From the NCBI RefSeq assembly GCF_965659345.1, contig NZ_CBFHVK010000016.1:8155-72154 (forward strand): a stretch of DNA of 64,000 nucleotides. Direction: 5' to 3'. The position numbers and the translations under genes are program-made. Source of the stretch: Planktotalea sp. Lineage in GTDB: Bacteria; Pseudomonadota; Alphaproteobacteria; Rhodobacterales; Rhodobacteraceae. Below, in pieces: positions 1 through 64,000 of the stretch (the first letter of the stretch is position 1; every line of letters begins with the position of its first letter). Under the pieces are notes generated by a model. That model had not been told where the DNA came from and searched no databases. It worked only from the letters and a program-made list of their open reading frames with translations.

Positions 1-110
1 CGAATACCAAAGTATTTGGCCCAAGGATGATGCTTGGGAGGGCTGGTATGTCATGGAATATGTTGGAGTTTATTTTTGGGTGAGCAAAGCCACCCCACCG
101 ACCCCGTTTC

Positions 111-581
111 GTGTCGAGCAAGGCGAACAGCTTGATGAAGAGTAGCGCCACTTTTGTGTTTCTCGCTATGGCAATGCCTGCATATGCGCAGACATGTGAT
201 GCGTTAGAAGCACAACTAAACACGCGCGATGGCATCAGTACATATTTGACACAAGACACCTCGCGCGAAGTGATATGTGCGGCCGCGTTGATGCAGAACG
301 GCAAAACCAGCTCATTCTGTTACGCAATGTATGAATACCGCTCAGCCGACGCGCAATTGGCATTGGAGCGTTTGGATGCCACCCTTTCAAACTGTTTCTC
401 AGCGCGCGAAATGACCGGTGCAGGCGATATCGTGAACCACCCCGACAGCTTTGAGCAAAAGCAATTCTGCACGCCAGAAAATACTCTCAGTCTTTCGCTC
501 AAAGACAAAGCAACCCTAAATCAAACGCTGGTGTTCTTACGTTTAGACGAAAGTGCAAACCTACCGAATTTTTGCGAATGA
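111..581 (+). CDS. hypothetical secreted protein; the start may be the ATG at 135
   Basis: The N-terminus SSATFVFLAMAMPAYA-QT looks like a signal peptide. No recognisable family. Confidence 0.4.
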   Translation: MSSKANSLMKSSATFVFLAMAMPAYAQTCDALEAQLNTRDGISTYLTQDTSREVICAAALMQNGKTSSFCYAMYEYRSADAQLALERLDATLSNCFSAREMTGAGDIVNHPDSFEQKQFCTPENTLSLSLKDKATLNQTLVFLRLDESANLPNFCE

Positions 582-639
582 TATGGCGGTTTGATCTGTA
601 TCAACGACGCACAAACGAGCGCGGTGCACGATAATCCCC

Positions 640-1050
640 ATGAGCATGCTTGATGACATTGGCGGCGAAGCCTCCCTGCGCGACTTGGTAGAACATTTCT
701 ATGATCTGGTCGAAACCCTGCCCGAAGGCTCAAACCTGCGCCGCTTGCACGCACGCGGACATGGCGTTGATCATGCACGTGTTGAACAGTTTAACTTTCT
801 CTCGGGCTTCATGGGCGGGCGGCAGCATTACAAAGAAAAACATGGGCATATGGATGTGAAACTCATGCACGCTCATGTTCCGATCAGGAAAGAAGACGCG
901 GACAATTGGGTGCTCTGTATGTCGCAAGCGCTTAGTGACGAAGGTCATGAGGACACTCTGGCAGATCGTTTGAACACAGTATTTCGCCGCGTCGCTGATA
1001 TCCTAGTTAACGATGTTGAGGATTGGGAAACAGCCGGAACACGGCGCTAA
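640..1050 (+). CDS. truncated (group II-like) hemoglobin family protein
   Basis: 136 aa. Pattern LRDLVEHFYDLV...FLSGFMGG...HMDVKLMHAHVPIRKEDADNWVLCM is typical of 2-on-2 globins. Confidence 0.55.
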   Translation: MSMLDDIGGEASLRDLVEHFYDLVETLPEGSNLRRLHARGHGVDHARVEQFNFLSGFMGGRQHYKEKHGHMDVKLMHAHVPIRKEDADNWVLCMSQALSDEGHEDTLADRLNTVFRRVADILVNDVEDWETAGTRR

Positions 1051-1057
1051 CCTGGCA

Positions 1058-1648
1058 TCATCTCTCCGACCAAACAGGGGCAACATCAAAATCATCGCGC
1101 CACACCACATAAGCCATCACAGGATGCGCATGACTGGTTAGCGCATGTGCTGTACCGCTTGGATGAAACGCGGATTGACCGGATTGCAGCGTTTGTGATG
1201 GCGCGCCTTGCAGATGAAACTCTGCCTCGCCCGCGATCACCACATAGATTTCTTCTGCGGGATGATGATGCCAAGGATAGTGCAAATGCGGTGGCTGAAA
1301 GACCAAAAAACTACGCATCTTCTTTGATGCAAACGGCGCATCGCGTCCGATGATCTCATAACAGCCAAAGCGGTTCATGAAGTCCGGATCTGTATCACTA
1401 TCCTTGTAGGTTTCGCGCCACAGCATGTCAGATCCGAGCCCGCGAAGCGCATCGCGCAGATCTGGATACGCGCTGGCGTCCAAGCCGTCTTGCATCGCGA
1501 AAAGCTTTGTCGCAGGAATGGAATAGGGTGCAAGCGGTTGACGCGTCACATCATCTGGAAAAGGACAAAAAACACTCAACTCTGCATGCGTGCTGTGAAG
1601 CGTTCTGAGCTCTTTCAAAGCAATTTCTAAATGAGTTTGGGTCATCAC
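1058..1648 (-). CDS. cupin-fold protein, DMSP lyase-like (DddQ/DddL-type metal motif)
   Basis: 196 aa. Cupin motif YPWHHHPAEEIYVVIAGEAEF plus a distal HPSGTAHAL histidine. Confidence 0.45.
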   Translation of the reverse strand: MMTQTHLEIALKELRTLHSTHAELSVFCPFPDDVTRQPLAPYSIPATKLFAMQDGLDASAYPDLRDALRGLGSDMLWRETYKDSDTDPDFMNRFGCYEIIGRDAPFASKKMRSFLVFQPPHLHYPWHHHPAEEIYVVIAGEAEFHLQGAPSQTLQSGQSAFHPSGTAHALTSHAHPVMAYVVWRDDFDVAPVWSER

Positions 1649-1756
1649 ACATGTTCCTCGCGCCTTCAGGCTCTATTAACAGTGCAACCAGAATCCCCGA
1701 TTATCACGCCATTTCACGCCATTCATGCAGCCGGTAGCGTCGCAAAGGGAATGCTC

Positions 1757-1784
1757 AAACGAAAACAGGGACCGAAGTCCCTGT
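1757..1784 (-). terminator. rho-independent terminator after tmm
   Basis: Minus strand reads ACAGGGAC-TTCG-GTCCCTGT followed by TTTCGTTT. Confidence 0.65.
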
Positions 1785-1806
1785 CTCTTAGCAATCGTCA
1801 AATCGC

Positions 1807-3141
1807 TTAATTTTGCAGGTAAACTTCCAAACTATCGTCCAGCGCATCTTTCCATGGCGTGTGATGGATTGGGGCCATCGTGCCAGTGATGACCGATTTG
1901 TAAGCGTTGTTGCGGAAGGTCATAATGTCTTTCTTCTTGTGCCCTTTCCACTCTTTGAACGCTTGGCACGCGCCCTCAACATCAAAGCTCGGGTAATCGG
2001 TATCCGCGATCAATTCCTTGATGTAATCACCTTGATACCAGATCGCATCATAGTCATCCTCGCCTGCATCTTCGCGCGCCACACGATCTGCAACATCAGC
2101 CTGACGCGCAACGAGATCAGGTATCGCGAGGCGTCCCATGATCACATCACGTACGTACCAAGCTTGCGCATCAAACATATTGAACGTGAACCATTGATCC
2201 TGCATGCCAAGATAGAACAAATCTGGCTCTGGCACATAAGCGACCCCCTTATAGAGATCTGCGCTCGCCAAGCGGTTCGCCGTTTGCAAGCGCAAGTCAT
2301 CAGGCATGTAGGGGAAGTGATGCTTGTAACCCGTACACAGAATTACCGCATCAATGTCTTTCGTAGCCCCATCCTTGAAGTGCGCAGTATTTCCATCAAC
2401 CTTCGTGAGAAGCGGCACCTCTTGCCAGTTGTCTGGCCAATCATAGCCCATCGCCGCGGTACGATGGCTAACCGTGATTGTCTTTGCACCATACTTCCAA
2501 AGTTGCGAGCCGATATCTTCCGCAGAATAGGATGTACCAACAATCAGCACATCCTTGCCTGCAAACTCCATCGCATCGCGGAAATCATGAGCGTGTAGAA
2601 CGCGTCCTTTAAAGCTCTCGAACCCGTCAAACTGTGGTACATTTGGCGTGCTGAAGTGACCAGAAGCGACGATCACATGATCAAAACTTTCCGTATAGGT
2701 ACGATCATTGGGCAAATCGCAGACAGTCACGTCAAAACCTGCATCGCTCTTCTGCACCCAGCGTACAGCCGTTTCAAAACGGATCTGATCGCGCACGCCC
2801 GCCTTTTTCACGCGGCCCTCGATATAGTCGAACAGCACCGCACGCGGCGGATAAGAGGCGATCTGTTTGCCGAAATGTTCCTCGAACGAGTAATCCGCAA
2901 ATTCCAACCCCTCTTTTGGGCCATTCGACCACAAATAACGATACATGGAGCCGTGAACTGGTTCACCATATTGATCTAGGCCGGTGCGCCACGTGTAATT
3001 CCACAAACCGCCCCAGTTGGATTGCTTTTCAAAGCAAACGATTTCAGGCACCTCAGCGCCTTTTTCAGCGGCAGATTGAAAGGCTCGCAATTGTGCCAAT
3101 CCTGATGGACCTGCACCGATGATGGCGACGCGTTTGGTCAT
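1807..3141 (-). CDS. tmm: trimethylamine monooxygenase (flavin-containing monooxygenase)
   Basis: [34 protein letters not shown] and FMO-type motifs. I prefer the second ATG (3141) because a GGAG lies 7 nt upstream; the ORF track extends to 3153. Confidence 0.85.
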
Positions 3142-3203
3142 GTAATTCTCCATTGTTAAACGTAAATGTATGTGATCTGCGTGGTTTGCACGCAGGTCCG
3201 TTT

Positions 3204-4538
3204 TTAAATATCGAGCGTGTTATCGCGCTCCCACTGAGAGAAATACGACACGAAGGAATCCCATTCCTGCATCTTCATCTTGAGATAGCTGCGCGAAAAC
3301 TCTTCACCCATCGCAGCCTTGAGCCCCTCGTCCTTGTCATACTCGCGCATCGCATCGAGCATATTCAAAGGCAGCTTTGGCGCATCTGTGATCAAATGAC
3401 CTTCCGCGTACATATCAATGTCGTGACGCTTGCCCGGATCCGCTTTGGAGCGCACACCGGACAGACCCGCTGCAATGATCACAGCCTGCAACAAATAGGG
3501 ATTCACCGCGCCATCTGGCAGGCGAAGTTCAAAACGGCCTGGACCGGGAACGCGCACCATGTGCGTACGGTTGTTGCCTGTCCACGTCACCGTATTGGGA
3601 GCCCAGGTCGCGCCAGACATCGTGCGCGGCGCGTTGATGCGTTTGTAGCTGTTCACCGTCGGATTGGTAATCGCCGCAAGCGCGCTGGCGTGCTTCATGA
3701 TGCCCCCAAGAAAATGACGGCCTTGCTCAGACAAACCAAGTTCTGCGGTTTGGCTGCTGTCGTTGGCCTCCATCGCGAAGACATTCTTTGTGGACGCATC
3801 ACCAGCCGCATCCCAAACTGAGACGTGCGCGTGACAGCCATTGCCAGTCAGGCCCTCAATCGGCTTAGGCATGAACGTCGCACGGTAGCCATGCTTTTCA
3901 GCAACGCATTTGGTCATAAACTTGAAGAAACTGTGCTTGTCAGCCGTCTTAAGCGCATCATCGAAATCCCAGTTCATCTCCCACTGACCATTCGCATCCT
4001 CGTGGTCATTCTGATAAGGGTTCCAACCAAGATCGAGCATATGATCCGAAATCTCGCGGATCACATCAAGGCGACGCATAAACGCTTGTTGATCGTAACA
4101 AGGTTTCGCGGCCGTATCGAAGCTATCGCTGATTTGGTCGCCTTCGGGTGTGAGCAGGAAGAACTCAGCCTCGATGCCTGTTTTGACGTGCATGCCCTCT
4201 TCGGCGGCTTCGGCAATCAGCTTGCGCAACACGTTTCGTGGCGCTTGCTCAACTGGTTCGCCTTCCATCACGCAATCCGCTGGGACCCATGCGATTTCCT
4301 TATTCCACGGCAGGATGATCACCGCATCAGGGTCCGGAACCGCCAGCATGTCAGGGTGCGCGGGCGTCAAATCAAGCCAAGTGGCGAACCCTGCAAATCC
4401 TGCGCCGTCTTCTTGCATATCCGCAATCGCGCGAGCCGGCACCAATTTTGCGCGTTGACCGCCAAAAAGATCGGTGAATGAAATCATGAAGTATTTTACG
4501 CCGTTCTCTTCGGCGAATCTTGCCAGATCAACTGTCAT
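3204..4538 (-). CDS. gmaS: gamma-glutamylmethylamide synthetase (glutamine synthetase-like)
   Basis: 444-aa glutamine-synthetase catalytic-domain protein, adjacent to mgsABC and tmm. Confidence 0.8.
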
Positions 4539-4570
4539 TTTTTTGTCCCTGTCGTCTTTTATTCGAATTC

Positions 4571-4604
4571 AAAAAAGGCGCGTGCCATGTGCTGTCCGCG
4601 CCTT
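4571..4604 (-). terminator. rho-independent terminator after mgsC
   Basis: Minus strand reads AAGGCGCG...CGCGCCTT followed by TTTTGAATT. Confidence 0.6.
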
Positions 4605-4615
4605 CGTTTCATGTC

Positions 4616-5962
4616 CTAGTAACCAGTTCCGGGCTTGCCGGGATACCAATCGGTGCCGCAAAGCGGCACTTTGGCCATCGCCGCCGCTTCCATTGTCAGC
4701 GCGACCAGATCTTCTGGTTCTAGGTTGTGTAGATGGTTCTTGCCGCAAGCACGCGCAATCGTTTGCGCCTCAAGCGTCATCACTTTGAGGTAGTTGCGCA
4801 AGCGGCGACCGCCTTCAATCGGATCGAACCGCTTCATCAATTCAGGGTTTTGCGTCGTGATGCCTGCAGGGTCTTGCCCCTCGTGCCAGTCATCATAAGC
4901 CCCTGCCGTCGTGCCAAGTGCGTTGTACTCCGCTTCCCACTTTGGATCATTGTCACCCAAAGCGATCAATGCTGCGGTGCCGATTGCAACAGCGTCTGCG
5001 CCAAGCGCCATCGCTTTAGCCACATCCGCGCCAGAGCGGATACCACCCGACAGGATTAATTGCACTTTGCGGTGCATGCCAAGGTCTTGGAGCGCTTGAA
5101 CCGCGGGACGAATGATAGCCAATGTCGGCTGACCCACGTGCTCGATGAACACATCCTGCGTCGCTGCTGTACCGCCTTGCATACCGTCCAGAACGATTGC
5201 ATCTGCGCCCGCTTTGACCGCCAAAGTGACGTCATAGTAGGGTCGCGCACCAGCGACTTTAACGTAAATCGGCACTTTCCAACCTGTGATTTCGCGTAGT
5301 TCCAAAATCTTGATCTCAAGATCATCAGGACCCGTCCAATCAGGGTGACGACAGGCAGAACGCTGATCAATACCCTTAGGCAGGTTACGCATATGCGCTA
5401 CACGGTCAGAAATTTTCTGACCCAACAACATACCGCCGCCACCAGGTTTCGCGCCTTGACCGACGACAATCTCAATCGCATCCGCCTTGCGTAAATCATT
5501 GGGGTTCATGCCGTAGCGGGAGGGCAAGTACTGATAGACCAACTTGTCAGAATGCCCGCGCTCTTCAGGTGTCATGCCACCGTCACCAGTTGTGGTGGAC
5601 GTGCCTGCCATGGACGCGCCGCGACCCAGCGCTTCTTTCGCGGGACCGGACAAAGCACCGAATGACATACCTGCGATGGTCACAGGGATATCGAGCTCAA
5701 TTGGGTTAGAGGCGTTCAACCCGCCGATAGTGACGTTCGTGTCGCACTTCTCGCGGTAGCCTTCGAGCGGATAACGCGAGATCGATGCGCCCATGAACAA
5801 GAGATCATCAAAGCTTGGCACTTTGCGCTTTGCGCCCCCGCCCCTGATGTCGTAAATGCCCGTCGCAGCCGCGCGACGGATGTCGGAGTTGATGTCTTGT
5901 GTGAAGGTCGCCGACTGTCGCGGGGACGTGTGCGGGATACCTTTTGCGTCGTGTGTTTTCAT
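4616..5962 (-). CDS. mgsC: N-methylglutamate synthase subunit C (FMN glutamate-synthase domain)
   Basis: 448 aa with a GltB-like FMN domain (GQGAKPGGGG, LDGMQGGTAA). Confidence 0.8.
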   Translation of the reverse strand: MKTHDAKGIPHTSPRQSATFTQDINSDIRRAAATGIYDIRGGGAKRKVPSFDDLLFMGASISRYPLEGYREKCDTNVTIGGLNASNPIELDIPVTIAGMSFGALSGPAKEALGRGASMAGTSTTTGDGGMTPEERGHSDKLVYQYLPSRYGMNPNDLRKADAIEIVVGQGAKPGGGGMLLGQKISDRVAHMRNLPKGIDQRSACRHPDWTGPDDLEIKILELREITGWKVPIYVKVAGARPYYDVTLAVKAGADAIVLDGMQGGTAATQDVFIEHVGQPTLAIIRPAVQALQDLGMHRKVQLILSGGIRSGADVAKAMALGADAVAIGTAALIALGDNDPKWEAEYNALGTTAGAYDDWHEGQDPAGITTQNPELMKRFDPIEGGRRLRNYLKVMTLEAQTIARACGKNHLHNLEPEDLVALTMEAAAMAKVPLCGTDWYPGKPGTGY

Positions 5963-5973
5963 CGTTGGTATCC

Positions 5974-6657
5974 TTAATACGCCGCAGCGTTGTCGACGTC
6001 GAAGTTGTAGAGATTGCGGGCAGAACCGTAGCGTGTGAAGTCTTTAGGATCGGCGTCGATACCTGCTTCATCCAAAAGGCCCTGCAAAAGCGTCAGATGC
6101 TCTTCGCGCATCTCTTTTTTCTCACAATCAGCGCCAAGGCTTTTCACCGAGCCACGCACGAAAAAACGTGCCTCATAGCAGCTATCACCAAGTGCGTCGC
6201 CAGCGTCACCGCACACTACGAGGTTGCCAGATTGACCCATAAACGCAGACATGTGGCCGATGTTGCCTTGAACCACGATGTTCACGCCTTTCATCGAAAT
6301 ACCACAGCGCGAGGACGCATTGCCTTTGACCACGATCAAGCCGCCATGACCCGTTGCGCCCAAATATTGGCTCGCATCGCCTTCAATGACGATCTTGCCT
6401 GACATGATGTTTTCGCCCGTCCCTGGGCCCGCTGAGCCGTGAATATTGACTGTCGCTTGTTGGTTCATACCGGCGCAATAGTAACCGGTGGAGCCTTTGA
6501 CAGTGACCTCAATCGGCGCATCAAGGCCACAAGCAATCGCATGCGCGCCTTTGGCGTTTTCAATCGTCCACGCCGTCTGGTTGGTATCATCCGACTGTGC
6601 GTGCAGCGCCGCGTTCACGCCGCGCAGACCCATTTCTTGTAAATCGACTGTTTGCAT
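5974..6657 (-). CDS. mgsB: N-methylglutamate synthase subunit B (GXGXG domain)
   Basis: 227 aa with repeated GxxG beta-helix motifs (GSAGPGTGE, GNASSRCG, GDAGDALG). Confidence 0.8.
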   Translation of the reverse strand: MQTVDLQEMGLRGVNAALHAQSDDTNQTAWTIENAKGAHAIACGLDAPIEVTVKGSTGYYCAGMNQQATVNIHGSAGPGTGENIMSGKIVIEGDASQYLGATGHGGLIVVKGNASSRCGISMKGVNIVVQGNIGHMSAFMGQSGNLVVCGDAGDALGDSCYEARFFVRGSVKSLGADCEKKEMREEHLTLLQGLLDEAGIDADPKDFTRYGSARNLYNFDVDNAAAY

Positions 6658-7587
6658 TTACGCTGCCTTCTCTGTGCTGGTCGGGGCCGCATTGTGGCTC
6701 CAGAAATAGACGGTTGCGGGTTCTGGCTCCCAAACGCGAGCCTCCTCAATACCGGGGAGATTTACCAAAGCGCGGTACTCTGATCCGAACGCCACATATT
6801 GATCGGTTTCGGCCATGACTGCGGGCTTGCAGGCAATCGGGTCGCGCACGACGCCAAAGCCGTCTTTGGTACCAACGAGGAAAGTGAAGAAACCGTCGAG
6901 ATCATCGAGCGAGCTTTCAAGCGCTTCGCCCAAAGTCGCCCCTTCGCGCATCTTCCAAGTGAGGTAAGCCGCGCCCACCTCTGTGTCGTTTTCTGTTTCA
7001 ATATGAATGCCTTCGCGGCGCAGCTTGCGGCGCAAAGAATTGTGGTTAGAGAGCGATCCGTTGTGCACCAAGCATTGATCGTCGCCCGTATTGAACGGAT
7101 GCGCGCCCATGGTCGTGATCGCCGATTCCGTCGCCATGCGTGTGTGGCCAATTCCATGAGTTCCGCTCATTGAGGTGACGTTGAATCGCGCAGCCACGTC
7201 TTTGGGCAGGCCCACTTCCTTGTAGATCTCAAGCGTGTCGCCACGGCTCATGATGCGCACATTCGGGCGGATCTCGTTCAAGGCTGTGCGCGCTTTTTCA
7301 AAGTTGCCCGCAGGAATAGAGAGAACCGCATGCGTACTGATGACGTCCATTGAAACAGTCCCGCCGAGCGCATCCGAGAGCGCGCTATCAAGGCCTGCGA
7401 ACTCCAATTCAGGCGCATCAGATTGCACCGTCATCTTTGATGAACCTTTTGTTTCATCACCATAAATCGCAATGCCTGCACTATCAGGGCCACGATCCGT
7501 CATAGTGATCAACATTGAGGTAAGCATATTGCCCAGCTCAGGTTCTAGCGATTTGTCTTTTAGGAAAAGACCAACAATCCCGCACAT
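6658..7587 (-). CDS. mgsA: N-methylglutamate synthase subunit A (class II glutamine amidotransferase)
   Basis: The start is set at MCGIVGLF because the Ntn-type catalytic Cys must follow the initiator Met. The ORF track extends 11 codons further upstream. Confidence 0.8.
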   Translation of the reverse strand: MCGIVGLFLKDKSLEPELGNMLTSMLITMTDRGPDSAGIAIYGDETKGSSKMTVQSDAPELEFAGLDSALSDALGGTVSMDVISTHAVLSIPAGNFEKARTALNEIRPNVRIMSRGDTLEIYKEVGLPKDVAARFNVTSMSGTHGIGHTRMATESAITTMGAHPFNTGDDQCLVHNGSLSNHNSLRRKLRREGIHIETENDTEVGAAYLTWKMREGATLGEALESSLDDLDGFFTFLVGTKDGFGVVRDPIACKPAVMAETDQYVAFGSEYRALVNLPGIEEARVWEPEPATVYFWSHNAAPTSTEKAA

Positions 7588-7801
7588 AGTGAAATCCCTC
7601 GAGTAACAGCCGCATGGCACACGGCATCCGACTCAGACGCTAGCAGCAATTATTTTGCGGCTCAACTGTTAGGAAACTTTTTTTCACTTAAGGCAAAAAA
7701 TACTAGGCAAAACGCGATTCTCATGTTTGATTGCCCGTGAGCATCCAGCATTCACGACTGGAGTGCGCCAAAAAACGACAGCTAATAGGGGAGTCCTAAA
7801 C

Positions 7802-9202
7802 GTGGAAGACCAAATCGCAGAGCTTGTTGCCAAAGTGGCAGAGCTTGAAGCGGCAAGCGGGGGTGCGAAAGTCACCAACACCGTGTTTGCCGAGACATAT
7901 TATTATCTGACAATTCCGCTGATGATCATCATCCATGCGGGATTTCTTGCGTATGAAATGGGCGCTTCGCGACTCAAGAACGTGTTGTCGTCGGGTGTTA
8001 AGAACATTCTCGCTTTCGCGTTTATGATCCCGACATTCTACTTCTTTGGTTGGTGGGTCTATTTCGGTTTCCCCACAGGTATTCCCGGTGAAGCAGGTCC
8101 GATGGGCATCTCTGGCATTGAATATGCGAATTCTATCGCTTGGGGCTGGGGTGAGTCGGCGCAATACATGGGTCCGAATATCGCGGATAACATTTCCGGT
8201 GTATTCTTTGGTGCGTTTGCGCTGTTCGCCTGCACGACGGCATCCATTATGTCTGGCGCGGTGATTGAGCGCATTCAAACGGTTGGATTTATCATCCTCG
8301 CGGTTGTGCTTGGCTCCTTCGCTTGGGTCGTTGCGGCGGCTTGGGGCTGGCATGCAGATGGCTGGTTGGTCACACAGTGGGGCGTACACGACTTTGGCGC
8401 GGCGGGCCTTGTCCACGCGGTTGCTGGTTTCTTTGCGCTTGGCGTTCTCGTCAACCTTGGGCCACGGATCGGCAAATTCAACGCAGATGGCACTGCCAAC
8501 CACATTCCGGGGCACAATATGCCTCTGACTGTTGTGGGTCTGATGCTCATCATCGTCGGTTTCTGGGGCTTCTTGATGGCTTGTGTTGTGCCTCCGGGTG
8601 AGGCGTGGAGCTGGTTCCCAGACAAGTTCGCAACGATCTATGGCACGCCTATCACGCTGGGTTCCTTGTCTTTCAACATCCTGATGGGTGTTGCGGGTGG
8701 CATCATTGGCAGCTGGCTGTTCACACGTGATCCGTTCTGGATGATGTCTGGCGCACTTGCGGGTATTATTTCCACGGCCTCTGGTCTGGATATCTACTAC
8801 CCTGCGCATGCCTTCCTGATTGCTTTGTCTGCTGGCTTGATCCTCAAGCCATGTGCTGACTTCCTTGAGAAGCGCGGCATCGACGATGCGGTAGGCGCGG
8901 TCACGGTGCACGGCACAATCGGTCTATATGGCTTGATAATGCTGGGTGTCTGGGCCTCTGGTTTTCCAGCGTTGGCAATCGAGAACGCCCCTACGATCAG
9001 CCTGATAGGTCAAATCGTTGGCGCAATCGTGTTCTTCTTGCTGGGCTTTGTGCCGGGCTACGTTGTTTCGCTCATCCTCAAGATGTGCGGCATGCTGCGT
9101 GTCCGTGAAGGTGCCGAGATTGCAGGTATGGATGCAGTGAAAGTTCCAGCGGCAGGCTATCCTGAGTGGGGCCGTGACGCACCCATCACGCCTGCTGAAT
9201 AA
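7802..9202 (+). CDS. ammonium/methylammonium transporter (Amt family)
   Basis: Multi-TM Amt signature (IIHAGFLAYEMG, HAVAGFFALG, VHGTIGLYG). GTG at 7802 has GGGGAG 8 nt upstream; the ORF track starts at 7727. Confidence 0.8.
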   Translation: MEDQIAELVAKVAELEAASGGAKVTNTVFAETYYYLTIPLMIIIHAGFLAYEMGASRLKNVLSSGVKNILAFAFMIPTFYFFGWWVYFGFPTGIPGEAGPMGISGIEYANSIAWGWGESAQYMGPNIADNISGVFFGAFALFACTTASIMSGAVIERIQTVGFIILAVVLGSFAWVVAAAWGWHADGWLVTQWGVHDFGAAGLVHAVAGFFALGVLVNLGPRIGKFNADGTANHIPGHNMPLTVVGLMLIIVGFWGFLMACVVPPGEAWSWFPDKFATIYGTPITLGSLSFNILMGVAGGIIGSWLFTRDPFWMMSGALAGIISTASGLDIYYPAHAFLIALSAGLILKPCADFLEKRGIDDAVGAVTVHGTIGLYGLIMLGVWASGFPALAIENAPTISLIGQIVGAIVFFLLGFVPGYVVSLILKMCGMLRVREGAEIAGMDAVKVPAAGYPEWGRDAPITPAE

Positions 9203-9229
9203 TCAAACAACACTGAAAAGGAGAAACAC

Positions 9230-9400
9230 ATGTTTCCATATTCTGAAGCCTCCTGGAGCGTTGTTGACGGTGCCATGTTTATCGGTTGGGGCACTGCCCT
9301 GCCAGGCATTACAACGTTCCTTGCGATGGTGGCTTGCGTCGTAGTCCTTGTGATCGGGCAACGCTCCGAGACGGCGAAAGCAAAAAAATTCGACAAGTAA
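9230..9400 (+). CDS. 56-aa single-TM small protein, not in the ORF track
   Basis: AAAAGGAGAAACAC precedes the ATG. Translation is MFPYSEASWSVVDGAMFIGWGTALPGITTFLAMVACVVVLVIGQRSETAKAKKFDK. A terminator follows. Confidence 0.5.
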   Translation: MFPYSEASWSVVDGAMFIGWGTALPGITTFLAMVACVVVLVIGQRSETAKAKKFDK

Positions 9401-9421
9401 ATCTTGATAAAACCTTGAATT

Positions 9422-9455
9422 GGGGGGCCATAGTTGGCTCCCCTTTTCGTTTTTA
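9422..9455 (+). terminator. rho-independent terminator after amt and the small ORF
   Basis: GGGGGGCC-atagtt-GGCTCCCC followed by TTTTCGTTTTT. Confidence 0.65.
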
Positions 9456-9556
9456 TTGCCTGTCAGGAAAAAAAGTTTAATCGCAATGTTGCTTTTTGCA
9501 CCCGTGTCGGGCTGAATACGATAAAACAAGACTCACAACAGACAGGGATATTTTAG

Positions 9557-10705
9557 ATGGCTATTCTTTGGAGACGCTCCGCGCTTGCACACCGTCACGC
9601 AGAAATTGGCGGCGAGTTGGAAGACTGGAACGGCATGGGCACCGCTTGGTTCTACGATCACACACCAGAGCGCGCAAAAGCTGACTATGAAGCGATCCGC
9701 ACCAAAGCGGGTCTGATGGATGTGTCCGGTCTGAAGAAAGTCTACGTCACCGGCCCAGACGCTGCTTACGTGATCGACCGCGCAACAACACGTAACGTGG
9801 AAAAGATTGCGCCAGGTCGTTCGACTTATGCCTCTATGCTGAACGCTGAGGGCAAGTTCATTGACGATTGCATCATCTATCACCTCTCGATGAATTCGTG
9901 GCTGGTTGTCCACGGCACGGGCACGGGCATGGAGCAACTCACGACAGTCGCCGCTGGCAAGAATTGCTCGGTGATCTTTGACGATGACCTTCACGATATG
10001 TCTTTGCAGGGTCCGGTTGCCGTTGATCTGCTTGCCAAAGAAATTCCAGAGATCCGTGATTTGGCCTACTTCGGCTTGATGCAAACACGCCTTTATGGCC
10101 GTGACGTGATGATCTCGCGCACAGGCTACACAGGAGAGCGTGGCTACGAGATTTTCTGCAAAGCGAAAGACGCCGTCCATCTTTGGGACAGCATCCTTGA
10201 AGCTGGTAAAGACATGGGCGTGCGCCCGACGCAGTTCTCAACCCTCGATATGCTGCGCATTGAAAGCTACCTGCTGTTCTACCCCGGCGACAACTCTGAA
10301 ACGTTCCCGTTTGAGAACGAAACATGTGGCGACACGCTCTGGGAGCTGGGCCTCGACTTTACAGTTTCACCTGACAAAGAAGGCTTTATCGGGTCCGAGA
10401 ACCACTATGCGTCAAAAGGCAAAGAGCGCTTCAAGATTTACGGCGTGAAGCTAAGCGATAGCATGGATCAGATGGAAATGTTTGCGCGCGTGCATGCGGA
10501 TGGCAAAGACGTGGGCGTGATCACCTATGGTCTGTCCTCCGAGCTGAACGGTTACTCCGTCGCAATCGCACGTCTGTCGCCAGAAGTTGCGAAAGCTGGC
10601 ACCAAGCTGACAGTTGTGCAGCCAGATGGCACAGAATTGGCCGCAACGGCGGAAGAAATGCCGTTCTACGATGTGGACAAATCCATCCGCACCGCCAAGG
10701 GTTAA
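9557..10705 (+). CDS. dmmD: GcvT-family aminomethyltransferase, dimethylamine monooxygenase-associated subunit
   Basis: 382-aa glycine-cleavage-T fold (GLMDVSGLKK, ISRTGYTGERGYEI), directly upstream of dmmABC-like genes. Confidence 0.7.
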   Translation: MAILWRRSALAHRHAEIGGELEDWNGMGTAWFYDHTPERAKADYEAIRTKAGLMDVSGLKKVYVTGPDAAYVIDRATTRNVEKIAPGRSTYASMLNAEGKFIDDCIIYHLSMNSWLVVHGTGTGMEQLTTVAAGKNCSVIFDDDLHDMSLQGPVAVDLLAKEIPEIRDLAYFGLMQTRLYGRDVMISRTGYTGERGYEIFCKAKDAVHLWDSILEAGKDMGVRPTQFSTLDMLRIESYLLFYPGDNSETFPFENETCGDTLWELGLDFTVSPDKEGFIGSENHYASKGKERFKIYGVKLSDSMDQMEMFARVHADGKDVGVITYGLSSELNGYSVAIARLSPEVAKAGTKLTVVQPDGTELAATAEEMPFYDVDKSIRTAKG

Positions 10706-10718
10706 GCCAACACTATCA

Positions 10719-10748
10719 GGGCGCGGCACACCGTTGGCGCGCCCTTTT
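10719..10748 (+). terminator. intra-operon hairpin with a short T tract between dmmD and dmmA
   Basis: GGGCGCG...CGCGCCC followed by TTTT. Confidence 0.4.
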
Positions 10749-10768
10749 CACATCTTACAGGGGAACCC

Positions 10769-11365
10769 ATGTCGAAATTCGAATTCCCAGAATCCATCCG
10801 CAGCCGCCCTGTCTGGGGCACGCTAGAACCCCGCGCAGGCTTGCATCATTTGATGATCGCTGACGCAGAAGGGGCCGAAGCCATCTTGGAAGTTGCCACG
10901 CCCGAATTGATGACTGGCGCGCATATCATTTTCATCTCCAAAGGTACGGGCTTTGGCGACAAACTGCGCGCATTGAACCCTGCACAGTATTATGAAGGCC
11001 CTTCGTACGAGGCCTCCGCGTCCCGCATTCGGCGTGTGTTGCAAGACGCCAAGATGAGCACTCAGGTTTACCTCGCGGGCACCGAAGGGTTGATGGGCCA
11101 AGCCATGCGCGAATGCACCAATGCAGGCATCCCCTACACAGCCGTGCAGACAGAGCATCGCGGCTCAACAGCGCGCCGCATGCAATGTGTGCATTGCAAG
11201 GGCATCACCGAAGATGTCGCAATTGATCCGTTCGTCTGTTCGCACTGTGGTTTAAATCTGTTTGTACGTGATCACTACTCACGCCGATTGGCCGCCTACC
11301 AAGGCGTGTGCGTCGACGCGGAAGACCCCGGAAATGTTCCTAAGTCAGTGGGGATTTACGAATGA
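10769..11365 (+). CDS. dmmA: dimethylamine monooxygenase subunit DmmA-like
   Basis: 198 aa with a C-terminal Cys cluster CVHCKG...CSHCG. Position is between the GcvT-like and reductase genes. Confidence 0.65.
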   Translation: MSKFEFPESIRSRPVWGTLEPRAGLHHLMIADAEGAEAILEVATPELMTGAHIIFISKGTGFGDKLRALNPAQYYEGPSYEASASRIRRVLQDAKMSTQVYLAGTEGLMGQAMRECTNAGIPYTAVQTEHRGSTARRMQCVHCKGITEDVAIDPFVCSHCGLNLFVRDHYSRRLAAYQGVCVDAEDPGNVPKSVGIYE

Positions 11366-12324
11366 GCGGCGCAGAGAAAATCGACGTTACCGTCACCGAG
11401 ATCGTCCCTGTAAATGAGCTGGTTACTCGTTTCAAATTTGAGCGGACCGATGGTGGCCTGTTGCCCACCTTCTCAGGTGGCGCACATACGGTTGTTGAGA
11501 TGAAAGACGGCGATATTACCCGCCTTAACCCCTACTCACTTATGTCCGATCCAATGGATCAAAGTGCCTACACGATTTCCGTGCGCCGCGACGATGAAGG
11601 TCGCGGCGGATCATTGTTTATGCACCAGAAGGTCTCGGTCGGCGACCAAATGGTAATCAGCTATCCCGTGAATCTCTTCTCGTTAGATCTGCGCGCTAAG
11701 AAACATTTGTTCCTTGCGGGCGGCATCGGCATCACGCCTTTCCTAAGCCAAATCAAACAGTGCGAACGTTTGGGTGGTGCTTGGGAATTGCACTACGCCT
11801 GTCGCAATGAAGCGCTTGGGTCTTACGTGGATGAATTAACGTCAAAGCATCCTTATGAAGCGAACGTTTATTACGACGATCAAAAGCAAGCGATTGCTTT
11901 GGAGGGTCTTTTGAACGGCCAGCCTATCGGCACGCATGTCTACGTCTGCGGCCCCAAGGGCATGATCGACTGGGTGCGTGCTACAGCAGAAAAACTTGGC
12001 TGGCCGCGCGAAGCCGTGCATTACGAGGAATTCCTCGCACCGCAACCCGGCAAGCCGTTTGAAGTGAAGCTATCGGTGTCGAACAAAGTTGTTCAAGTCG
12101 GTGAGGACGAGAGCCTGCTGGAAGCGATGGAGCGTGAGGGCGTTGATGCGCCTTATCTGTGCCGTGGCGGTGCCTGCGGTCAATGTGAAACGCGCGTTAT
12201 TGATTACTCCGGCAACTTCATTCACCGCGATCACTGGCTCGAGGACGATGAACACGCATCTGGTGAAAAGATCATGCCTTGTGTCAGCCGCTTTGAGGGC
12301 AAAACTTTAGTATTGGACCGTTAA
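11362..12324 (+). CDS. dmmB: flavin reductase with a plant-type 2Fe-2S domain (phthalate-dioxygenase-reductase-like)
   Basis: GGIGITPF NAD/flavin motif and C-terminal CRGGACGQCE...C. ATGA overlap with dmmA. Confidence 0.75.
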   Translation: MSGAEKIDVTVTEIVPVNELVTRFKFERTDGGLLPTFSGGAHTVVEMKDGDITRLNPYSLMSDPMDQSAYTISVRRDDEGRGGSLFMHQKVSVGDQMVISYPVNLFSLDLRAKKHLFLAGGIGITPFLSQIKQCERLGGAWELHYACRNEALGSYVDELTSKHPYEANVYYDDQKQAIALEGLLNGQPIGTHVYVCGPKGMIDWVRATAEKLGWPREAVHYEEFLAPQPGKPFEVKLSVSNKVVQVGEDESLLEAMEREGVDAPYLCRGGACGQCETRVIDYSGNFIHRDHWLEDDEHASGEKIMPCVSRFEGKTLVLDR

Positions 12325-12325
12325 A

Positions 12326-13393
12326 ATGACCATTCAATTCAACGAAGAAACCTTCCGCGACGATTATACATTCAAGAACTCCGACTGGGCGATTCAGCGT
12401 TTCCCTTTTCCATTCCACGAAGACAGCTACATGTATTCTGTGAACATGGAGCAGCATCGCGGCGGGCCTAAGGGGTCGATCTACGAAAAGCGCTTTGATG
12501 TGGATGAGCATTACGTCGCTGAAATGCGTGACCGTGCGATGGTGCTCGCCGATGATCCACTGCGCTGCCAAAGCCTGCCGCATATGACGCTTGCGGGGTG
12601 GGATTTGCTTGAGCTGATCATGGTGTCAAAATCCGAAGACTATCCTGACCTGTTCGAGCTGCACCGCGACGGCGATCAATGGCGCTGGGTGAACAAACCT
12701 TTGGGCATTGATGACACTTTCACGTTCCTAGATGAAACTACCCTGCCCTACGGCCCAATGGAGTACATCACGCGCCAAGCACAGGGTGATTTCTGCGTGC
12801 TTGATCAACGCGATGATAACCTGTGGATGGATGCAGGCACAGTTACGACGCAAGCAGACTGGTCGCTTGATTTCGATATCGGAATGAATTTCTTTGAATG
12901 GCACGCACCTGTACCGCTGGCCCATGAAAAGGGCATCTTTGTGCGCGCGTTGAAGTTTCTTTTGAACATCCAGCAAGGCGCGCCTGCGCGGCGTTTGAAC
13001 TGGACTATGACAGTCAATCCATTGCTCGACACAAGTCCCGAAAACTATCACAAATGGGGTGTGCAAAAGACGACGTTGACGCCTGAGAATATTGGCCAAA
13101 AGCAACACTTGCGGGTTGAGTTGCAGACCTTCTTCCGCTTGCCACGCTCAAACGCACTGGTGTTTCCGATCCGCTGCTATCTGTGCAATTTCGATGATCT
13201 GATGACCATGCCAAAATGGGGCCGTCGTTTGCATCGCGTGATCCGCGATTTGCCCGAAGAGCTGGCTACCTATAAAGGTTTTATCGATAATCGCCCAATG
13301 ATGCTGGATTACCTGTCAAAGTTTGATGACGGCTTGCCCACGAGTCCTGGCATTTGGCCTGAGCGCGAAACCGAGCCTGCGCTTAATACCTAA
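12326..13393 (+). CDS. dmmC: heme-dependent oxidative N-demethylase-like subunit
   Basis: 355 aa, last gene of the dmmDABC-type arrangement. The family call rests mainly on context. Confidence 0.65.
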   Translation: MTIQFNEETFRDDYTFKNSDWAIQRFPFPFHEDSYMYSVNMEQHRGGPKGSIYEKRFDVDEHYVAEMRDRAMVLADDPLRCQSLPHMTLAGWDLLELIMVSKSEDYPDLFELHRDGDQWRWVNKPLGIDDTFTFLDETTLPYGPMEYITRQAQGDFCVLDQRDDNLWMDAGTVTTQADWSLDFDIGMNFFEWHAPVPLAHEKGIFVRALKFLLNIQQGAPARRLNWTMTVNPLLDTSPENYHKWGVQKTTLTPENIGQKQHLRVELQTFFRLPRSNALVFPIRCYLCNFDDLMTMPKWGRRLHRVIRDLPEELATYKGFIDNRPMMLDYLSKFDDGLPTSPGIWPERETEPALNT

Positions 13394-13396
13394 CCG

Positions 13397-13421
13397 TAAG
13401 GTGCGTGTATCACGCACCTTA
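13397..13421. terminator. 11-bp-stem hairpin between convergent genes
   Basis: TAAGGTGCGTG-tat-CACGCACCTTA. No clear T tract. Confidence 0.4.
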
Positions 13422-13427
13422 ACCCAC

Positions 13428-14093
13428 TCAGGCGATAGACTGTGGATAACTGATGATCGACAAGTAGCGCGCAGGCAAGTCCACAAGAACTTCGGGCCCG
13501 TGTGGCGCGTCTGCGTCAAAGAACAGTGTATCACCCGGAACCAGTGAAAACACCTCATCCCCGTGGCGATAGTCCACCTTGCCCTCAAGCATATAGATCG
13601 TCTCGATGCCACCATGCTGAAACATTGGAAAGACATCTGATTGCTCTGACAGGGTAATCAAATACGGCTCAACGATCACACCGCTGGAATTCGCGCCAAT
13701 ATGCCCAAGCAGGTTATACTGATGACCCGCGCGCGTACCTTCACGCTCTAGCTCAACCCCTTCACCAGCCTTCGTATGAACGGCCATGCGTTGCTCTTCA
13801 AAGCGGCGAAAAAAACTGGTGAGCGGAACCGACAGCGCATTAGCCAGCGTTTGCAGAGTGCTCAGCGAAGGGGATGTATTGCCGTTCTCAATCTTGGACA
13901 GCATCCCAATCGACAGCCCTGTCATTGAAGCGAGTTCAGCAACGGTGATCTCTTTTTGTTTACGAAACGCGCGCACCTCGCGGCCAATCGCGACCTCAAG
14001 AACTTTCTCACGCTCACCAATCGATGTAACGTGTGGATCTTGGCTTAGTTTAGCAACCATTTTGGGCGACAACACTTTTATGTTCATTTTCAA
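13428..14093 (-). CDS. XRE-family HTH regulator with a C-terminal cupin domain
   Basis: HTH ITVAELASMTGLSIGMLSKIENG plus a cupin C-terminus. Confidence 0.8.
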   Translation of the reverse strand: MKMNIKVLSPKMVAKLSQDPHVTSIGEREKVLEVAIGREVRAFRKQKEITVAELASMTGLSIGMLSKIENGNTSPSLSTLQTLANALSVPLTSFFRRFEEQRMAVHTKAGEGVELEREGTRAGHQYNLLGHIGANSSGVIVEPYLITLSEQSDVFPMFQHGGIETIYMLEGKVDYRHGDEVFSLVPGDTLFFDADAPHGPEVLVDLPARYLSIISYPQSIA

Positions 14094-14225
14094 GCCTCTT
14101 AGTGCCGCACGACCTCAAACGCAATGTTCACAAGGAGAAGCATCAACCTAGGACATTTAAGACGAACAATACCATGGAAACCCCAAGGTGTAAATCAATC
14201 TTGACATCCTCATGACATCACAGCT

Positions 14226-14819
14226 TTACACCACAGACTGCATCGCCGTCACAATCGCATGGTGCAACGATCCTGCAGAGGCGCGCGGGCCAAGTATGCG
14301 CACCCAATCATTGGGATCGCGTCGGATAACAAAGCAGCCGAGATGGTGGATAGAGGTGCGCTGTGCGTCGCCCGTTTGCATGGCGCGGATGTTTATCGAG
14401 CAGAGCAATTCCATGACAGGCTCCATCTTCGCACCTTGCAGATCAAAGCAAGCCCAAGCGTCACTTTGCTCAGTGATCGACGCACTCGCTCCAAAGCGTG
14501 CTTTCAGCTGTGCAGCGAGATCTTCGTGAGTCGCGTACGGCGCGCCAACCATCCATTGGTCGGGGCCCGTCCAAAAGGCCGCTTCTGGATCACGCAAGAC
14601 CACTTTGCCAATTTCAGGAACGCGCCCGTCGAGCAAATTGGCAAGATGCTCGCGACAGGCCGTTTCGTGACCAAGGCGCGCATGAACGGAGGCCAAAGCA
14701 AGACCATCATTCTCGCGGAGCATGACCTCACCAATTGTATCTACGCGCGGGGACTGCCCACCAAGGGCCGTAATAGCAGTGAGATCATGCACGTTGGCGT
14801 CCTCCTTCTGGATCAACAA
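14226..14819 (-). CDS. mgdD: sarcosine-oxidase gamma-like subunit (N-methylglutamate dehydrogenase D)
   Basis: 197 aa, last gene of a beta-delta-alpha-gamma operon. Confidence 0.7.
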   Translation of the reverse strand: MLIQKEDANVHDLTAITALGGQSPRVDTIGEVMLRENDGLALASVHARLGHETACREHLANLLDGRVPEIGKVVLRDPEAAFWTGPDQWMVGAPYATHEDLAAQLKARFGASASITEQSDAWACFDLQGAKMEPVMELLCSINIRAMQTGDAQRTSIHHLGCFVIRRDPNDWVRILGPRASAGSLHHAIVTAMQSVV

Positions 14820-17724
14820 AATGGGCAGAAGTCACTTCAACGACAACTTCGCTATCGGTAACAGGCGAGACAAGGCGCATCTTCTCGCCCATACGCGCAT
14901 CGCCAGATTTGATCATCGCAAGGCCAATCATCGAACCGACTTCGGGCGAGTATGCCGCCGACGTCACATAGCCCTGATCATGCATCGCATCGACAGGGCC
15001 ATTCGCCGCCATCAAATGCCCGCCGGCCGTGATCTTATCCTCACTCGCGAGCGGTTTCACGCCGACGAGCTTCAGCGCGTCATCCTCATTAAGACCCGCG
15101 CGTTCCGATAAAACTGTGCCGATGCTATCTTTCTTCTTTGACACCATTCGTCCCATGCCAAGGTTGTTCGCGGTGGTCGTGCCATTCAGCTCATTGCCTG
15201 CCGCGTGACCCTTTTCGATCCGCATCACGCCTAGCGCTTCTGTGCCGTAGGGCACCACGCCGAACTCTTCGCCCTCATCCATTAATTTGCGCATCAGTGA
15301 ATCGCCGTAGCGCGAGGGCACAGCAATCTCGAACGCCAACTCACCAGAGAATGAGATACGGAACAAACGCGCGCGCAAACCACCGCAAACAGTTATATTT
15401 GCGCAGGCCATGAACTCGAAAGCTTCATTCGAGATATCAAACTCAGGATCGACGATTTTCTGCAAAAGCGCGCGCGAGTTTGGCCCCGCGACCGCATATT
15501 GCGCCCAAGCTTCTGTGGTTGAGATCAACTGCACATCCGCATCCGGCATCAAACATTGACGCACGAATTCCATGTGCTGATAGACGGGGCCAGCCTTGGC
15601 CGTGGTCGTTGTGACAACAAAATGATCCTCAGCTAAGCGCGCAGCTGTGCCATCGTCCATCGCAATGCCATCTTCGCGCAACATCAGGCCATAACGCGTT
15701 TTGCCGACAGCGACTTTCGCGAAGGGATTGCAGTAGACTTTATTAAGGAAAGTAGCCGCATCCGCACCTTGCACATCAATCTTACCAAGAGTGGTGCAAT
15801 CGCAGACTCCAACAGAGGCGCGGGTCGCCTTGACTTCGCGATCCACAGATTGTCGCCAATGGGTTTCGCCTTCAATCGGGAACCATTGCGCGCGCAGCCA
15901 GTTGCCGACTTCAACAAAGACCGCGCCGCGCTCTTTCGCCCAGAAATGCGAAGGCGTCAGACGCGTCGGATGAAATTCCATCCCGCGCATACGACCTGCG
16001 AGCGCGCCAATAGACACGGGTGTATAGGGCGGGCGGAAAATGGTGGTGCCGACGTCTGGAATACCCTTGCCCGCAATCTCCGCCATAATCGCGAGACCGC
16101 CCATGTTAGACGTCTTGCCCTGATCCGTTGCCATCCCGAGCGTCGTGTAGCGCTTGAGGTGCTCAACGGAGCGGAACCCCTCTTGATGCGCGAGTTTTAC
16201 GTCTTTGATAGTCACGTCGTTCTGCTGATCTAGCCACGCACGTTTGCAGCCTTCGACATACCAGAAAGCAGATTGCTTGGCGGGTGTATCATCTGCCGCT
16301 GGCGTATCTGCCGCTTTGATACCCAACGCTTCTGCTGCGCCTTTGGCACCGCTCTGTAGCGCGCCATGCGTCGACAGATCACCGCTCGCAGCGCCAGCCA
16401 CCGTCATACCAGGCGGGAGCGTGCCACCAGGAACAAAGGCCGAAAGACCTCCGTCCCAAGTTGGTCGTCCACGTTGATGGCAGGTCAGATGGACATTCGG
16501 GTTCCAACCGCCTGAAACGCCCAAAGCGCCGCATTCCAGCGTACGTTCCGACCCATCAGAGAGCTGCACATCGACAAACGTGAGTCCAAGTCGGCCTTTT
16601 GTGTTGATCACCTGCGCACCTGCCAGCACCTCATAATCCATCGACATTGGCGCATCCGCGCGCGTGTCAATCACTGCGGCAACCTTGACGCCTTTCGCAT
16701 GCAAATCTGCCGCCGTACGGTGCCCATCGTCGCAAGAGGTAAAGATCGCAACACGCTGTGCAGGCGTCGCCGCCCAGCGGTTTACATAAGAACGCATCGC
16801 AGAGGCGAGCATAATGCCAGGGCGGTCATTATTCTCAAACGCAATCGGACGCTCAATCGCACCAGCACAGAGCAAGGTTTTCGTCGCATAGATGCGCCAA
16901 AGGATTTGACGTGGCTTGCCAGCAGCAGGTTCAAGCAAGTGATCGCTGACACGTTCGACAGCGCCATAAATCCCGTGATCGAACGCACCCATCACGGTAG
17001 TACGGCTCATCAGGCGCACGTTTGGAAGGGACGAGAGTTCAGCAATCGTTTGCGTGGTCCAATCGAGCGCGGATTTAGCGCCGATCTGCAACTGCTCACT
17101 CAGCAAACGGCCCCCCATCGCAAAGTCTTCATCCGCGAGGATCACCTCTTTGCCAGCGCGCCCCGCTGTGAGCGCAGCCATTAAACCCGACGGCCCAGCA
17201 CCAACAATCAACAGATCGCAGTGGCGGAAACCCTTGTCATACTCATCGGGATCTTCCTGCATCGAAAGTGCGCCAAGACCCGCAGCTTTACGAATAATCG
17301 GCTCGTAGACCTTTTCCCAGAACGGCGCGGGCCACATGAATGTTTTGTAGTAAAACCCAGCAGCTAAGAAATCAGAGGCGGCATCATTCACCGCCAGAGC
17401 ATCGAATTTCACAGACGGCCAACAATTTTGCGAGCGCGCGGTGAGACCGTCGAACAATTCGGCGGTGGTCGCTCGAGTGTTGGGTTCAGCGCGTGCTCCA
17501 TCGCGCAAAGTGACAATCGCGTTCGGCTCTTCGCTGCCAGCGCTCAAAGGACCACGAGGACGGTGGTATTTGAAAGAACGCCCCATAAGACGCACACCGT
17601 TGGCGAGCAAGGCAGAAGCAAGCGTATCGCCTGAATGACCCGTGTAGCTTTTGCCATCAAACTTGAATTTCAACGGCGTGTTGCGATCAATCTGGCCGCC
17701 TTGGACTCGGTTCACTTGTGTCAT
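14785..17724 (-). CDS. mgdC: sarcosine-oxidase alpha-like subunit (N-methylglutamate dehydrogenase C)
   Basis: 979 aa. N-terminal FKFDGKSYTGHSGDTLASALLANG, an FAD/NAD GxGxxG motif and a C-terminal GcvT-like folate domain. Confidence 0.85.
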   Translation of the reverse strand: MTQVNRVQGGQIDRNTPLKFKFDGKSYTGHSGDTLASALLANGVRLMGRSFKYHRPRGPLSAGSEEPNAIVTLRDGARAEPNTRATTAELFDGLTARSQNCWPSVKFDALAVNDAASDFLAAGFYYKTFMWPAPFWEKVYEPIIRKAAGLGALSMQEDPDEYDKGFRHCDLLIVGAGPSGLMAALTAGRAGKEVILADEDFAMGGRLLSEQLQIGAKSALDWTTQTIAELSSLPNVRLMSRTTVMGAFDHGIYGAVERVSDHLLEPAAGKPRQILWRIYATKTLLCAGAIERPIAFENNDRPGIMLASAMRSYVNRWAATPAQRVAIFTSCDDGHRTAADLHAKGVKVAAVIDTRADAPMSMDYEVLAGAQVINTKGRLGLTFVDVQLSDGSERTLECGALGVSGGWNPNVHLTCHQRGRPTWDGGLSAFVPGGTLPPGMTVAGAASGDLSTHGALQSGAKGAAEALGIKAADTPAADDTPAKQSAFWYVEGCKRAWLDQQNDVTIKDVKLAHQEGFRSVEHLKRYTTLGMATDQGKTSNMGGLAIMAEIAGKGIPDVGTTIFRPPYTPVSIGALAGRMRGMEFHPTRLTPSHFWAKERGAVFVEVGNWLRAQWFPIEGETHWRQSVDREVKATRASVGVCDCTTLGKIDVQGADAATFLNKVYCNPFAKVAVGKTRYGLMLREDGIAMDDGTAARLAEDHFVVTTTTAKAGPVYQHMEFVRQCLMPDADVQLISTTEAWAQYAVAGPNSRALLQKIVDPEFDISNEAFEFMACANITVCGGLRARLFRISFSGELAFEIAVPSRYGDSLMRKLMDEGEEFGVVPYGTEALGVMRIEKGHAAGNELNGTTTANNLGMGRMVSKKKDSIGTVLSERAGLNEDDALKLVGVKPLASEDKITAGGHLMAANGPVDAMHDQGYVTSAAYSPEVGSMIGLAMIKSGDARMGEKMRLVSPVTDSEVVVEVTSAHFVDPEGGRQRA

Positions 17725-18008
17725 AACGAACGTCCTTTGCTGCGCGCTACATCGCGGGCCAGCTCAACCTTGGAAATTTCATGCGTGCGCGTGTCGCGCG
17801 TGACCACAAGCCAAGAACGATCACCGCCTTCATGGAACCACAATTCGCGCAACTCCCCTGCGGGATTGTCGCGCAAATAGGCGTAGTCATGGAATTGATC
17901 AGCGGCATTTTCCGCCTCAGGATCGGGCCGTTCGATCAGGCTTGCGTCCCCCATATAGACGAACTCAGCACTGTCGCGCGGACCAAGAAGCGGGTGGTTA
18001 ATGATCAT
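17721..18008 (-). CDS. mgdB: sarcosine-oxidase delta-like subunit (N-methylglutamate dehydrogenase B)
   Basis: 95 aa, MIINHPLLGPRDSAEFVY...; 4-nt overlap with the alpha subunit gene. Confidence 0.8.
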   Translation of the reverse strand: MIINHPLLGPRDSAEFVYMGDASLIERPDPEAENAADQFHDYAYLRDNPAGELRELWFHEGGDRSWLVVTRDTRTHEISKVELARDVARSKGRSL

Positions 18009-18021
18009 CTCTCAGCACTCC

Positions 18022-19272
18022 TTAATGCAGGTTGGGCTGGTTGCCCTGCCCTTTTTCATCAATCATGTGACCAGTTTTGTAACGATCCAACCGATAGGCT
18101 GTCGCAGTCTCGTGGGGTTCGTCCTTGGCGAGCAAATGCGCGAAGGTGTAGCCCGAAGCAGGCGTCGCTTTGAAGCCACCGTAGCACCAGCCACCATTGA
18201 AATAGAGGCCCTCGATATGGGTTTTGTCGATATAGGGAGAGCCATCCATCGACATATCCATGATGCCGCCCCACATACGCAAAAGTCGCGCGCGGCCAAT
18301 CATTGGCATGATCGCCATGCCACCTTCGCAAACGTCTTCGACCACGGGCAGGTTGCCCCGTTGGGCGTAGGAATTGTAACCGTCGAGATCCCCACCAAAA
18401 ACCAAACCGCCTTTGTCTGATTGGCTGACATAGAAATGGCCTGCGCCAAACGTGATAACTCCAGGCAAAACAGGTTTCAGACCTTCGGACACGAAGGCCT
18501 GCAGCACATGACTTTCAATCGGCAAGCGCATCCCCGCCATGCCCATCAAACGGCCTGAGTTGCCTGCGACCGCGCAACCGACTTTACCAGCGCCAATAAA
18601 GCCGCGCGAAGTTTCAATGCCTTTGCACACACCGTCTTCGATCTTGAAACCCGTGACTTCGCAATTCTGAATAATATCGACGCCATGACTATCCGCTGAG
18701 CGCGCATATCCCCAAGCCACCGCATCGTGGCGCACAGTGCCACCGCGCCGCTGCGCAAGACCGCCTTTGATCGGGAAACGTTGATCGTCGAACTTAAGGA
18801 ATGGATACTCAGCACGGATTTGCGCTTCATCCAAGTATTCGGCGTCCGCGCCATTCAGTATCATCGCATTACCACGCCGCACGAAAGCATCGCGCTGAGC
18901 GTCAGAGTGGATCAGATTCATAATTCCACGTTGGGACACCATAGCGTTGTAGTTGAGGTCCTGCTCCAGTCCTTCCCAGAGCTTGAGCGAGAATTCATAG
19001 AACGGTTCGTTGCCATCAAGCAGATAATTTGAGCGAATGATCGTTGTGTTACGGCCCACGTTGCCGCCACCAATCCAACCCTTTTCGATCACCGCGATGT
19101 TCTTTTGCTTATAGACTTTGGCCAAGTAATGCGCCGTCGCAAGGCCATGACCACCGCCACCGATGATCACGATGTCATAATGTGGTTTCGGGTCTGGTTC
19201 GCGCCAAGCGGGCGTCCAGCCTTTGTGGCCACTCAAAGCCTCTTTGATGACCTTAAATCCAGAATATCGCAT
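18022..19272 (-). CDS. mgdA: sarcosine-oxidase beta-like FAD subunit (N-methylglutamate dehydrogenase A)
   Basis: DIVIIGGGGHGLATAHYLA dinucleotide fold. Start set at MRYSGF; the ORF track starts 5 codons earlier. Confidence 0.85.
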   Translation of the reverse strand: MRYSGFKVIKEALSGHKGWTPAWREPDPKPHYDIVIIGGGGHGLATAHYLAKVYKQKNIAVIEKGWIGGGNVGRNTTIIRSNYLLDGNEPFYEFSLKLWEGLEQDLNYNAMVSQRGIMNLIHSDAQRDAFVRRGNAMILNGADAEYLDEAQIRAEYPFLKFDDQRFPIKGGLAQRRGGTVRHDAVAWGYARSADSHGVDIIQNCEVTGFKIEDGVCKGIETSRGFIGAGKVGCAVAGNSGRLMGMAGMRLPIESHVLQAFVSEGLKPVLPGVITFGAGHFYVSQSDKGGLVFGGDLDGYNSYAQRGNLPVVEDVCEGGMAIMPMIGRARLLRMWGGIMDMSMDGSPYIDKTHIEGLYFNGGWCYGGFKATPASGYTFAHLLAKDEPHETATAYRLDRYKTGHMIDEKGQGNQPNLH

Positions 19273-19500
19273 GCCTTGGACCTCCAACGCTCAATGTCTT
19301 TCAACAGTGCACCATAAAGATGCAGAAACACGACAGACGCCCGAAAAACGGACCGACTCTGCGCTTCCGACTAAAGAAAGACCACCCCCAACAACTACAC
19401 ACAAGAAAAAAACTTGATTGAGAGGAAAAAAATTGCAGAGTGTTAGGTATTGCCATTCGGTCGTATGCGGATTCGCTCCATTGGGTGCGAGCAACGCTAG

Positions 19501-20502
<1,002 letters not shown>

Positions 20503-20529
20503 ACCCGTCGCGACGCTTCGTTAGAATAG

Positions 20530-20561
20530 GCCCTGCCTGATCATATCGGGCGGGGCTTTTT
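20530..20561 (+). terminator. hairpin plus T5 after tmoX (possible attenuator)
   Basis: GCCCTGCCT...GGGCGGGGC followed by TTTTT. Confidence 0.45.
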
Positions 20562-20575
20562 AAACAGGATTTCCT

Positions 20576-21595
20576 ATGACCACTGATGCCCCAGTAATTT
20601 CTGCCAAAAACGTTTGGAAGCTTTTTGGAAGCGCACCTGAAGCCTATCTCAAAGGCATGCCTGCGGGCCGTAGCTTTGATGATATCCGTGCGGATGGCTA
20701 TATTGCGGGTGTTAAGGACGTGTCGATCGATGTTGCGCGCGGCGAGATGTTGGTCATCATGGGGCTTTCAGGGTCTGGAAAGTCCACACTGGTGCGTTGC
20801 TTCTCGCGCCTGCATGATATTACTGGCGGCACGATAGAAGTTGAAGGTCAGGACATTATGTCTTTGTCCGAAAAAGAACTTATTGAGCTGCGTCGCAACA
20901 AGATGGGCATGGTGTTCCAAAGCTTTGGCCTCCTGCCCCACCGTACCGTCCTCGACAACGTCGCGTTTCCTTTGGAGATGCGCGGTCAGGACAAACATGC
21001 ACGGCGTGAACGCGCGCTTGAGGTAATCAAACTCGTTGGCCTTGAGGGGCGCGAAGACTATTTCCCGCGCGAGTTGTCTGGCGGCCAACAACAGCGTGTT
21101 GGCATCGCGAGATCGCTCGCGATTGAACCTGATATCTGGTTCCTCGACGAGCCATTCTCAGCGCTCGACCCACTTATTCGTCGCGAAATGCAGGACGAAT
21201 TCCTGCGCTTGCAACAGCTTTTGAACAAGACGATTGTCTTTATTACGCACGACTTTGACGAAGCCCTGCGCCTTGCGGATCGCATCGCGATTATGAAGGA
21301 CGGCGCAGTCGAGCAATGCGATACGCCCGATCAAATCGTGCTGCATCCGGCAACAGAATATGTGCGCAAGTTTACCGAGGAAATCGACAAAGCCCGCGTG
21401 GTACACGCGGAAACTTTGATCGAAGACGGTCTGTCCGCTGACGGCGATCCTGTAGATGCCGGAGCGTCGGTTCAAAGCCTAGCGAAACTCCTGATCCAAG
21501 ACACGCGCAGCGCGATTCCAGTCGCAAAAGATGGCACAGTGATTGGTGCTATGTCGCGCGAGATCGCGCTCGGTATCTTGGTAGGGGCTGAGTGA
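20576..21595 (+). CDS. tmoW: ABC transporter ATPase (ProV-like)
   Basis: Walker A GLSGSGKST, signature LSGGQQQRV, Walker B IWFLDEP. Confidence 0.85.
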   Translation: MTTDAPVISAKNVWKLFGSAPEAYLKGMPAGRSFDDIRADGYIAGVKDVSIDVARGEMLVIMGLSGSGKSTLVRCFSRLHDITGGTIEVEGQDIMSLSEKELIELRRNKMGMVFQSFGLLPHRTVLDNVAFPLEMRGQDKHARRERALEVIKLVGLEGREDYFPRELSGGQQQRVGIARSLAIEPDIWFLDEPFSALDPLIRREMQDEFLRLQQLLNKTIVFITHDFDEALRLADRIAIMKDGAVEQCDTPDQIVLHPATEYVRKFTEEIDKARVVHAETLIEDGLSADGDPVDAGASVQSLAKLLIQDTRSAIPVAKDGTVIGAMSREIALGILVGAE

Positions 21596-23568
21596 TGTCT
21601 GAGACGACTGATACCACCTCTAATTTGCCTATGAGCCGCTCGAAGCTTTCGAGCATTCTTGTTAGTATCGCGATCTTACTAACTGCGGTGCAGTATCTCG
21701 GTTTTCTGCCCGCCGCGCTGCATCGTTTGCCAGAAGCGTTGGTGCCCAACTTCGCTGGATACCTCGATCTGTTCTTTAATTTTGTCAAAGACGATCTAGG
21801 CCTGTTTGCTTTCACCCGCTGGCTCACAGGATTGTTGCAAGTCGTCCTTGATACCACCGCCAACCTGCTGTTTGGCAAACGTCGCTGGCCTAACTTAGGC
21901 CCGATCCCATGGACCGCTATCGCGGCATCAATGGCGGTGCTGGGCTACTATTTGGGCGGCTGGAAAATGGCAGCTTTGGTGGCGTTTACCTTCTGCTGGA
22001 CCGCGCTTGTAGGCCAATGGAAGATCGCGATGCAAACGATGTCTGTGCTTGTTGTCGCAGCACCAACGGCGTTCATCATCGGCCTTTCCCTTGGTATCGC
22101 CGCATGGAAATCGCCTGCAATTGATCGCACTTTGAAGCCCATTTTGTCTGTGCTGCAAACGCTGCCCTTCTTCACTTACCTCCTGCCCGCTGTGATCTTT
22201 TTCAAAGTCGGCCCAACCGCTGGCGCAGTTGCCACAACTATTTACGCAATACCACCAATGATTTTGATGACGACACTGGGTTTGCAGAAAGTCAGCCCAG
22301 AAGTCGTCGAAGCCGGTCACATGAGCGGCTGCACCAAATTCCAGCTGCTGCGCCATGTGTACCTGCCATCTGCACGCACTGAAATTCTGGTGGGCGTGAA
22401 CCAAGTAATTATGCTCTGCCTTGCGATGGTCGTACTTACCGCATTCATCGGCATGCCGGGCCTTGGCGCAAAACTACTCGCAATGATGGGCAGCTTCAAA
22501 CTGGGCCGCTCCTTCGAAATCGGCGTCACCATTGTGCTGCTCGCCGTCACGTTGGATCGCATGTCAAAAGCCTGGGTTGTCAAACAACCAGAGCACTTTG
22601 AGCGCGGCACGCCGTTGTGGAAGCGTCATATTGCACTGCTCTTGGGACTTGGTGCATTCGTATTCTTTTGCATCGTCGCCCAGTTCGTAGAGGTCGCATC
22701 CGAAATTGGCCGCAAGCAAAGCCTTTCCGTGGGCAAAGAGCTGGACACAGGGATCAAATGGTTCCTCAACATTGAATGGGTCAAAGCCACAACAGGGTTC
22801 CTGCGCGCCTTCGTGAACGTGCAAATCCTGATCCCGTTCCGCAACTTTCTACTCTCGATCCCGACACCTGCGTTCATCTTGCTGGTCACAGCCTTCGCAC
22901 TTTGGCTTGGAGGGCGTCGTCAGGCAATTACAGCGCTGATCTTCTTCTCTCTGGTCGCGCTATCCGGCTGGTGGGATCGCTCTGTTATCACGCTCTACTC
23001 GGTCATTTCTGCGGTTTCCATAGCGCTTCTATTTGGCTTGCCAATCGCCATTCTCGCTGCGCGTACCGAGAAATGGTCACAGCGCCTTCTACTGGTCTGC
23101 GATACTGCTCAAACCTTCCCAAGCTTCGTGTACCTGATCCCCGCAATCATGCTCTTTGGCATCACAGACATCGCCGTCATCTTCTCCATCCTGATCTTCG
23201 CCATGGTCCCGCTGATCCGCTATACAATCGAGGGTCTGCGAACCGTGCCACCCGAAGTCATCGAAGCGGCAGAAATGTCAGGGGCCACGCGCATGCAAAA
23301 GCTGGTCAATGTCCAATTGCCGCTAGCCTTGCCGACGATGGCTGTTGGGTTCAACCAAGCGATCATGTTCGCATTCTTCATGGTGATCATCGCCGCGTTC
23401 ATCGGGACACAAGACTTGGGTCAAGAGCTACAGCGCACGTTAGCAGGCACCGATCTGGGGAAGAACTTCGTGCTTGGTATCTGCGTGTCACTTATGGCGT
23501 TGACGTTTGATCTGACGATCCTGAAATGGTCCTCTGATCGGAAAAAATTTCTTGGCTTGGAAGAGTGA
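21592..23568 (+). CDS. tmoV: fused double-domain ABC permease
   Basis: 658 aa with two permease halves. ATGA overlap with the ATPase gene. Confidence 0.8.
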   Translation: MMSETTDTTSNLPMSRSKLSSILVSIAILLTAVQYLGFLPAALHRLPEALVPNFAGYLDLFFNFVKDDLGLFAFTRWLTGLLQVVLDTTANLLFGKRRWPNLGPIPWTAIAASMAVLGYYLGGWKMAALVAFTFCWTALVGQWKIAMQTMSVLVVAAPTAFIIGLSLGIAAWKSPAIDRTLKPILSVLQTLPFFTYLLPAVIFFKVGPTAGAVATTIYAIPPMILMTTLGLQKVSPEVVEAGHMSGCTKFQLLRHVYLPSARTEILVGVNQVIMLCLAMVVLTAFIGMPGLGAKLLAMMGSFKLGRSFEIGVTIVLLAVTLDRMSKAWVVKQPEHFERGTPLWKRHIALLLGLGAFVFFCIVAQFVEVASEIGRKQSLSVGKELDTGIKWFLNIEWVKATTGFLRAFVNVQILIPFRNFLLSIPTPAFILLVTAFALWLGGRRQAITALIFFSLVALSGWWDRSVITLYSVISAVSIALLFGLPIAILAARTEKWSQRLLLVCDTAQTFPSFVYLIPAIMLFGITDIAVIFSILIFAMVPLIRYTIEGLRTVPPEVIEAAEMSGATRMQKLVNVQLPLALPTMAVGFNQAIMFAFFMVIIAAFIGTQDLGQELQRTLAGTDLGKNFVLGICVSLMALTFDLTILKWSSDRKKFLGLEE

Positions 23569-23761
23569 TTTCTATGCCATAGCCGCTTCTTTCATCGCGT
23601 CCACGCCTTTTTGCCAAAGATTGCCTTGCCAGAGTTCGTGCAAGCCTGTTTCACTGGTCGCGCCCTTTGTCATCGGCGCGGTAAAAGCACAAAACAAGAC
23701 ATAGGTCCTGCCTATGAATGAAGAACAAAAACCAAAGAGTCGTCGACGCGGCACCCAGCCC

Positions 23762-25380
23762 TTACAAATGCGGTATTGCGATTTCGGCGCGTCCGGCCAA
23801 CAGCGGACGGTGGTTTTTCATGTGACGCATCGCCAACTTGCGTCCCCGGCGGCCATTCACAATCCGGCGGGCTGGCACAGGCCGATCGTGGATCTCCGCC
23901 AGCTCAGGGAAAATTGTCATGATCTCTGCCACAGCCTCGGTTGGTACGGATTTCAACGCCTGCTTTCTGAGAGAGCGCCGTTGGCAAAGACTACCTCGTG
24001 GGTGTCGCACAGGAAGTGCACATAGGTCACCTCGTGCACGTCATCCGCAACATCAATGCCATCTAGTGCCAACAGATGTTTGGCCGCGACGAGAACTTCG
24101 TTTTCATCAAACATGCGCTGTGCGATCCAGGAACGAACCAGCATCCGGTGTTGCGGTGAAACCAGCAAATCCCTTTCCGGCAGATCGTCCCCCAAAGCAC
24201 CCGCCGAAATGCGGATCGGGCGCAAGTTGCCTTGCGCGGCCAGATGCGCCGCAGCAATCGTCTTGGTGCCAATCCACCGAACAGGCTGCAGCCCGTGATC
24301 GGCCGTCATGACCATGTCGCCCTGCGCCAGATCTTCGACATTGACGGTTTCGCCATGTGCGACCTCGATCTTTGTGCCTGCGGTAAAGCAGATCGGCGCA
24401 GTTGGGCCATCGGCCTCAAACGACGTGTAATTGTGATTGGTATTACCGGCACTAAAAAGGTTGCTCGAAAACGGCTGGCTGGATACCGTGCCATCCGGAT
24501 TGAGTCGCCAGCCTGCGGAATTGGCGTCTGATCTAAACAAACTATTGGCCGGGGTAACTGTGATCCCGTCATTGCCACCACCGCCACTGATGGTTGTCGA
24601 GTCGGTCGTGTTGCCCTGAATTCCGAGGTACAACTGGTCATTCCCCGCTCCGGCGTTGACGTTTCCGTCCACGAACCATCTATCGCCGAAAATGACTTGA
24701 TCGTCGCCGCCGCTTCCAGCGAACGTTCCGCTTTTGGAGACCGAAAAGTCATCGCCTGCTTCAAAGGTCACAGACTCAGCACCTAAGAAGTTTACCCCAC
24801 CGGTGACGGTGGCGTTGTTGCCAAGGGTCACCGTTTGCGTTGACGTCTCCGCAAAGGCGCTCAATGTGCCAAGGGCACCATTGACGGTCAGATCATCGCC
24901 GGCTGTGATTGACGCATCTTCTCGGCCCGCCGTACGAAGGGCCCCGATGATCGCGACACCCGACCCGATCGTGTAATCCGACCCAGCCCCAACCCCAAGC
25001 GGGCCCTCAACATCGCCATTGACGGTGACGTTGTCGCCCAAGTCCAGCACAAACCCAGACGGGCCCGAAACGGATTTCGCATCAAAATCGGCGACCGTTG
25101 CGCCTGCGCCCACGTTTATCGTTAGGCTGTCGCCGCTGGCGTTGATCTGGTGGGAAGAGGCGTCAACACCGGCCGCATAGGTGACCGTCGGATCAGTGCC
25201 CGACAGTAAGTTGAGATCAAACTGGTTGTCTGAGCCGCCGGTTTGGTCCGTGTCGATCACAACATTGAACGCCGCATCACCGTTAAAGATGATGTCGCCG
25301 GTTGTGTTCGGTGACAGGATATAGGTTTCGCCTTCTACGGCGGTGAATGTGCCGCCTCCGACAGGAATTGTTACTGGCAT
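23762..25380 (-). pseudogene. Hint (Hedgehog/intein-like) domain protein with an N-terminal beta-helix-like repeat region, apparently frameshifted near the 3' end
   Basis: The main ORF 23953..25380 contains CFTAGTKIEV...VTYVHFLCDTHEVVFANGALSES, then stops. The usual C-terminal continuation (QALKSVPTEAVAEIMTIFPELAE...) lies in another frame down to 23762. Confidence 0.5.
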
Positions 25381-26300
25381 GTCAAAGCCTCCTCAGCGAA
25401 AGGGCGGCACAGTGTCCGGACGCAAGGCACGCTTTTTTGGTTTGGCACGACTGCGGCCCCAATGGTTGACCAAGCGCACAAGCGCTCTGATCTTGGAACT
25501 GATGAGTCACTTGGGACTTTCATTTCAATACGCTCTTCTCGTGTCTAAGTTTGACGTTGAGGCGTCCTTTGCCAGCCACCTGCGCTTTGCGATCTGAGCG
25601 CAAGAGACGGCTTCGGTACCCAATCTCAATCAGTCAGCAGCGGGGACGTCGCCCCTTGATGCTGCCGCGTAAAGAAAAAAGTTCAAAATTCCCTTAAAAG
25701 ATTTGGCGTTTATCTTTGGATTGCGGGCAGTGCAGCAGGCCCGCATTGCGACGCCGGTTGAACCAAGAGCAATCCACCACGTCAGCAATCAATAGCACCC
25801 TTTGTTTCATCATGCATCTTGATCGCAATAACGCACTTCTCTCCCATCCAAGCCTCAGTTATGAACGTGCAAAACCGATCTATTGTCCGGTGAAACCTTA
25901 CTTCGGTCTGGTGAAACTGATAAACGTTTCCAATGACCTATCGCGAACTCAAAGACCCGAAGAACTTCGATGGCCTTCGCCTGAAGAAAAGGAAGATCGT
26001 TTAATAAGGTTAATGTCGGGCCAGATTGATATTAACGATCTTCTAAATCAAAAACTGGACCACATAAATCTTATGAGTGACCTCAAACGCCACCCGAAAA
26101 GGGAGGTATCAAACCGCGCCAGGTCCGGAAAAGATCCATCGACGCTAGGTTTGATAGTTTTCTCCTCAACCTAAGCGTCCCTCACTACACCATAGAGTGT
26201 AAAGTCGCTCAAATCCCCTTGTAGCGCAGTCCTAAAAGCGTTAGCAAAAACGTATAATTTTTTGGCGTTTCGCTAAGTCTGTGCGCGCAAAAGGAATGAA

Positions 26301-27491
26301 ATGTCGCGTCTCATCCACATCATTTACAGCAGCGCTGCAAAAGCCCCATTTAGCTATGAAGATCATTTGACACTTCTGGGGACGTCCCGCACAAAGAACT
26401 CTAGCCTCAACATCAGCGGAATGCTTCTACACATCGAGGGCAGCTTTCTTCAGGTGATCGAGGGCCGCGAAGAAGATATCGATGAACTCTTCAACAAAAT
26501 CGCGGACGATCCTCGCCACGGAAACATCGTCACGATCGTTCGGGAATCGATCGCGCAACGCGCTTTTTCAGATTGGAGCATGGGCTTCGCTGACGTAAAG
26601 CTAGATGAGCTTGAACAGAACACGGGTTGGAACGATTTTCTAACCAATCCTGACGCGTTGCATACCTTAGTGCCCGGCCGCGCCCAAAAATTGCTTAAGG
26701 CGTTTATAGACGGGCGCTGGAGGAGCAAAACACCAAGAACTAAACCTGCCGCACCACTTACCACGGACGCTCATCCAGCCAAAATCGATACAGATGACAT
26801 GGCTGTTGCATTCCAGCCCATCATTTCGTTCGCACAGAACGCAGTCGTTTCTTACGAAGCACTGACATGGGACAATCGCATGCAAAGGGAAATGACCGTT
26901 GCAGATAAAGGTGCAGAAGCGCTGGGACAAATTGAAGAAGTCGCACGCAAACATGCGATGCTCATGTCCGCAAAGCCGGGTATGAACTTTGGGATTAACA
27001 TCAATGTACGCCCTGTAAGCCCTGAAGATGCAGTCAGCAAAATGCAATCCATCATCGACGAAGCGAAAGCACAGAACTTAGCAAACCGCAGTATCACACT
27101 TGAACTCAACCAAGACTACCTAAGCGGTGACTTGGATTCGATCATCAAGATCGTTCAGGATTGCAAAGAAAACGGGCTCAAAATTTGCCTTGATGACTTT
27201 GGTGCTGGCCGCTCAGATTTGAACAGATTGGAAATGAGCCAACCCAACTCGATCGCCTTGAATCCTCAGTTGGTGCGCGACGTAGACACGAATGGGACCA
27301 AACAAGCGATTATCCGCGGGCTTGTTCAAACAAGCGATGACCTAGGAATTGATATCATCGCGAAGCACGTCGAAAACGAGCGAGAGCTTGACTGGCTCGT
27401 CGCCGAAGGGATCGATCTTTTCCAAGGCGGATTGTTTGGCACGCCCAAGATTGACGAATTTCCACAAGATGTGCGCTTGCCAGCAAAATGA
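26301..27491 (+). CDS. BLUF blue-light sensor fused to a degenerate EAL domain
   Basis: BLUF: LIHIIYSSAA...GMLLHIEGSFLQVIEG...DPRHGNI. EAL domain has YEALTW, LELNQ, DDFGAGRS, IALNP and AKHVE in place of the canonical EALxR, ELTE, KxD and EGVE. Confidence 0.85.
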   Translation: MSRLIHIIYSSAAKAPFSYEDHLTLLGTSRTKNSSLNISGMLLHIEGSFLQVIEGREEDIDELFNKIADDPRHGNIVTIVRESIAQRAFSDWSMGFADVKLDELEQNTGWNDFLTNPDALHTLVPGRAQKLLKAFIDGRWRSKTPRTKPAAPLTTDAHPAKIDTDDMAVAFQPIISFAQNAVVSYEALTWDNRMQREMTVADKGAEALGQIEEVARKHAMLMSAKPGMNFGININVRPVSPEDAVSKMQSIIDEAKAQNLANRSITLELNQDYLSGDLDSIIKIVQDCKENGLKICLDDFGAGRSDLNRLEMSQPNSIALNPQLVRDVDTNGTKQAIIRGLVQTSDDLGIDIIAKHVENERELDWLVAEGIDLFQGGLFGTPKIDEFPQDVRLPAK

Positions 27492-28207
27492 CACCGAACC
27501 AGTCCGTACCAGACTTTTCAATTGCCTTTCAGCCCATCATCGATGCAGCAGCTGGCACAATTTACTCGCAAGAGGCCATAGTAAGAGGACCAAAAAGCGC
27601 GTCTGCGCAGTCGCTTTTCCTCTTACTTGACCCGGCGGTGCACGCCCAAGCCGATGCCGCCTTCCGGTTCGAAGCAATCCGTATGGCGGGATTGGCAGGT
27701 CTCACCAGTCAGCTCAATGTGAGTGTACTTCCCAGCGCCCTTGAAAGATCAGCAGATGCTCTGAAAACAACACTTGAGGCAGCTCATCAGTTTGGTGTCT
27801 CCCCAAACCACTTGGTTTTGCAAATTACAGAGAACGAGATCATCATTGACTCAGCAACATTCACCAGGCGTCTGGATGATTTGCGACAAGATGGCTTGAA
27901 GCTTGCGATTGATGATTTTGGTGCCGGCTACGCTGGACTTAATCTTTTGGCCGATTTTCAACCGGAGGTGGTCAAGCTCGACAAACGCTTGGTGCGCGAC
28001 ATCGCCCATCACGGCCCTCGCCAAGCAATTGTGCGCGGCATTTCAAGAACATGTAACGATCTAGGCATAGATATTATTGCCGAGGGTATTGAAGCAGAAG
28101 AAGATTACTTTTGGTTTTTGGATGAAGGCATAACCCTGTTTCAGGGGCGCCTTTTTGCTCAACCAAAGTTAGGCACTATCACCACAGCATTTACGCTGCC
28201 AAAGTGA
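27488..28207 (+). CDS. stand-alone EAL-domain protein (candidate c-di-GMP phosphodiesterase)
   Basis: QEAIVRG, LQITENE, DDFGAGYAG, VKLDKRL, AEGIEAEE, LFQG. ATGA overlap with the BLUF-EAL gene. Confidence 0.85.
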   Translation: MTPNQSVPDFSIAFQPIIDAAAGTIYSQEAIVRGPKSASAQSLFLLLDPAVHAQADAAFRFEAIRMAGLAGLTSQLNVSVLPSALERSADALKTTLEAAHQFGVSPNHLVLQITENEIIIDSATFTRRLDDLRQDGLKLAIDDFGAGYAGLNLLADFQPEVVKLDKRLVRDIAHHGPRQAIVRGISRTCNDLGIDIIAEGIEAEEDYFWFLDEGITLFQGRLFAQPKLGTITTAFTLPK

Positions 28208-28249
28208 CACCAGCCCTAGTCTTGAATACCTCAATAAGTGATTTGAAAA

Positions 28250-29974
28250 ATGCCAAAGAAGAAAAATCCAGAAGACCCACAAGACCCAGACAAACGTACA
28301 GCTTCTGATACCACAGTCCGCGATCTTCAGGCTCAATCCAACCAATTGTACCGCGCCGCAAACGAACTTCAACGCACCAACCGTTTTCAATCCATGATCT
28401 TGGACAGCATCAATCAGGGCGTGGTTGTGGTAGACGAGTTTTCGCAACTTGTCGCTTGGAATGACGAATTCTTAAAGCTCTATGGACTGAACCCTAAAGC
28501 GCTTCAAAAAGGGATGGATCTGCAAATTTTTTGCGATTTGTTTGCAGCCTCTGAAGACAGTCCAGAGCGCGCGCCTGCCCTATCTTTCAATCACCGCTTG
28601 GGCGCACTTGGGGCAGGTGATTATCTTGATGTGCTTGCCGATGGCAAAGCTATTGAAATTCGGATCAGCGATAGAACCTCGGGCGGGCTGATCGCCACCT
28701 ATACAGATGCCACCCCTCACTTTGAAACTGAAGCAAAGCTTCGTGACCAAAGAAAACAACTAAGCGAGCAAGTTACGCGGCTACGCACACTTGGCTCATC
28801 TTTAGAAGAAGCACGCAAACAAGCCGTTCATTCAGATCAGCAAAAATCGCGATTTTTAGCGATGATCAGCCATGACATCAGAACACCAATGAGCGCGATC
28901 ATCTCTAGCCTAGAGCTTTTGTCAGACGACAAAACACAAAAAGATCATGACCGACTTCGTGAAGTCGCGCTCGCCAGTGGGCAGCAAATGCTGTTTTTGC
29001 TCTCAGATATCATCGAAGTGTCGCGCACTGATGGTTGGAACTTCACAATCAAACCAGAAAACACCGCAATGACAGAGCTGTTGAAAGCCGTTGTTGATGC
29101 TTGGGAACCTTTAGCCGCTAAGAAAGATATCACCCTGAATTTGCAAATCGGCAAAAACGTTCCAAACCATATCCAAACGGACCCCAAGCGCTTGCGCCAA
29201 GTGATCGACAATCTCATTAGCAACGCCATCAAATTCACTCAGATTGGCTCGGTAACCGTCAACGCAGAATTCCGCAAAACGCCCCAAGGCGATGTCATAC
29301 GAATTGGGGTGAAAGATACTGGCCGAGGCATCGATAAAGAGAAGCAATATAAGCTTTTCCAAGAGTTCGGTCGCGTTGAAGATACCAACACACCTGCGGT
29401 TGAGGGCACCGGATTGGGGCTTTCGATTTCTAAACGCATCATCGAAAGCATGGCAGGAACGATCGGCGCTGAAAGCGACACTAAGTCAGGCAGCTTGTTC
29501 TGGATTGAAATACCTTTCGTGCCAGCAGAACAAATAGACGAGCCGAGCACGATAGCGCCACAAAGCCCCTCAGACACAATATCAAAACAAGGGCCTCCAC
29601 ACATTCTCGTCGTAGATGACAATCAAGTGAACCGCATGGTCATTTCATCATCGCTGAAAGTGCTTGGCTGCACGACCGAGGAGGCCATCGACGGTAATGA
29701 CGCGGTGCAAAAGATTGAAAGTGGTGATTTCGACCTCATCTTGATGGACAACTATATGCCCAACGCAAGCGGTCCAGAGGCAGCGAAACGCATCCGCGCC
29801 GCAACAACACCCAAAAGCACAGTTCCAATCGTTGGCCTTACAGCGTCTGATGATCAACATGAAAAAGACGTTATGCTGAAAGCGGGCATGAATGTTGTCT
29901 ATGTAAAGCCACTCGGCAAAGCGGTCCTAACGTCTATTCTACGCGAGTATGTAAAATCACCTCGACTCCTCTAA
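28250..29974 (+). CDS. cytoplasmic hybrid sensor histidine kinase (PAS-like, HisKA, HATPase, REC)
   Basis: H-box FLAMISHDIRTPM, G-boxes GTGLGLSISKRI, receiver ILVVDDNQVNR...LILMDNYMP. Confidence 0.85.
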   Translation: MPKKKNPEDPQDPDKRTASDTTVRDLQAQSNQLYRAANELQRTNRFQSMILDSINQGVVVVDEFSQLVAWNDEFLKLYGLNPKALQKGMDLQIFCDLFAASEDSPERAPALSFNHRLGALGAGDYLDVLADGKAIEIRISDRTSGGLIATYTDATPHFETEAKLRDQRKQLSEQVTRLRTLGSSLEEARKQAVHSDQQKSRFLAMISHDIRTPMSAIISSLELLSDDKTQKDHDRLREVALASGQQMLFLLSDIIEVSRTDGWNFTIKPENTAMTELLKAVVDAWEPLAAKKDITLNLQIGKNVPNHIQTDPKRLRQVIDNLISNAIKFTQIGSVTVNAEFRKTPQGDVIRIGVKDTGRGIDKEKQYKLFQEFGRVEDTNTPAVEGTGLGLSISKRIIESMAGTIGAESDTKSGSLFWIEIPFVPAEQIDEPSTIAPQSPSDTISKQGPPHILVVDDNQVNRMVISSSLKVLGCTTEEAIDGNDAVQKIESGDFDLILMDNYMPNASGPEAAKRIRAATTPKSTVPIVGLTASDDQHEKDVMLKAGMNVVYVKPLGKAVLTSILREYVKSPRLL

Positions 29975-30116
29975 AGATAACAGTCGTTATTCACATGCCC
30001 TCAACTCTGCAACATTCCACGATTTATCAACGCGAATAAAGATAACAACGGAAACCGCATTACATTAAGCTTCGGTCAAGCAGCCTCAGGCTACCGCGCC
30101 CAAAACACTGCAAAGA

Positions 30117-32306
30117 GTGAGGCTCCTTGAAACAATTGTATTGGAAGCAATGCCGATGTTGTTAAAAGAAGACGCCCCTACGAATGAAGACCACCACTCC
30201 ATCCATACCAAAGTAATTTTTATTACATCTTGGGGTATCGTCGTTTGCTGTATCGGCTGGATGGCTCTCGCATACTATCTGGGTGAACCGCTAATCGCTC
30301 TTTTGACAGCACCAGCTTTGCTCGGTACAATCTTTGCAACTATTGTTACAGCTTACGGAATGCCCTTACTAGGACGATCAGTTTGGAGCGCTGGCGGTAT
30401 CGTTGCAGTGACTTTGGCAAGTTTTACAATTCATGAAGCCGCTAACCCAGAACTTATGTACCTTATTCTGCTCGGTGGGCCATTCTTGACGTTCGCCGTG
30501 GGGCGCGAAAACCTTCAGCTCATAATTGTAACAAGTGCCACCGCCATTTCGTTGGTTGCCGTACTTCTGCTAGGGAATGATTTCTTTGGAACACCCTGGG
30601 TCGGAGAAGCGATCGCAGAAAAATATGTGGCAAATGGAATGCTGGTAATGGTGTTCATTCTGATCGCCGTTGAGATGGCTGCATTCGGAATTTTGGCCCA
30701 TACCAATCAAGTTAAGATGGAAGCCTCCAACACTCAGGCACGTCTTGCTAGTAGAGCGAAAACAGACTTCCTAGCCGCTATGAGCCATGAAATTAGAACC
30801 CCAATGAATGGCGTCGTGGGAATGGTAGAAATTCTCGAGAGCAGCAAACTCACGACGGAACAAAGCCGCATTGTCGAAACGATCCGCGACTCGTCGACGG
30901 CGCTATTGTCCATTATCGAGGACATTCTCGATATGTCCCGGATCGAAGCTGGCAAACTAGAATTAAAGCTTCAAAAAACTGAGCTCTTAAGCGTTTTCGA
31001 AAAATCAGCGGACACGCTCAGGCACTTTGCTGAAGCTCATCATGTGACCTTGTCGATAAATTATGATCCTGACTTGCCCGAATATTTGAGTTGCGATCCT
31101 GGTCGCTTGCGCCAGATCACGTTGAATCTGCTATCTAACGCCATCAAGTTCTCAAAAAGGCCACCAGAGGATCCAAAAGGTCAGGTTCTTCTAACTGTTG
31201 GGTATAACGACCAAGGTAATTTGAAGGTGGAAGTCTCGGATGATGGGATAGGCATCAGTGAGGATTTCCTATCCAGTTTATTCGACCCGTTTGAGCAATC
31301 AGCAGAGGTCCGACGTCATGAGTTTGGCGGGTCCGGGCTTGGCCTTGCGATCGTTTCACAACTTGTCGAAAAACTTAACGGTTCAATTGGAGTGGAAAGC
31401 CAGCGCGGACAAGGGTCTACCTTCACTGTTCACCTACCCATACTTGATCAAGAAGGCCAAATAAGGCTCCCAAACCTAGCTGATAAGACGATCGCTTACC
31501 TGCAAAATTCAGATGGCGGTATGCACTATTTTCAAAAGCTCATAGAACGCTCCGGTGGTCATTTCATGACTTTCGAGACTCAAGAAGACTTGATCACAGC
31601 CGCCCAAATCCAGAACGATAACGTCGTTTACATCGTACCTTACGCCTTCGAAAATTGGCAGAACGACACGGCAACCGACGGATCTAACACTTGGAATTTC
31701 TCTGACAATACAAACGTGATCTTTCTGTCTTCTGCTCACCACCAATTGGCCAACCACTCTCAGCAAGAACATATTGTCCTTCCATCTGCCCCCATTTTGA
31801 ACAGCGCTTTGATTAACGCGCTCGAACGCGCTTTCAACATAAAAGCCCCCGCGCCGGACATCGGACAATCAAATGAAACCGCGTTGCTTTCAGACAAGAA
31901 AGACAGTGATGCTCCACGGATTCTTGCAGCTGAAGATAACGGCATTAACCGCGTTGTTTTGGAAAGCCAGTTGGCGCAACTAGGATATGCTCCAATCATC
32001 GTAGAAGATGGCGCAAAGGCTTATGAAGCATGGAAACTTGGTGAGTTCGATCTCATTTTGACCGACTGTCAAATGCCAATCGTCGACGGGTTTGAATTGA
32101 CCAGAAAGATCCGAGAAGATGAGGCTAAAGACGGCCTAAACAGCATCCCGATAATAGCAATCACCGCAAACGCCGTGCGCGGCGAAGGCGAACGATGTGT
32201 AGCGGCAGGTATGGATGCTTATTTAACCAAGCCGACAACTCTGGCTGAGCTGAAATCAACCCTTGGAAAGCACGTAAAGAACGCGGGCGTTACGTCCACT
32301 GGGTAA
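30117..32306 (+). CDS. membrane hybrid sensor histidine kinase (multi-TM sensor, HisKA, HATPase, REC)
   Basis: About 6 N-terminal TM helices, H-box FLAAMSHEIRTPMN, GSGLGLAIV, receiver ILAAEDNGINR...LILTDCQMP. The start is uncertain (GTG 30117 or ATG 30153). Confidence 0.85.
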   Translation: MRLLETIVLEAMPMLLKEDAPTNEDHHSIHTKVIFITSWGIVVCCIGWMALAYYLGEPLIALLTAPALLGTIFATIVTAYGMPLLGRSVWSAGGIVAVTLASFTIHEAANPELMYLILLGGPFLTFAVGRENLQLIIVTSATAISLVAVLLLGNDFFGTPWVGEAIAEKYVANGMLVMVFILIAVEMAAFGILAHTNQVKMEASNTQARLASRAKTDFLAAMSHEIRTPMNGVVGMVEILESSKLTTEQSRIVETIRDSSTALLSIIEDILDMSRIEAGKLELKLQKTELLSVFEKSADTLRHFAEAHHVTLSINYDPDLPEYLSCDPGRLRQITLNLLSNAIKFSKRPPEDPKGQVLLTVGYNDQGNLKVEVSDDGIGISEDFLSSLFDPFEQSAEVRRHEFGGSGLGLAIVSQLVEKLNGSIGVESQRGQGSTFTVHLPILDQEGQIRLPNLADKTIAYLQNSDGGMHYFQKLIERSGGHFMTFETQEDLITAAQIQNDNVVYIVPYAFENWQNDTATDGSNTWNFSDNTNVIFLSSAHHQLANHSQQEHIVLPSAPILNSALINALERAFNIKAPAPDIGQSNETALLSDKKDSDAPRILAAEDNGINRVVLESQLAQLGYAPIIVEDGAKAYEAWKLGEFDLILTDCQMPIVDGFELTRKIREDEAKDGLNSIPIIAITANAVRGEGERCVAAGMDAYLTKPTTLAELKSTLGKHVKNAGVTSTG

Positions 32307-32339
32307 ACCGGGCAGCGCTTTAGAATGGGCCAAAAGATG

Positions 32340-32372
32340 AACGAGCGCGACTAACAGCAACGCTCGTTTTCA
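32340..32372. terminator. bidirectional hairpin terminator between convergent genes
   Basis: AACGAGCG...CGCTCGTT with T-rich runs on both strands. Confidence 0.5.
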
Positions 32373-32387
32373 TTGTTCAAAATTTGG

Positions 32388-32693
32388 CTAGCTCGCAAGT
32401 GCGACGGGGTTAACCAATCTTAGAATAGGCCGGTTATCCTGCACCGTTTCGAACGCTGCACTTTGTATGTCAGTTCCATTCAGCTCAGCTTCGCATTCCC
32501 GAAGGTCCAGCAGAACTTCTTCAACAAGCGTTTCCAGAATGCTCACCCGATGTTCGGCATCAAAATAGCGTTCTTCGAAGAGACGCTTCTCTCGCATTAA
32601 ATCTGTGTTTCGTTCCTCTAGCTCGTTCACTGCCTCAAACAGCCGGTTGATATGTTTTAGCGCCTTTTTGGCTTTTTTTATTTTCACGTTCAC
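32388..32693 (-). CDS. hypothetical coiled-coil protein
   Basis: 101-aa charged heptad-like sequence. No family recognised. Confidence 0.3.
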   Translation of the reverse strand: MNVKIKKAKKALKHINRLFEAVNELEERNTDLMREKRLFEERYFDAEHRVSILETLVEEVLLDLRECEAELNGTDIQSAAFETVQDNRPILRLVNPVALAS

Positions 32694-32901
32694 TGTCCTA
32701 GTTTCTGTAGTTCTGCGACCACACGACCTTCAATACTTGCCTGTATTCAGCGAATGCCTGAGGCAACAAGAACTAGGTGAGCTCTAAGAGTCCCACGTAT
32801 GCTAAGTGCAAATCAAATACGCAAAAGAGAGTTTGTGCGCCCCGCAGCCCTGCTCAACTATCGAAAGTGCAGTGACATTTTGTGCGCACGATAGGGGCAA
32901 A

Positions 32902-32930
32902 CAAAAAACGGGCCCGGCATGCCGGACCCG
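32902..32930 (-). terminator. strong rho-independent terminator after fliC
   Basis: Minus strand reads CGGGTCCGG-CATG-CCGGGCCCG followed by TTTTTTGT. Confidence 0.75.
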
Positions 32931-32954
32931 CTCGATTTAGTTTTCTGTTAGGAT

Positions 32955-35603
32955 TTAGCCTTGCAGCAAGCTCAATACACCCTGCTTGGATGCGTTGGCC
33001 TGTGCCAGCATAGACGTGGACGCCTGTGCCAGGATCTTGGACTTCGTCATGTTCGTGCTTTCAGACGCAAAGTCTGCATCTTCGATGCGGCCTTTTGCAG
33101 CTTCAGTGTTCACAGAAACATTGGTCAAGTTGGAGATCGTTGAGTCGAGGCGGTTCATAACCGCACCCAAGTTTGCACGTTCTTTGCCGACTGTCTCAAT
33201 CGCACGGTCCAGAGCATCAAGAGCAGATGTTGCGCCCGAAGATGTCGAGATATCGATAGCAGCAACCGCGCTCTGCGATGCTCCAGTACCTGTGTCATCA
33301 AGCATCTTGCCAACACCCTGCTCAGACCCTGGTGACGTCGTCATTACGCCAGTGCCGTCAGAGCTATAGTTGGACAGTTCGATCTCTCCACCAAGCGAGT
33401 TGGTCAAAGTGATCGCAGATGTGCCAGATGTCACAGATGCAGTAATGTTGGAACCGGACTGGGACAAAGCAGACTGAACTTCTGCAAGCATTGCAGAGTT
33501 GTCTGTTGTGTCAAAGCTCGTCAAACGAACAACAGAGTTTGTACGACCGTCAGAGATCTGGAAGCTCACATCGTCGGTAGCGTCCATGGACAGTTCCATC
33601 GTTGTCGCAGTCGCAACACCCGCAGCTGCAGTAGATGCACCTGTCACAGCGTTGGTATCTGTCAACGTCGCAGAACCACCCTGCCCTGCCGCAGTCGCCG
33701 CAGTAGCACTACCTGTGCCTTCAGAGCTGAAGTCGGTAATGTTGATCGCACCGCCGGAAGCGTTTGTCAGCAGCAAGTCACCGTTGGACAAGGACGCTTC
33801 GATACCAGTGATGTTGGACTGGGAGTTAACCGCCGCAACCATGTTATCCAAGTTGCCGTCCGCGACCTGCGCCGTAACCTGAGAACCGCCAACTTTGAAG
33901 GAGTATGTGTCGTCTTCGGAGAAACGCATTGTTGTCTCGGAAGGCGTCGCTTCAACACCGTTGTTTGTAGATGCGTTCTGCGCTGTCACAAGGTTCGTGG
34001 AACCCAATGTTGCAGTACCCGCAACTTCAGCCGCTTTACCTGTTGCGCCAAAGTTATCAAGCGTAACAGCTGACAAAGACTTGTTTTCAATCTCAAGCTT
34101 GCCGTCAACAACACGCGCTGTGATGTCACCGTTGATTGTTGTGTTCGCATTGATCGCGTCACGTGTCACGCCAATCGCTTCTTGCAGGGAATCACCGGCA
34201 GAAGCAGTTGCAACTGTGAAGCTCTCGCCACCTAGATCGAAGCTGTAGTCACCCTCAGATTCAGAGAACTGAAGCTGAACAATAGCGCCCGCGCCAATAT
34301 CACTTGTGTCAGATCCACCTTGAGCAAACGTGTTGCTTGGTGTTGCAACCGCTGAGTCTGTGCGGATTGTCATAGACATCGAACCAGCGGAGCCTTCTTC
34401 AGAAGACGCTGCGTCGAAGTTCGTGATCTCGATGTTCTTACCGGACGTGTCTTCTAGCGTGAAGACTTGACCAGATACCGCAGAACCGGCAGAGCCTTCA
34501 CCAATCGCAAGCTTCAATTCAGCAAGCAACTGATCTTCAGTCGTATCTGTACCAAGGTTGGAAACGCTGATGTTGTTGCCGTTGACTGTGAAGTTGTAGT
34601 CTTTACCAGCTTCAAGTGTCAGCGTACCGGATGCGTTTGTGACACCGCCACCGCCAGTGTTGCTAAGTGATGTCGTCGCACCAGCATCATTGAGAAGAAG
34701 GCTAGAACCAGATCCGGACACAGATGTGTAGGACGCTGTGCCGTTGCCGTCGGAAGCAAAGCCTGACACAGAAACTGAGTCACCAAGCTTGTTCGTGATG
34801 CTGATAACGTTGCCGTTTGCTTTCGCTTCAACAGAACCAGCAGACATTGTGCCAGCTGTTACAGCCGCGCCGATTGCTGTGTTGATCTTGTCTGCAACGT
34901 CAGAAGCAGAACCGCCTGCAACATCCGCACCCGCAATACTAAGCGTTGTTGTGCCGCCAGCGCCATCGCCAACTTCAAGATCAAAGTCATATGAGTCGTT
35001 ACCGTTGAACGCCATCTGAGCAACCGTCTCAACCGCTGCTTCACCAGATGCAGCGTTAGATGTGGATGCTGTGCTTGCTGCGCCAGACAAAGATGTACCA
35101 AGCGCTGTCGTGCTTAGGTTGCCAACTTTGAAGTTCATTGTTTGGCCGCTGTTTGCACCCAACTGAAGATCAAAATCGCCGGAACCGTCAAGCAAAGCCG
35201 TACCGTTAAAGGCCGTTGCACTTACAACGCGGTCGATTTCTTCTTTCAACTGCTCAACTTCATCGTTCAAGTTAGAGCGGTCATTGGAGTTCAACGTGTC
35301 GTTGACCGATTGTACAGACAGTTCACGCATACGCTGAAGCATGGATTCAACTTCAACCATTGCGCCTTCAGCTGTTGCAGCCATTGACTGGCCCTGGCCC
35401 GCATTTTCGATCGCTTGGTTCAAACCGCGAACCTGGCTGTTCATACGTGAAATCGTGGAAACGCCAGCCGCATCGTCAGATGCAGAGTTAACACGCTTAC
35501 CAGTCGCCAAACGCTCCATAGAAACGTCCATGTCGCGGTTTGCGCTAGAGGCAGCCGAGGCCGCCATAAGCGCGCTTGCATTACTTGCAATTGAAAGTGC
35601 CAT
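32955..35603 (-). CDS. fliC: giant flagellin (882 aa)
   Basis: Flagellin N domain (ERLATGKRVNSASDDAAG...LQRMRELSVQS) and C domain (RANLGAVMNRLDSTISNL...SMLAQANASKQGVLSLLQG) flank about 600 aa of S/T/G/A-rich repeated modules. Confidence 0.9.
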   Translation of the reverse strand: MALSIASNASALMAASAASSANRDMDVSMERLATGKRVNSASDDAAGVSTISRMNSQVRGLNQAIENAGQGQSMAATAEGAMVEVESMLQRMRELSVQSVNDTLNSNDRSNLNDEVEQLKEEIDRVVSATAFNGTALLDGSGDFDLQLGANSGQTMNFKVGNLSTTALGTSLSGAASTASTSNAASGEAAVETVAQMAFNGNDSYDFDLEVGDGAGGTTTLSIAGADVAGGSASDVADKINTAIGAAVTAGTMSAGSVEAKANGNVISITNKLGDSVSVSGFASDGNGTASYTSVSGSGSSLLLNDAGATTSLSNTGGGGVTNASGTLTLEAGKDYNFTVNGNNISVSNLGTDTTEDQLLAELKLAIGEGSAGSAVSGQVFTLEDTSGKNIEITNFDAASSEEGSAGSMSMTIRTDSAVATPSNTFAQGGSDTSDIGAGAIVQLQFSESEGDYSFDLGGESFTVATASAGDSLQEAIGVTRDAINANTTINGDITARVVDGKLEIENKSLSAVTLDNFGATGKAAEVAGTATLGSTNLVTAQNASTNNGVEATPSETTMRFSEDDTYSFKVGGSQVTAQVADGNLDNMVAAVNSQSNITGIEASLSNGDLLLTNASGGAINITDFSSEGTGSATAATAAGQGGSATLTDTNAVTGASTAAAGVATATTMELSMDATDDVSFQISDGRTNSVVRLTSFDTTDNSAMLAEVQSALSQSGSNITASVTSGTSAITLTNSLGGEIELSNYSSDGTGVMTTSPGSEQGVGKMLDDTGTGASQSAVAAIDISTSSGATSALDALDRAIETVGKERANLGAVMNRLDSTISNLTNVSVNTEAAKGRIEDADFASESTNMTKSKILAQASTSMLAQANASKQGVLSLLQG

Positions 35604-35700
35604 TACACTTCTCCTGAATTAATGTTCCGAGAAATGAGGACAGTTCCAATTCATCTCTCAGACCGCTGGGCGTTTGTGACTGCCACTTGGTCCGCATAGG

Positions 35701-35726
35701 GTAACGGCACTCAAACGCGGACTTTA
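35701..35726 (-). promoter_or_regulatory. candidate sigma28 (FliA) promoter for fliC
   Basis: Minus strand reads TAAAGTCC-N10-GCCGTTAC, against the consensus TAAAGTTT-N11-GCCGATAA. It lies about 100 nt upstream of the ATG. Confidence 0.35.
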
Positions 35727-35817
35727 GTATTTAGACAAAAAACTTTTGAAAAAATTGGAATTGTGAGGTCGTGCAATCCACTCTATTAATGGGGTGAGCT
35801 TAAAAAGGTATGGTGTT

Positions 35818-36492
35818 ATGTCATTTTCACGCAAGCGCACGCGCACTGCACACTTAAAAAGAACTTTGGCAACGACAGCAATGTGCAGCATCCTTACAGT
35901 GTTGCCCTCACACCTAATGGCACAGAACACAGTCAAGCCAGATCCGTTCGACGCGGCGGTCAAGGCGGTCAAGGCCGAGAACTTCACATACGCCTACGAT
36001 CTTTTCGAAACCCTGGCCCAAGATGAAAACCCTGACGCTCAGTTCAACTTGGCTGTTTTGCTTAAAAAAGGACAAGGGCGTCCGCAACATTTCGCTAAGG
36101 CGCTCGAATGGGCACTGCTCGCTCAGCTTGGTGGCGTGTCACAAGCCAAAGCACTGAGTGACGAACTTAGCGGGCTAGTAACGCAAAAAAGCTATGAAGC
36201 TTGCATCGCCAACGTTGATACAATGCTAAAAGAGCAACTCGCCAAGGGAAACCGTCGCACAATCCTGCAATACATTGTTTTTAATCAAACAATCATTCCA
36301 GAACCAAACCTAGAAGCTGCGTATCTCTGGGCGCTCATCGGCAGCGCGCTTGGTATTCCAAACGCCAACCTTCTACGCGACACGGTGTTTAACGAACTTG
36401 ATTCCGAGACGATAGAAACCGCACAAGAAAACGCCCGAACCCTGTTCGAAGAGCAGGATATGGCAACGCTATTTTCGTCTTCAAAAGGTTAG
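35818..36492 (+). CDS. secreted Sel1-like repeat protein (possibly MotX-like)
   Basis: Signal peptide ...LPSHLMA-QN and Sel1-type repeats (DAQFNLAVLLKKGQGRPQHFAKALEWALLAQLGG). The MotX analogy is only inference. Confidence 0.45.
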   Translation: MSFSRKRTRTAHLKRTLATTAMCSILTVLPSHLMAQNTVKPDPFDAAVKAVKAENFTYAYDLFETLAQDENPDAQFNLAVLLKKGQGRPQHFAKALEWALLAQLGGVSQAKALSDELSGLVTQKSYEACIANVDTMLKEQLAKGNRRTILQYIVFNQTIIPEPNLEAAYLWALIGSALGIPNANLLRDTVFNELDSETIETAQENARTLFEEQDMATLFSSSKG

Positions 36493-36803
36493 ATATCGTA
36501 GCTCGCCATAGCAACGCGGGCTTCGTCTTCGCTGAAACCGTTCTTGGTGGCCTCTTCCAAAACATTTGCGCCCGCAGCGATTGCACTCAGCATTTCTTCG
36601 ATTGCAGCTTGGCTTGAGGTCGCGACAACCTCTTCAACAGCGGGCTGCTCGATATGATCGTGCGCCACTTCGTCTTGCACCCGCATTTCTTCAAGCACTT
36701 TCGCATCCACTTTACGCAAACGGGTTTGAATAAATGAAAAAACCAGTGCGGATAAAGCTAGGAATGTCAGTGCAATTTCCAAAGGTTCAAATCCGAAAAA
36801 CAT
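36489..36803 (-). CDS. hypothetical single-TM protein, last gene of the flgA-flgM operon
   Basis: N-terminal TM LEIALTFLALSALVFSFI and an acidic C-terminus. Confidence 0.35.
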   Translation of the reverse strand: MFFGFEPLEIALTFLALSALVFSFIQTRLRKVDAKVLEEMRVQDEVAHDHIEQPAVEEVVATSSQAAIEEMLSAIAAGANVLEEATKNGFSEDEARVAMASYDI

Positions 36804-36846
36804 TTTGAAGTTTCCTTATACAAAGAGATTAATAAATAGGCCGGCG

Positions 36847-37128
36847 TCAATACTTTGAATTATACGTTCGCTCTTTAGATTTTTCTAAAAATGGCGAACG
36901 CAATTCAGCGCTTTTAGACGCGTATATAAATTCTTTTGACAGCTTGTTTCCAAGTGTTGCAAGACGCGGGTCGCCCGCATCAATCTGGTCGCGCGCGACC
37001 TGCATGAGCTCCACTAAAACTTCTGAACGCTTTGTATATTGCTCAACATCATCTCGAGCGTCTTCAATCTTATGCAAAGCATCTTCGAGGTCCTGAAACA
37101 CTCTGGTGACGTCTTCGGCATTCATCAT
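36847..37128 (-). CDS. small helical protein in the FlgN position (putative chaperone)
   Basis: 93 aa, ATGA overlap with flgM. Positional call only. Confidence 0.3.
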   Translation of the reverse strand: MMNAEDVTRVFQDLEDALHKIEDARDDVEQYTKRSEVLVELMQVARDQIDAGDPRLATLGNKLSKEFIYASKSAELRSPFLEKSKERTYNSKY

Positions 37129-37463
37129 TTAAGGGACTCGAACGCTTCCGCAAGACCATCAGCAATCTTCTCGTGATTTAGCGGATAGTTGTTCGTGCTC
37201 ACCGCTTCGCGGATACGCGCGACAGCTTCAATGTCGATCGGCGCTGGCTGCTCTTGAATCGACGCCATGACACCCGCCGCAAAGGAATCCACTTGAACCG
37301 AAGGCTTCGCAGAAGGTGACATTGGGTTCACAGGTGCCCCAAGGCCAAGACTTGCTGTCTGCGCAGAATTGTCTGGCGAAACGTTTACTTTTGGCGTTGC
37401 CGAAACCTCAGGCATCTTAATAGACGCGACCGTTCCGGTCAGATTTTGTGTTGAATCAACCAT
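37125..37463 (-). CDS. flgM: anti-sigma-28 factor FlgM
   Basis: 112 aa, disordered N-terminus, C-terminus IDIEAVARIREAVSTNNYPLNHEKIADGL typical of FlgM. Confidence 0.65.
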   Translation of the reverse strand: MVDSTQNLTGTVASIKMPEVSATPKVNVSPDNSAQTASLGLGAPVNPMSPSAKPSVQVDSFAAGVMASIQEQPAPIDIEAVARIREAVSTNNYPLNHEKIADGLAEAFESLK

Positions 37464-37496
37464 ATGCGTTCTCCTATCGCACTATGTAACGGCAGC

Positions 37497-38234
37497 TCAT
37501 CTGCTACCTTTAGCAATTATTTCAACTTTTTTTTCACCGCTGATCCGGCCGACTAAAACGGTCTCGCTGCTTAGGTTTTCAACGCGGATCGTATCGCCCA
37601 ACTGGCCCGGTTCCAGCGCGACACCAGAAGAGATTATTTCGATCCCACCCCGAATGATATGCATTGATAAGATGTCATCTTCTTGCACACTCAGCTCACG
37701 CATCAAGTGGCGCGGCATGACTGCAATGCTTGGCGTCAGCGACTGGCCAAGCATTCTACCGACAACTTGGTCCAAGCTGTCATACACGCTCTCAGAAGAC
37801 AGGCGCTCAATTGGTCGCAGCTCAACATCATCGGGCTTCAACCGATCCCCTTTGCGCATAGGCTGTTTGAGATAAACAGCCTGCGACTTGGGCAAGCTCA
37901 CTTTGACAGGCATGTTCACTTCATGGCCCTTCACCTGCGCCCGTACAGAAATTTTCCATTTCGCAGGCGACGTACAAATCACATCTACACTGCGCCAACT
38001 TCCAAAGGATGGCTTAACTTCAAGCGGCACATCACAGGGATAAAACTGCTTTTGGGGTAAAAGCTTCGGCGCCGCCTGCTCTCCCGCGGCCGCGAGCCTA
38101 GCAACAATTGCGTCACGCACTTGAGCACCATCAACGATCCGTAGCTGCGCAGAACTACTGCCCACCATGATCAAGAAGTAAGCAGCTATTCCTAAAACAA
38201 AGGTCTTACAGGGCTTAGAACTGGAAAATGACAT
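37497..38234 (-). CDS. flgA: flagellar P-ring assembly chaperone FlgA
   Basis: Signal peptide, SAF-like domain, C-terminus GQLGDTIRVENLSSETVLVGRISGEKKVEI. Confidence 0.8.
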   Translation of the reverse strand: MSFSSSKPCKTFVLGIAAYFLIMVGSSSAQLRIVDGAQVRDAIVARLAAAGEQAAPKLLPQKQFYPCDVPLEVKPSFGSWRSVDVICTSPAKWKISVRAQVKGHEVNMPVKVSLPKSQAVYLKQPMRKGDRLKPDDVELRPIERLSSESVYDSLDQVVGRMLGQSLTPSIAVMPRHLMRELSVQEDDILSMHIIRGGIEIISSGVALEPGQLGDTIRVENLSSETVLVGRISGEKKVEIIAKGSR

Positions 38235-38568
38235 CAGCGCTCTCCAAACCTGTGTCTACATCCGCCGGTAACGTCAGAATACGTCCTGCTGACATTTTGT
38301 TGGCATCACCATTCAAAAATACATCGGGGTTGATCTGCACCGTTTGATCTATCAGTCGTTCTATTTCAGAATGCGCACCATAGTAGTGCATGACGATCCC
38401 ATAGATCGTTTCACCATATGCAATGTCATGCGTTCTTTGTCCGGCCTCGTCATGATAGGCCGTGAACATCAAATCCGAATTATATTGTAAAACGACATAA
38501 GGCTCCTCTGCCTTGGCCACCGTTGCAGTCAAAAAAATGACGCCTGAGAAGACCGCGCGCGCAAACAT
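38215..38568 (-). CDS. secreted LysM/FimV-like peptidoglycan-binding protein
   Basis: Signal peptide and YGETIYGIVMHYYG...INPDVFLNGDANKMSAGRILTLP, which resembles the FimV-type LysM motif. Confidence 0.4.
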   Translation of the reverse strand: MFARAVFSGVIFLTATVAKAEEPYVVLQYNSDLMFTAYHDEAGQRTHDIAYGETIYGIVMHYYGAHSEIERLIDQTVQINPDVFLNGDANKMSAGRILTLPADVDTGLESADVIFQF

Positions 38569-39729
38569 TTAAGGACGCCCCGCGTTAAAGCGAACGTTCG
38601 CTCCAGACAGTTTTACACCCGCCCGCGACGCATTCATCGGTGCAACAATCGCACTACTTTGCGAAAGCTCGACGACACGAAAAACCGTCCAAGCTTGGCC
38701 CTGGCCTTCTGCAAACGCGAGACTTTGACGAGTTAAGCCGTCCCGCGCACCAAGCTGCACCCGATATTGTTTCTTCCCAATCCCGCTCAAGCGAGCAACG
38801 AGTGGCGCACACGCCAGTTCTTCCAAGATCGGAACAAGCCCGGCGCCCATCGTTTTGGACAACTCAAGCGCAGCACTCTCTTGGTCCTTGCGGGCCACAA
38901 CATTCAACGCCCGCCAAGGCGTTCCGGGCGACAACTTCAATGTATGGCGCAACCTTATATTTCGCCCACGTGATGGTGCCGCTGGATCAACAACTTTGGC
39001 CTCGACGCTCACAAGCACTTTTCCGCTTCGCATCGAAGCACCCTCAGCAACCCACTTTAAATGAAGCGCACGCGCATTTGCGGATAGCTTCTTAGCAGGC
39101 GCTTGCGCCTTGCTCGCACCCCCAAGCAGCAAAGATTGATAATCAAAACCGGCTTGTACAGCTGTGCTTTGCCGAGCATTGCCGCGTGCCAAATCAATAT
39201 CGCTTTCAACGATCTTCACCTTTGCCGCTTTGCTCAAAACGCCCAACGTTTGGCTATGCGCCCGCGCCAACGCGTCCTGCATCCAAAGTGGCGTTTTCGC
39301 ACTGGCATAAATCTGCGGCCGAACCGCTGTCAAAACCACATCAGGACGCGCAGAACAGCCAAGTTGAGGCTGATCACCAACATAAGCGTCGATCGTAACT
39401 TCGAAATAACTTTGCATTCGGGTTTCACGAAGGATCTGAAAATCAAGAATTTTGCTAGAGGGACGCAAAAGGATCGTATCCCCAGTCAGCACACCGTGAT
39501 CAGCGACAGTAAACCCGTCAAGTTCAGCGCCTCCAGCTAACGAAGCCTGATAAAGGGCGTCTTCCAATGCAGTGCGGCGTGCGATTGCTTCATTACCAGA
39601 CTGCAAAGCTGCGCGCCCGGTGACACGTACCATCTCAGCTACGCCAATATTCGGCACACCAAATAGTATTGCGATCAGCAATGCTAACTTGAACAAACGT
39701 CCAACATTGAAAAAGCCCCGCACGCCCAT
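38569..39729 (-). CDS. FlgT-like flagellar outer ring (H-ring) assembly protein
   Basis: 386 aa with a signal peptide. N-terminal segment VTGRAALQSGNEAIARRTALEDALYQASLAGGAEL resembles the FlgT N domain. Lies next to flgP. Confidence 0.45.
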   Translation of the reverse strand: MGVRGFFNVGRLFKLALLIAILFGVPNIGVAEMVRVTGRAALQSGNEAIARRTALEDALYQASLAGGAELDGFTVADHGVLTGDTILLRPSSKILDFQILRETRMQSYFEVTIDAYVGDQPQLGCSARPDVVLTAVRPQIYASAKTPLWMQDALARAHSQTLGVLSKAAKVKIVESDIDLARGNARQSTAVQAGFDYQSLLLGGASKAQAPAKKLSANARALHLKWVAEGASMRSGKVLVSVEAKVVDPAAPSRGRNIRLRHTLKLSPGTPWRALNVVARKDQESAALELSKTMGAGLVPILEELACAPLVARLSGIGKKQYRVQLGARDGLTRQSLAFAEGQGQAWTVFRVVELSQSSAIVAPMNASRAGVKLSGANVRFNAGRP

Positions 39730-39732
39730 GAT

Positions 39733-40248
39733 TTAGCGAGCCGCCTTCATGATACGGGCGATCATGTCACGATCGAGCTCCATAACCACTTCGTAGGTGT
39801 CACGTCCTACAGGATTGATACGCAGCGTGCGCGCGCCTCTGATTGTCCCAGTAACAGCCGTACGCGTTGTGTCGTTCTGAAGAACTGCGTCAATTACAGT
39901 GGTGCGTGAATCCAAACGCATCCCATGAACTTGCTCTGTCAAATCTCGCATCGCATCCAGTCGCGCAACGCGAATGGCCATCAACCTTTTTTGATTCACG
40001 TTCTTTGCAGGCTGCGCAGAAATCGTTGCGTAACCTGTGCCGCGAATACTTGGCACAATTTTGGTCTGAACCATCGCATCTGTGTCGTTCAGTGCTTTTT
40101 CAACGGCCATAGCATCCCGCACCGCTGGTGCATTGGTGCCTTGGATCGGCCCTTGAGCCAAATCTACAGTGTTGCACGCACTCAAAAGTGTAAAAGCACC
40201 GAAAATGGCGGCTGCCGCGCCTGCATTAAAACGTCTGGATCTGAACAC
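39733..40248 (-). CDS. flgP: LPP20-family flagellar lipoprotein FlgP-like
   Basis: Lipobox LLSAC and LPP20-like core GTGYATISAQPAKNVNQKRLMAIRVARLDAMRDL. Confidence 0.6.
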   Translation of the reverse strand: MFRSRRFNAGAAAAIFGAFTLLSACNTVDLAQGPIQGTNAPAVRDAMAVEKALNDTDAMVQTKIVPSIRGTGYATISAQPAKNVNQKRLMAIRVARLDAMRDLTEQVHGMRLDSRTTVIDAVLQNDTTRTAVTGTIRGARTLRINPVGRDTYEVVMELDRDMIARIMKAAR

Positions 40249-40292
40249 CTTGATCTCCTTGGACCACGCTAAGTTAAATTCAGATCACCCCA

Positions 40293-40308
40293 TGCATGTT
40301 CCGTGCCA
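40293..40308 (-). promoter_or_regulatory. candidate sigma54 promoter for the flgP operon
   Basis: Minus strand reads TGGCAC-GGAAC-ATGCA, with correct GG/GC spacing, 45 nt upstream of the ATG. Confidence 0.45.
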
Positions 40309-40348
40309 GCCCAAAAGAAATGCCATCAATCGCGGAAAAAACTCAAAC

Positions 40349-40364
40349 TGGCATGACTCTTGCC
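40349..40364 (+). promoter_or_regulatory. sigma54 promoter for flhA
   Basis: TGGCAT-GACTC-TTGCC, about 60 nt upstream of the flhA ATG. Confidence 0.65.
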
Positions 40365-40424
40365 TTCTTTACACGACGCGCACTGAGTTTTGCGCAACAA
40401 GACGTCGTCAAAGGACACTAATAA

Positions 40425-42530
40425 ATGAGCATGTCAGACACCATGCCGCGCAATGCGGGGCTCGGCGAAACAGTAACAGGACTAGCACTGCCGTTTGGCA
40501 TCTTGATGCTTGTTGCGATGATGGTCCTACCCCTGCCCGCTTTCTTGCTCGACCTGTTCTTTACAATCAACATTCTGATTTCTTTGCTGATCTTGATGGT
40601 CGCCCTCCACACATTCCGGCCTTTGGACTTTTCATCCTTTCCAAGTCTGCTCTTGGTCGCGACAGTCCTGCGCTTGGCGCTCAACGTGGCATCAACCCGT
40701 ATCGTTCTAAGCTCTGGCCACGAAGGAACCGAAGCTGCCGGAAAAGTGATCGAGGCTTTTGGCGCATTTGTCATCGCTGGCAATTTCGTTGTCGGTATCT
40801 TCGTCTTTGCCATTATCGTCATCATTAACCTCGTTGTAATTACCAAAGGTGCTGGACGTGTTTCCGAAGTGTCTGCTCGTTTCACGCTTGATGCGATGCC
40901 CGGCAAACAAATGGCGATCGACTCTGACCTCAACGCAGGTGTCCTAACCGCCGAAGAAGCGACAATTCGTCGTGAAGACGTAGGCCGCGAGGCCGATTTT
41001 CACGGTGCCATGGACGGTGCGTCAAAGTTTGTAAAAGGCGACGCAGTCGCAGGAATTCTGATCTTGGCGATCAACGTGATCGGTGGCCTTGCAATCGGAA
41101 CTCTTCAACATGATCTCTCTGTCGGGGACGCGGCACAGCTTTATGTCTTGCTCTCCATTGGCGATGGTCTTGTCGCCCAAATTCCCTCATTGCTGCTCTC
41201 CATTGCGACCGCGATCATTGTAACGCGCGTTTCCTCGTCTCAAGACATGGCTCAGCACATCAAGGGCGAAATCAGCATGTCGCGTGCATGGTTCCCCGTC
41301 GCAGGGGTCCTCGGCCTAATCGGTCTGGTCCCCGGTATGCCAACAACGCTCTTTGCTGGCATGGCCGCTATGTCAGCCGCAGCAGGCTATATGTTCCGAC
41401 AGGCAGAACTTCGCGAAGAAACAGACGAAGTACTAGAAACAAAAGAGGCAGAAGAAACCAGCGATCCAGACACGCTCACAGTTGATGACGTGGCCGACCT
41501 ATCTGCGGTTACAATGCTGCTCAGCTACCCGCTCCTTACAATGGTGGATGCCGATGATGGCGGTCCGCTTGCACGTCGCATTACCTCTGTGCGCAAAGAA
41601 GTTTCGCAAGCGCTTGGCTTTGTTTTACCGGGCGTGCGCGTGCGCGATGACCTCGTGCTTCCGGCCAATGAGTATCAAATCAAGATCGGGCAAACTGTTG
41701 TTGCCGAAAACAAGATTTATCCCGACCACAAGCTCGCAATCCCAGGTGCAAACTCACGCATCAAAGTCGCCGGTATCGATGTCAAAGACCCCTCCTTCGG
41801 GATCGAAGCCACATGGATCAAACCGGAACGTGAACTTGAAGCCGAAGCAAATAACTACGTGGTCATTGAACCTGAAACCGTACTGGCCACACACCTAAGT
41901 CAGGTCCTTTATAAACACGCTTCTGAACTCATCGGCCAAGACGATGTACAGGAACTTTTGGACAATCTCACTGGCGTCGCACCGCAGTTGGTTCAATCCG
42001 TGATCCCGAAATTGCTTCCATTGCACAGCCTCACGGCCATCCTGCGTCATGTTTTGCGCGAACGCATTCCAATCAGCGATTTGCGTTTGATCTTGGAACT
42101 CCTCTCAGAAATGGCAGCACGTAATCTCAGCGTTCCTGAGACCGCAGAAGCACTGCGCCCAAGCCTCGTGGGCCTGCTTATTCAGCAAAGCACACCTTTG
42201 AACGACCCCCTGCCCGTCGTAACGCTAGAAAGCTCGTTCGAGCATTTGTTGATCAATTCCGCGAAACAATCAGAAGGTGATCAATTGTTGCTAGACGGTG
42301 CCTTGGCCGAACGCCTTGTCCAATCCTTGGTCAAAATAAACGAAGAACAAATCGAAGCAGGCAAAAAGGCGTTTCTCGTCGTATCACCCTTGGTACGCCG
42401 GAAACTGTCTACGTTCTTGCGCCAACACATCGCAGATTTCCCAGTGCTTTCTTTCACCGAACTCCCAGACGGTCGCCAAGTCGACATTGTCGCGAGCGTT
42501 TCGGGCGAAGACGACACCCCATTGCAATAA
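40425..42530 (+). CDS. flhA: flagellar type III export gate protein FlhA
   Basis: 701 aa. FHIPEP motifs (AGRVSEVSARFTLDAMPGKQMAIDSDLNAG, FVKGDAVAGI) and the cytoplasmic C-domain. Confidence 0.95.
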   Translation: MSMSDTMPRNAGLGETVTGLALPFGILMLVAMMVLPLPAFLLDLFFTINILISLLILMVALHTFRPLDFSSFPSLLLVATVLRLALNVASTRIVLSSGHEGTEAAGKVIEAFGAFVIAGNFVVGIFVFAIIVIINLVVITKGAGRVSEVSARFTLDAMPGKQMAIDSDLNAGVLTAEEATIRREDVGREADFHGAMDGASKFVKGDAVAGILILAINVIGGLAIGTLQHDLSVGDAAQLYVLLSIGDGLVAQIPSLLLSIATAIIVTRVSSSQDMAQHIKGEISMSRAWFPVAGVLGLIGLVPGMPTTLFAGMAAMSAAAGYMFRQAELREETDEVLETKEAEETSDPDTLTVDDVADLSAVTMLLSYPLLTMVDADDGGPLARRITSVRKEVSQALGFVLPGVRVRDDLVLPANEYQIKIGQTVVAENKIYPDHKLAIPGANSRIKVAGIDVKDPSFGIEATWIKPERELEAEANNYVVIEPETVLATHLSQVLYKHASELIGQDDVQELLDNLTGVAPQLVQSVIPKLLPLHSLTAILRHVLRERIPISDLRLILELLSEMAARNLSVPETAEALRPSLVGLLIQQSTPLNDPLPVVTLESSFEHLLINSAKQSEGDQLLLDGALAERLVQSLVKINEEQIEAGKKAFLVVSPLVRRKLSTFLRQHIADFPVLSFTELPDGRQVDIVASVSGEDDTPLQ

Positions 42531-42572
42531 TTGCCCCGTTTTCTAGCAAAGCGACGTAAGGACTAGAAGAAC

Positions 42573-44129
42573 ATGACAGAACAGATTTTCAGAGCCGCTG
42601 ATTCAGACAGTGCCATGGAAAAGGCAATCCGTGAGCTCGGTGAAGATGCGATGATATTATCCGTTAAGCGCAAAGGCGATGTCACCGAGGTCCGTGCAAT
42701 CAAAGAATCCCTCGTGTCCCTGCCCAAAGTCACCCCAGCTCCCTTCTCCAAAGGCGTGCGCGCACGTACTGTCAGCCTCAGCGACGCCTTGCGCAGTGCA
42801 GAAACGCGACGACAAGAGCCAAGCGCTGAGCCTTCGATGCCAGCGCGCCCTTCATTGGATTATTTCTTTGGCGGCGACCCGTTCGTTGACCCCTCCCCTG
42901 CTCCCGAAAAGAAAATCCAAAAACAGCCTCTGCCATTGGACGAGCAGGACGAAGCACTGTTTGGCAAGAGTACAAAGATAAACGAGATCTTTTCAGCTCA
43001 AAAACCCGATATCAACGAAGCACCTCGTTCAGATGAAATTACTGCACCTAACGACGAAGATCCGACGCCTGAAACACCTGCTTCATTATATCCACTCATG
43101 GACAAAGCTGCCTTTGAGGACAGCGATACCGATCCTTTGTTGACGGAATCTGCACAAAAATTCTTTGAAACCTTCCGTGCTGAAACAGCTGACACACTTT
43201 CTGAAGCTTCGCCCTTATCAAGCCACATCCCACAACAGGATCCGGCGATAGAGCCCACGCAAGAAGACATTTCAAAGACCGTGTCTGAAATTACGCCTGA
43301 CCCTATGCCCGAGCCGGCGCGCAACGTAGATATTGAGATCGAGCCGGTCGTTAAGCATAGCGCACCATCCTCGCCAGACGTGTCTCAAATCCTTCGCCAG
43401 AACGGCTTTTCAAGCCATCTGGTTCATCGCTGCTCAAATCATGCGGATCTCGTAGATCTTGAAAGCTGTTTGACATTCGCCTGCCAAGAGCTAGCCGCAC
43501 AGCTCAGCGTTTCTAAAGAAAAACCAACGCCACTGGATAGCGACATTCTTTTCGTTTTCGGCCCAAGCGGTTCAGGCAAGACAACAACCGTTGCGAAACT
43601 CGCGTTTGCACGCAATCGCGATGCTGGCATCAAACCGTCGCTACATGCAATCGGGCCAAAGTGCTTTGTCAGTGATGCCAAACTGTCCCAGTTTTCTCAG
43701 CTCTTGGATACCGACTTTATCGACACAGTCGAACCCGATCATATTGAAGCTGGCCAACAAGTCATCATTGATTGCTGCCACAAAGACGATTCAGAAATTA
43801 TTAAATCATATGAACAACTTAAGCGTGATTTCCCCCAGGCACGTGTTCAACCTGTTATGACTCTTCCGGGGACATGGTCAAACCTTGCGACGGAACAATA
43901 TTGCAGTGATATCGCGCAACTTCAGCCCTGCACTATCTTGACACATCTCCAGATCGGAGCCCTTGGCATCGCAGGGTTTTCAACCCTCGCTGCGCATAAA
44001 TTGTCGCTTCTAGCAGCAAGTGAAAGCGACCTTGTTGCCGATGGTATCGATATTATTGACACCTTTGCGATAGCTCATTTTTTGCGTGAAACGTTTAGCT
44101 ACACAGGCAACCAAGCCTACCCAATTTGA
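42573..44129 (+). CDS. flhF: FlhF-like SRP-type protein with degenerate GTPase motifs
   Basis: FlhF N-terminus MTEQIFRAADSDSAMEKAIRELGEDAMILSV, long acidic/Pro-rich linker, G1 GPSGSGKTTTVAKLA. IDCCH stands where DTAG is expected and THLQI where TKLDE is expected. Confidence 0.7.
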   Translation: MTEQIFRAADSDSAMEKAIRELGEDAMILSVKRKGDVTEVRAIKESLVSLPKVTPAPFSKGVRARTVSLSDALRSAETRRQEPSAEPSMPARPSLDYFFGGDPFVDPSPAPEKKIQKQPLPLDEQDEALFGKSTKINEIFSAQKPDINEAPRSDEITAPNDEDPTPETPASLYPLMDKAAFEDSDTDPLLTESAQKFFETFRAETADTLSEASPLSSHIPQQDPAIEPTQEDISKTVSEITPDPMPEPARNVDIEIEPVVKHSAPSSPDVSQILRQNGFSSHLVHRCSNHADLVDLESCLTFACQELAAQLSVSKEKPTPLDSDILFVFGPSGSGKTTTVAKLAFARNRDAGIKPSLHAIGPKCFVSDAKLSQFSQLLDTDFIDTVEPDHIEAGQQVIIDCCHKDDSEIIKSYEQLKRDFPQARVQPVMTLPGTWSNLATEQYCSDIAQLQPCTILTHLQIGALGIAGFSTLAAHKLSLLAASESDLVADGIDIIDTFAIAHFLRETFSYTGNQAYPI

Positions 44130-44209
44130 AGTTTATCGAATCAGCCAGCTAAACTTACCACACAGTTCGTCGTTACTGTTTTCGACACAGGGAAACGGAA
44201 GGTCACGCC

Positions 44210-44581
44210 ATGTCGATGTTAAGTCCAGCAGATATCTACAAGCGTCAACAAAAAACGCCCAGCTTTGATACTGACAACAGCCACCAGCTAATTAAGGCAA
44301 CACTCGAATACCTCGTTAAAAACCTCTCGCTCATGGCCCAAAAGCATGATCAAGCCGAGGTTTTCCAAACGCACTCTGCCCGCGCATTGACGTCGATCTA
44401 TGTGCTGCAAAGCAGCTTGGATTTCGAACGTGGAGGCGACATCGCCAGCAGCCTATTTCAGCTCTACGAATACTCCCGCCAACAGGTTCTTAAAGTGATG
44501 CGGCACGACAATAGCGGTGACTTGGAACAAGCCCGTCATGCAATAAGTGAAATTCTCGATGCTTGGCACCAGATCAAATAA
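44210..44581 (+). CDS. fliS: flagellin export chaperone FliS
   Basis: 123 aa, ...ALTSIYVLQSSLDFERGGDIASSLFQLYEYSRQQVL...ILDAWHQI. Confidence 0.85.
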   Translation: MSMLSPADIYKRQQKTPSFDTDNSHQLIKATLEYLVKNLSLMAQKHDQAEVFQTHSARALTSIYVLQSSLDFERGGDIASSLFQLYEYSRQQVLKVMRHDNSGDLEQARHAISEILDAWHQIK

Positions 44582-44870
44582 TGTAAGCGGCGCTGTGATC
44601 GATCAGACTCTTAGTCAGATCGATACCGCGATCGTATTCTTCGAAGAGTGTTTGGATCGTGTCCGCTATGAAGAAGCGGAACGTCAGGGTGTCGTCATTG
44701 CGCAACTAACAAAGGCACTGCCAAGTGCAGGGCCCAATGTAACAAAAGCTCATAAAGAACGTCTAGGAGCGCTCTTAGAGCGCCTAAATACTGCTATCTC
44801 GCGATTTGATATGGAAACAAAATCAAAGAAGCAAAATACAGCAAGAACCGCTTATTCTCGCTACAACTGA
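44547..44870 (+). CDS. hypothetical helical protein in the FliT position; start uncertain (GTG at 44595 possible)
   Basis: Positional call only. Overlaps the fliS 3' end if the annotated start is used. Confidence 0.3.
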   Translation: MKFSMLGTRSNNVSGAVIDQTLSQIDTAIVFFEECLDRVRYEEAERQGVVIAQLTKALPSAGPNVTKAHKERLGALLERLNTAISRFDMETKSKKQNTARTAYSRYN

Positions 44871-45007
44871 CGCCAGCCAATCCTTTTTTAAAATTTCCTG
44901 GACACTCAAATGTATCCTTAGAGAGGAACATCCTTCAAAAGATAGGGTGGCTCTTTCAAAACAAACATTATTTATGAAGTAAGATTTGCGTCCACCGGAG
45001 GCGGCTA

Positions 45008-45499
45008 ATGAAAAATGACTCATACGCGCCCCGTTGGGTACTGAACGTTGTTTGTGCTGCAATCGCTCAACGGTTTGTTGAAGGAAATTTGCCTCTAGAA
45101 GCTTACGCTAACCAAATGGCCACTGAGCTCGAAAAGCACTATTCGGATTGCTCGCCAGAAAAACTCTCTAGTGCTGCGGAAGCGATGTTGTTCTTCTTAG
45201 CAGAAATTGAAGATGACAACGCAATCACGTACTGCAAATCCTTTATCTACAATTCGGCGCTTTTTGACTTTGCAAACTACCCTCGCAAGCTCAAGGGGAT
45301 GTTCTTCGATCCGCTTGCACCACGCCGTGAAATGACAACAAGCAAGTCGATCGTTTACGGTTTCAGGGCCTTCGTTTTTCGCCTGCGAAGCGATTCACAA
45401 CTGGCCGCACCATCAGAGTGGATGTTGGCCAATGTGGACGAACTTAAGGTTTTGAATGATATCATTTCGGTCGAAGTGATCTTTTTCGACGCAATCTAG
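45008..45499 (+). CDS. hypothetical protein
   Basis: 163-aa ORF followed by hairpin CTAGAAAC...GTTTCTAG. No family recognised. Confidence 0.35.
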   Translation: MKNDSYAPRWVLNVVCAAIAQRFVEGNLPLEAYANQMATELEKHYSDCSPEKLSSAAEAMLFFLAEIEDDNAITYCKSFIYNSALFDFANYPRKLKGMFFDPLAPRREMTTSKSIVYGFRAFVFRLRSDSQLAAPSEWMLANVDELKVLNDIISVEVIFFDAI

Positions 45500-45556
45500 A
45501 AACAGGTCAAAGTGCAATGTTTCTAGCGCGGTGACTACTTTCACCGAAAAGTCTTT

Positions 45557-45600
45557 AAAACACGAGATAGCGAAAACTTGCTTTTCCGCTATCTCTCGTG
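45557..45600 (-). terminator. terminator after the 58-aa ORF
   Basis: Minus strand reads CACGAGAGATAGCG...CGCTATCTCGTG followed by TTTTAAAG. Confidence 0.5.
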
Positions 45601-45612
45601 GTGTCCGTTCAT

Positions 45613-45789
45613 TCAGGCCGCTGCGCCTGTTGACAAGGAAAGGCACTTGCCATGAACAAAGGCCGCACCAACAGAAATTGTCGCTTCGTCCGGACCAGGA
45701 CCAAACTTAACGATTGGACCTCTGGCAGAATGGAATGGGCTGACAGCCACCGTGATGATCTCTGAGGAATTTGCTCTTGTGTCGCTCAT
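45613..45789 (-). CDS. 58-aa hypothetical protein (MSDTRANSSEII...)
   Basis: Bracketed by a sigma54-like promoter and a terminator, with AAAGGA upstream of the ATG. The 80-aa version in the ORF track would include the promoter. Confidence 0.4.
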   Translation of the reverse strand: MSDTRANSSEIITVAVSPFHSARGPIVKFGPGPDEATISVGAAFVHGKCLSLSTGAAA

Positions 45790-45850
45790 TTTGATGCGTC
45801 CTTTTTTTGTTGCTCTAGGGCAAAAGTTTGCGTCCTGACAGTTTTTGGTT

Positions 45851-45866
45851 TGCAAGCGAGACGCCG
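45851..45866 (-). promoter_or_regulatory. candidate sigma54 promoter
   Basis: Minus strand reads CGGCGT-CTCGC-TTGCA, with correct GG/GC spacing, 62 nt upstream of the ATG at 45789. Confidence 0.35.
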
Positions 45867-46154
45867 TGAGTCTGGTGGCACGACACGTGAAGTTAGTGAA
45901 CCTGGGGGATTGGCACTAGTCCCGCTTGCTCTCAAGGTTAGAGCCTTTGCCGCAAACAGATGCCATCGCGCGATAGAGATTGAATTGCTGTCTTAAGATA
46001 CTTTTCGCAACTTTGATGATCGACAAGCACCCTAAAGTTCTTTAAAAAACAATACAACGCTTTGATATTAAATGATATTTCACTTTACCGCTCATTAACT
46101 GAAAGAAACGACAAGCTTCGCAGTGATCGCACTCATCAGTACAAAAAGTTGACA

Positions 46155-46174
46155 ACCTTATCCACGGATAAGGT
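46155..46174. repeat. parS-like palindrome, copy 1
   Basis: ACCTTATCC-AC-GGATAAGGT, abutting the parB stop codon. It contains TTATCCAC, which resembles a DnaA box. Confidence 0.55.
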
Positions 46175-47274
46175 CAATTCAAACCATCAACCAGTGCTGC
46201 AATTGCACGTTCAAGGCGACCGCGATCGATGGATGAAAAATCTCTATCAACTTTAATTTCCAAGCGCCCCAACCCCGCCGTACACTTGATCTGCCCGAAC
46301 GAACTCCCGATGTGAAACGTCGTCTTACTGCGAGCGGTTTTAGCCGATGTAGTTGCGGTCTTGGCACCAACTGCTGGAGCCGCCTCAAGATGAGACTCAG
46401 CCCCCTCCCCTATCGCCTCTTTCAAAACGTTTAGCTCGTCCTTGATGCTCCGGCTTTCCCAATCACTCAGACCGTCCTTGATCTGCTTCAAAAGTTCGGG
46501 CCGCTCCTTAATCGCACGTGCAACGGATACACCCAGCGCACGTGGAATCTCAGTTGGGTAGAGGAGCGCACTACTGAGTTGATCCAGTAAATACGCAAAG
46601 GACCTGATATAACTGCGCTTGGAATAAGGCGCCGACTGAAACAGAGCCGCAACAGCATCAGACAATGAATCCGCATCCGTCTCAGGATCAGCTGCATAGT
46701 TTTGAGCCGCATACGCCATTTCAGCAAAGGACAGGTCCTTACGGATGAGGTTCTCATCAATCATGCGACGGTAGAGCCCCGAAATATCGGGCTCACCCGG
46801 CATCACAAGGGCAGGGATGCTCTTCCAAATATCATCGCCTGTTTCCGCCAGAAGCCTTTGATAAGCGCTCCAGCGGCGAAAGCCCTGAACCAACTCGAAA
46901 CCTGTTCCATCAGAGCGTGGCACAACACGGATCGGATTGGACAGACCAACCTCTCGAATGGACAAGACAAGATCATCAAGCTCGATGTCCTCACCTGGCA
47001 GACGATCCCGCACCAACAAAAACGTCTTCACGTTCTCTAGCGGGATACTTTGTACAACGGCACCCGCGTCACGCAGCGCAACAAACTCGTGCGCCAGCGC
47101 GTCATTTTCTTCGCGAATTGCCTCGGCAGCTGACTTGCGAATTTGCAGCGCTTCAGCGTTCTCAGAAATTGCGCTTGCCATTGGACCACGACGACCTGCC
47201 GGAACTTTTGGCTCAATCTCTATCGCCTCATCTTCTGGCATCGCGATATCAAAAACACGTCTTTTACGGCTCAT
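46174..47274 (-). CDS. parB: partition protein ParB (RepB-like)
   Basis: ParB N-domain GLSNPIRVVPRSDGTGFELVQGFRRWSAY. 4-nt overlap with parA. Confidence 0.9.
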   Translation of the reverse strand: MSRKRRVFDIAMPEDEAIEIEPKVPAGRRGPMASAISENAEALQIRKSAAEAIREENDALAHEFVALRDAGAVVQSIPLENVKTFLLVRDRLPGEDIELDDLVLSIREVGLSNPIRVVPRSDGTGFELVQGFRRWSAYQRLLAETGDDIWKSIPALVMPGEPDISGLYRRMIDENLIRKDLSFAEMAYAAQNYAADPETDADSLSDAVAALFQSAPYSKRSYIRSFAYLLDQLSSALLYPTEIPRALGVSVARAIKERPELLKQIKDGLSDWESRSIKDELNVLKEAIGEGAESHLEAAPAVGAKTATTSAKTARSKTTFHIGSSFGQIKCTAGLGRLEIKVDRDFSSIDRGRLERAIAALVDGLN

Positions 47275-48614
47275 TGATCCACCTCCTGATTAGAAACCTT
47301 ACCCGCGGATAAGGTTTCATTTGCCATGTCATTCCAGTGCGGCAACATGGTTTCTTTCAGCTCTAAATAAGCCTGATCAAAGCTGCCGCGCGCGCGCCGC
47401 CAAGTTTCTCGCGTCATATCGCGATAATCCATTTCATAGATTGAACTTAGGAAACGCCCTGATTGCTCCACCGCCCTCGTCATCTCGACGGGGTGCTCCG
47501 CAAGCTTGTCACCAAAAACCTTACCAAAGGCTTCAAACATCGCGCGATGCAATTCGTTGCCCGGCTCATAGCGCGTCAGCAAGAACCGTACATCCCGAAA
47601 GACCTTGGGCAGTGCAACCTTATCCGCGGATAAGGTTCCTTCAAATCCATGAGCAAGATCACCCAGCGCTTCACTTAGCTGGCCAATGAAAGACGTGGTA
47701 CTGTCGTACTCCCAATAGCCGGGACCAGAAGGGACGTAGAGCATATCAGCCGCGAAAACCGCATTCATTGACTGGTAGCCGATCGCAGGCGGGCAATCAA
47801 AAAGGATGAGGTCCCATTGATCTTCAGGCAGCTGGTCAAGGAAACGGTTTACTGCCGCAAAGAAAGACCATTCAGGGTTTAGATGGCGGTACTGCGCAGA
47901 CGCGAATTCAACGAAGGCGGCATTGGCGCAGGACGGGATGATGTCGATTGTTGGCCAGTTGGTTGACTGAATGAAATCGCCAACGCGCAGATCCTGCAAA
48001 CCGAGATCTGTGATACTGGAAGGAATCGTGCGGCGGGGCAGGGCGGTGCCGCTCGCCGCACCGCGCGGCGCGTTGTTTTGCGCCTCAGTTTCACGCACGA
48101 GATCGCGCGCCATAACACCCCAAACGGTATGCTCTTCGCTCACGTCACTTAGACCCATCGAGTGGGACAACGTCGCTTGCGGATCAAAGTCGACGCACAG
48201 GACACGGTAACCATCTAAGGCAGCCGCGTGGGCGAAGTGCAGCGCCACAGTAGACTTGCCAGCCCCGCCTTTGAAGTTTGCAATCGCTGTCCGGAACGCG
48301 CGACCTTTCGGGCGCTCGGGCAGCAATGGCTTTCCACGCGGCTTTAACTTGCGGCGCAGCGTATTGATCTCATCAAGAGTGAACCAGCGTTGCCGGCCAT
48401 CCGGCTCGACCTTACCCGCGGGTAAGGTGGGATCGGCGGCCATCTTGCCGCGGAATGTTGATTGGTTGATCCCTAAAATCAGCTCAGAGACCTCCCAAGA
48501 AGAGAAGCGTCGCAGCTGCTTTTCATTCTGAGGAGAAAACGTTTGCTGGCGAATCCACCCCTGCATCTTGAGGGATTTGGCCTGAAGGTCGCGCAAGTCT
48601 GTGTGAGTAAGCAT
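47271..48614 (-). CDS. parA: partition ATPase ParA (RepA-like, with N-terminal extension)
   Basis: Deviant Walker A ANFKGGAGKST and DCPP motif. 447 aa, as in plasmid type Ia ParA/RepA proteins. Confidence 0.9.
   Translation of the reverse strand: MLTHTDLRDLQAKSLKMQGWIRQQTFSPQNEKQLRRFSSWEVSELILGINQSTFRGKMAADPTLPAGKVEPDGRQRWFTLDEINTLRRKLKPRGKPLLPERPKGRAFRTAIANFKGGAGKSTVALHFAHAAALDGYRVLCVDFDPQATLSHSMGLSDVSEEHTVWGVMARDLVRETEAQNNAPRGAASGTALPRRTIPSSITDLGLQDLRVGDFIQSTNWPTIDIIPSCANAAFVEFASAQYRHLNPEWSFFAAVNRFLDQLPEDQWDLILFDCPPAIGYQSMNAVFAADMLYVPSGPGYWEYDSTTSFIGQLSEALGDLAHGFEGTLSADKVALPKVFRDVRFLLTRYEPGNELHRAMFEAFGKVFGDKLAEHPVEMTRAVEQSGRFLSSIYEMDYRDMTRETWRRARGSFDQAYLELKETMLPHWNDMANETLSAGKVSNQEVDQ
47293..47318. 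repeat. parS-like palindrome, copy 2
   Basis: GAAACCTTACCCGCGGATAAGGTTTC, with one asymmetric position. Lies inside the parA 3' end. Confidence 0.55.
47616..47637. repeat. parS-like palindrome, copy 3 (perfect 22 bp)
   Basis: AACCTTATCCGCGGATAAGGTT, inside parA. Confidence 0.6.
48409..48428. repeat. parS-like palindrome, copy 4 (perfect 20 bp)
   Basis: ACCTTACCCGCGGGTAAGGT, inside the parA 5' part. Confidence 0.6.
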
Positions 48615-48808
48615 ATTGCCTCGGACGTAGAAAACTATTCGAAGCCAATTTACGCTGGTTTTGACAATTTTGTCGAGAATAATAATATGCTAATACGTTC
48701 ACTCTACGTCGCGATTAAAGCCTAGCAAACTAAGGGCAGGTATCACATCAACCGATTCGCTTAAACCATTGTAAGTTCGTCCTTTATTTTCAAAACGTCG
48801 GTAGATAA

Positions 48809-48872
48809 TGAGGGGACATCAATTGGCCCGAACTACATCTTGAGGGGACATCTAGTGGCTATAGGGGGACGC
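48809..48872 (+). repeat. iteron-like direct repeats (candidate replication origin)
   Basis: TGAGGGGACATC at 48809 and 48841 (16/18 identity when extended), and TAGGGGGACGC at 48862. Spacings are 32 and 21 bp. An AT-rich stretch follows at 48880-48945. Confidence 0.45.
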
Positions 48873-49078
48873 ACTGAACGTCACCCAATACCATTAATAC
48901 CTAAAATCTTTATTAGAAATTAAATTTGAGAGAGGCTTTATCTCACGAATCCTTGACATTGACCTATAGCACAACGTTAATTAGAGAAGATTTAGGAATA
49001 GCGTTTGATTCAACTCGCCAGAAAGGTGAGAACAGGCGTTTCCTGAGGCAGTCGCAATGAAATACAGGGAACGCGCTC

Positions 49079-49801
49079 ATGGCGTCCGAGCATCTGAAAG
49101 CGGTGTGCCCAAAACCTTTGGGGCGCTACTCGCAAGCAATTAAATACGACATTATTTCCTCGTTACTTGTCTTGGCGACTTGTGGCACCCCTACACAAGC
49201 GAGATTGTCAGTCAGACTCTCTCTTGTAATAACAGCGCGTTATAATTGGCGCACGGGACGATTTGGAGTCGGCCAAAAAGAACTTGCGCGTATGTGGGGC
49301 GTGACTGAGCGAACCGCCAAAAGAGAACTCGCGCATATGAGGGGTTTAGGTTGGATAAGTGTTGCTATCGCTTCGGGGCGGGGGCGCGTAACGCAGCATA
49401 AAATCAATTTAGACACTGTTCTTTTACAAAGCGCGCCCTACTGGGATGCAATTGGCCCTGACTTTGCGGCCCGCATGACTGGCGCACCTGAACAAGAGCG
49501 AGAGCCGGAAGACACTAATGTTGTCCCACTACGCGTAAGCAATGAGACCCCAATATATGACAACAACACAGGCTGGGCTATGGTGGCGGAAAGGCTGCGG
49601 GAACAAGACCCTGCCATCTTTAATGCGTGGCTTTCCCAGCTTACAGCGCTTGAGGGGGATGATACGAGCATCACGTTAGGTGCGCCTTCCAAGTTCGTGG
49701 CACAGTACGTTAATACGCATTTCTTGCAGCGTATAAAGGCGAGCTTGGTAGCGATCGAGGGTGGACAGAGACAGATTAAGATTTTGTGTCTTGAAGACTA
49801 A
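49079..49801 (+). CDS. DnaA-like plasmid replication initiator
   Basis: N-terminal winged-HTH-like GVGQKELARMWGVTERTAKRELAHMRGLGWI. C-terminal segment WAMVAERLREQDPAIFNAWLSQLTALEGDDTSITLGAPSKFVAQYVNTHFLQRIK resembles DnaA domain I. Divergent from parAB. Confidence 0.7.
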   Translation: MASEHLKAVCPKPLGRYSQAIKYDIISSLLVLATCGTPTQARLSVRLSLVITARYNWRTGRFGVGQKELARMWGVTERTAKRELAHMRGLGWISVAIASGRGRVTQHKINLDTVLLQSAPYWDAIGPDFAARMTGAPEQEREPEDTNVVPLRVSNETPIYDNNTGWAMVAERLREQDPAIFNAWLSQLTALEGDDTSITLGAPSKFVAQYVNTHFLQRIKASLVAIEGGQRQIKILCLED

Positions 49802-49852
49802 GGTGCCAGACTTGCGATCCCGCTCGGTTGCGGAAATTCAGGCTCTAAACCC

Positions 49853-52348
49853 CTATTTAGACAACATATGACTAAGCTCACTGACGCATTCATCTATCGC
49901 TGCCTGATCGGTCTGTTTAGCGGCTTCCTCGGCGATTGAGAGCACAGAGCTTAACTGATTGAAACCGACAATGCCTGTTGAACCGACAGCATAGTGGGCA
50001 GAGTTTCTGCGGTCTTCCCAAGAGCTTGAAGGATCGTTGAGAACGTCAAGCGCGGCTTGCGCATCTGTAAGGCTTTGTGCCTTGAGTTGTTTAGCAATCG
50101 CTGGATCCAAAAACTGTTCGATGTCGTCAGCTTCTTGCGGGTTAGGGGTAGTGCCAAGATGTCTGTTGATCGCTTGTTCCAATCGGTCCGCGGTAAGCGG
50201 TTTTGGCAACATTGCGTCCATGCCCGATTCAGTCGGATAGTCGAGATCACTGGAGATTAAGGCTGTGACACCCAAAATAGTTGAGTCACGTGATTCACCG
50301 TTGCCCGAACGAATAATGCGAGTTGCTTCATGCCCGTCTATACCCGGCATGTTAATGTCCATCAAAATGAGTGCATATTTTTTCTTCTCAGCGGCAGCAA
50401 CGGCTTCACTGCCGAGTTCGACACAATCGGATTCATAGCCAAGGCGGGAGACCATTTCGTGCAAAACTGTTCGGTTAATTTTATTGTCGTCGACGATTAG
50501 GACTGCGCCATCAAAAGGCGGGGCCACGTCGGCTTTGCTTTCTACGGTTTTGTCTTCTGGCGCTTGAGAATTCGTGTTTTCCTCGGCGATTTCAAGTTCG
50601 ACGGTAAATTTGAAAGTACTGCCTTTCCCAAGTTGGCTGGTCATGTGGATTTCAGAATTCATCTGTTCGATTGCATGTTTGACGATCGAAAGGCCCAAAC
50701 CGGAACCGCGGGTGCTATCTTCTTCGTTGAACTTTGCTTTCTCAAAAGATTCAAAGATGCGTGCTTTGTCTTCGTCAGCGATGCCGATGCCTTGATCCGA
50801 AACAACAAAGTTTAGGTAGCGCGTGTTGCTTCTGCTGCCTTTGGTGGAAATCATGTCGACGGAAACTTGCCCATTTTCGGTGAATTTAATGGCATTGCCG
50901 ATCAAGTTATACATGACGCGAGAGAACGCCTCTGGCAGGCCGTTGTAGCTGTACTCTGTGCCTTCACCAAGGAACGTCAAGGTCAGTGTATTGCCGTTTG
51001 CCGCGGCGAGAGGGGTTAAACCAGCTTGAATTTTCTCAAGCACTGTGCGGATTACGAATGGTTGAGCGACTTCTTGCACCTGGGCGAGGCGCGTATGGTC
51101 CAGAATACTTGTTACATGTTCCAAAGCACGGTTGCTGCATTCAAGCGCCGTCTGGAATAGTTTCTGATCGGGAGACGTAAGGTTATTCGCTTCAATCATG
51201 TCCAAAGATGCAATCAATCCGTGAAGGGGCGTGCGCATCTCATGGCTCATAGTTGCCAGGAAACGACTTTTTGTTTCAGACGCTTCTTTGGCTTCATCGC
51301 GTGATGCTTTGAGCTTTTCCTCGGCTGTGAGCCGTTCAGAGATGTCCGTGAGATAGATAATATATGTATCAAGTCCTTCGACGTCTTTCGTCCAAACGCC
51401 AGACATTTCGATTGGAAATTCTTTATAATCGGCAGAGCGCGCGGTCAGTCGAACCGTGTCAGTACCAGGTGATTTTTGATAAAGTAAGAAATCGTTCATA
51501 CTTTTGCTGTCGAGCAGGCCATGCACGAAATCCAAACCAAGAATGTCTTCTTGGGCCATTCCGAAACAGCTTGTCGCCGCATCGTTGCATTGGATTATTG
51601 TGCCGTTAGTGTCGGTAAAGATCACCGCTGATTGTGCTGCTTCGAATGCATTTCTTACATTTGTTGATGTCGCTTCGATGTTGCGGCTGCGCTCTTCCAA
51701 ATCCCGCCACAAGCGAAACGCCAAAAGGTTTGAAAGTAGAACGAACCCCAAGATGATGAAAGAAGACGCGTGAAACCGCGTGAAGGTGTTATATTGCTCA
51801 GCACGAATGTCAGATTGAGCTTCCGCCAGACTTTGAATGCCTCGCGTGGTCAAATTTCTAATGTGGGGTTCGGCAATTTTAGCAACGCGGTATAGCTCAT
51901 CGATATCGGCTGTTGTCGGCGCGCTTAAATCATCAATGATCCCAGCGAGTTTGTCGCGTTTCTGGAGAACGAATGTAAAGTCTTCACTTTTAGCATAGGG
52001 CGTTCCGACACGTGTAAGTGTGGCGCCGACCACGCCGACCCTGCTGTAGAAGATGTCGAAGTGTAGTTGGATTTTTGAGAACTCGGCATCCGAAATTTTT
52101 ACCCCAGCTTCTGAGCCGGGTGTCATCGGCTCCAGAAGATTGGACATGAAGCTTTTATAGTCGACATCAACCTGAGAGATGTTCCAACCTAGGTTGTCAG
52201 ATGATGCGACTGCCAAGCGGTCAATTTGGGTCTTTAGTGCGTTGCCACCGATCAACAGCGTAAAGAAGGCTATAACAAGAAGCGTTAGCAGCGTTATAGC
52301 CGATAGATTGCGAATTTTGGATCGCCGCTGTAGGAGCCGAGTTCTCAT
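49853..52348 (-). CDS. tripartite hybrid sensor kinase (2 TM, periplasmic domain, PAS, HisKA, HATPase, REC, HPt)
   Basis: H-box FLATMSHEMRTPLHG, GSGLGLSIVKH, receiver VLIVDDNKINR...LILMDINMPG, C-terminal HPt-like SAHYAVGSTG. Confidence 0.85.
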   Translation of the reverse strand: MRTRLLQRRSKIRNLSAITLLTLLVIAFFTLLIGGNALKTQIDRLAVASSDNLGWNISQVDVDYKSFMSNLLEPMTPGSEAGVKISDAEFSKIQLHFDIFYSRVGVVGATLTRVGTPYAKSEDFTFVLQKRDKLAGIIDDLSAPTTADIDELYRVAKIAEPHIRNLTTRGIQSLAEAQSDIRAEQYNTFTRFHASSFIILGFVLLSNLLAFRLWRDLEERSRNIEATSTNVRNAFEAAQSAVIFTDTNGTIIQCNDAATSCFGMAQEDILGLDFVHGLLDSKSMNDFLLYQKSPGTDTVRLTARSADYKEFPIEMSGVWTKDVEGLDTYIIYLTDISERLTAEEKLKASRDEAKEASETKSRFLATMSHEMRTPLHGLIASLDMIEANNLTSPDQKLFQTALECSNRALEHVTSILDHTRLAQVQEVAQPFVIRTVLEKIQAGLTPLAAANGNTLTLTFLGEGTEYSYNGLPEAFSRVMYNLIGNAIKFTENGQVSVDMISTKGSRSNTRYLNFVVSDQGIGIADEDKARIFESFEKAKFNEEDSTRGSGLGLSIVKHAIEQMNSEIHMTSQLGKGSTFKFTVELEIAEENTNSQAPEDKTVESKADVAPPFDGAVLIVDDNKINRTVLHEMVSRLGYESDCVELGSEAVAAAEKKKYALILMDINMPGIDGHEATRIIRSGNGESRDSTILGVTALISSDLDYPTESGMDAMLPKPLTADRLEQAINRHLGTTPNPQEADDIEQFLDPAIAKQLKAQSLTDAQAALDVLNDPSSSWEDRRNSAHYAVGSTGIVGFNQLSSVLSIAEEAAKQTDQAAIDECVSELSHMLSK

Positions 52349-52355
52349 TTTGAAA

Positions 52356-52832
52356 TTATTCTTCTGGGTTTTTCAGGATTGAAGAGAGTTGCCAGATGCT
52401 GAGCGCATAGACTTTTTCTTGCTGATACTTTTTGTCAGCGTCGAAAGGGTAAACGACCCAATACGGACCTTTTTCGCGACGGTTGAAGGGTTCACCATTC
52501 ATCAGGTTCGCGACGATGGGTGCTTCTTCTGTAATATCGGCGACTGGGATTTCGATTGTGTAGTCATTTATTGCAGTCAGAGAAACGACACCTTCAGTGA
52601 TGTTTGCTAGCTCTAGGATGGATTTCAACGTTGGGCCTGAGAACTCGATTTTACCTTCTGTCCAGATCGTTGTTGTTTCGAAAGCTGTTTGTTCGAGTTT
52701 TGCGACGTCTGCTTTTGTCAGTTCGACTGTAACGTCACCATTGGTGATACTTAGAATGTCTTCTGCAGACGCGAGAGTGGGCAGTGCGATGAAAGACAAA
52801 ACTGTCAAAATCGCTTTGAGTAGGTTGGTCAT
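52356..52832 (-). CDS. periplasmic protein with a molybdopterin-oxidoreductase-like fold, co-transcribed with the kinase
   Basis: Signal peptide LSFIALPTLASA-ED. Start at MTNLLK with AAGGAA upstream. The fold call is from memory of similar small proteins and is low certainty. Confidence 0.45.
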   Translation of the reverse strand: MTNLLKAILTVLSFIALPTLASAEDILSITNGDVTVELTKADVAKLEQTAFETTTIWTEGKIEFSGPTLKSILELANITEGVVSLTAINDYTIEIPVADITEEAPIVANLMNGEPFNRREKGPYWVVYPFDADKKYQQEKVYALSIWQLSSILKNPEE

Positions 52833-53118
52833 TTGAGTTTCCTTGACGCGAAGTTCTGATATATCTCTTTTAGATACCTTCAAAAGAAAAGGTGGATGTA
52901 TCTAAAGATACTCATGCTGATCCTTAGGTAAAAACGCAGGTCATTAGGCGGAAACACAGTGTCAGCACTTTTTTTTAGTACGAAAAGAGCGTAATAAGCC
53001 CTATAGTGAGCAACACGAGATCGAACTATAGAAAAGGCTTCTTAAGTTTTTCTGTTTGTACGTTTTTTTGACACTCAGTGTGCAGTTGACAGGTTTTATA
53101 AGCTTTTAGGATGATAGC

Positions 53119-53766
53119 ATGAATTTGAATGAACATGACGACGATAACAGTACAAACTTAAAGGTCGCAATTGCGGATGACCACAAGTTGCTCGCAGATG
53201 CTGTATCGTCGATGCTCGGCGGGGAAGGCGGCTTTGAGACCTCTTGCTGCTATGATTTGGAGTCATTGCTTAAGCTATTAGGCTGTAGTCAGTTTGACAT
53301 AGTTCTCCTCGATCTTCGTATGCCGGGTATGTCGGGGCTTGATAGTGTTGCACAAGTCGTTCGCGCAGCGAAAGACGGTTACGTCGTATTGTTTACGGGC
53401 CAAGTGGATAAGCATGTTTTGGACAAAGCGCTTGAGCTTGGTGTGCGCGGTTTGATTGCTAAAACGATGCCACTTCGTTCCCTTGGTAGTATTATCGAGC
53501 TTATCAGCTCAGGTCAGATTTTCGTTCCCGTTGGTGCCGACTTCCCGGGTGCCACGACAGATGTCGATGACAACCGCGGTTTGAACGACAAGGAGCTATA
53601 TGTTTTGCGACTTGCCGCAGATGGCATGACCAACAAAGAGATCGCGCGCGATATGGGCGCGACCGAGGTCATCGTGAAGATGCACATGCGTGCAATCTGC
53701 AAGAAGCTTGGTGCGCGTAATCGTGCGCATGCAGCTATCATCAGTCGCGAACGGTCCCTCCTGTAA
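53119..53766 (+). CDS. LuxR/FixJ (NarL)-family response regulator
   Basis: Receiver IADDH...VLLDLRMPG plus LuxR HTH LYVLRLAADGMTNKEIARDMGATEVIVKMHMRAICKKLG. Confidence 0.9.
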   Translation: MNLNEHDDDNSTNLKVAIADDHKLLADAVSSMLGGEGGFETSCCYDLESLLKLLGCSQFDIVLLDLRMPGMSGLDSVAQVVRAAKDGYVVLFTGQVDKHVLDKALELGVRGLIAKTMPLRSLGSIIELISSGQIFVPVGADFPGATTDVDDNRGLNDKELYVLRLAADGMTNKEIARDMGATEVIVKMHMRAICKKLGARNRAHAAIISRERSLL

Positions 53767-53776
53767 CGTTCTGGGG

Positions 53777-55426
53777 TTAGTTTTCTTGGTTCCAAGAATC
53801 GACTAGAGCTTCCATGTATTCGCCAGTTTCATTGATGCTGGCGATCATGGCCTCCATGCGTCCAAACTCGGTGTTGTAGCGATCCGTTAAAACGCTCACG
53901 CGTTCCTCGATAGCCAAGAGATCCTTTTCAAAGTTTTGAAGATCTTCGTTGAGCTCATTTTCACGTCTTGCAAGCAACCCACCAGCACCAATAAGGGCAT
54001 CGCTGTAGGTTTCAAGACTGTCGGTCAGACTAACGCCATAACGTACGTTGGTGGAGACCGCTTGATCATTCTCTAAAGTAAACAACATGCCGTTGGTATT
54101 TTCCAAGGCAGAGCGCAGTGTTGTCTTGCCGTTGCGATCCGTGCTGATATCGAGCTCTTCGCCATCAAGCGTGGCTGTTGGTGGCGTTGTATTGGGATCA
54201 TAAACGAGTGCGTATGACCCTGCTTTGGGTGGCGCAAACGGAAGTCCTGACACGGCTATGCCTGGATCATCTGACCCATACTGAGACGCGAAAAGTGCTT
54301 CTGCTATCTCGGGGTTTTCTTCCAGTGCGCGTTCAAATGACGTTTCATCAAGTGTCAGTCTGCCATCGAGTTCGGTTTTGATACCCAATTGCGCAAGGTA
54401 AACAGGTTGATCGCCAAACCCTGAGATTGGTTCAGTTGTAAGCCGGCCCATTTTGCTCAAAATCGACTGCGCAGCGACATCGCCTGCGAGTGAGCCTTCT
54501 TCCGAGCCATTGAAACCACGTTGTGTTGCTGTTTTGAGGTAATCTTTGAGCGAGTTAACCTCATCCAAGAATTGCGCAACGCGATCACGTACGGATGTGT
54601 TGCTTTCATTAGAGATCAACGTCGATGTGCCAACGGAATTGAGAGTCATGCGATGTCCGGGGAAAAGATCCTCGATTACATTGCTGCCGCGGGTGACGTT
54701 GACGCCATCAACTGTGAAATTCGCATCTGTCGCAGCGACAAGATCACTAGAGAGACCCATAGGATTGTTCGTTGGATCACTTTGGCCGTCGGTGCCATTG
54801 GCGGTGAGGCCGAGCGCTTCTTTGATCGAGTTTACCGAAGCGTCTGTCAACGCGTTGGCGGTGCCTGCGTCCGTTTTAATGATGAGTGCCATGCTCTCGC
54901 CTGTGTTGATCAGGGATGCTGACATGCCATCGATGCTGTTCAAAGAGCGTGTAAATCCGGTCAGTGTGTTGTTGGTTCCGTCGATTGGGATGTTTAGTGG
55001 GCTATCCATCGTATCGGTGGCCAAAGAAATGCTTGTCCCGCTTAAAAGCGTGCTTGTGTTCGTATTGGTGTCAAAATTGATCGACAGAACCTGAGATGCG
55101 GCAAGGGTATTTACCTCAACAACAGCAGAGATGTCAGAGGCCAGCGCTTCCATTGTGACTTCGATTGACACTGCGTTTGTTGTTGAACTGGCAACGCGCG
55201 ACGCTGATTCAGCGGTGCTTGCCATGCCTGCTTTGAATAGCCCGAGCTGAGACGACAAAAGCCCCATGGCGGAGATGGATGTATTAGCGTCCTCAACCCG
55301 GCGCTCTGTCAGAACGCGGTCGCTGTTGTTTTCAGCCTCGACAAGGCTGCTGGCGAGGCTTTTTAGTTCGATTCCACTGCCGTTTTGGCTAAGTGCCGAA
55401 AGAATATCAGTCTTCATTTCCGCCAT
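53777..55426 (-). CDS. fliD: flagellar filament cap protein FliD
   Basis: 549 aa, with an N-terminal FliD-type coiled segment and C-terminal LLAIEERVSVLTDRYNTEFGRMEAMIASINETGEYM. Confidence 0.8.
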   Translation of the reverse strand: MAEMKTDILSALSQNGSGIELKSLASSLVEAENNSDRVLTERRVEDANTSISAMGLLSSQLGLFKAGMASTAESASRVASSTTNAVSIEVTMEALASDISAVVEVNTLAASQVLSINFDTNTNTSTLLSGTSISLATDTMDSPLNIPIDGTNNTLTGFTRSLNSIDGMSASLINTGESMALIIKTDAGTANALTDASVNSIKEALGLTANGTDGQSDPTNNPMGLSSDLVAATDANFTVDGVNVTRGSNVIEDLFPGHRMTLNSVGTSTLISNESNTSVRDRVAQFLDEVNSLKDYLKTATQRGFNGSEEGSLAGDVAAQSILSKMGRLTTEPISGFGDQPVYLAQLGIKTELDGRLTLDETSFERALEENPEIAEALFASQYGSDDPGIAVSGLPFAPPKAGSYALVYDPNTTPPTATLDGEELDISTDRNGKTTLRSALENTNGMLFTLENDQAVSTNVRYGVSLTDSLETYSDALIGAGGLLARRENELNEDLQNFEKDLLAIEERVSVLTDRYNTEFGRMEAMIASINETGEYMEALVDSWNQEN

Positions 55427-55494
55427 GGTTGAGACTCCCTATTGAGGACTAAACGTCAGGGCAAAGCCAACATTTAGAAAAAACTCTATTTTAT

Positions 55495-55839
55495 TTACAT
55501 GCGGAACTTCATGACTTTGCAGTTATGCGTACGCAAAATGCCATTCTGAATAGTGGTAAGCGCACCAGTATCGCGTTTGATCGAAAGCTGAGTGCGTCCC
55601 CAATCGGCAATCAGAACGTCTTCGCTCACGAAGGTGATCGTCGTTTTAGTAGGTTCTGGTCCGACGATCTTACCTTGTTTGCCGATTGAGAGCTTATCAA
55701 AGGTTACCCTTTCGAATGGCGCATTTGCCCCCTGGCATTCATAGGTTTCATTTTGATATCTCGTCAGGCTTGCGCAATCGCGCAATGATCCAACAGCTAT
55801 CAATGCAATGGCCCCAAGGCCGACTAGGGAATTGCTCAT
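55495..55839 (-). CDS. hypothetical exported or membrane-anchored protein
   Basis: 114 aa with an N-terminal hydrophobic segment, between the acidic repeat protein gene and fliD. Confidence 0.35.
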   Translation of the reverse strand: MSNSLVGLGAIALIAVGSLRDCASLTRYQNETYECQGANAPFERVTFDKLSIGKQGKIVGPEPTKTTITFVSEDVLIADWGRTQLSIKRDTGALTTIQNGILRTHNCKVMKFRM

Positions 55840-55862
55840 GTTATGCCCTCACTTACGGTGTA

Positions 55863-56534
55863 TCACTCTGCTTTGAGATCGGTTGCAGTTTCGCCAGTCG
55901 TTTCGGAATCCGCTAAAGCAGCAGCTGCTAGGTCGGCATCTGACTCATCGGTTTCAGGGGCTAATTCAGGTTTATGAAGTGTGGCCACGCCTGAGGCAAA
56001 GAGTTGCTCGGCAACATCCTTTGGCGCTGCAAGAACTGCCCCGATTGGCAATTCAAAGTCTTGATGGGTGTATTTTTCTAGTAACAGCATTTGAACGCTT
56101 TTGCTTGCAGGTTCGATGCTTTCCTTTTGAGCGTCATCAGCGTCATCAGCGTCATCAGCGTCATCAGCGTCATCAGCGTCATCAGCGTCATCAGCGTCAT
56201 CAGCGGGAAAGCTCTGTTTGTTGCGCATCAGGATTTTAGGGAACTTGTCGCCAAGCAACTCTGAGAGAGTTGTTTCGTTCTTTATCTCTGTTCCAGCGTT
56301 GTTGGCGCTTGCCCGTGCGCGCAAGACTTGAACCCGCGCATCGAAAATCGCGGTTCGGGTCGCAGGATCGGTGATATCGTAAAGCAACTCAGCTAAGACG
56401 TTAGTGACGTGAAGAGCTGGTATGTCTGCAAGCTGATGCATCAATCGAACCGTTGTCGCGTTGGCTTTAGGCGCTGTTTTTCTAGTGGTTCGCCCCGAGG
56501 ACGTTCTCAGGCTTCGTAAAGTTTTTTCCGACAT
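55863..56534 (-). CDS. acidic hypothetical protein with a (DDA)8 tract
   Basis: Start set at MSEKTL (GGAG 7 nt upstream). The longer 309-aa ORF would overlap flgB and its promoter. Confidence 0.5.
   Translation of the reverse strand: MSEKTLRSLRTSSGRTTRKTAPKANATTVRLMHQLADIPALHVTNVLAELLYDITDPATRTAIFDARVQVLRARASANNAGTEIKNETTLSELLGDKFPKILMRNKQSFPADDADDADDADDADDADDADDADDAQKESIEPASKSVQMLLLEKYTHQDFELPIGAVLAAPKDVAEQLFASGVATLHKPELAPETDESDADLAAAALADSETTGETATDLKAE
56131..56205. repeat. perfect tandem repeat, 8 x 9 bp (GCGTCATCA) plus a partial unit
   Basis: Read directly. It is in frame and encodes ADDADDADD... on the minus strand. Confidence 0.95.
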
Positions 56535-56554
56535 TTTCAGCTCCTCGGTGAGTT

Positions 56555-56570
56555 TGGCACTCAACTTGCA
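56555..56570 (+). promoter_or_regulatory. consensus sigma54 promoter for flgBCDE
   Basis: TGGCAC-TCAAC-TTGCA, 39 nt upstream of the flgB ATG. Confidence 0.75.
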
Positions 56571-56582
56571 AATATCGGACCA
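56567..56582 (-). promoter_or_regulatory. candidate sigma54 promoter for the divergent operon, overlapping the flgB promoter
   Basis: Minus strand reads TGGTCC-GATAT-TTGCA. It shares the central TTGCAA with the plus-strand promoter. Confidence 0.4.
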
Positions 56583-56608
56583 GAAACGAAGGAACCCGGA
56601 CGAAAAAC

Positions 56609-56995
56609 ATGAACGCATTAAAAGAGCATATTTCATTCCAAGCATCGGCGCTGTCTTTGCGTAGTGCTCGCAATAACATGCTTGCTTCCAATATCGCGAA
56701 TGCTGCGACACCTGGATATAAAGCGCGTGACTTGGACTTTGATCGTGAGATGGCTGCGAAGGCAGGGGACAGCCCTGTGCGTATGACTGCATCGCGCCAC
56801 GTGAATAGTCTTACTGGCGTTGGTGCTGATCGCGTTCAGTATCGTCAACCTTTGAACCCGTCTTTGGACGGAAACACGGTTGAGATGTCTGTAGAGCAGA
56901 TGGAATTCTCTGAAAATTCTGTGCGCTACATGTCGACGCTTGAGTTCCTTAACAAACGTGTCTCGGGCCTGATGTCCGCAATCAGAGGTGAATAA
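56609..56995 (+). CDS. flgB: flagellar proximal rod protein FlgB
   Basis: LASNIANAATPGYKARD and C-terminal rod motif. Confidence 0.9.
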   Translation: MNALKEHISFQASALSLRSARNNMLASNIANAATPGYKARDLDFDREMAAKAGDSPVRMTASRHVNSLTGVGADRVQYRQPLNPSLDGNTVEMSVEQMEFSENSVRYMSTLEFLNKRVSGLMSAIRGE

Positions 56996-57414
56996 TGTCT
57001 GATATTAAGAACGTCTTCGATATCGCGGGCCGCTCGATGGCGGCGCAAATGGTGCGTTTGAACACTGTTGCCTCAAACATTGCAAACGCCGAGGCGCGCG
57101 CAGGATCGGCGGAGGATGCGTACCGTCCGCTTCGCCCTGTGTTTCAAACAGTGTTTGAAGACGGAATGCGCAATGCTGAAAAGGCGTCTGTCGAAGTACG
57201 CGATGTGATTTCGCTGAACCGAGAGCCACAGCGCGTTCATGAGCCGGGCCATCCCCTCGCGGATGAAGAGGGCTTTGTCTACATCTCGCCGGTCGATGTG
57301 AACGAAGAGATGGTCGATATGATCGAGGCCAGTCGTCAATACCAGAATAATCTAGAAGTCGTCACAACGTTACGCACCTTGATGATGCGCACTGTGAACA
57401 TGGGTAAGTCGTAG
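56995..57414 (+). CDS. flgC: flagellar rod protein FlgC
   Basis: NTVASNIANAEA...VNEEMVDMIEASRQYQNNLEV. Confidence 0.9.
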   Translation: MSDIKNVFDIAGRSMAAQMVRLNTVASNIANAEARAGSAEDAYRPLRPVFQTVFEDGMRNAEKASVEVRDVISLNREPQRVHEPGHPLADEEGFVYISPVDVNEEMVDMIEASRQYQNNLEVVTTLRTLMMRTVNMGKS

Positions 57415-57425
57415 GAGGTTAAGCA

Positions 57426-58118
57426 ATGGATATAGATAATAACAGTATGAGCGCGCAAAACGCGCTGTTGTCTAAACTTGGGATCAGCACGACTGATACC
57501 AAGCCCGAAGATGCCAAAGAAGAGCTCGGGCAGGGCGATTTTTTGAAGCTTATGACGGCTCAATTGCAGAACCAAGATCCGTTCGCCCCGATGGACAATG
57601 GTGACTTCATTGCACAAATGGCGCAGTTTTCATCCGTTGCCGGTATCAGTGATATGGGCAAAACGATGAACACGATTGCAGATCAGTTGGGTCAGTTTCG
57701 TGTTGGATCGTCGGTGAACATGCTGGGTCATTCGGTTTTGCTGCCCGGCAATATCGCACGCGCGGATGACAATGGTGAGGTACATGGCGTTCTTGACCTT
57801 GAGCGTACTTCCTTGGAAACGCGCGTTGAGTTTCTGGATGCAGAAACGGGCGAAGCGCTACACACGCTAGACCTTGGCAGTCGCGCAAGCGGCATGTCTG
57901 GTTTTGAGTGGAAAGACTTGCCAGAAGAATATCGCGACGGACGTCGCAGTATGAAGTTGGACGTAACAGTGAACTACGGTGATGGTCCTGAAGGGCTTGT
58001 GCCAAACGTATTCGCTGAAGTGATTGGCGCATCGAGCGCTGCCTCTGGTGAGGCCCAGCTTGAAGTTGAAGACTACGGTGACGTGAGCGCCGCAGAAGTT
58101 CTGCGGTTCCGTCTTTAA
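57426..58118 (+). CDS. flgD: hook capping/scaffold protein FlgD
   Basis: FLKLMTAQLQNQDPFAPMDNGDFIAQMAQFSSV. Confidence 0.85.
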   Translation: MDIDNNSMSAQNALLSKLGISTTDTKPEDAKEELGQGDFLKLMTAQLQNQDPFAPMDNGDFIAQMAQFSSVAGISDMGKTMNTIADQLGQFRVGSSVNMLGHSVLLPGNIARADDNGEVHGVLDLERTSLETRVEFLDAETGEALHTLDLGSRASGMSGFEWKDLPEEYRDGRRSMKLDVTVNYGDGPEGLVPNVFAEVIGASSAASGEAQLEVEDYGDVSAAEVLRFRL

Positions 58119-58158
58119 GGCCGCCCTAACCCATAAATTCTAGATAAGGAGAGAGCAT

Positions 58159-61100
58159 TTGTCTTTCTATACCGCTCTTACGGGCCTTAACGGCGCCCAA
58201 TCAGATATCTCGACAAGCTCGAACAACATTGCAAACGTTGGAACGACTGGCTTTAAAAGATCCCGCGCAGAATTCGGCGACATCTTTGCGACGTCACCGT
58301 TGCAGAACAGTTCATCTTCCATCGGATCCGGTGCAATCCTTAAAGGGGTGAAGCAACAGTTTACACAGGGTAACATTGCTTCGTCTTTGAATGCTTTGGA
58401 TATGGCGATTTCTGGTCAGGGTTTCTTTGCGCTTAAGCCAAGCCAGACGTCGACGCAGGTTGTTTATACACGAAACGGTTCGTTTAACGTTGATAACAAT
58501 CGAAATGTTGTGGATAGCTCTGGTCAGTTCTTGCTGACCTATCCAGTTAACGAAGACGGTTCTGTTACAGCCAAAGACATCGACAGCGCTACGCCTTTGC
58601 GTTTGCCAGTTACGTCTGGTGACCCACAGGCGACAACGAATGTTGATCTTTCGGTCAACCTGCCTGCCAACGCAGATGTTGTGATGGAAAAAGACAAATT
58701 TCGCGACGGATATACCTTTGATCCTGATGATCCCGAGAGCTTCACAAACTCAACATCGTTCACGATCTTCGATGATTTGGGTAACCCGACAATTGCGACG
58801 GTTTATTATATCAAGACTCAAGCAGCGTCGGCTGAGGATCCTACAAACAAGTTTGAAACCCGTCTTGTGATCAATGATGAAGTTGTTGCCCCTGATCTTG
58901 TTCCGGCTTTGAACGACAATGGGAACCAGATTTACATTGACCAATTTGGTAACCAGACAACAACCGTTCCCGACCCGAGTTATTTTGACGCCGGTCGGAG
59001 TGCGCCGCTGTATAAGCTAGATGAATTGCGCACGCGTTTGCCGTCGCAACCGGCAATTCTGACGGGTGAGAAGAGTGGATTTGATTTCGGTGACGAGGGC
59101 ACGCGAGAGATCGAAATTGTCACTGACCCAATGTTATTTGGCGCAACTTATGAAGCTGACGCTGCAAACCAAGGCGTTTATTGGGGAAATGATTTCCTGT
59201 TGGTGAACCTTGATGATGGCACGCGTCCTGTAAGTATTTCGGTACGTCCAGGCAGCTACAATGCTGAAGAACTTGCTGCAGAAGTTGAACGCGCCATTAA
59301 CGAATCCTACGATGACGCGCGTAAAGTTGAAGTGCGCAAAGGTGGCGAAGACACAATAAATATTCAGTTGTACACACCAAGTGCTGATGGCGATGTACCA
59401 GTTGCAAATAGTGTTTCGATTGATTTGCTTGAGCCAAGCTTTGTGTCCACGCAAGCCGGTATCGATGTTGCCAATTTAACGGCACCCAATTTCAAATTGG
59501 ATACGTTTCTTGCGCATGCTCAGGCACGTATCAATGACACTTTGAACGATCAGTTGGGTCAGAACCCTACTGCAGTGCCAAATATTGCGAGCAATCAGTT
59601 TGCGAAAATCACAACAACGGCCAAGCTGGCAGATCCCCCCGAATTGCCACAGTCCTTTGGTTTTGAATACACCACGCGTGATTTGAATGTGACCAGTCTT
59701 GCGAATGGTTCAGACCGTTGGGATATCGACTATTTTGAAGGTGAGTTTTCTGTGAGCTCTATTCAAAATGCTCCAGCGGAAAGTGGCAAAGCGGTTTCGT
59801 TTTCGGTGAACGATCGCGATGTGTTTGTTGCCATTCCTGATGGTGCAACAAGTGAATCCGAAGTTCTGAGCGCGATCAAAGCAGAGGTCGAAAAGCTTTT
59901 CACTGTTTCGACAGGTTCGCCTGAGCTAACGTTTGCAAATAACCAACTTAGTGTTTCAGGGGTTGCTGCAAATGCGCCGCAAACCCTAAATTTCGACGCC
60001 TTTGGAGCATCGCTGAGCGTTGATGTTGGGTCATCTGATACGGATGCGACGATTGCTACAAAGATCAAAGACATGATCGACGCTGCGGGCGTGCGTAATG
60101 TTTCGGTTGAGCAAAGCGGATCTGTTTTGAACATCGTTGGCCCAACTATTGAAAGCGAATCTGGTTCTGCTTCGATATCATTCGCGGTAAGCGAGCAGCG
60201 CTATATGGCGTATACAAACTTCGGAAACCGTCCCGATGTTAAGGTGTTCGACCGACAGAGCGAAGTCGCAAATTCTGGGCAAAGCCCAGCTATTGAATAC
60301 GATGCTGAAGCAGACCGACTGTCTATCACGATGAAGTCTGTCGCAGGGCTAAGCGTGGGTGACAATATCGTTCTTATGGGCGCCGATAATGATGCTGCCG
60401 CGATCAACGGGCGCAGTTATAGGATAACTGCTCTGGATGGGAATACGATCCAGATCGCAACGGGCGATCTGGGGCTGCCGGATGACAATATTGCCATCGA
60501 CGTCAACGAAAATAATCCATTTATCATTTTGTCAGAAGCATCGTCCGATGTTGAGGCCTTCTTTGAAGGTGCTGATTTGCAAGTTGCCGGTTCGGCCCAA
60601 AGTTTTAACAGCCAGCGTATTGTTATGCGCGAGCGTGAAAGTGCCCGTCACTCCTATACAGATGTAAATGTGAACGGGTCGAACAAGTCGATCTTTGGGG
60701 CTTTCGAAGCACAGCTTGGTGTTGATGCGAGCCCGACTGCGTCTGATTTTGGCCTCAGCAACTCTGCGATTGAGCTTGAGTGGGTTGATGAACGCAATCC
60801 TCCGATCAAGATTAAGTATGATGCCGCATCTCAAAGCATTGTGTTTAACATCGATCACACAGCGCTTGGGCCAGGTGGTACAATCAGTGATGTTTCTGCT
60901 GTTCAGATGTTGTCTGGAAACTCTGACAACGTAACGTCGATGAGTGCTGGTGCTTTGAGCAATTCGAGCAAAGTGACGATTACTGCATCGACCAATGTAA
61001 GCGGTACTCCCTTCATCCTAGATGGGGGCCTTGTGAGCACCAGCCCTGACCGATTTGGTGCGAAGGTGAGTTATGATCGTGATACGAGTTCGTTTGCTTT

Positions 61101-62361
61101 TGAAAGCGGAACAACAGGTAAGGCTGTTCGTGCGAACAAGGCGATGGGCGTAGAAACGGATCAAAAAGCCTCCAACATTCAGGTTGGTCGATATGAAATC
61201 GACTCAACCACGGGATTGGCGATTACAGGTGATGGTACGATTGATCTGGCTTCCCGCGTTCTTGCAGATGGCACGAGCCATTTGATGGGTGTTGGTGCAT
61301 CTGTAAGCGTTGGCTTTATGGAAGGGACAGGTTTGAAATCTGAACCGGCCAAGGCAATTGGCGGTCCCGCAAAAGACCCGTTAAACAGTCAGCCCGTGTT
61401 CCTAAACCCGGCGAACTTTGAGACAATCTTCAACGTGTCTGTTAACGGTGTGAACGCGAATATTGAGATCCCGGGTGGAAACTATATCGGCACGACCTTG
61501 GCTGACCTATTGCAGCAACGTATTAACCAAATGCGAGACCCTGAAACGGGCCAAACAATTGGTGGTGTAACGGTTAAGTATCAACCGACTGAGAACAACT
61601 TTGTCTTCACGACTGGTACAACTGGCGATACGTCAACAATCCGTGTCAAAGGACCTGCCAAACTTGGTTTGGATGACGTTCCTTTGAGTGTGGGAAGTGT
61701 CCCAACGATTGCAAAGTTGGTTCAGGCCACGAATGAAAACGGTATCCCGCTTTATGTGAATGAGAACGGCGACATCGTTGATACAGAGCCTGATAACCTG
61801 GTTTCTGACTACTACCCGCTATACTTAGACGAGGGTGAACTGACCTTTGACAAGACCGGTAAACTGGTTAGCCCACAGGGTTTGACACGGTATGAATCCC
61901 AAAGTGATTCATTCTCGATCTCGCTCGATATTGATTTCAGTAGTTCAACGCAGTTGGCAACACCGTTTGCGGTGAACAATCTTGAGCAAAACGGTTTCAC
62001 ATCGGGTCGTTTGGATGGTCTTAACATTGATGCGACGGGTCTGTTGCGTGCCAACTATACAAATGGTCAGAACAAACCGCTTGGTAAGATCGTTCTTGCG
62101 AACTTCAACAACCAGAATGGTTTGAAGCAAGTCGGAAATGCGACGTTTGTTGAAACAGCAACCTCGGGTGAGCCGTTGATTGGTGAAGCCGGTACTGAAG
62201 GTTTCGGTTCTATCCAGTCTGGTGCACTAGAGCGTTCGAACGTGGATATCACGGAAGAACTCGTCAATTTGATTACCGCACAGCGTAACTTCCAGGCGTC
62301 TTCGAAAGCGATTGAAACGTCTACGCAGCTGACCCAGACGATCATCAATATCCGAACGTAA
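58159..62361 (+). CDS. flgE: giant flagellar hook protein FlgE (1400 aa, TTG start)
   Basis: N-terminus MSFYTALTGLNGAQSDISTSSNNIANVGTTGFKRS and C-terminus SNVDITEELVNLITAQRNFQASSKAIETSTQLTQTIINI. Lies between flgD and flgF. AAGGAGAGA precedes the TTG. Confidence 0.85.
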   Translation: MSFYTALTGLNGAQSDISTSSNNIANVGTTGFKRSRAEFGDIFATSPLQNSSSSIGSGAILKGVKQQFTQGNIASSLNALDMAISGQGFFALKPSQTSTQVVYTRNGSFNVDNNRNVVDSSGQFLLTYPVNEDGSVTAKDIDSATPLRLPVTSGDPQATTNVDLSVNLPANADVVMEKDKFRDGYTFDPDDPESFTNSTSFTIFDDLGNPTIATVYYIKTQAASAEDPTNKFETRLVINDEVVAPDLVPALNDNGNQIYIDQFGNQTTTVPDPSYFDAGRSAPLYKLDELRTRLPSQPAILTGEKSGFDFGDEGTREIEIVTDPMLFGATYEADAANQGVYWGNDFLLVNLDDGTRPVSISVRPGSYNAEELAAEVERAINESYDDARKVEVRKGGEDTINIQLYTPSADGDVPVANSVSIDLLEPSFVSTQAGIDVANLTAPNFKLDTFLAHAQARINDTLNDQLGQNPTAVPNIASNQFAKITTTAKLADPPELPQSFGFEYTTRDLNVTSLANGSDRWDIDYFEGEFSVSSIQNAPAESGKAVSFSVNDRDVFVAIPDGATSESEVLSAIKAEVEKLFTVSTGSPELTFANNQLSVSGVAANAPQTLNFDAFGASLSVDVGSSDTDATIATKIKDMIDAAGVRNVSVEQSGSVLNIVGPTIESESGSASISFAVSEQRYMAYTNFGNRPDVKVFDRQSEVANSGQSPAIEYDAEADRLSITMKSVAGLSVGDNIVLMGADNDAAAINGRSYRITALDGNTIQIATGDLGLPDDNIAIDVNENNPFIILSEASSDVEAFFEGADLQVAGSAQSFNSQRIVMRERESARHSYTDVNVNGSNKSIFGAFEAQLGVDASPTASDFGLSNSAIELEWVDERNPPIKIKYDAASQSIVFNIDHTALGPGGTISDVSAVQMLSGNSDNVTSMSAGALSNSSKVTITASTNVSGTPFILDGGLVSTSPDRFGAKVSYDRDTSSFAFESGTTGKAVRANKAMGVETDQKASNIQVGRYEIDSTTGLAITGDGTIDLASRVLADGTSHLMGVGASVSVGFMEGTGLKSEPAKAIGGPAKDPLNSQPVFLNPANFETIFNVSVNGVNANIEIPGGNYIGTTLADLLQQRINQMRDPETGQTIGGVTVKYQPTENNFVFTTGTTGDTSTIRVKGPAKLGLDDVPLSVGSVPTIAKLVQATNENGIPLYVNENGDIVDTEPDNLVSDYYPLYLDEGELTFDKTGKLVSPQGLTRYESQSDSFSISLDIDFSSSTQLATPFAVNNLEQNGFTSGRLDGLNIDATGLLRANYTNGQNKPLGKIVLANFNNQNGLKQVGNATFVETATSGEPLIGEAGTEGFGSIQSGALERSNVDITEELVNLITAQRNFQASSKAIETSTQLTQTIINIRT

Positions 62362-62378
62362 TTTGATGAGTAATGTCG

Positions 62379-62403
62379 AGACCCGCTCGTGTTGAGCGGG
62401 TCT
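62379..62403 (+). terminator. hairpin after flgE (partial terminator or RNA stabiliser)
   Basis: AGACCCGCTC-gtgtt-GAGCGGGTCT, with a weak T tract. Confidence 0.4.
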
Positions 62404-62424
62404 TCATAAAAAGAAAGGTCCAAC

Positions 62425-63186
62425 ATGGATCGTAATATCCACATTGCTCTGAACAGTATGCGAAATATTGGTTCGGAACTGACCGTTAATTCGCAAAACA
62501 TGGCGAACGTAAATGTGCCGGGTTACCGCGCAGATCTTGTAGTTACGCGAGAAGCCCAAGCGGTTCAGTCGTTTGAAGAATTCCGTTCGCGGGTCTTTAG
62601 TCAGCAAGGAAAAGAGTCGCTTTTTTCAGCTGAGCAGGGGGCAATGCAAAACACCGGTGAGCCGATGGATGCGGCGATCCGAGGCGAAGGCTATTTCATG
62701 ATTGCGCCGGCGACTGGTGGTGATCCTGCTTTGTCTCGGCGCGGTGACTTCGGGTTTGATTCAGAACGTTTCATAACAGATGGCGCAGGAAGTCGTTTGT
62801 TAGACACTGAAATGAACCCTATCCAGTTACCCGAAGCGCGACGCATTGTTGTTGAAGAGACTGGACAAATTCAGATCGAATTGTTTGGGACCCCAGAGGG
62901 GACTTTTGTCCCTGGGCCGATCATTGGCACAACGACCGCCGCTGATGTGAGGCTTTCAAAGTCAATTGATGGGCATATCAGACCAGCAAATGGCGACCCG
63001 CTTCCAGCACCAGATCAACGAGCGCGTATTTCACAGGGCTTTTTGGAAAGCAGCAACGTGAACACGATTACTGCGCTTGTCAAAAACATCGAAAGCCAGC
63101 GTAATTTTGAAATGAGCGTTAAGTTTATTTCTTTGGCGCAGGAAATTGACGAAGGCTCCAGCCGTATTATGCGTTTGCCGCAGTGA
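62425..63186 (+). CDS. flgF: flagellar rod protein FlgF
   Basis: NMANVNVPGYRAD...LESSNVNTITALVKNIESQRNFEM. Confidence 0.85.
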   Translation: MDRNIHIALNSMRNIGSELTVNSQNMANVNVPGYRADLVVTREAQAVQSFEEFRSRVFSQQGKESLFSAEQGAMQNTGEPMDAAIRGEGYFMIAPATGGDPALSRRGDFGFDSERFITDGAGSRLLDTEMNPIQLPEARRIVVEETGQIQIELFGTPEGTFVPGPIIGTTTAADVRLSKSIDGHIRPANGDPLPAPDQRARISQGFLESSNVNTITALVKNIESQRNFEMSVKFISLAQEIDEGSSRIMRLPQ

Positions 63187-63217
63187 TTTTGCTTTAGTTT
63201 TCTATCCCGGCTCAGTT

Positions 63218-63233
63218 TGGCACATCAGTTGCA
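63218..63233 (+). promoter_or_regulatory. consensus sigma54 promoter for flgG
   Basis: TGGCAC-ATCAG-TTGCA, 36 nt upstream of the flgG ATG. Confidence 0.75.
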
Positions 63234-63268
63234 TCGTAGTGTTGAACGAATAATTTACGGAGCCGCCA

Positions 63269-64000
63269 ATGTCGTCCAATGCAATGCACGTCGCAAAGAC
63301 GGGCCTAAATGCGCAGCAAACACGCATGCAGGTTATCGCGAACAACTTGTCGAACTTGAATACGGTTGGCTTTAAAAGCGACCGCGTCAATTTCGAAAGT
63401 CTGCTTTATCAAGTCAAACGCGGTGGTGGTGATCAGACATCTGAGGGCACGGAACTCACTTCTGCGCTTGCGCTGGGAACGGGTGTGCGTGCGGTGAATA
63501 CCCAAAAGCTTTATTCCCAAGGCGGCATGGTAAACACGGACAACTCGTTTGACCTTGCGATTGATGGGCAAGGTTTCTTTCAGGTTTTGATGCCGGATGG
63601 ACGTGTCGGGTATACGCGTAACGGTTCTTTCTCGCGCAGTGCTGAAGGTGTTTTGACCACGGCAAGCGGCTATGTTGTTCAGCCAGAAATCCAAATCCCA
63701 GAAGACGCTGTCGAAGTGAATGTGTCACAAGATGGCATTGTTTCAGTGCGAAGTGCGGAGCAAAACGAGGCGCAAGAGGTGGGTCAGCTTACGCTTGCTT
63801 CTTTTGCAAACCCTCGCGGGCTTCAGCCAGTTGGTGAAAGCTTTCTGGTTCAAACGGCGGCAAGTGGTGATCCAACTGTAGCCGCCCCGCAAGCGCAGGG
63901 TATCGGTAAGTTGGTTCAAGGCTCTTTGGAGTCTTCGAATGTGAATGTTGTTCAGCAATTGGTCGAGATGATCGAAACGCAGCGTGCGTATGAGGTGAGT
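63269..64000 (+). CDS. flgG: distal rod protein FlgG (3' end beyond the window)
   Basis: My own translation: MSSNAMHVAKTGLNAQQTRMQVIANNLSNLNTVGFKSDR...LESSNVNVVQQLVEMIETQRAYEV. It is absent from the ORF track because there is no stop codon in the window. Confidence 0.9.
   Translation, partial: MSSNAMHVAKTGLNAQQTRMQVIANNLSNLNTVGFKSDRVNFESLLYQVKRGGGDQTSEGTELTSALALGTGVRAVNTQKLYSQGGMVNTDNSFDLAIDGQGFFQVLMPDGRVGYTRNGSFSRSAEGVLTTASGYVVQPEIQIPEDAVEVNVSQDGIVSVRSAEQNEAQEVGQLTLASFANPRGLQPVGESFLVQTAASGDPTVAAPQAQGIGKLVQGSLESSNVNVVQQLVEMIETQRAYEVS

What the first reader, a model, noticed from the sequence alone, without database searches (positions are those of the whole stretch)
58159..62361. 1400-aa FlgE: a hook protein carrying an insertion of roughly 1000 residues
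The gene sits between flgD and flgF. Its N-terminal (about 170 aa) and C-terminal (about 170 aa) segments are canonical hook segments. The total length is 1400 aa. Enterobacterial FlgE is about 400 aa, and the enlarged epsilonproteobacterial hooks are about 700-860 aa. The insert is rich in S/T/G/D/N and contains recurring modules of the form F-x-V-...-(S/T)xx(E/D)(L/I)Axx(I/V)...-x(I/L)x(I/V). Examples:
- VSFSVNDRDVFVAIPDGATSESEVLSAIKAEVEKLF
- LNFDAFGASLSVDVGSSDTDATIATKIKDMIDAAGV
- NANIEIPGGNYIGTTLADLLQQRINQMRD
- VSYDRDTSSFAFESGTTGKA and VKYQPTENNFVFTTGTTGDT

A hook decorated with this much extra surface mass would be structurally unusual.
Basis: partly seen in the sequence, partly recalled or inferred. 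Interest (0 to 1): 0.75.

Follow-up and report, generated by a model that had tools for sequence, protein, structure and literature searches.

The report
Giant 1400-residue flagellar hook protein
This is an intact gene for a flagellar hook protein three times the usual size; similar giant hook proteins turn out to be standard in many abundant marine alphaproteobacteria, yet I found no study of them, so these bacteria probably build an unusually thick, armoured hook.

Summary
Window 58159-62361 (+) is one uninterrupted 1400-aa ORF between flgD and flgF, with a TTG start and an AAGGAG ribosome-binding site.

- **Core and insert.** Residues 1-~270 and ~1222-1400 form a complete FlgE core (D0, Dc, D1 and a split D2). 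About 950 residues (100 kDa) are nested inside D2 and match no Pfam, PHROG or PDB sequence.
- **Not an artefact.** All 80 loci kept from a scan of species-representative genomes carry a 1244-1767-aa flgE in the same flgB-C-D-E-F-G order. They include roseobacters, SAR116, Rhodobiaceae and PS1. dN/dS is 0.004-0.14 along the whole gene.
- **Insert anatomy.** The two flanks of the insert are conserved. The centre is hypervariable and rich in indels. AlphaFold2 predicts folded beta-beta-alpha-beta-beta modules and beta-rich domains. The only fold matches are weak, to flagellin outer domains and phage tail-sheath domains.
- **Flagellar context.** The cluster is the gamma-like 'fla3' type and encodes FlgT. 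The window's flagellin is 882 aa. Close relatives encode a 1431-1436-aa FlgK.

Most likely the insert forms an extra outer layer on the hook (estimated diameter at least 26-33 nm) that reinforces or stiffens it, with a fast-evolving exposed tip. I found no paper describing such hooks. Verdict: a new variant of a known kind, common rather than unique; interest about 0.6.

The parts
58146..58151 (+). Shine-Dalgarno AAGGAG, 7 nt upstream of the TTG start of flgE
   Evidence: Read directly from the sequence. Homologues also begin MSFY..., which supports this start.
58159..62361 (+). flgE: one continuous ORF of 1400 aa, 148.3 kDa, pI 4.26, no Cys
58159..58968 (+). N-terminal FlgE core, aa 1-270: D0 rod motif, Dc, D1 and the first half of D2
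   Evidence: PF00460 matches aa 3-33, PF22692 aa 83-127 and PF07559 aa 181-269. NCBIfam FlgE models match aa 1-244. PDB FlgE chains 9yee and 8z5u align to aa 4-223. Identity to relatives is 65-100% per 25-residue block.
58969..61821 (+). Insert nested in D2, aa 271-1221: about 950 aa, 100.3 kDa
   Evidence: No significant Pfam hit (one DinI match at E 0.048, below the family cut-off), no PHROG hit and no PDB sequence hit. An exhaustive HMMER search finds it almost only in other FlgE proteins. Mass.
58969..59598 (+). Conserved N-side flank of the insert, aa 271-480; includes module A (aa 343-412, nt 59185-59394) and a long helix (aa 445-467, nt 59491-59559)
   Evidence: Conservation profile, 43-72% identity per 25-residue block. 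AlphaFold2 secondary structure and pLDDT. dN/dS 0.006-0.026.
59599..60798 (+). Hypervariable, indel-rich centre of the insert, aa 481-880; includes module B (aa 543-604, nt 59785-59970), module C (aa 606-662, nt 59974-60144) and the first part of a beta-rich block that spans aa 663-920
   Evidence: Identity falls to 9-30% with 40-70% gaps at aa 476-675, and relatives carry extra sequence around aa 826-875. Length variation is confined to two central segments, 175-355 aa and 77-315 aa. This region has the highest dN/dS, 0.10-0.14. It is modelled confidently, with pLDDT about 85-94.
60799..61821 (+). Conserved C-side flank of the insert, aa 881-1221. It holds a conserved segment that could not be modelled (aa 925-1058, nt 60931-61332), which contains hairpin motif E, and module D (aa 1088-1167, nt 61420-61659).
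   Evidence: Identity 54-88% per block over most of the flank, lower (27-46%) around aa 901-950. Invariant motifs RFG..V.Y..F.F.SG.TG and SNIQVGR. pLDDT is below 50 for aa 925-1058 in both models, and 78-92 for aa 1059-1214. Modules D and E give hhalign E 1.8e-8. Module D is the part shared with the most distant relatives.
61822..62358 (+). C-terminal FlgE core, aa 1222-1400: second half of D2, then D1 and D0
   Evidence: NCBIfam FlgE models resume at aa 1222-1227. PF06429 matches aa 1353-1398. PDB FlgE chains align to aa 1255-1399. Identity to relatives is 70-97%.
62378..62404 (+). Stable stem-loop (11 bp) in the flgE-flgF spacer, with no T-tract
   Evidence: MFE -21.5 kcal/mol, z = -4.1, and 0 of 200 shuffles fold as well. 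The terminator scan did not call it.
56609..58118 (+). flgB (56609-56995), flgC (56995-57414) and flgD (57426-58118), upstream in the same operon
   Evidence: The same gene order is found in all 80 related loci.
62425..63186 (+). flgF, downstream of flgE
32955..35603 (-). Enlarged flagellin (882 aa) belonging to the same flagellar system
   Evidence: Flagellin_N matches aa 5-141 and Flagellin_C aa 795-880. It has no sequence similarity to the FlgE insert.
38569..39729 (-). FlgT (H-ring protein), a marker of the gamma-like 'fla3' type of flagellar cluster
   Evidence: PF16548 FlgT_N, E 5e-13. The role of FlgT in the C. sphaeroides Fla1 flagellum is described in PMC7277832.

Best explanation
This is the functional hook-subunit gene (flgE) of a gamma-like, 'fla3'-type flagellar gene cluster in a roseobacter related to Planktotalea and HTCC2083.

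**What is shown**
- The protein keeps a complete, highly conserved FlgE core (D0, Dc, D1 and D2) that would build the normal hook tube.
- A roughly 950-residue, multi-domain insertion sits in a loop of D2, the outermost core domain.
- The insertion is conserved and under purifying selection across hundreds of marine alphaproteobacterial lineages.
- It shows a flagellin-like gradient: conserved at its two flanks and hypervariable in the middle.

**What is inferred**
- The subunit is exported unfolded by the flagellar type III system. It has no cysteines and the acidic composition typical of axial proteins.
- In the assembled hook, the roughly 120 copies of the insert form an extra outer sleeve. 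This would raise the hook diameter from about 18 nm to at least 26-33 nm.
- The conserved flanks of the insert make lateral contacts between subunits that strengthen or stiffen the hook. These flanks include a conserved segment (aa 925-1058) that does not fold in monomer predictions. The model for this is the D3/D4 domains of Campylobacter FlgE.
- The variable tip is exposed to solvent.
- The thick hook would match the bulky FlgK junction (1431-1436 aa in close relatives) and the enlarged 882-aa flagellin of the same system.

**How sure I am.** About 0.9 that it is an intact, functional giant hook subunit. About 0.45-0.5 that mechanical reinforcement is its main role.
For: **Identity**
- Pfam and NCBIfam FlgE matches at both ends, and the flgBCD-E-FG operon context.
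- The best PDB sequence hits are FlgE chains of 434 and 437 aa, which align only to aa 4-223 and aa 1255-1399.

**Not an artefact, and conserved**
- More than 100 homologues of 1245-1657 aa.
- 317 species-representative genomes hold a relative. The 80 loci kept all carry a giant flgE in the same operon: 1244-1767 aa stop to stop where the gene is complete; some genes run off a contig end and two are split (see Noticed in passing).
- A finished plasmid of Octadecabacter arcticus encodes a 1410-aa FlgE.

**Selection**
- dN/dS against HTCC2083 and a Planktotalea genome is 0.004-0.14 in every region, the insert included.

**The insert is folded and modular**
- AlphaFold2 pLDDT is 80-94 over about aa 400-920 and 78-92 over aa 1059-1214.
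- Conserved flanks and a variable centre.

**Precedents for a structural role of outer domains**
- C. jejuni D3/D4 make the hook stronger and stiffer (PMC5097172 abstract; PMC9254593).
- In C. sphaeroides Fla1, which has the same cluster type, the 860-aa central region of the 1363-aa FlgK1 is needed to swim under load (PMC7277832).

**Enlargement of the neighbouring parts**
- FlgK is 1431 aa in a relative whose FlgE is 93% identical, and 1436 aa in O. arcticus.
- The window's flagellin is 882 aa.

**Fold of module D**
- It resembles outer or decoration domains of other helical tubes: cyanophage A-1(L) sheath 8kee_C (probability 1.00), V. cholerae FlaA 9n8g_C (0.98) and a myophage tail sheath (1.00).
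Against: - There is no direct evidence of expression, export, assembly or hook thickness.
- Motility driven by fla3-only clusters has not been tested in roseobacters, and the Octadecabacter type strains are described as non-motile (PMC5030684).
- The Foldseek matches are marginal (E 1e-3 to 4e-2, low TM-scores) and say nothing about contacts between subunits.
- The diameter estimate is a volume calculation. It assumes a Salmonella-like lattice with a 4.1 A axial rise, a 9 nm core radius and 50-100% packing.
- C. sphaeroides, the characterised model of this cluster type, has a normal 423-aa FlgE. A giant hook is therefore not required for this kind of flagellum.
- A hypervariable centre is as easily explained by pressure from phages or grazers as by mechanics.
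Confidence: 0.6

Rival explanations
1. The outer domains are mainly a variable surface coat rather than a mechanical element. They would shield the conserved hook core from flagellum-binding phages or grazers, or act as an adhesin in a 'swim-and-stick' lifestyle. The central cassettes would be swapped under diversifying pressure.
For: - The centre of the insert is hypervariable and rich in indels (9-30% identity, 40-70% gaps, cassette lengths of 175-355 and 77-315 aa) while the rest is conserved.
- This region has the highest dN/dS in the gene (0.10-0.14).
- Fold resemblance to phage sheath or fibre decoration domains and to flagellin outer domains.
- One distant homologue (P0140) reuses FlgE_D2 together with insert module D (phmmer stretch at aa 2098-2281 of P0140) in a 2492-aa repeat protein that lacks the hook D0 ends.
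Against: - Pairwise dN/dS is still far below 1.
- About 60% of the insert (aa 271-480 and 881-1221) is strongly conserved with invariant motifs, more than a simple shield would need.
- No adhesin, lectin or carbohydrate-binding family is detected in this protein.
- The hook is a tiny fraction of the flagellar surface, so it is a poor place for an adhesin.
Confidence: 0.25
2. The flagellar cluster is cryptic or rarely expressed cargo of a mobile replicon, so the giant FlgE has little present-day function in this organism.
For: - A plasmid-type ParA/ParB and DnaA-like module lies inside the window.
- The same cluster sits on plasmid pOA238_118 of O. arcticus, a species described as non-motile.
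- fla3 clusters are spread by horizontal transfer (PMC11974857).
Against: - Strong purifying selection acts over the whole 4.2-kb gene although synonymous divergence is near saturation (dS about 1-2).
- The ORF and the operon are intact in nearly all 80 loci from very different lineages.
Confidence: 0.06
3. The insert is removed after translation (intein-like or proteolytic processing), so the mature hook is ordinary.
For: Nothing specific.
Against: - No Hint or intein family is detected in the protein.
- There are no cysteines and only 4 histidines, and the junctions are not intein-like.
- The insert is folded, conserved and hypervariable at its tip, as expected for an exposed structural part.
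- Comparably large axial proteins are known to be assembled intact: FlgK1 of 1363 aa (PMC7277832) and giant flagellins of more than 1000 aa (PMC6248924).
Confidence: 0.03
4. An assembly or frameshift artefact has fused two genes.
For: None. Two of the 80 related loci (L046, L074, long-read polished MAGs) show the gene split into 2-3 ORFs, which shows that such errors do occur in the opposite direction.
Against: - The FlgE core is split around the insert, with N- and C-halves of D2 on either side. No fusion of two genes would produce this.
- The architecture is the same in independent isolates, complete chromosomes, single-cell genomes and a finished plasmid.
Confidence: 0.01

Closest known systems
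Enlarged FlgE of Campylobacter jejuni (865 aa; PDB 5jxl, 5az4) and Helicobacter pylori (PDB 5npy, a 618-aa chain), with extra domains D3/D4
   Same: - FlgE carries additional domains beyond D2 on the outside of the hook.
- Those domains add contacts between subunits and make the hook stiffer (PMC5097172, PMC9254593).
- The core D0, D1 and D2 are homologous to this protein.
   Different: - The insert here is about 950 aa, roughly twice the extra sequence of C. jejuni FlgE (865 aa against about 400 aa for a minimal FlgE).
- It has no detectable sequence similarity to D3/D4: phmmer with the insert alone finds no PDB chain.
- The TIGR02489 flgE_epsilon model scores 174.6 against a cut-off of 412.85, and only through the core.
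- The Foldseek hit to 5jxl is weak (probability 0.87, rmsd 13 A).
- The fold content includes alpha/beta (beta-beta-alpha-beta-beta) modules.
- The lineage differs: marine Alphaproteobacteria with a gamma-like cluster.
Fla1 flagellum of Cereibacter (Rhodobacter) sphaeroides, the reference 'fla3'-type cluster of Rhodobacterales
   Same: - flgBCDEF operon order.
- FlgT, the H-ring protein.
- A giant FlgK (1363 aa in C. sphaeroides; 1431-1436 aa in close relatives of this window) that forms a bulky hook-filament junction and whose central region is needed to bear load (PMC7277832).
   Different: - C. sphaeroides FlgE1 is an ordinary 423 aa, with small proline-rich insertions that give a straight hook. 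Here FlgE itself is giant.
- The FlgE insert shows no similarity to the relative's FlgK by BLASTP.
- It lacks the flagellin/hook IN motifs reported in FlgK1.
Giant flagellins (more than 1000 aa) of marine Oceanospirillales such as Bermanella and Oleibacter (PMC6248924)
   Same: - The concept is the same: a flagellar axial protein with conserved termini and a very large, variable, surface-exposed central region.
- It produces a visibly thicker structure.
- It occurs in marine bacteria.
   Different: - The protein family is different: flagellin forms the filament, FlgE the hook.
- That paper does not treat hook proteins beyond using them to filter hits.
- There is no sequence similarity between the window's 882-aa flagellin and the FlgE insert.
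FlgE chains of 434 and 437 aa in recent flagellar-motor structures (PDB 9yee, 8z5u)
   Same: These are the closest solved relatives of the core, at E 6e-73 and 9e-70. They align to aa 4-223 and aa 1255-1399.
   Different: Where these proteins have a short D2 segment of about 80 residues, this protein has about 1030 residues.
Outer (insertion) domains of contractile-phage tail sheath proteins (PDB 8kee_C, 9cba; BFVD A0A8S5UN87)
   Same: Fold-level resemblance to module D and its surroundings: probability 0.96-1.00, 122-137 aligned columns, rmsd 4.7-6.2 A. Both are decorations on the outside of a helical tube.
   Different: - No sequence or profile similarity.
- E-values are marginal.
- This is a resemblance only, not evidence of common descent.

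Membership tests
FlgE (flagellar hook protein) | N-terminal rod/hook D0 motif (PF00460) and C-terminal Flg_bbr_C (PF06429) | tested here: met
   PF00460 matches aa 3-33 at E 5e-6. PF06429 matches aa 1353-1398 at E 4e-17.
FlgE (flagellar hook protein) | D1 domain (PF22692) and the FlgE-specific D2 domain (PF07559) | tested here: met
   PF22692 at E 1.6e-11. PF07559 at E 3.6e-18 in two stretches split by the insert.
FlgE (flagellar hook protein) | Gene position between flgD (hook cap) and flgF/flgG (rod) | tested here: met
   The position is conserved in all 80 related loci and in the annotated O. arcticus plasmid.
FlgE (flagellar hook protein) | Score above the curated cut-off of an NCBIfam FlgE equivalog model | tested here: not met
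   The best models are NF004240 (395.5 bits against a cut-off of 472) and NF004238 (382.7 against 400). Only the subfamily model TIGR03506 FlgEFG passes (285.9 against 70.25). The shortfall comes from the interrupted D2. It explains the generic database name 'flagellar hook-basal body complex protein'.
FlgE (flagellar hook protein) | Polymerises into the hook of an assembled flagellum | not testable with these tools
   This needs purified hook-basal bodies with mass spectrometry, or cryo-EM.
Epsilonproteobacterial enlarged FlgE (TIGR02489, D3/D4 type) | Match to the flgE_epsilon model, including the D3/D4 region | tested here: not met
   174.6 bits against a cut-off of 412.85, and only the core matches (its best stretch is aa 1220-1399). 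The insert alone finds no PDB FlgE.
Proteins carrying the flagellin/hook IN motif (PF07196) | Pfam PF07196 match in the central region | tested here: not met
   hmmscan of the insert at E <= 1 returns only a sub-threshold DinI match.
'fla3'-type flagellar gene cluster of Rhodobacterales (C. sphaeroides Fla1 type) | Gamma-like gene order (flgBCDEFGHIJKL), FlgT H-ring protein, sigma-54 regulators and FliA, giant FlgK | tested here: met
   FlgT is in the window. The flgB-L order and a 1431-aa FlgK occur in a relative whose FlgE is 93% identical. Sigma-54 regulators, FliA and a 1436-aa FlgK are in the O. arcticus cluster. No four-protein phylogeny (FlhA, FliF, FlgH, FlgI) was run.
Giant flagellins (Thomson et al. 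2018) | Flagellin_N and Flagellin_C termini, and length over 1000 aa | tested here: not met
   FlgE has no flagellin domains. The window's own flagellin has them but is 882 aa.

The most novel reading that the evidence does not exclude
Giant FlgE defines a distinct 'armoured' flagellum in some of the ocean's most abundant Alphaproteobacteria: SAR116, Planktomarina/RCA, HIMB11 and the HTCC2083/Planktotalea group. In this reading the hook (1250-1770-aa FlgE), the junction (about 1430-aa FlgK) and the filament (about 880-aa flagellin) are all enlarged.

The roughly 120 FlgE inserts would interlock into a self-made sheath-like lattice. The conserved segment aa 925-1058 would fold only on assembly. 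This lattice would change the bending and buckling mechanics of the hook, and therefore how these small monotrichous cells turn. Its swappable tip would evolve under pressure from phages or grazers.
Probability: 0.35. Interest if true: 0.75.

Novelty: new variant of a known kind. Interest (0 to 1): 0.6.

Why it matters
- **The hook is the universal joint of the flagellum.** Its stiffness sets how single-flagellum marine bacteria reorient and how much torque they can transmit.
- **Known structures cover a narrow size range.** Structural knowledge rests on hooks made of subunits of 400-865 aa.
- **This family is far larger and ecologically important.** Subunits of 1250-1770 aa are conserved across roseobacters, SAR116 and other abundant pelagic Alphaproteobacteria. 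A major share of marine motile bacteria may therefore use a hook architecture that nobody has imaged.
- **Cultured carriers exist, so it is testable.** Hook diameter, mechanics and the role of the variable tip can be measured directly.
- **It completes a pattern.** Giant flagellins and the giant FlgK of C. sphaeroides are already known. Together with giant FlgE, they show that every external axial part of the flagellum can be massively decorated.
- **It affects annotation.** These proteins fall below the NCBIfam FlgE equivalog cut-offs and so receive generic names.

Tried and rejected
- **Self-BLAST of the protein for internal repeats:** nothing. Only profile-profile comparison shows repeats.
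- **Foldseek with the whole 1141-residue model against PDB:** only long spurious alignments with TM below 0.15 (endosialidase, viral capsids), a Uba1 sub-domain, and the FlgE D2 of P. aeruginosa. The search against BFVD was similar, apart from a few domain-level hits to tail sheath and fibre proteins.
- **Second AlphaFold2 run on aa 925-1225 with a more diverse alignment:** aa 925-1058 stayed unmodelled.
- **Sequence searches of the insert against Pfam, PHROGs and PDB, and a module-D profile against PDB:** no informative hits.
- **Module-D profile against the 5.8-billion-protein set:** it returned only 27 proteins, mostly FlgE fragments and including one Oceanospirillaceae fragment, with no non-FlgE carriers.
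- **BLASTP of the insert against the window's flagellin and FliD, and against the relative's giant FlgK:** no similarity, so there is no evidence of domains shared between the axial proteins.
- **Cluster look-up to put taxon names on the distant relatives of 830-1400 aa:** all are unnamed metagenome proteins.
- **Intein or processing idea:** rejected, because there is no Hint domain and no Cys.
- **Enzyme in the insert (as in flagellinolysin-type flagellins):** no catalytic family was detected and there are only 4 His.
- **Literature searches for giant, large or thick hook or FlgE, and for FlgE with SAR116:** nothing relevant.

Full report
**1. The observation**

Window 58159-62361 (+) is a single ORF of 1400 codons. 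It starts at TTG, 7 nt downstream of an AAGGAG ribosome-binding site, and ends at TAA. It lies between flgD (57426-58118) and flgF (62425-63186), with flgB and flgC upstream.

Pfam finds the rod/hook D0 motif (aa 3-33), D1 (aa 83-127), FlgE_D2 in two stretches (the first at aa 181-269, profile positions 10-91 of 142) and the C-terminal Flg_bbr_C (aa 1353-1398). NCBIfam FlgE models match aa 1-244 and resume at aa 1222-1227. The closest solved relatives are FlgE chains of 434 and 437 aa (PDB 9yee, 8z5u). They align only to aa 4-223 and aa 1255-1399.

So the canonical parts (about 270 + 180 aa) add up to a full-size FlgE. About 950 residues (100.3 kDa of the 148.3 kDa total) are nested inside D2, the outermost core domain. 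Its remark on S/T/G/D/N richness applies equally to the core.

**2. It is not an artefact, and it is not rare**

- A search of 5.8 billion proteins returned more than 100 homologues of 1245-1657 aa. Named ones come from Planktotalea (93% identity), Marivita, Lacimonas, Sulfitobacter, Yoonia, Loktanella and other Rhodobacteraceae, and include proteins on complete chromosomes.
- A scan of one genome per GTDB species found 317 genomes encoding a relative.
- The best 80 loci all carry a giant flgE in the order flgB-C-D-E-F-G; where the gene is complete it is 1244-1767 aa, stop to stop.
- The taxa include Planktotalea, HTCC2083, Thalassobacter, Yoonia, Lentibacter, Planktomarina, HIMB11 and Seohaeicola (1767 aa). 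Outside the Rhodobacterales they include SAR116/Puniceispirillales, Rhodobiaceae, Rhodospirillaceae and the PS1 clade.
- The finished plasmid pOA238_118 of Octadecabacter arcticus 238 encodes a 1410-aa copy.
- Two long-read MAGs have the gene broken into pieces (L046, L074). This is the opposite of a fusion error.

**3. Selection**

I compared the gene with HTCC2083 (L004) and a Planktotalea MAG (L001). Synonymous sites are near saturation (dS about 1-2), yet dN/dS is 0.004-0.03 in the core and in the conserved parts of the insert. It is 0.10-0.14 in aa 481-680. The whole insert is therefore constrained coding sequence.

**4. Anatomy of the insert**

*Conservation.* Against 30 diverse homologues, aa 271-480 and aa 881-1221 are conserved (43-88% identity per 25-residue block over most of their length). 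Identity at aa 476-675 falls to 9-30% with 40-70% gaps. Relatives carry extra sequence near aa 826-875. Using sequence anchors, the N-terminal 406-462 aa, a 90-aa block and the C-terminal 433-435 aa are length-invariant. Two central segments range over 175-355 aa and 77-315 aa. This is the conservation gradient seen in flagellins: conserved near the junctions with the core, variable at the distal tip.

*Predicted structure.* An AlphaFold2 model of aa 150-1290 has mean pLDDT 69 and is confident (80-94) over about aa 400-920 and aa 1059-1180. It shows:
- four modules with the same beta-beta-alpha-beta-beta(-beta) order: A (aa 343-412), B (543-604), C (606-662) and D (1088-1167);
- a long helix (aa 445-467);
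- a beta-rich block (aa 663-920).

*Are the repeats real?* The modules are not detectable by BLAST. Profile-profile comparison gives A-D at E 1.9e-4, B-C at E 6.7e-4 and A-B at E 1.6e-3, all in register, against E >= 0.02 for control segments. B-D (E 0.025) and C-D (E 0.064) are no better than the controls. The two 'V.Y....F.F..GTTG' hairpins (aa 970-989 and 1138-1157) match at probability 95%, E 1.8e-8.

*An unmodelled conserved segment.* Segment aa 925-1058 is conserved, with the invariant motifs RFG..V.Y..F.F.SG.TG and SNIQVGR. It stays below pLDDT 50 in two independent predictions. I infer that it may become ordered only in the assembled lattice.

*Database matches.*
- The insert has no significant Pfam match (the flagellin/hook IN motif is absent), no PHROG match and no PDB sequence match.
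- An exhaustive HMMER scan of 1.84 billion cluster representatives found 223 relatives. All eight long hits I checked with Pfam carry FlgE domains. One of them, P0140 (2492 aa), combines ALTTAQ repeats, FlgE_D2, module D and an FlgD Ig-like domain and lacks the hook D0 ends.
- A module-D profile again found only FlgE fragments.
- At the fold level, module D weakly resembles outer domains of other helical tubes: cyanophage A-1(L) sheath 8kee_C (probability 1.00, E 1e-3), V. cholerae FlaA (0.98), phage PhiTE sheath (0.96) and a myophage sheath in BFVD (1.00). It also matches C. jejuni FlgE more weakly (0.87). These are resemblances only.

**5. Context**

- The window also encodes FlgT (the H-ring protein), FlhA, an FlhF-like protein, FliD (549 aa) and an 882-aa flagellin.
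- In contigs of a relative whose FlgE is 93% identical, the operon continues flgF-G-H-I-J-K-L, with FlgK of 1431 aa.
- The O. arcticus plasmid has FlgK of 1436 aa, plus sigma-54 regulators and FliA.
- This is the gamma-like 'fla3' cluster type of Rhodobacterales, whose reference is the Fla1 flagellum of C. sphaeroides (PMC11974857, PMC5030684, PMC7277832).
- In C. sphaeroides, FlgK1 is giant (1363 aa, bulky junction) and its central region is needed to swim under load. FlgE1, however, is an ordinary 423 aa.
- Here the hook, the junction and the filament proteins are all enlarged.

**6. How it most likely works**

*Shown:* an intact FlgE core; a conserved, folded, nested insertion in D2; a conserved operon; purifying selection; a variable tip.

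*Inferred:*
- The subunit is exported by the flagellar type III system. It has no Cys and pI 4.3, like other axial proteins. Export of axial proteins of 1363 aa and of more than 1000 aa has precedent (PMC7277832, PMC6248924).
- It polymerises under the FlgD cap into a normal D0-D1-D2 tube.
- The inserts then form an additional outer sleeve.
- A volume estimate gives an outer diameter of about 26-33 nm, against about 18 nm for a Salmonella-type hook, and a hook mass near 18 MDa for 120 subunits. The estimate uses 100.3 kDa per subunit, 1.21 cubic A per Da, an axial rise of 4.1 A per subunit, a core radius of 9 nm and 50-100% packing.
- By analogy with C. jejuni D3/D4, which add contacts within and between protofilaments and stiffen the hook (PMC5097172, PMC9254593), the conserved flanks of the insert probably brace neighbouring subunits. 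They would also match the hook to the bulky FlgK junction, while the variable tip faces the water.

The main rival is that the sleeve is chiefly a variable protective or adhesive coat. The data do not exclude this, and the two roles are compatible.

**7. Comparison with what is known, and novelty**

- It is a member of the FlgE family by domains and context, although it misses the NCBIfam FlgE equivalog cut-offs because D2 is interrupted.
- It is not a member of the epsilonproteobacterial D3/D4 type.
- It is conceptually parallel to the giant flagellins.
- The structural literature I could search calls the 865-aa C. jejuni FlgE 'one of the longest' (PMC5069557), and a 2022 review mentions only D3/D4 as extra domains (PMC9254593).
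- Seven full-text searches found no description of FlgE proteins of this size.
- The proteins are already in databases under generic names. The novelty lies in recognising a widespread, uncharacterised giant-hook variant, not a new kind of system.

**8. Limits**

- There is no experimental evidence of expression, assembly or thickness.
- Motility driven by fla3-only clusters is untested in roseobacters, and Octadecabacter is described as non-motile.
- The fold matches are marginal.
- I could not check whether the source genome also has a second, ordinary flgE.
- The literature library covers open-access papers and bioRxiv only.

Noticed in passing
window 46174-49801: A plasmid-type maintenance module lies between flhA/flhF and the flgB operon. 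It comprises a ParB-like gene (46174-47274, -), a ParA-like gene (47271-48614, -) and a 240-aa protein with a DnaA_N domain and an HTH (49079-49801, +). The ParA is 88% identical to the ParA of the 143-kb plasmid of Marinovum algicola DG898 (CP010860.1), apparently the 143-kb DnaA-like I replicon that the literature reports as carrying a flagellar cluster. The window may therefore come from an extrachromosomal replicon or chromid. The literature reports almost all fla3 clusters as chromosomal.
   Followed up: partly
window 32955-35603 (-): The flagellin is 882 aa, with about 650 aa between its Flagellin_N and Flagellin_C domains. That is well above the 495 aa of Salmonella FliC, though below the 1000-aa 'giant' threshold. 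BLASTP shows no similarity to the FlgE insert.
   Followed up: partly
L081 18055-22350 (a contig whose FlgE is 93% identical); L084 28072-32382 (O. arcticus plasmid pOA238_118): Downstream of the giant flgE, the same operon encodes a giant FlgK of 1431 aa (relative) or 1436 aa (O. arcticus). This resembles the 1363-aa FlgK1 that forms the bulky hook-filament junction of C. sphaeroides. The window ends before this gene.
   Followed up: partly
window 62378-62404: A very stable 11-bp stem-loop (-21.5 kcal/mol, z = -4.1) lies 17 nt after the flgE stop codon and 20 nt before the flgF start. It has no T-tract. It could be an attenuator or an mRNA-stabilising element that sets the FlgE:FlgF ratio.
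   Followed up: partly
protein P0140 (2492 aa, metagenomic; not in the window): This is a non-hook protein. It combines 28 ALTTAQ repeats, an FlgE_D2 domain, the conserved insert module D and a C-terminal FlgD Ig-like domain, and it lacks the D0 rod motifs. Hook outer domains seem to have been recruited into a large repeat protein.
   Followed up: no
window 55863-56792 (-): This 309-aa ORF runs divergently from flgB. It contains a (D-D-A)n acidic repeat, has no Pfam match, and its 5' end overlaps the flgB start. Relatives annotate a shorter hypothetical gene (192-213 aa) at this position. Its function is unknown.
   Followed up: no
window 26301-27491 (+) and 28250-32306 (+): A BLUF-EAL protein (a likely blue-light-sensing c-di-GMP phosphodiesterase) is followed by two hybrid histidine kinases, just upstream of the flagellin gene. 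This hints at control of this flagellar system by light or c-di-GMP.
   Followed up: no
L046 5536-9871 and L074 5535-9725: In two long-read, Pilon-polished MAGs the giant flgE is split into 2-3 overlapping ORFs. These are probably residual frameshift errors, but they could be pseudogenes.
   Followed up: no
L010, L025, L032, L075: Short contigs carrying this alphaproteobacterial flgBCDE operon sit in MAGs labelled Sphingomonadales, Opitutia, Planctomycetaceae and Verrucomicrobiota. This is most likely binning contamination rather than true hosts.
   Followed up: no
window 23953-25380 (-): A 475-aa protein with a C-terminal Hint_2 domain (E 2e-55). It is unrelated to the flagellar genes.
   Followed up: no
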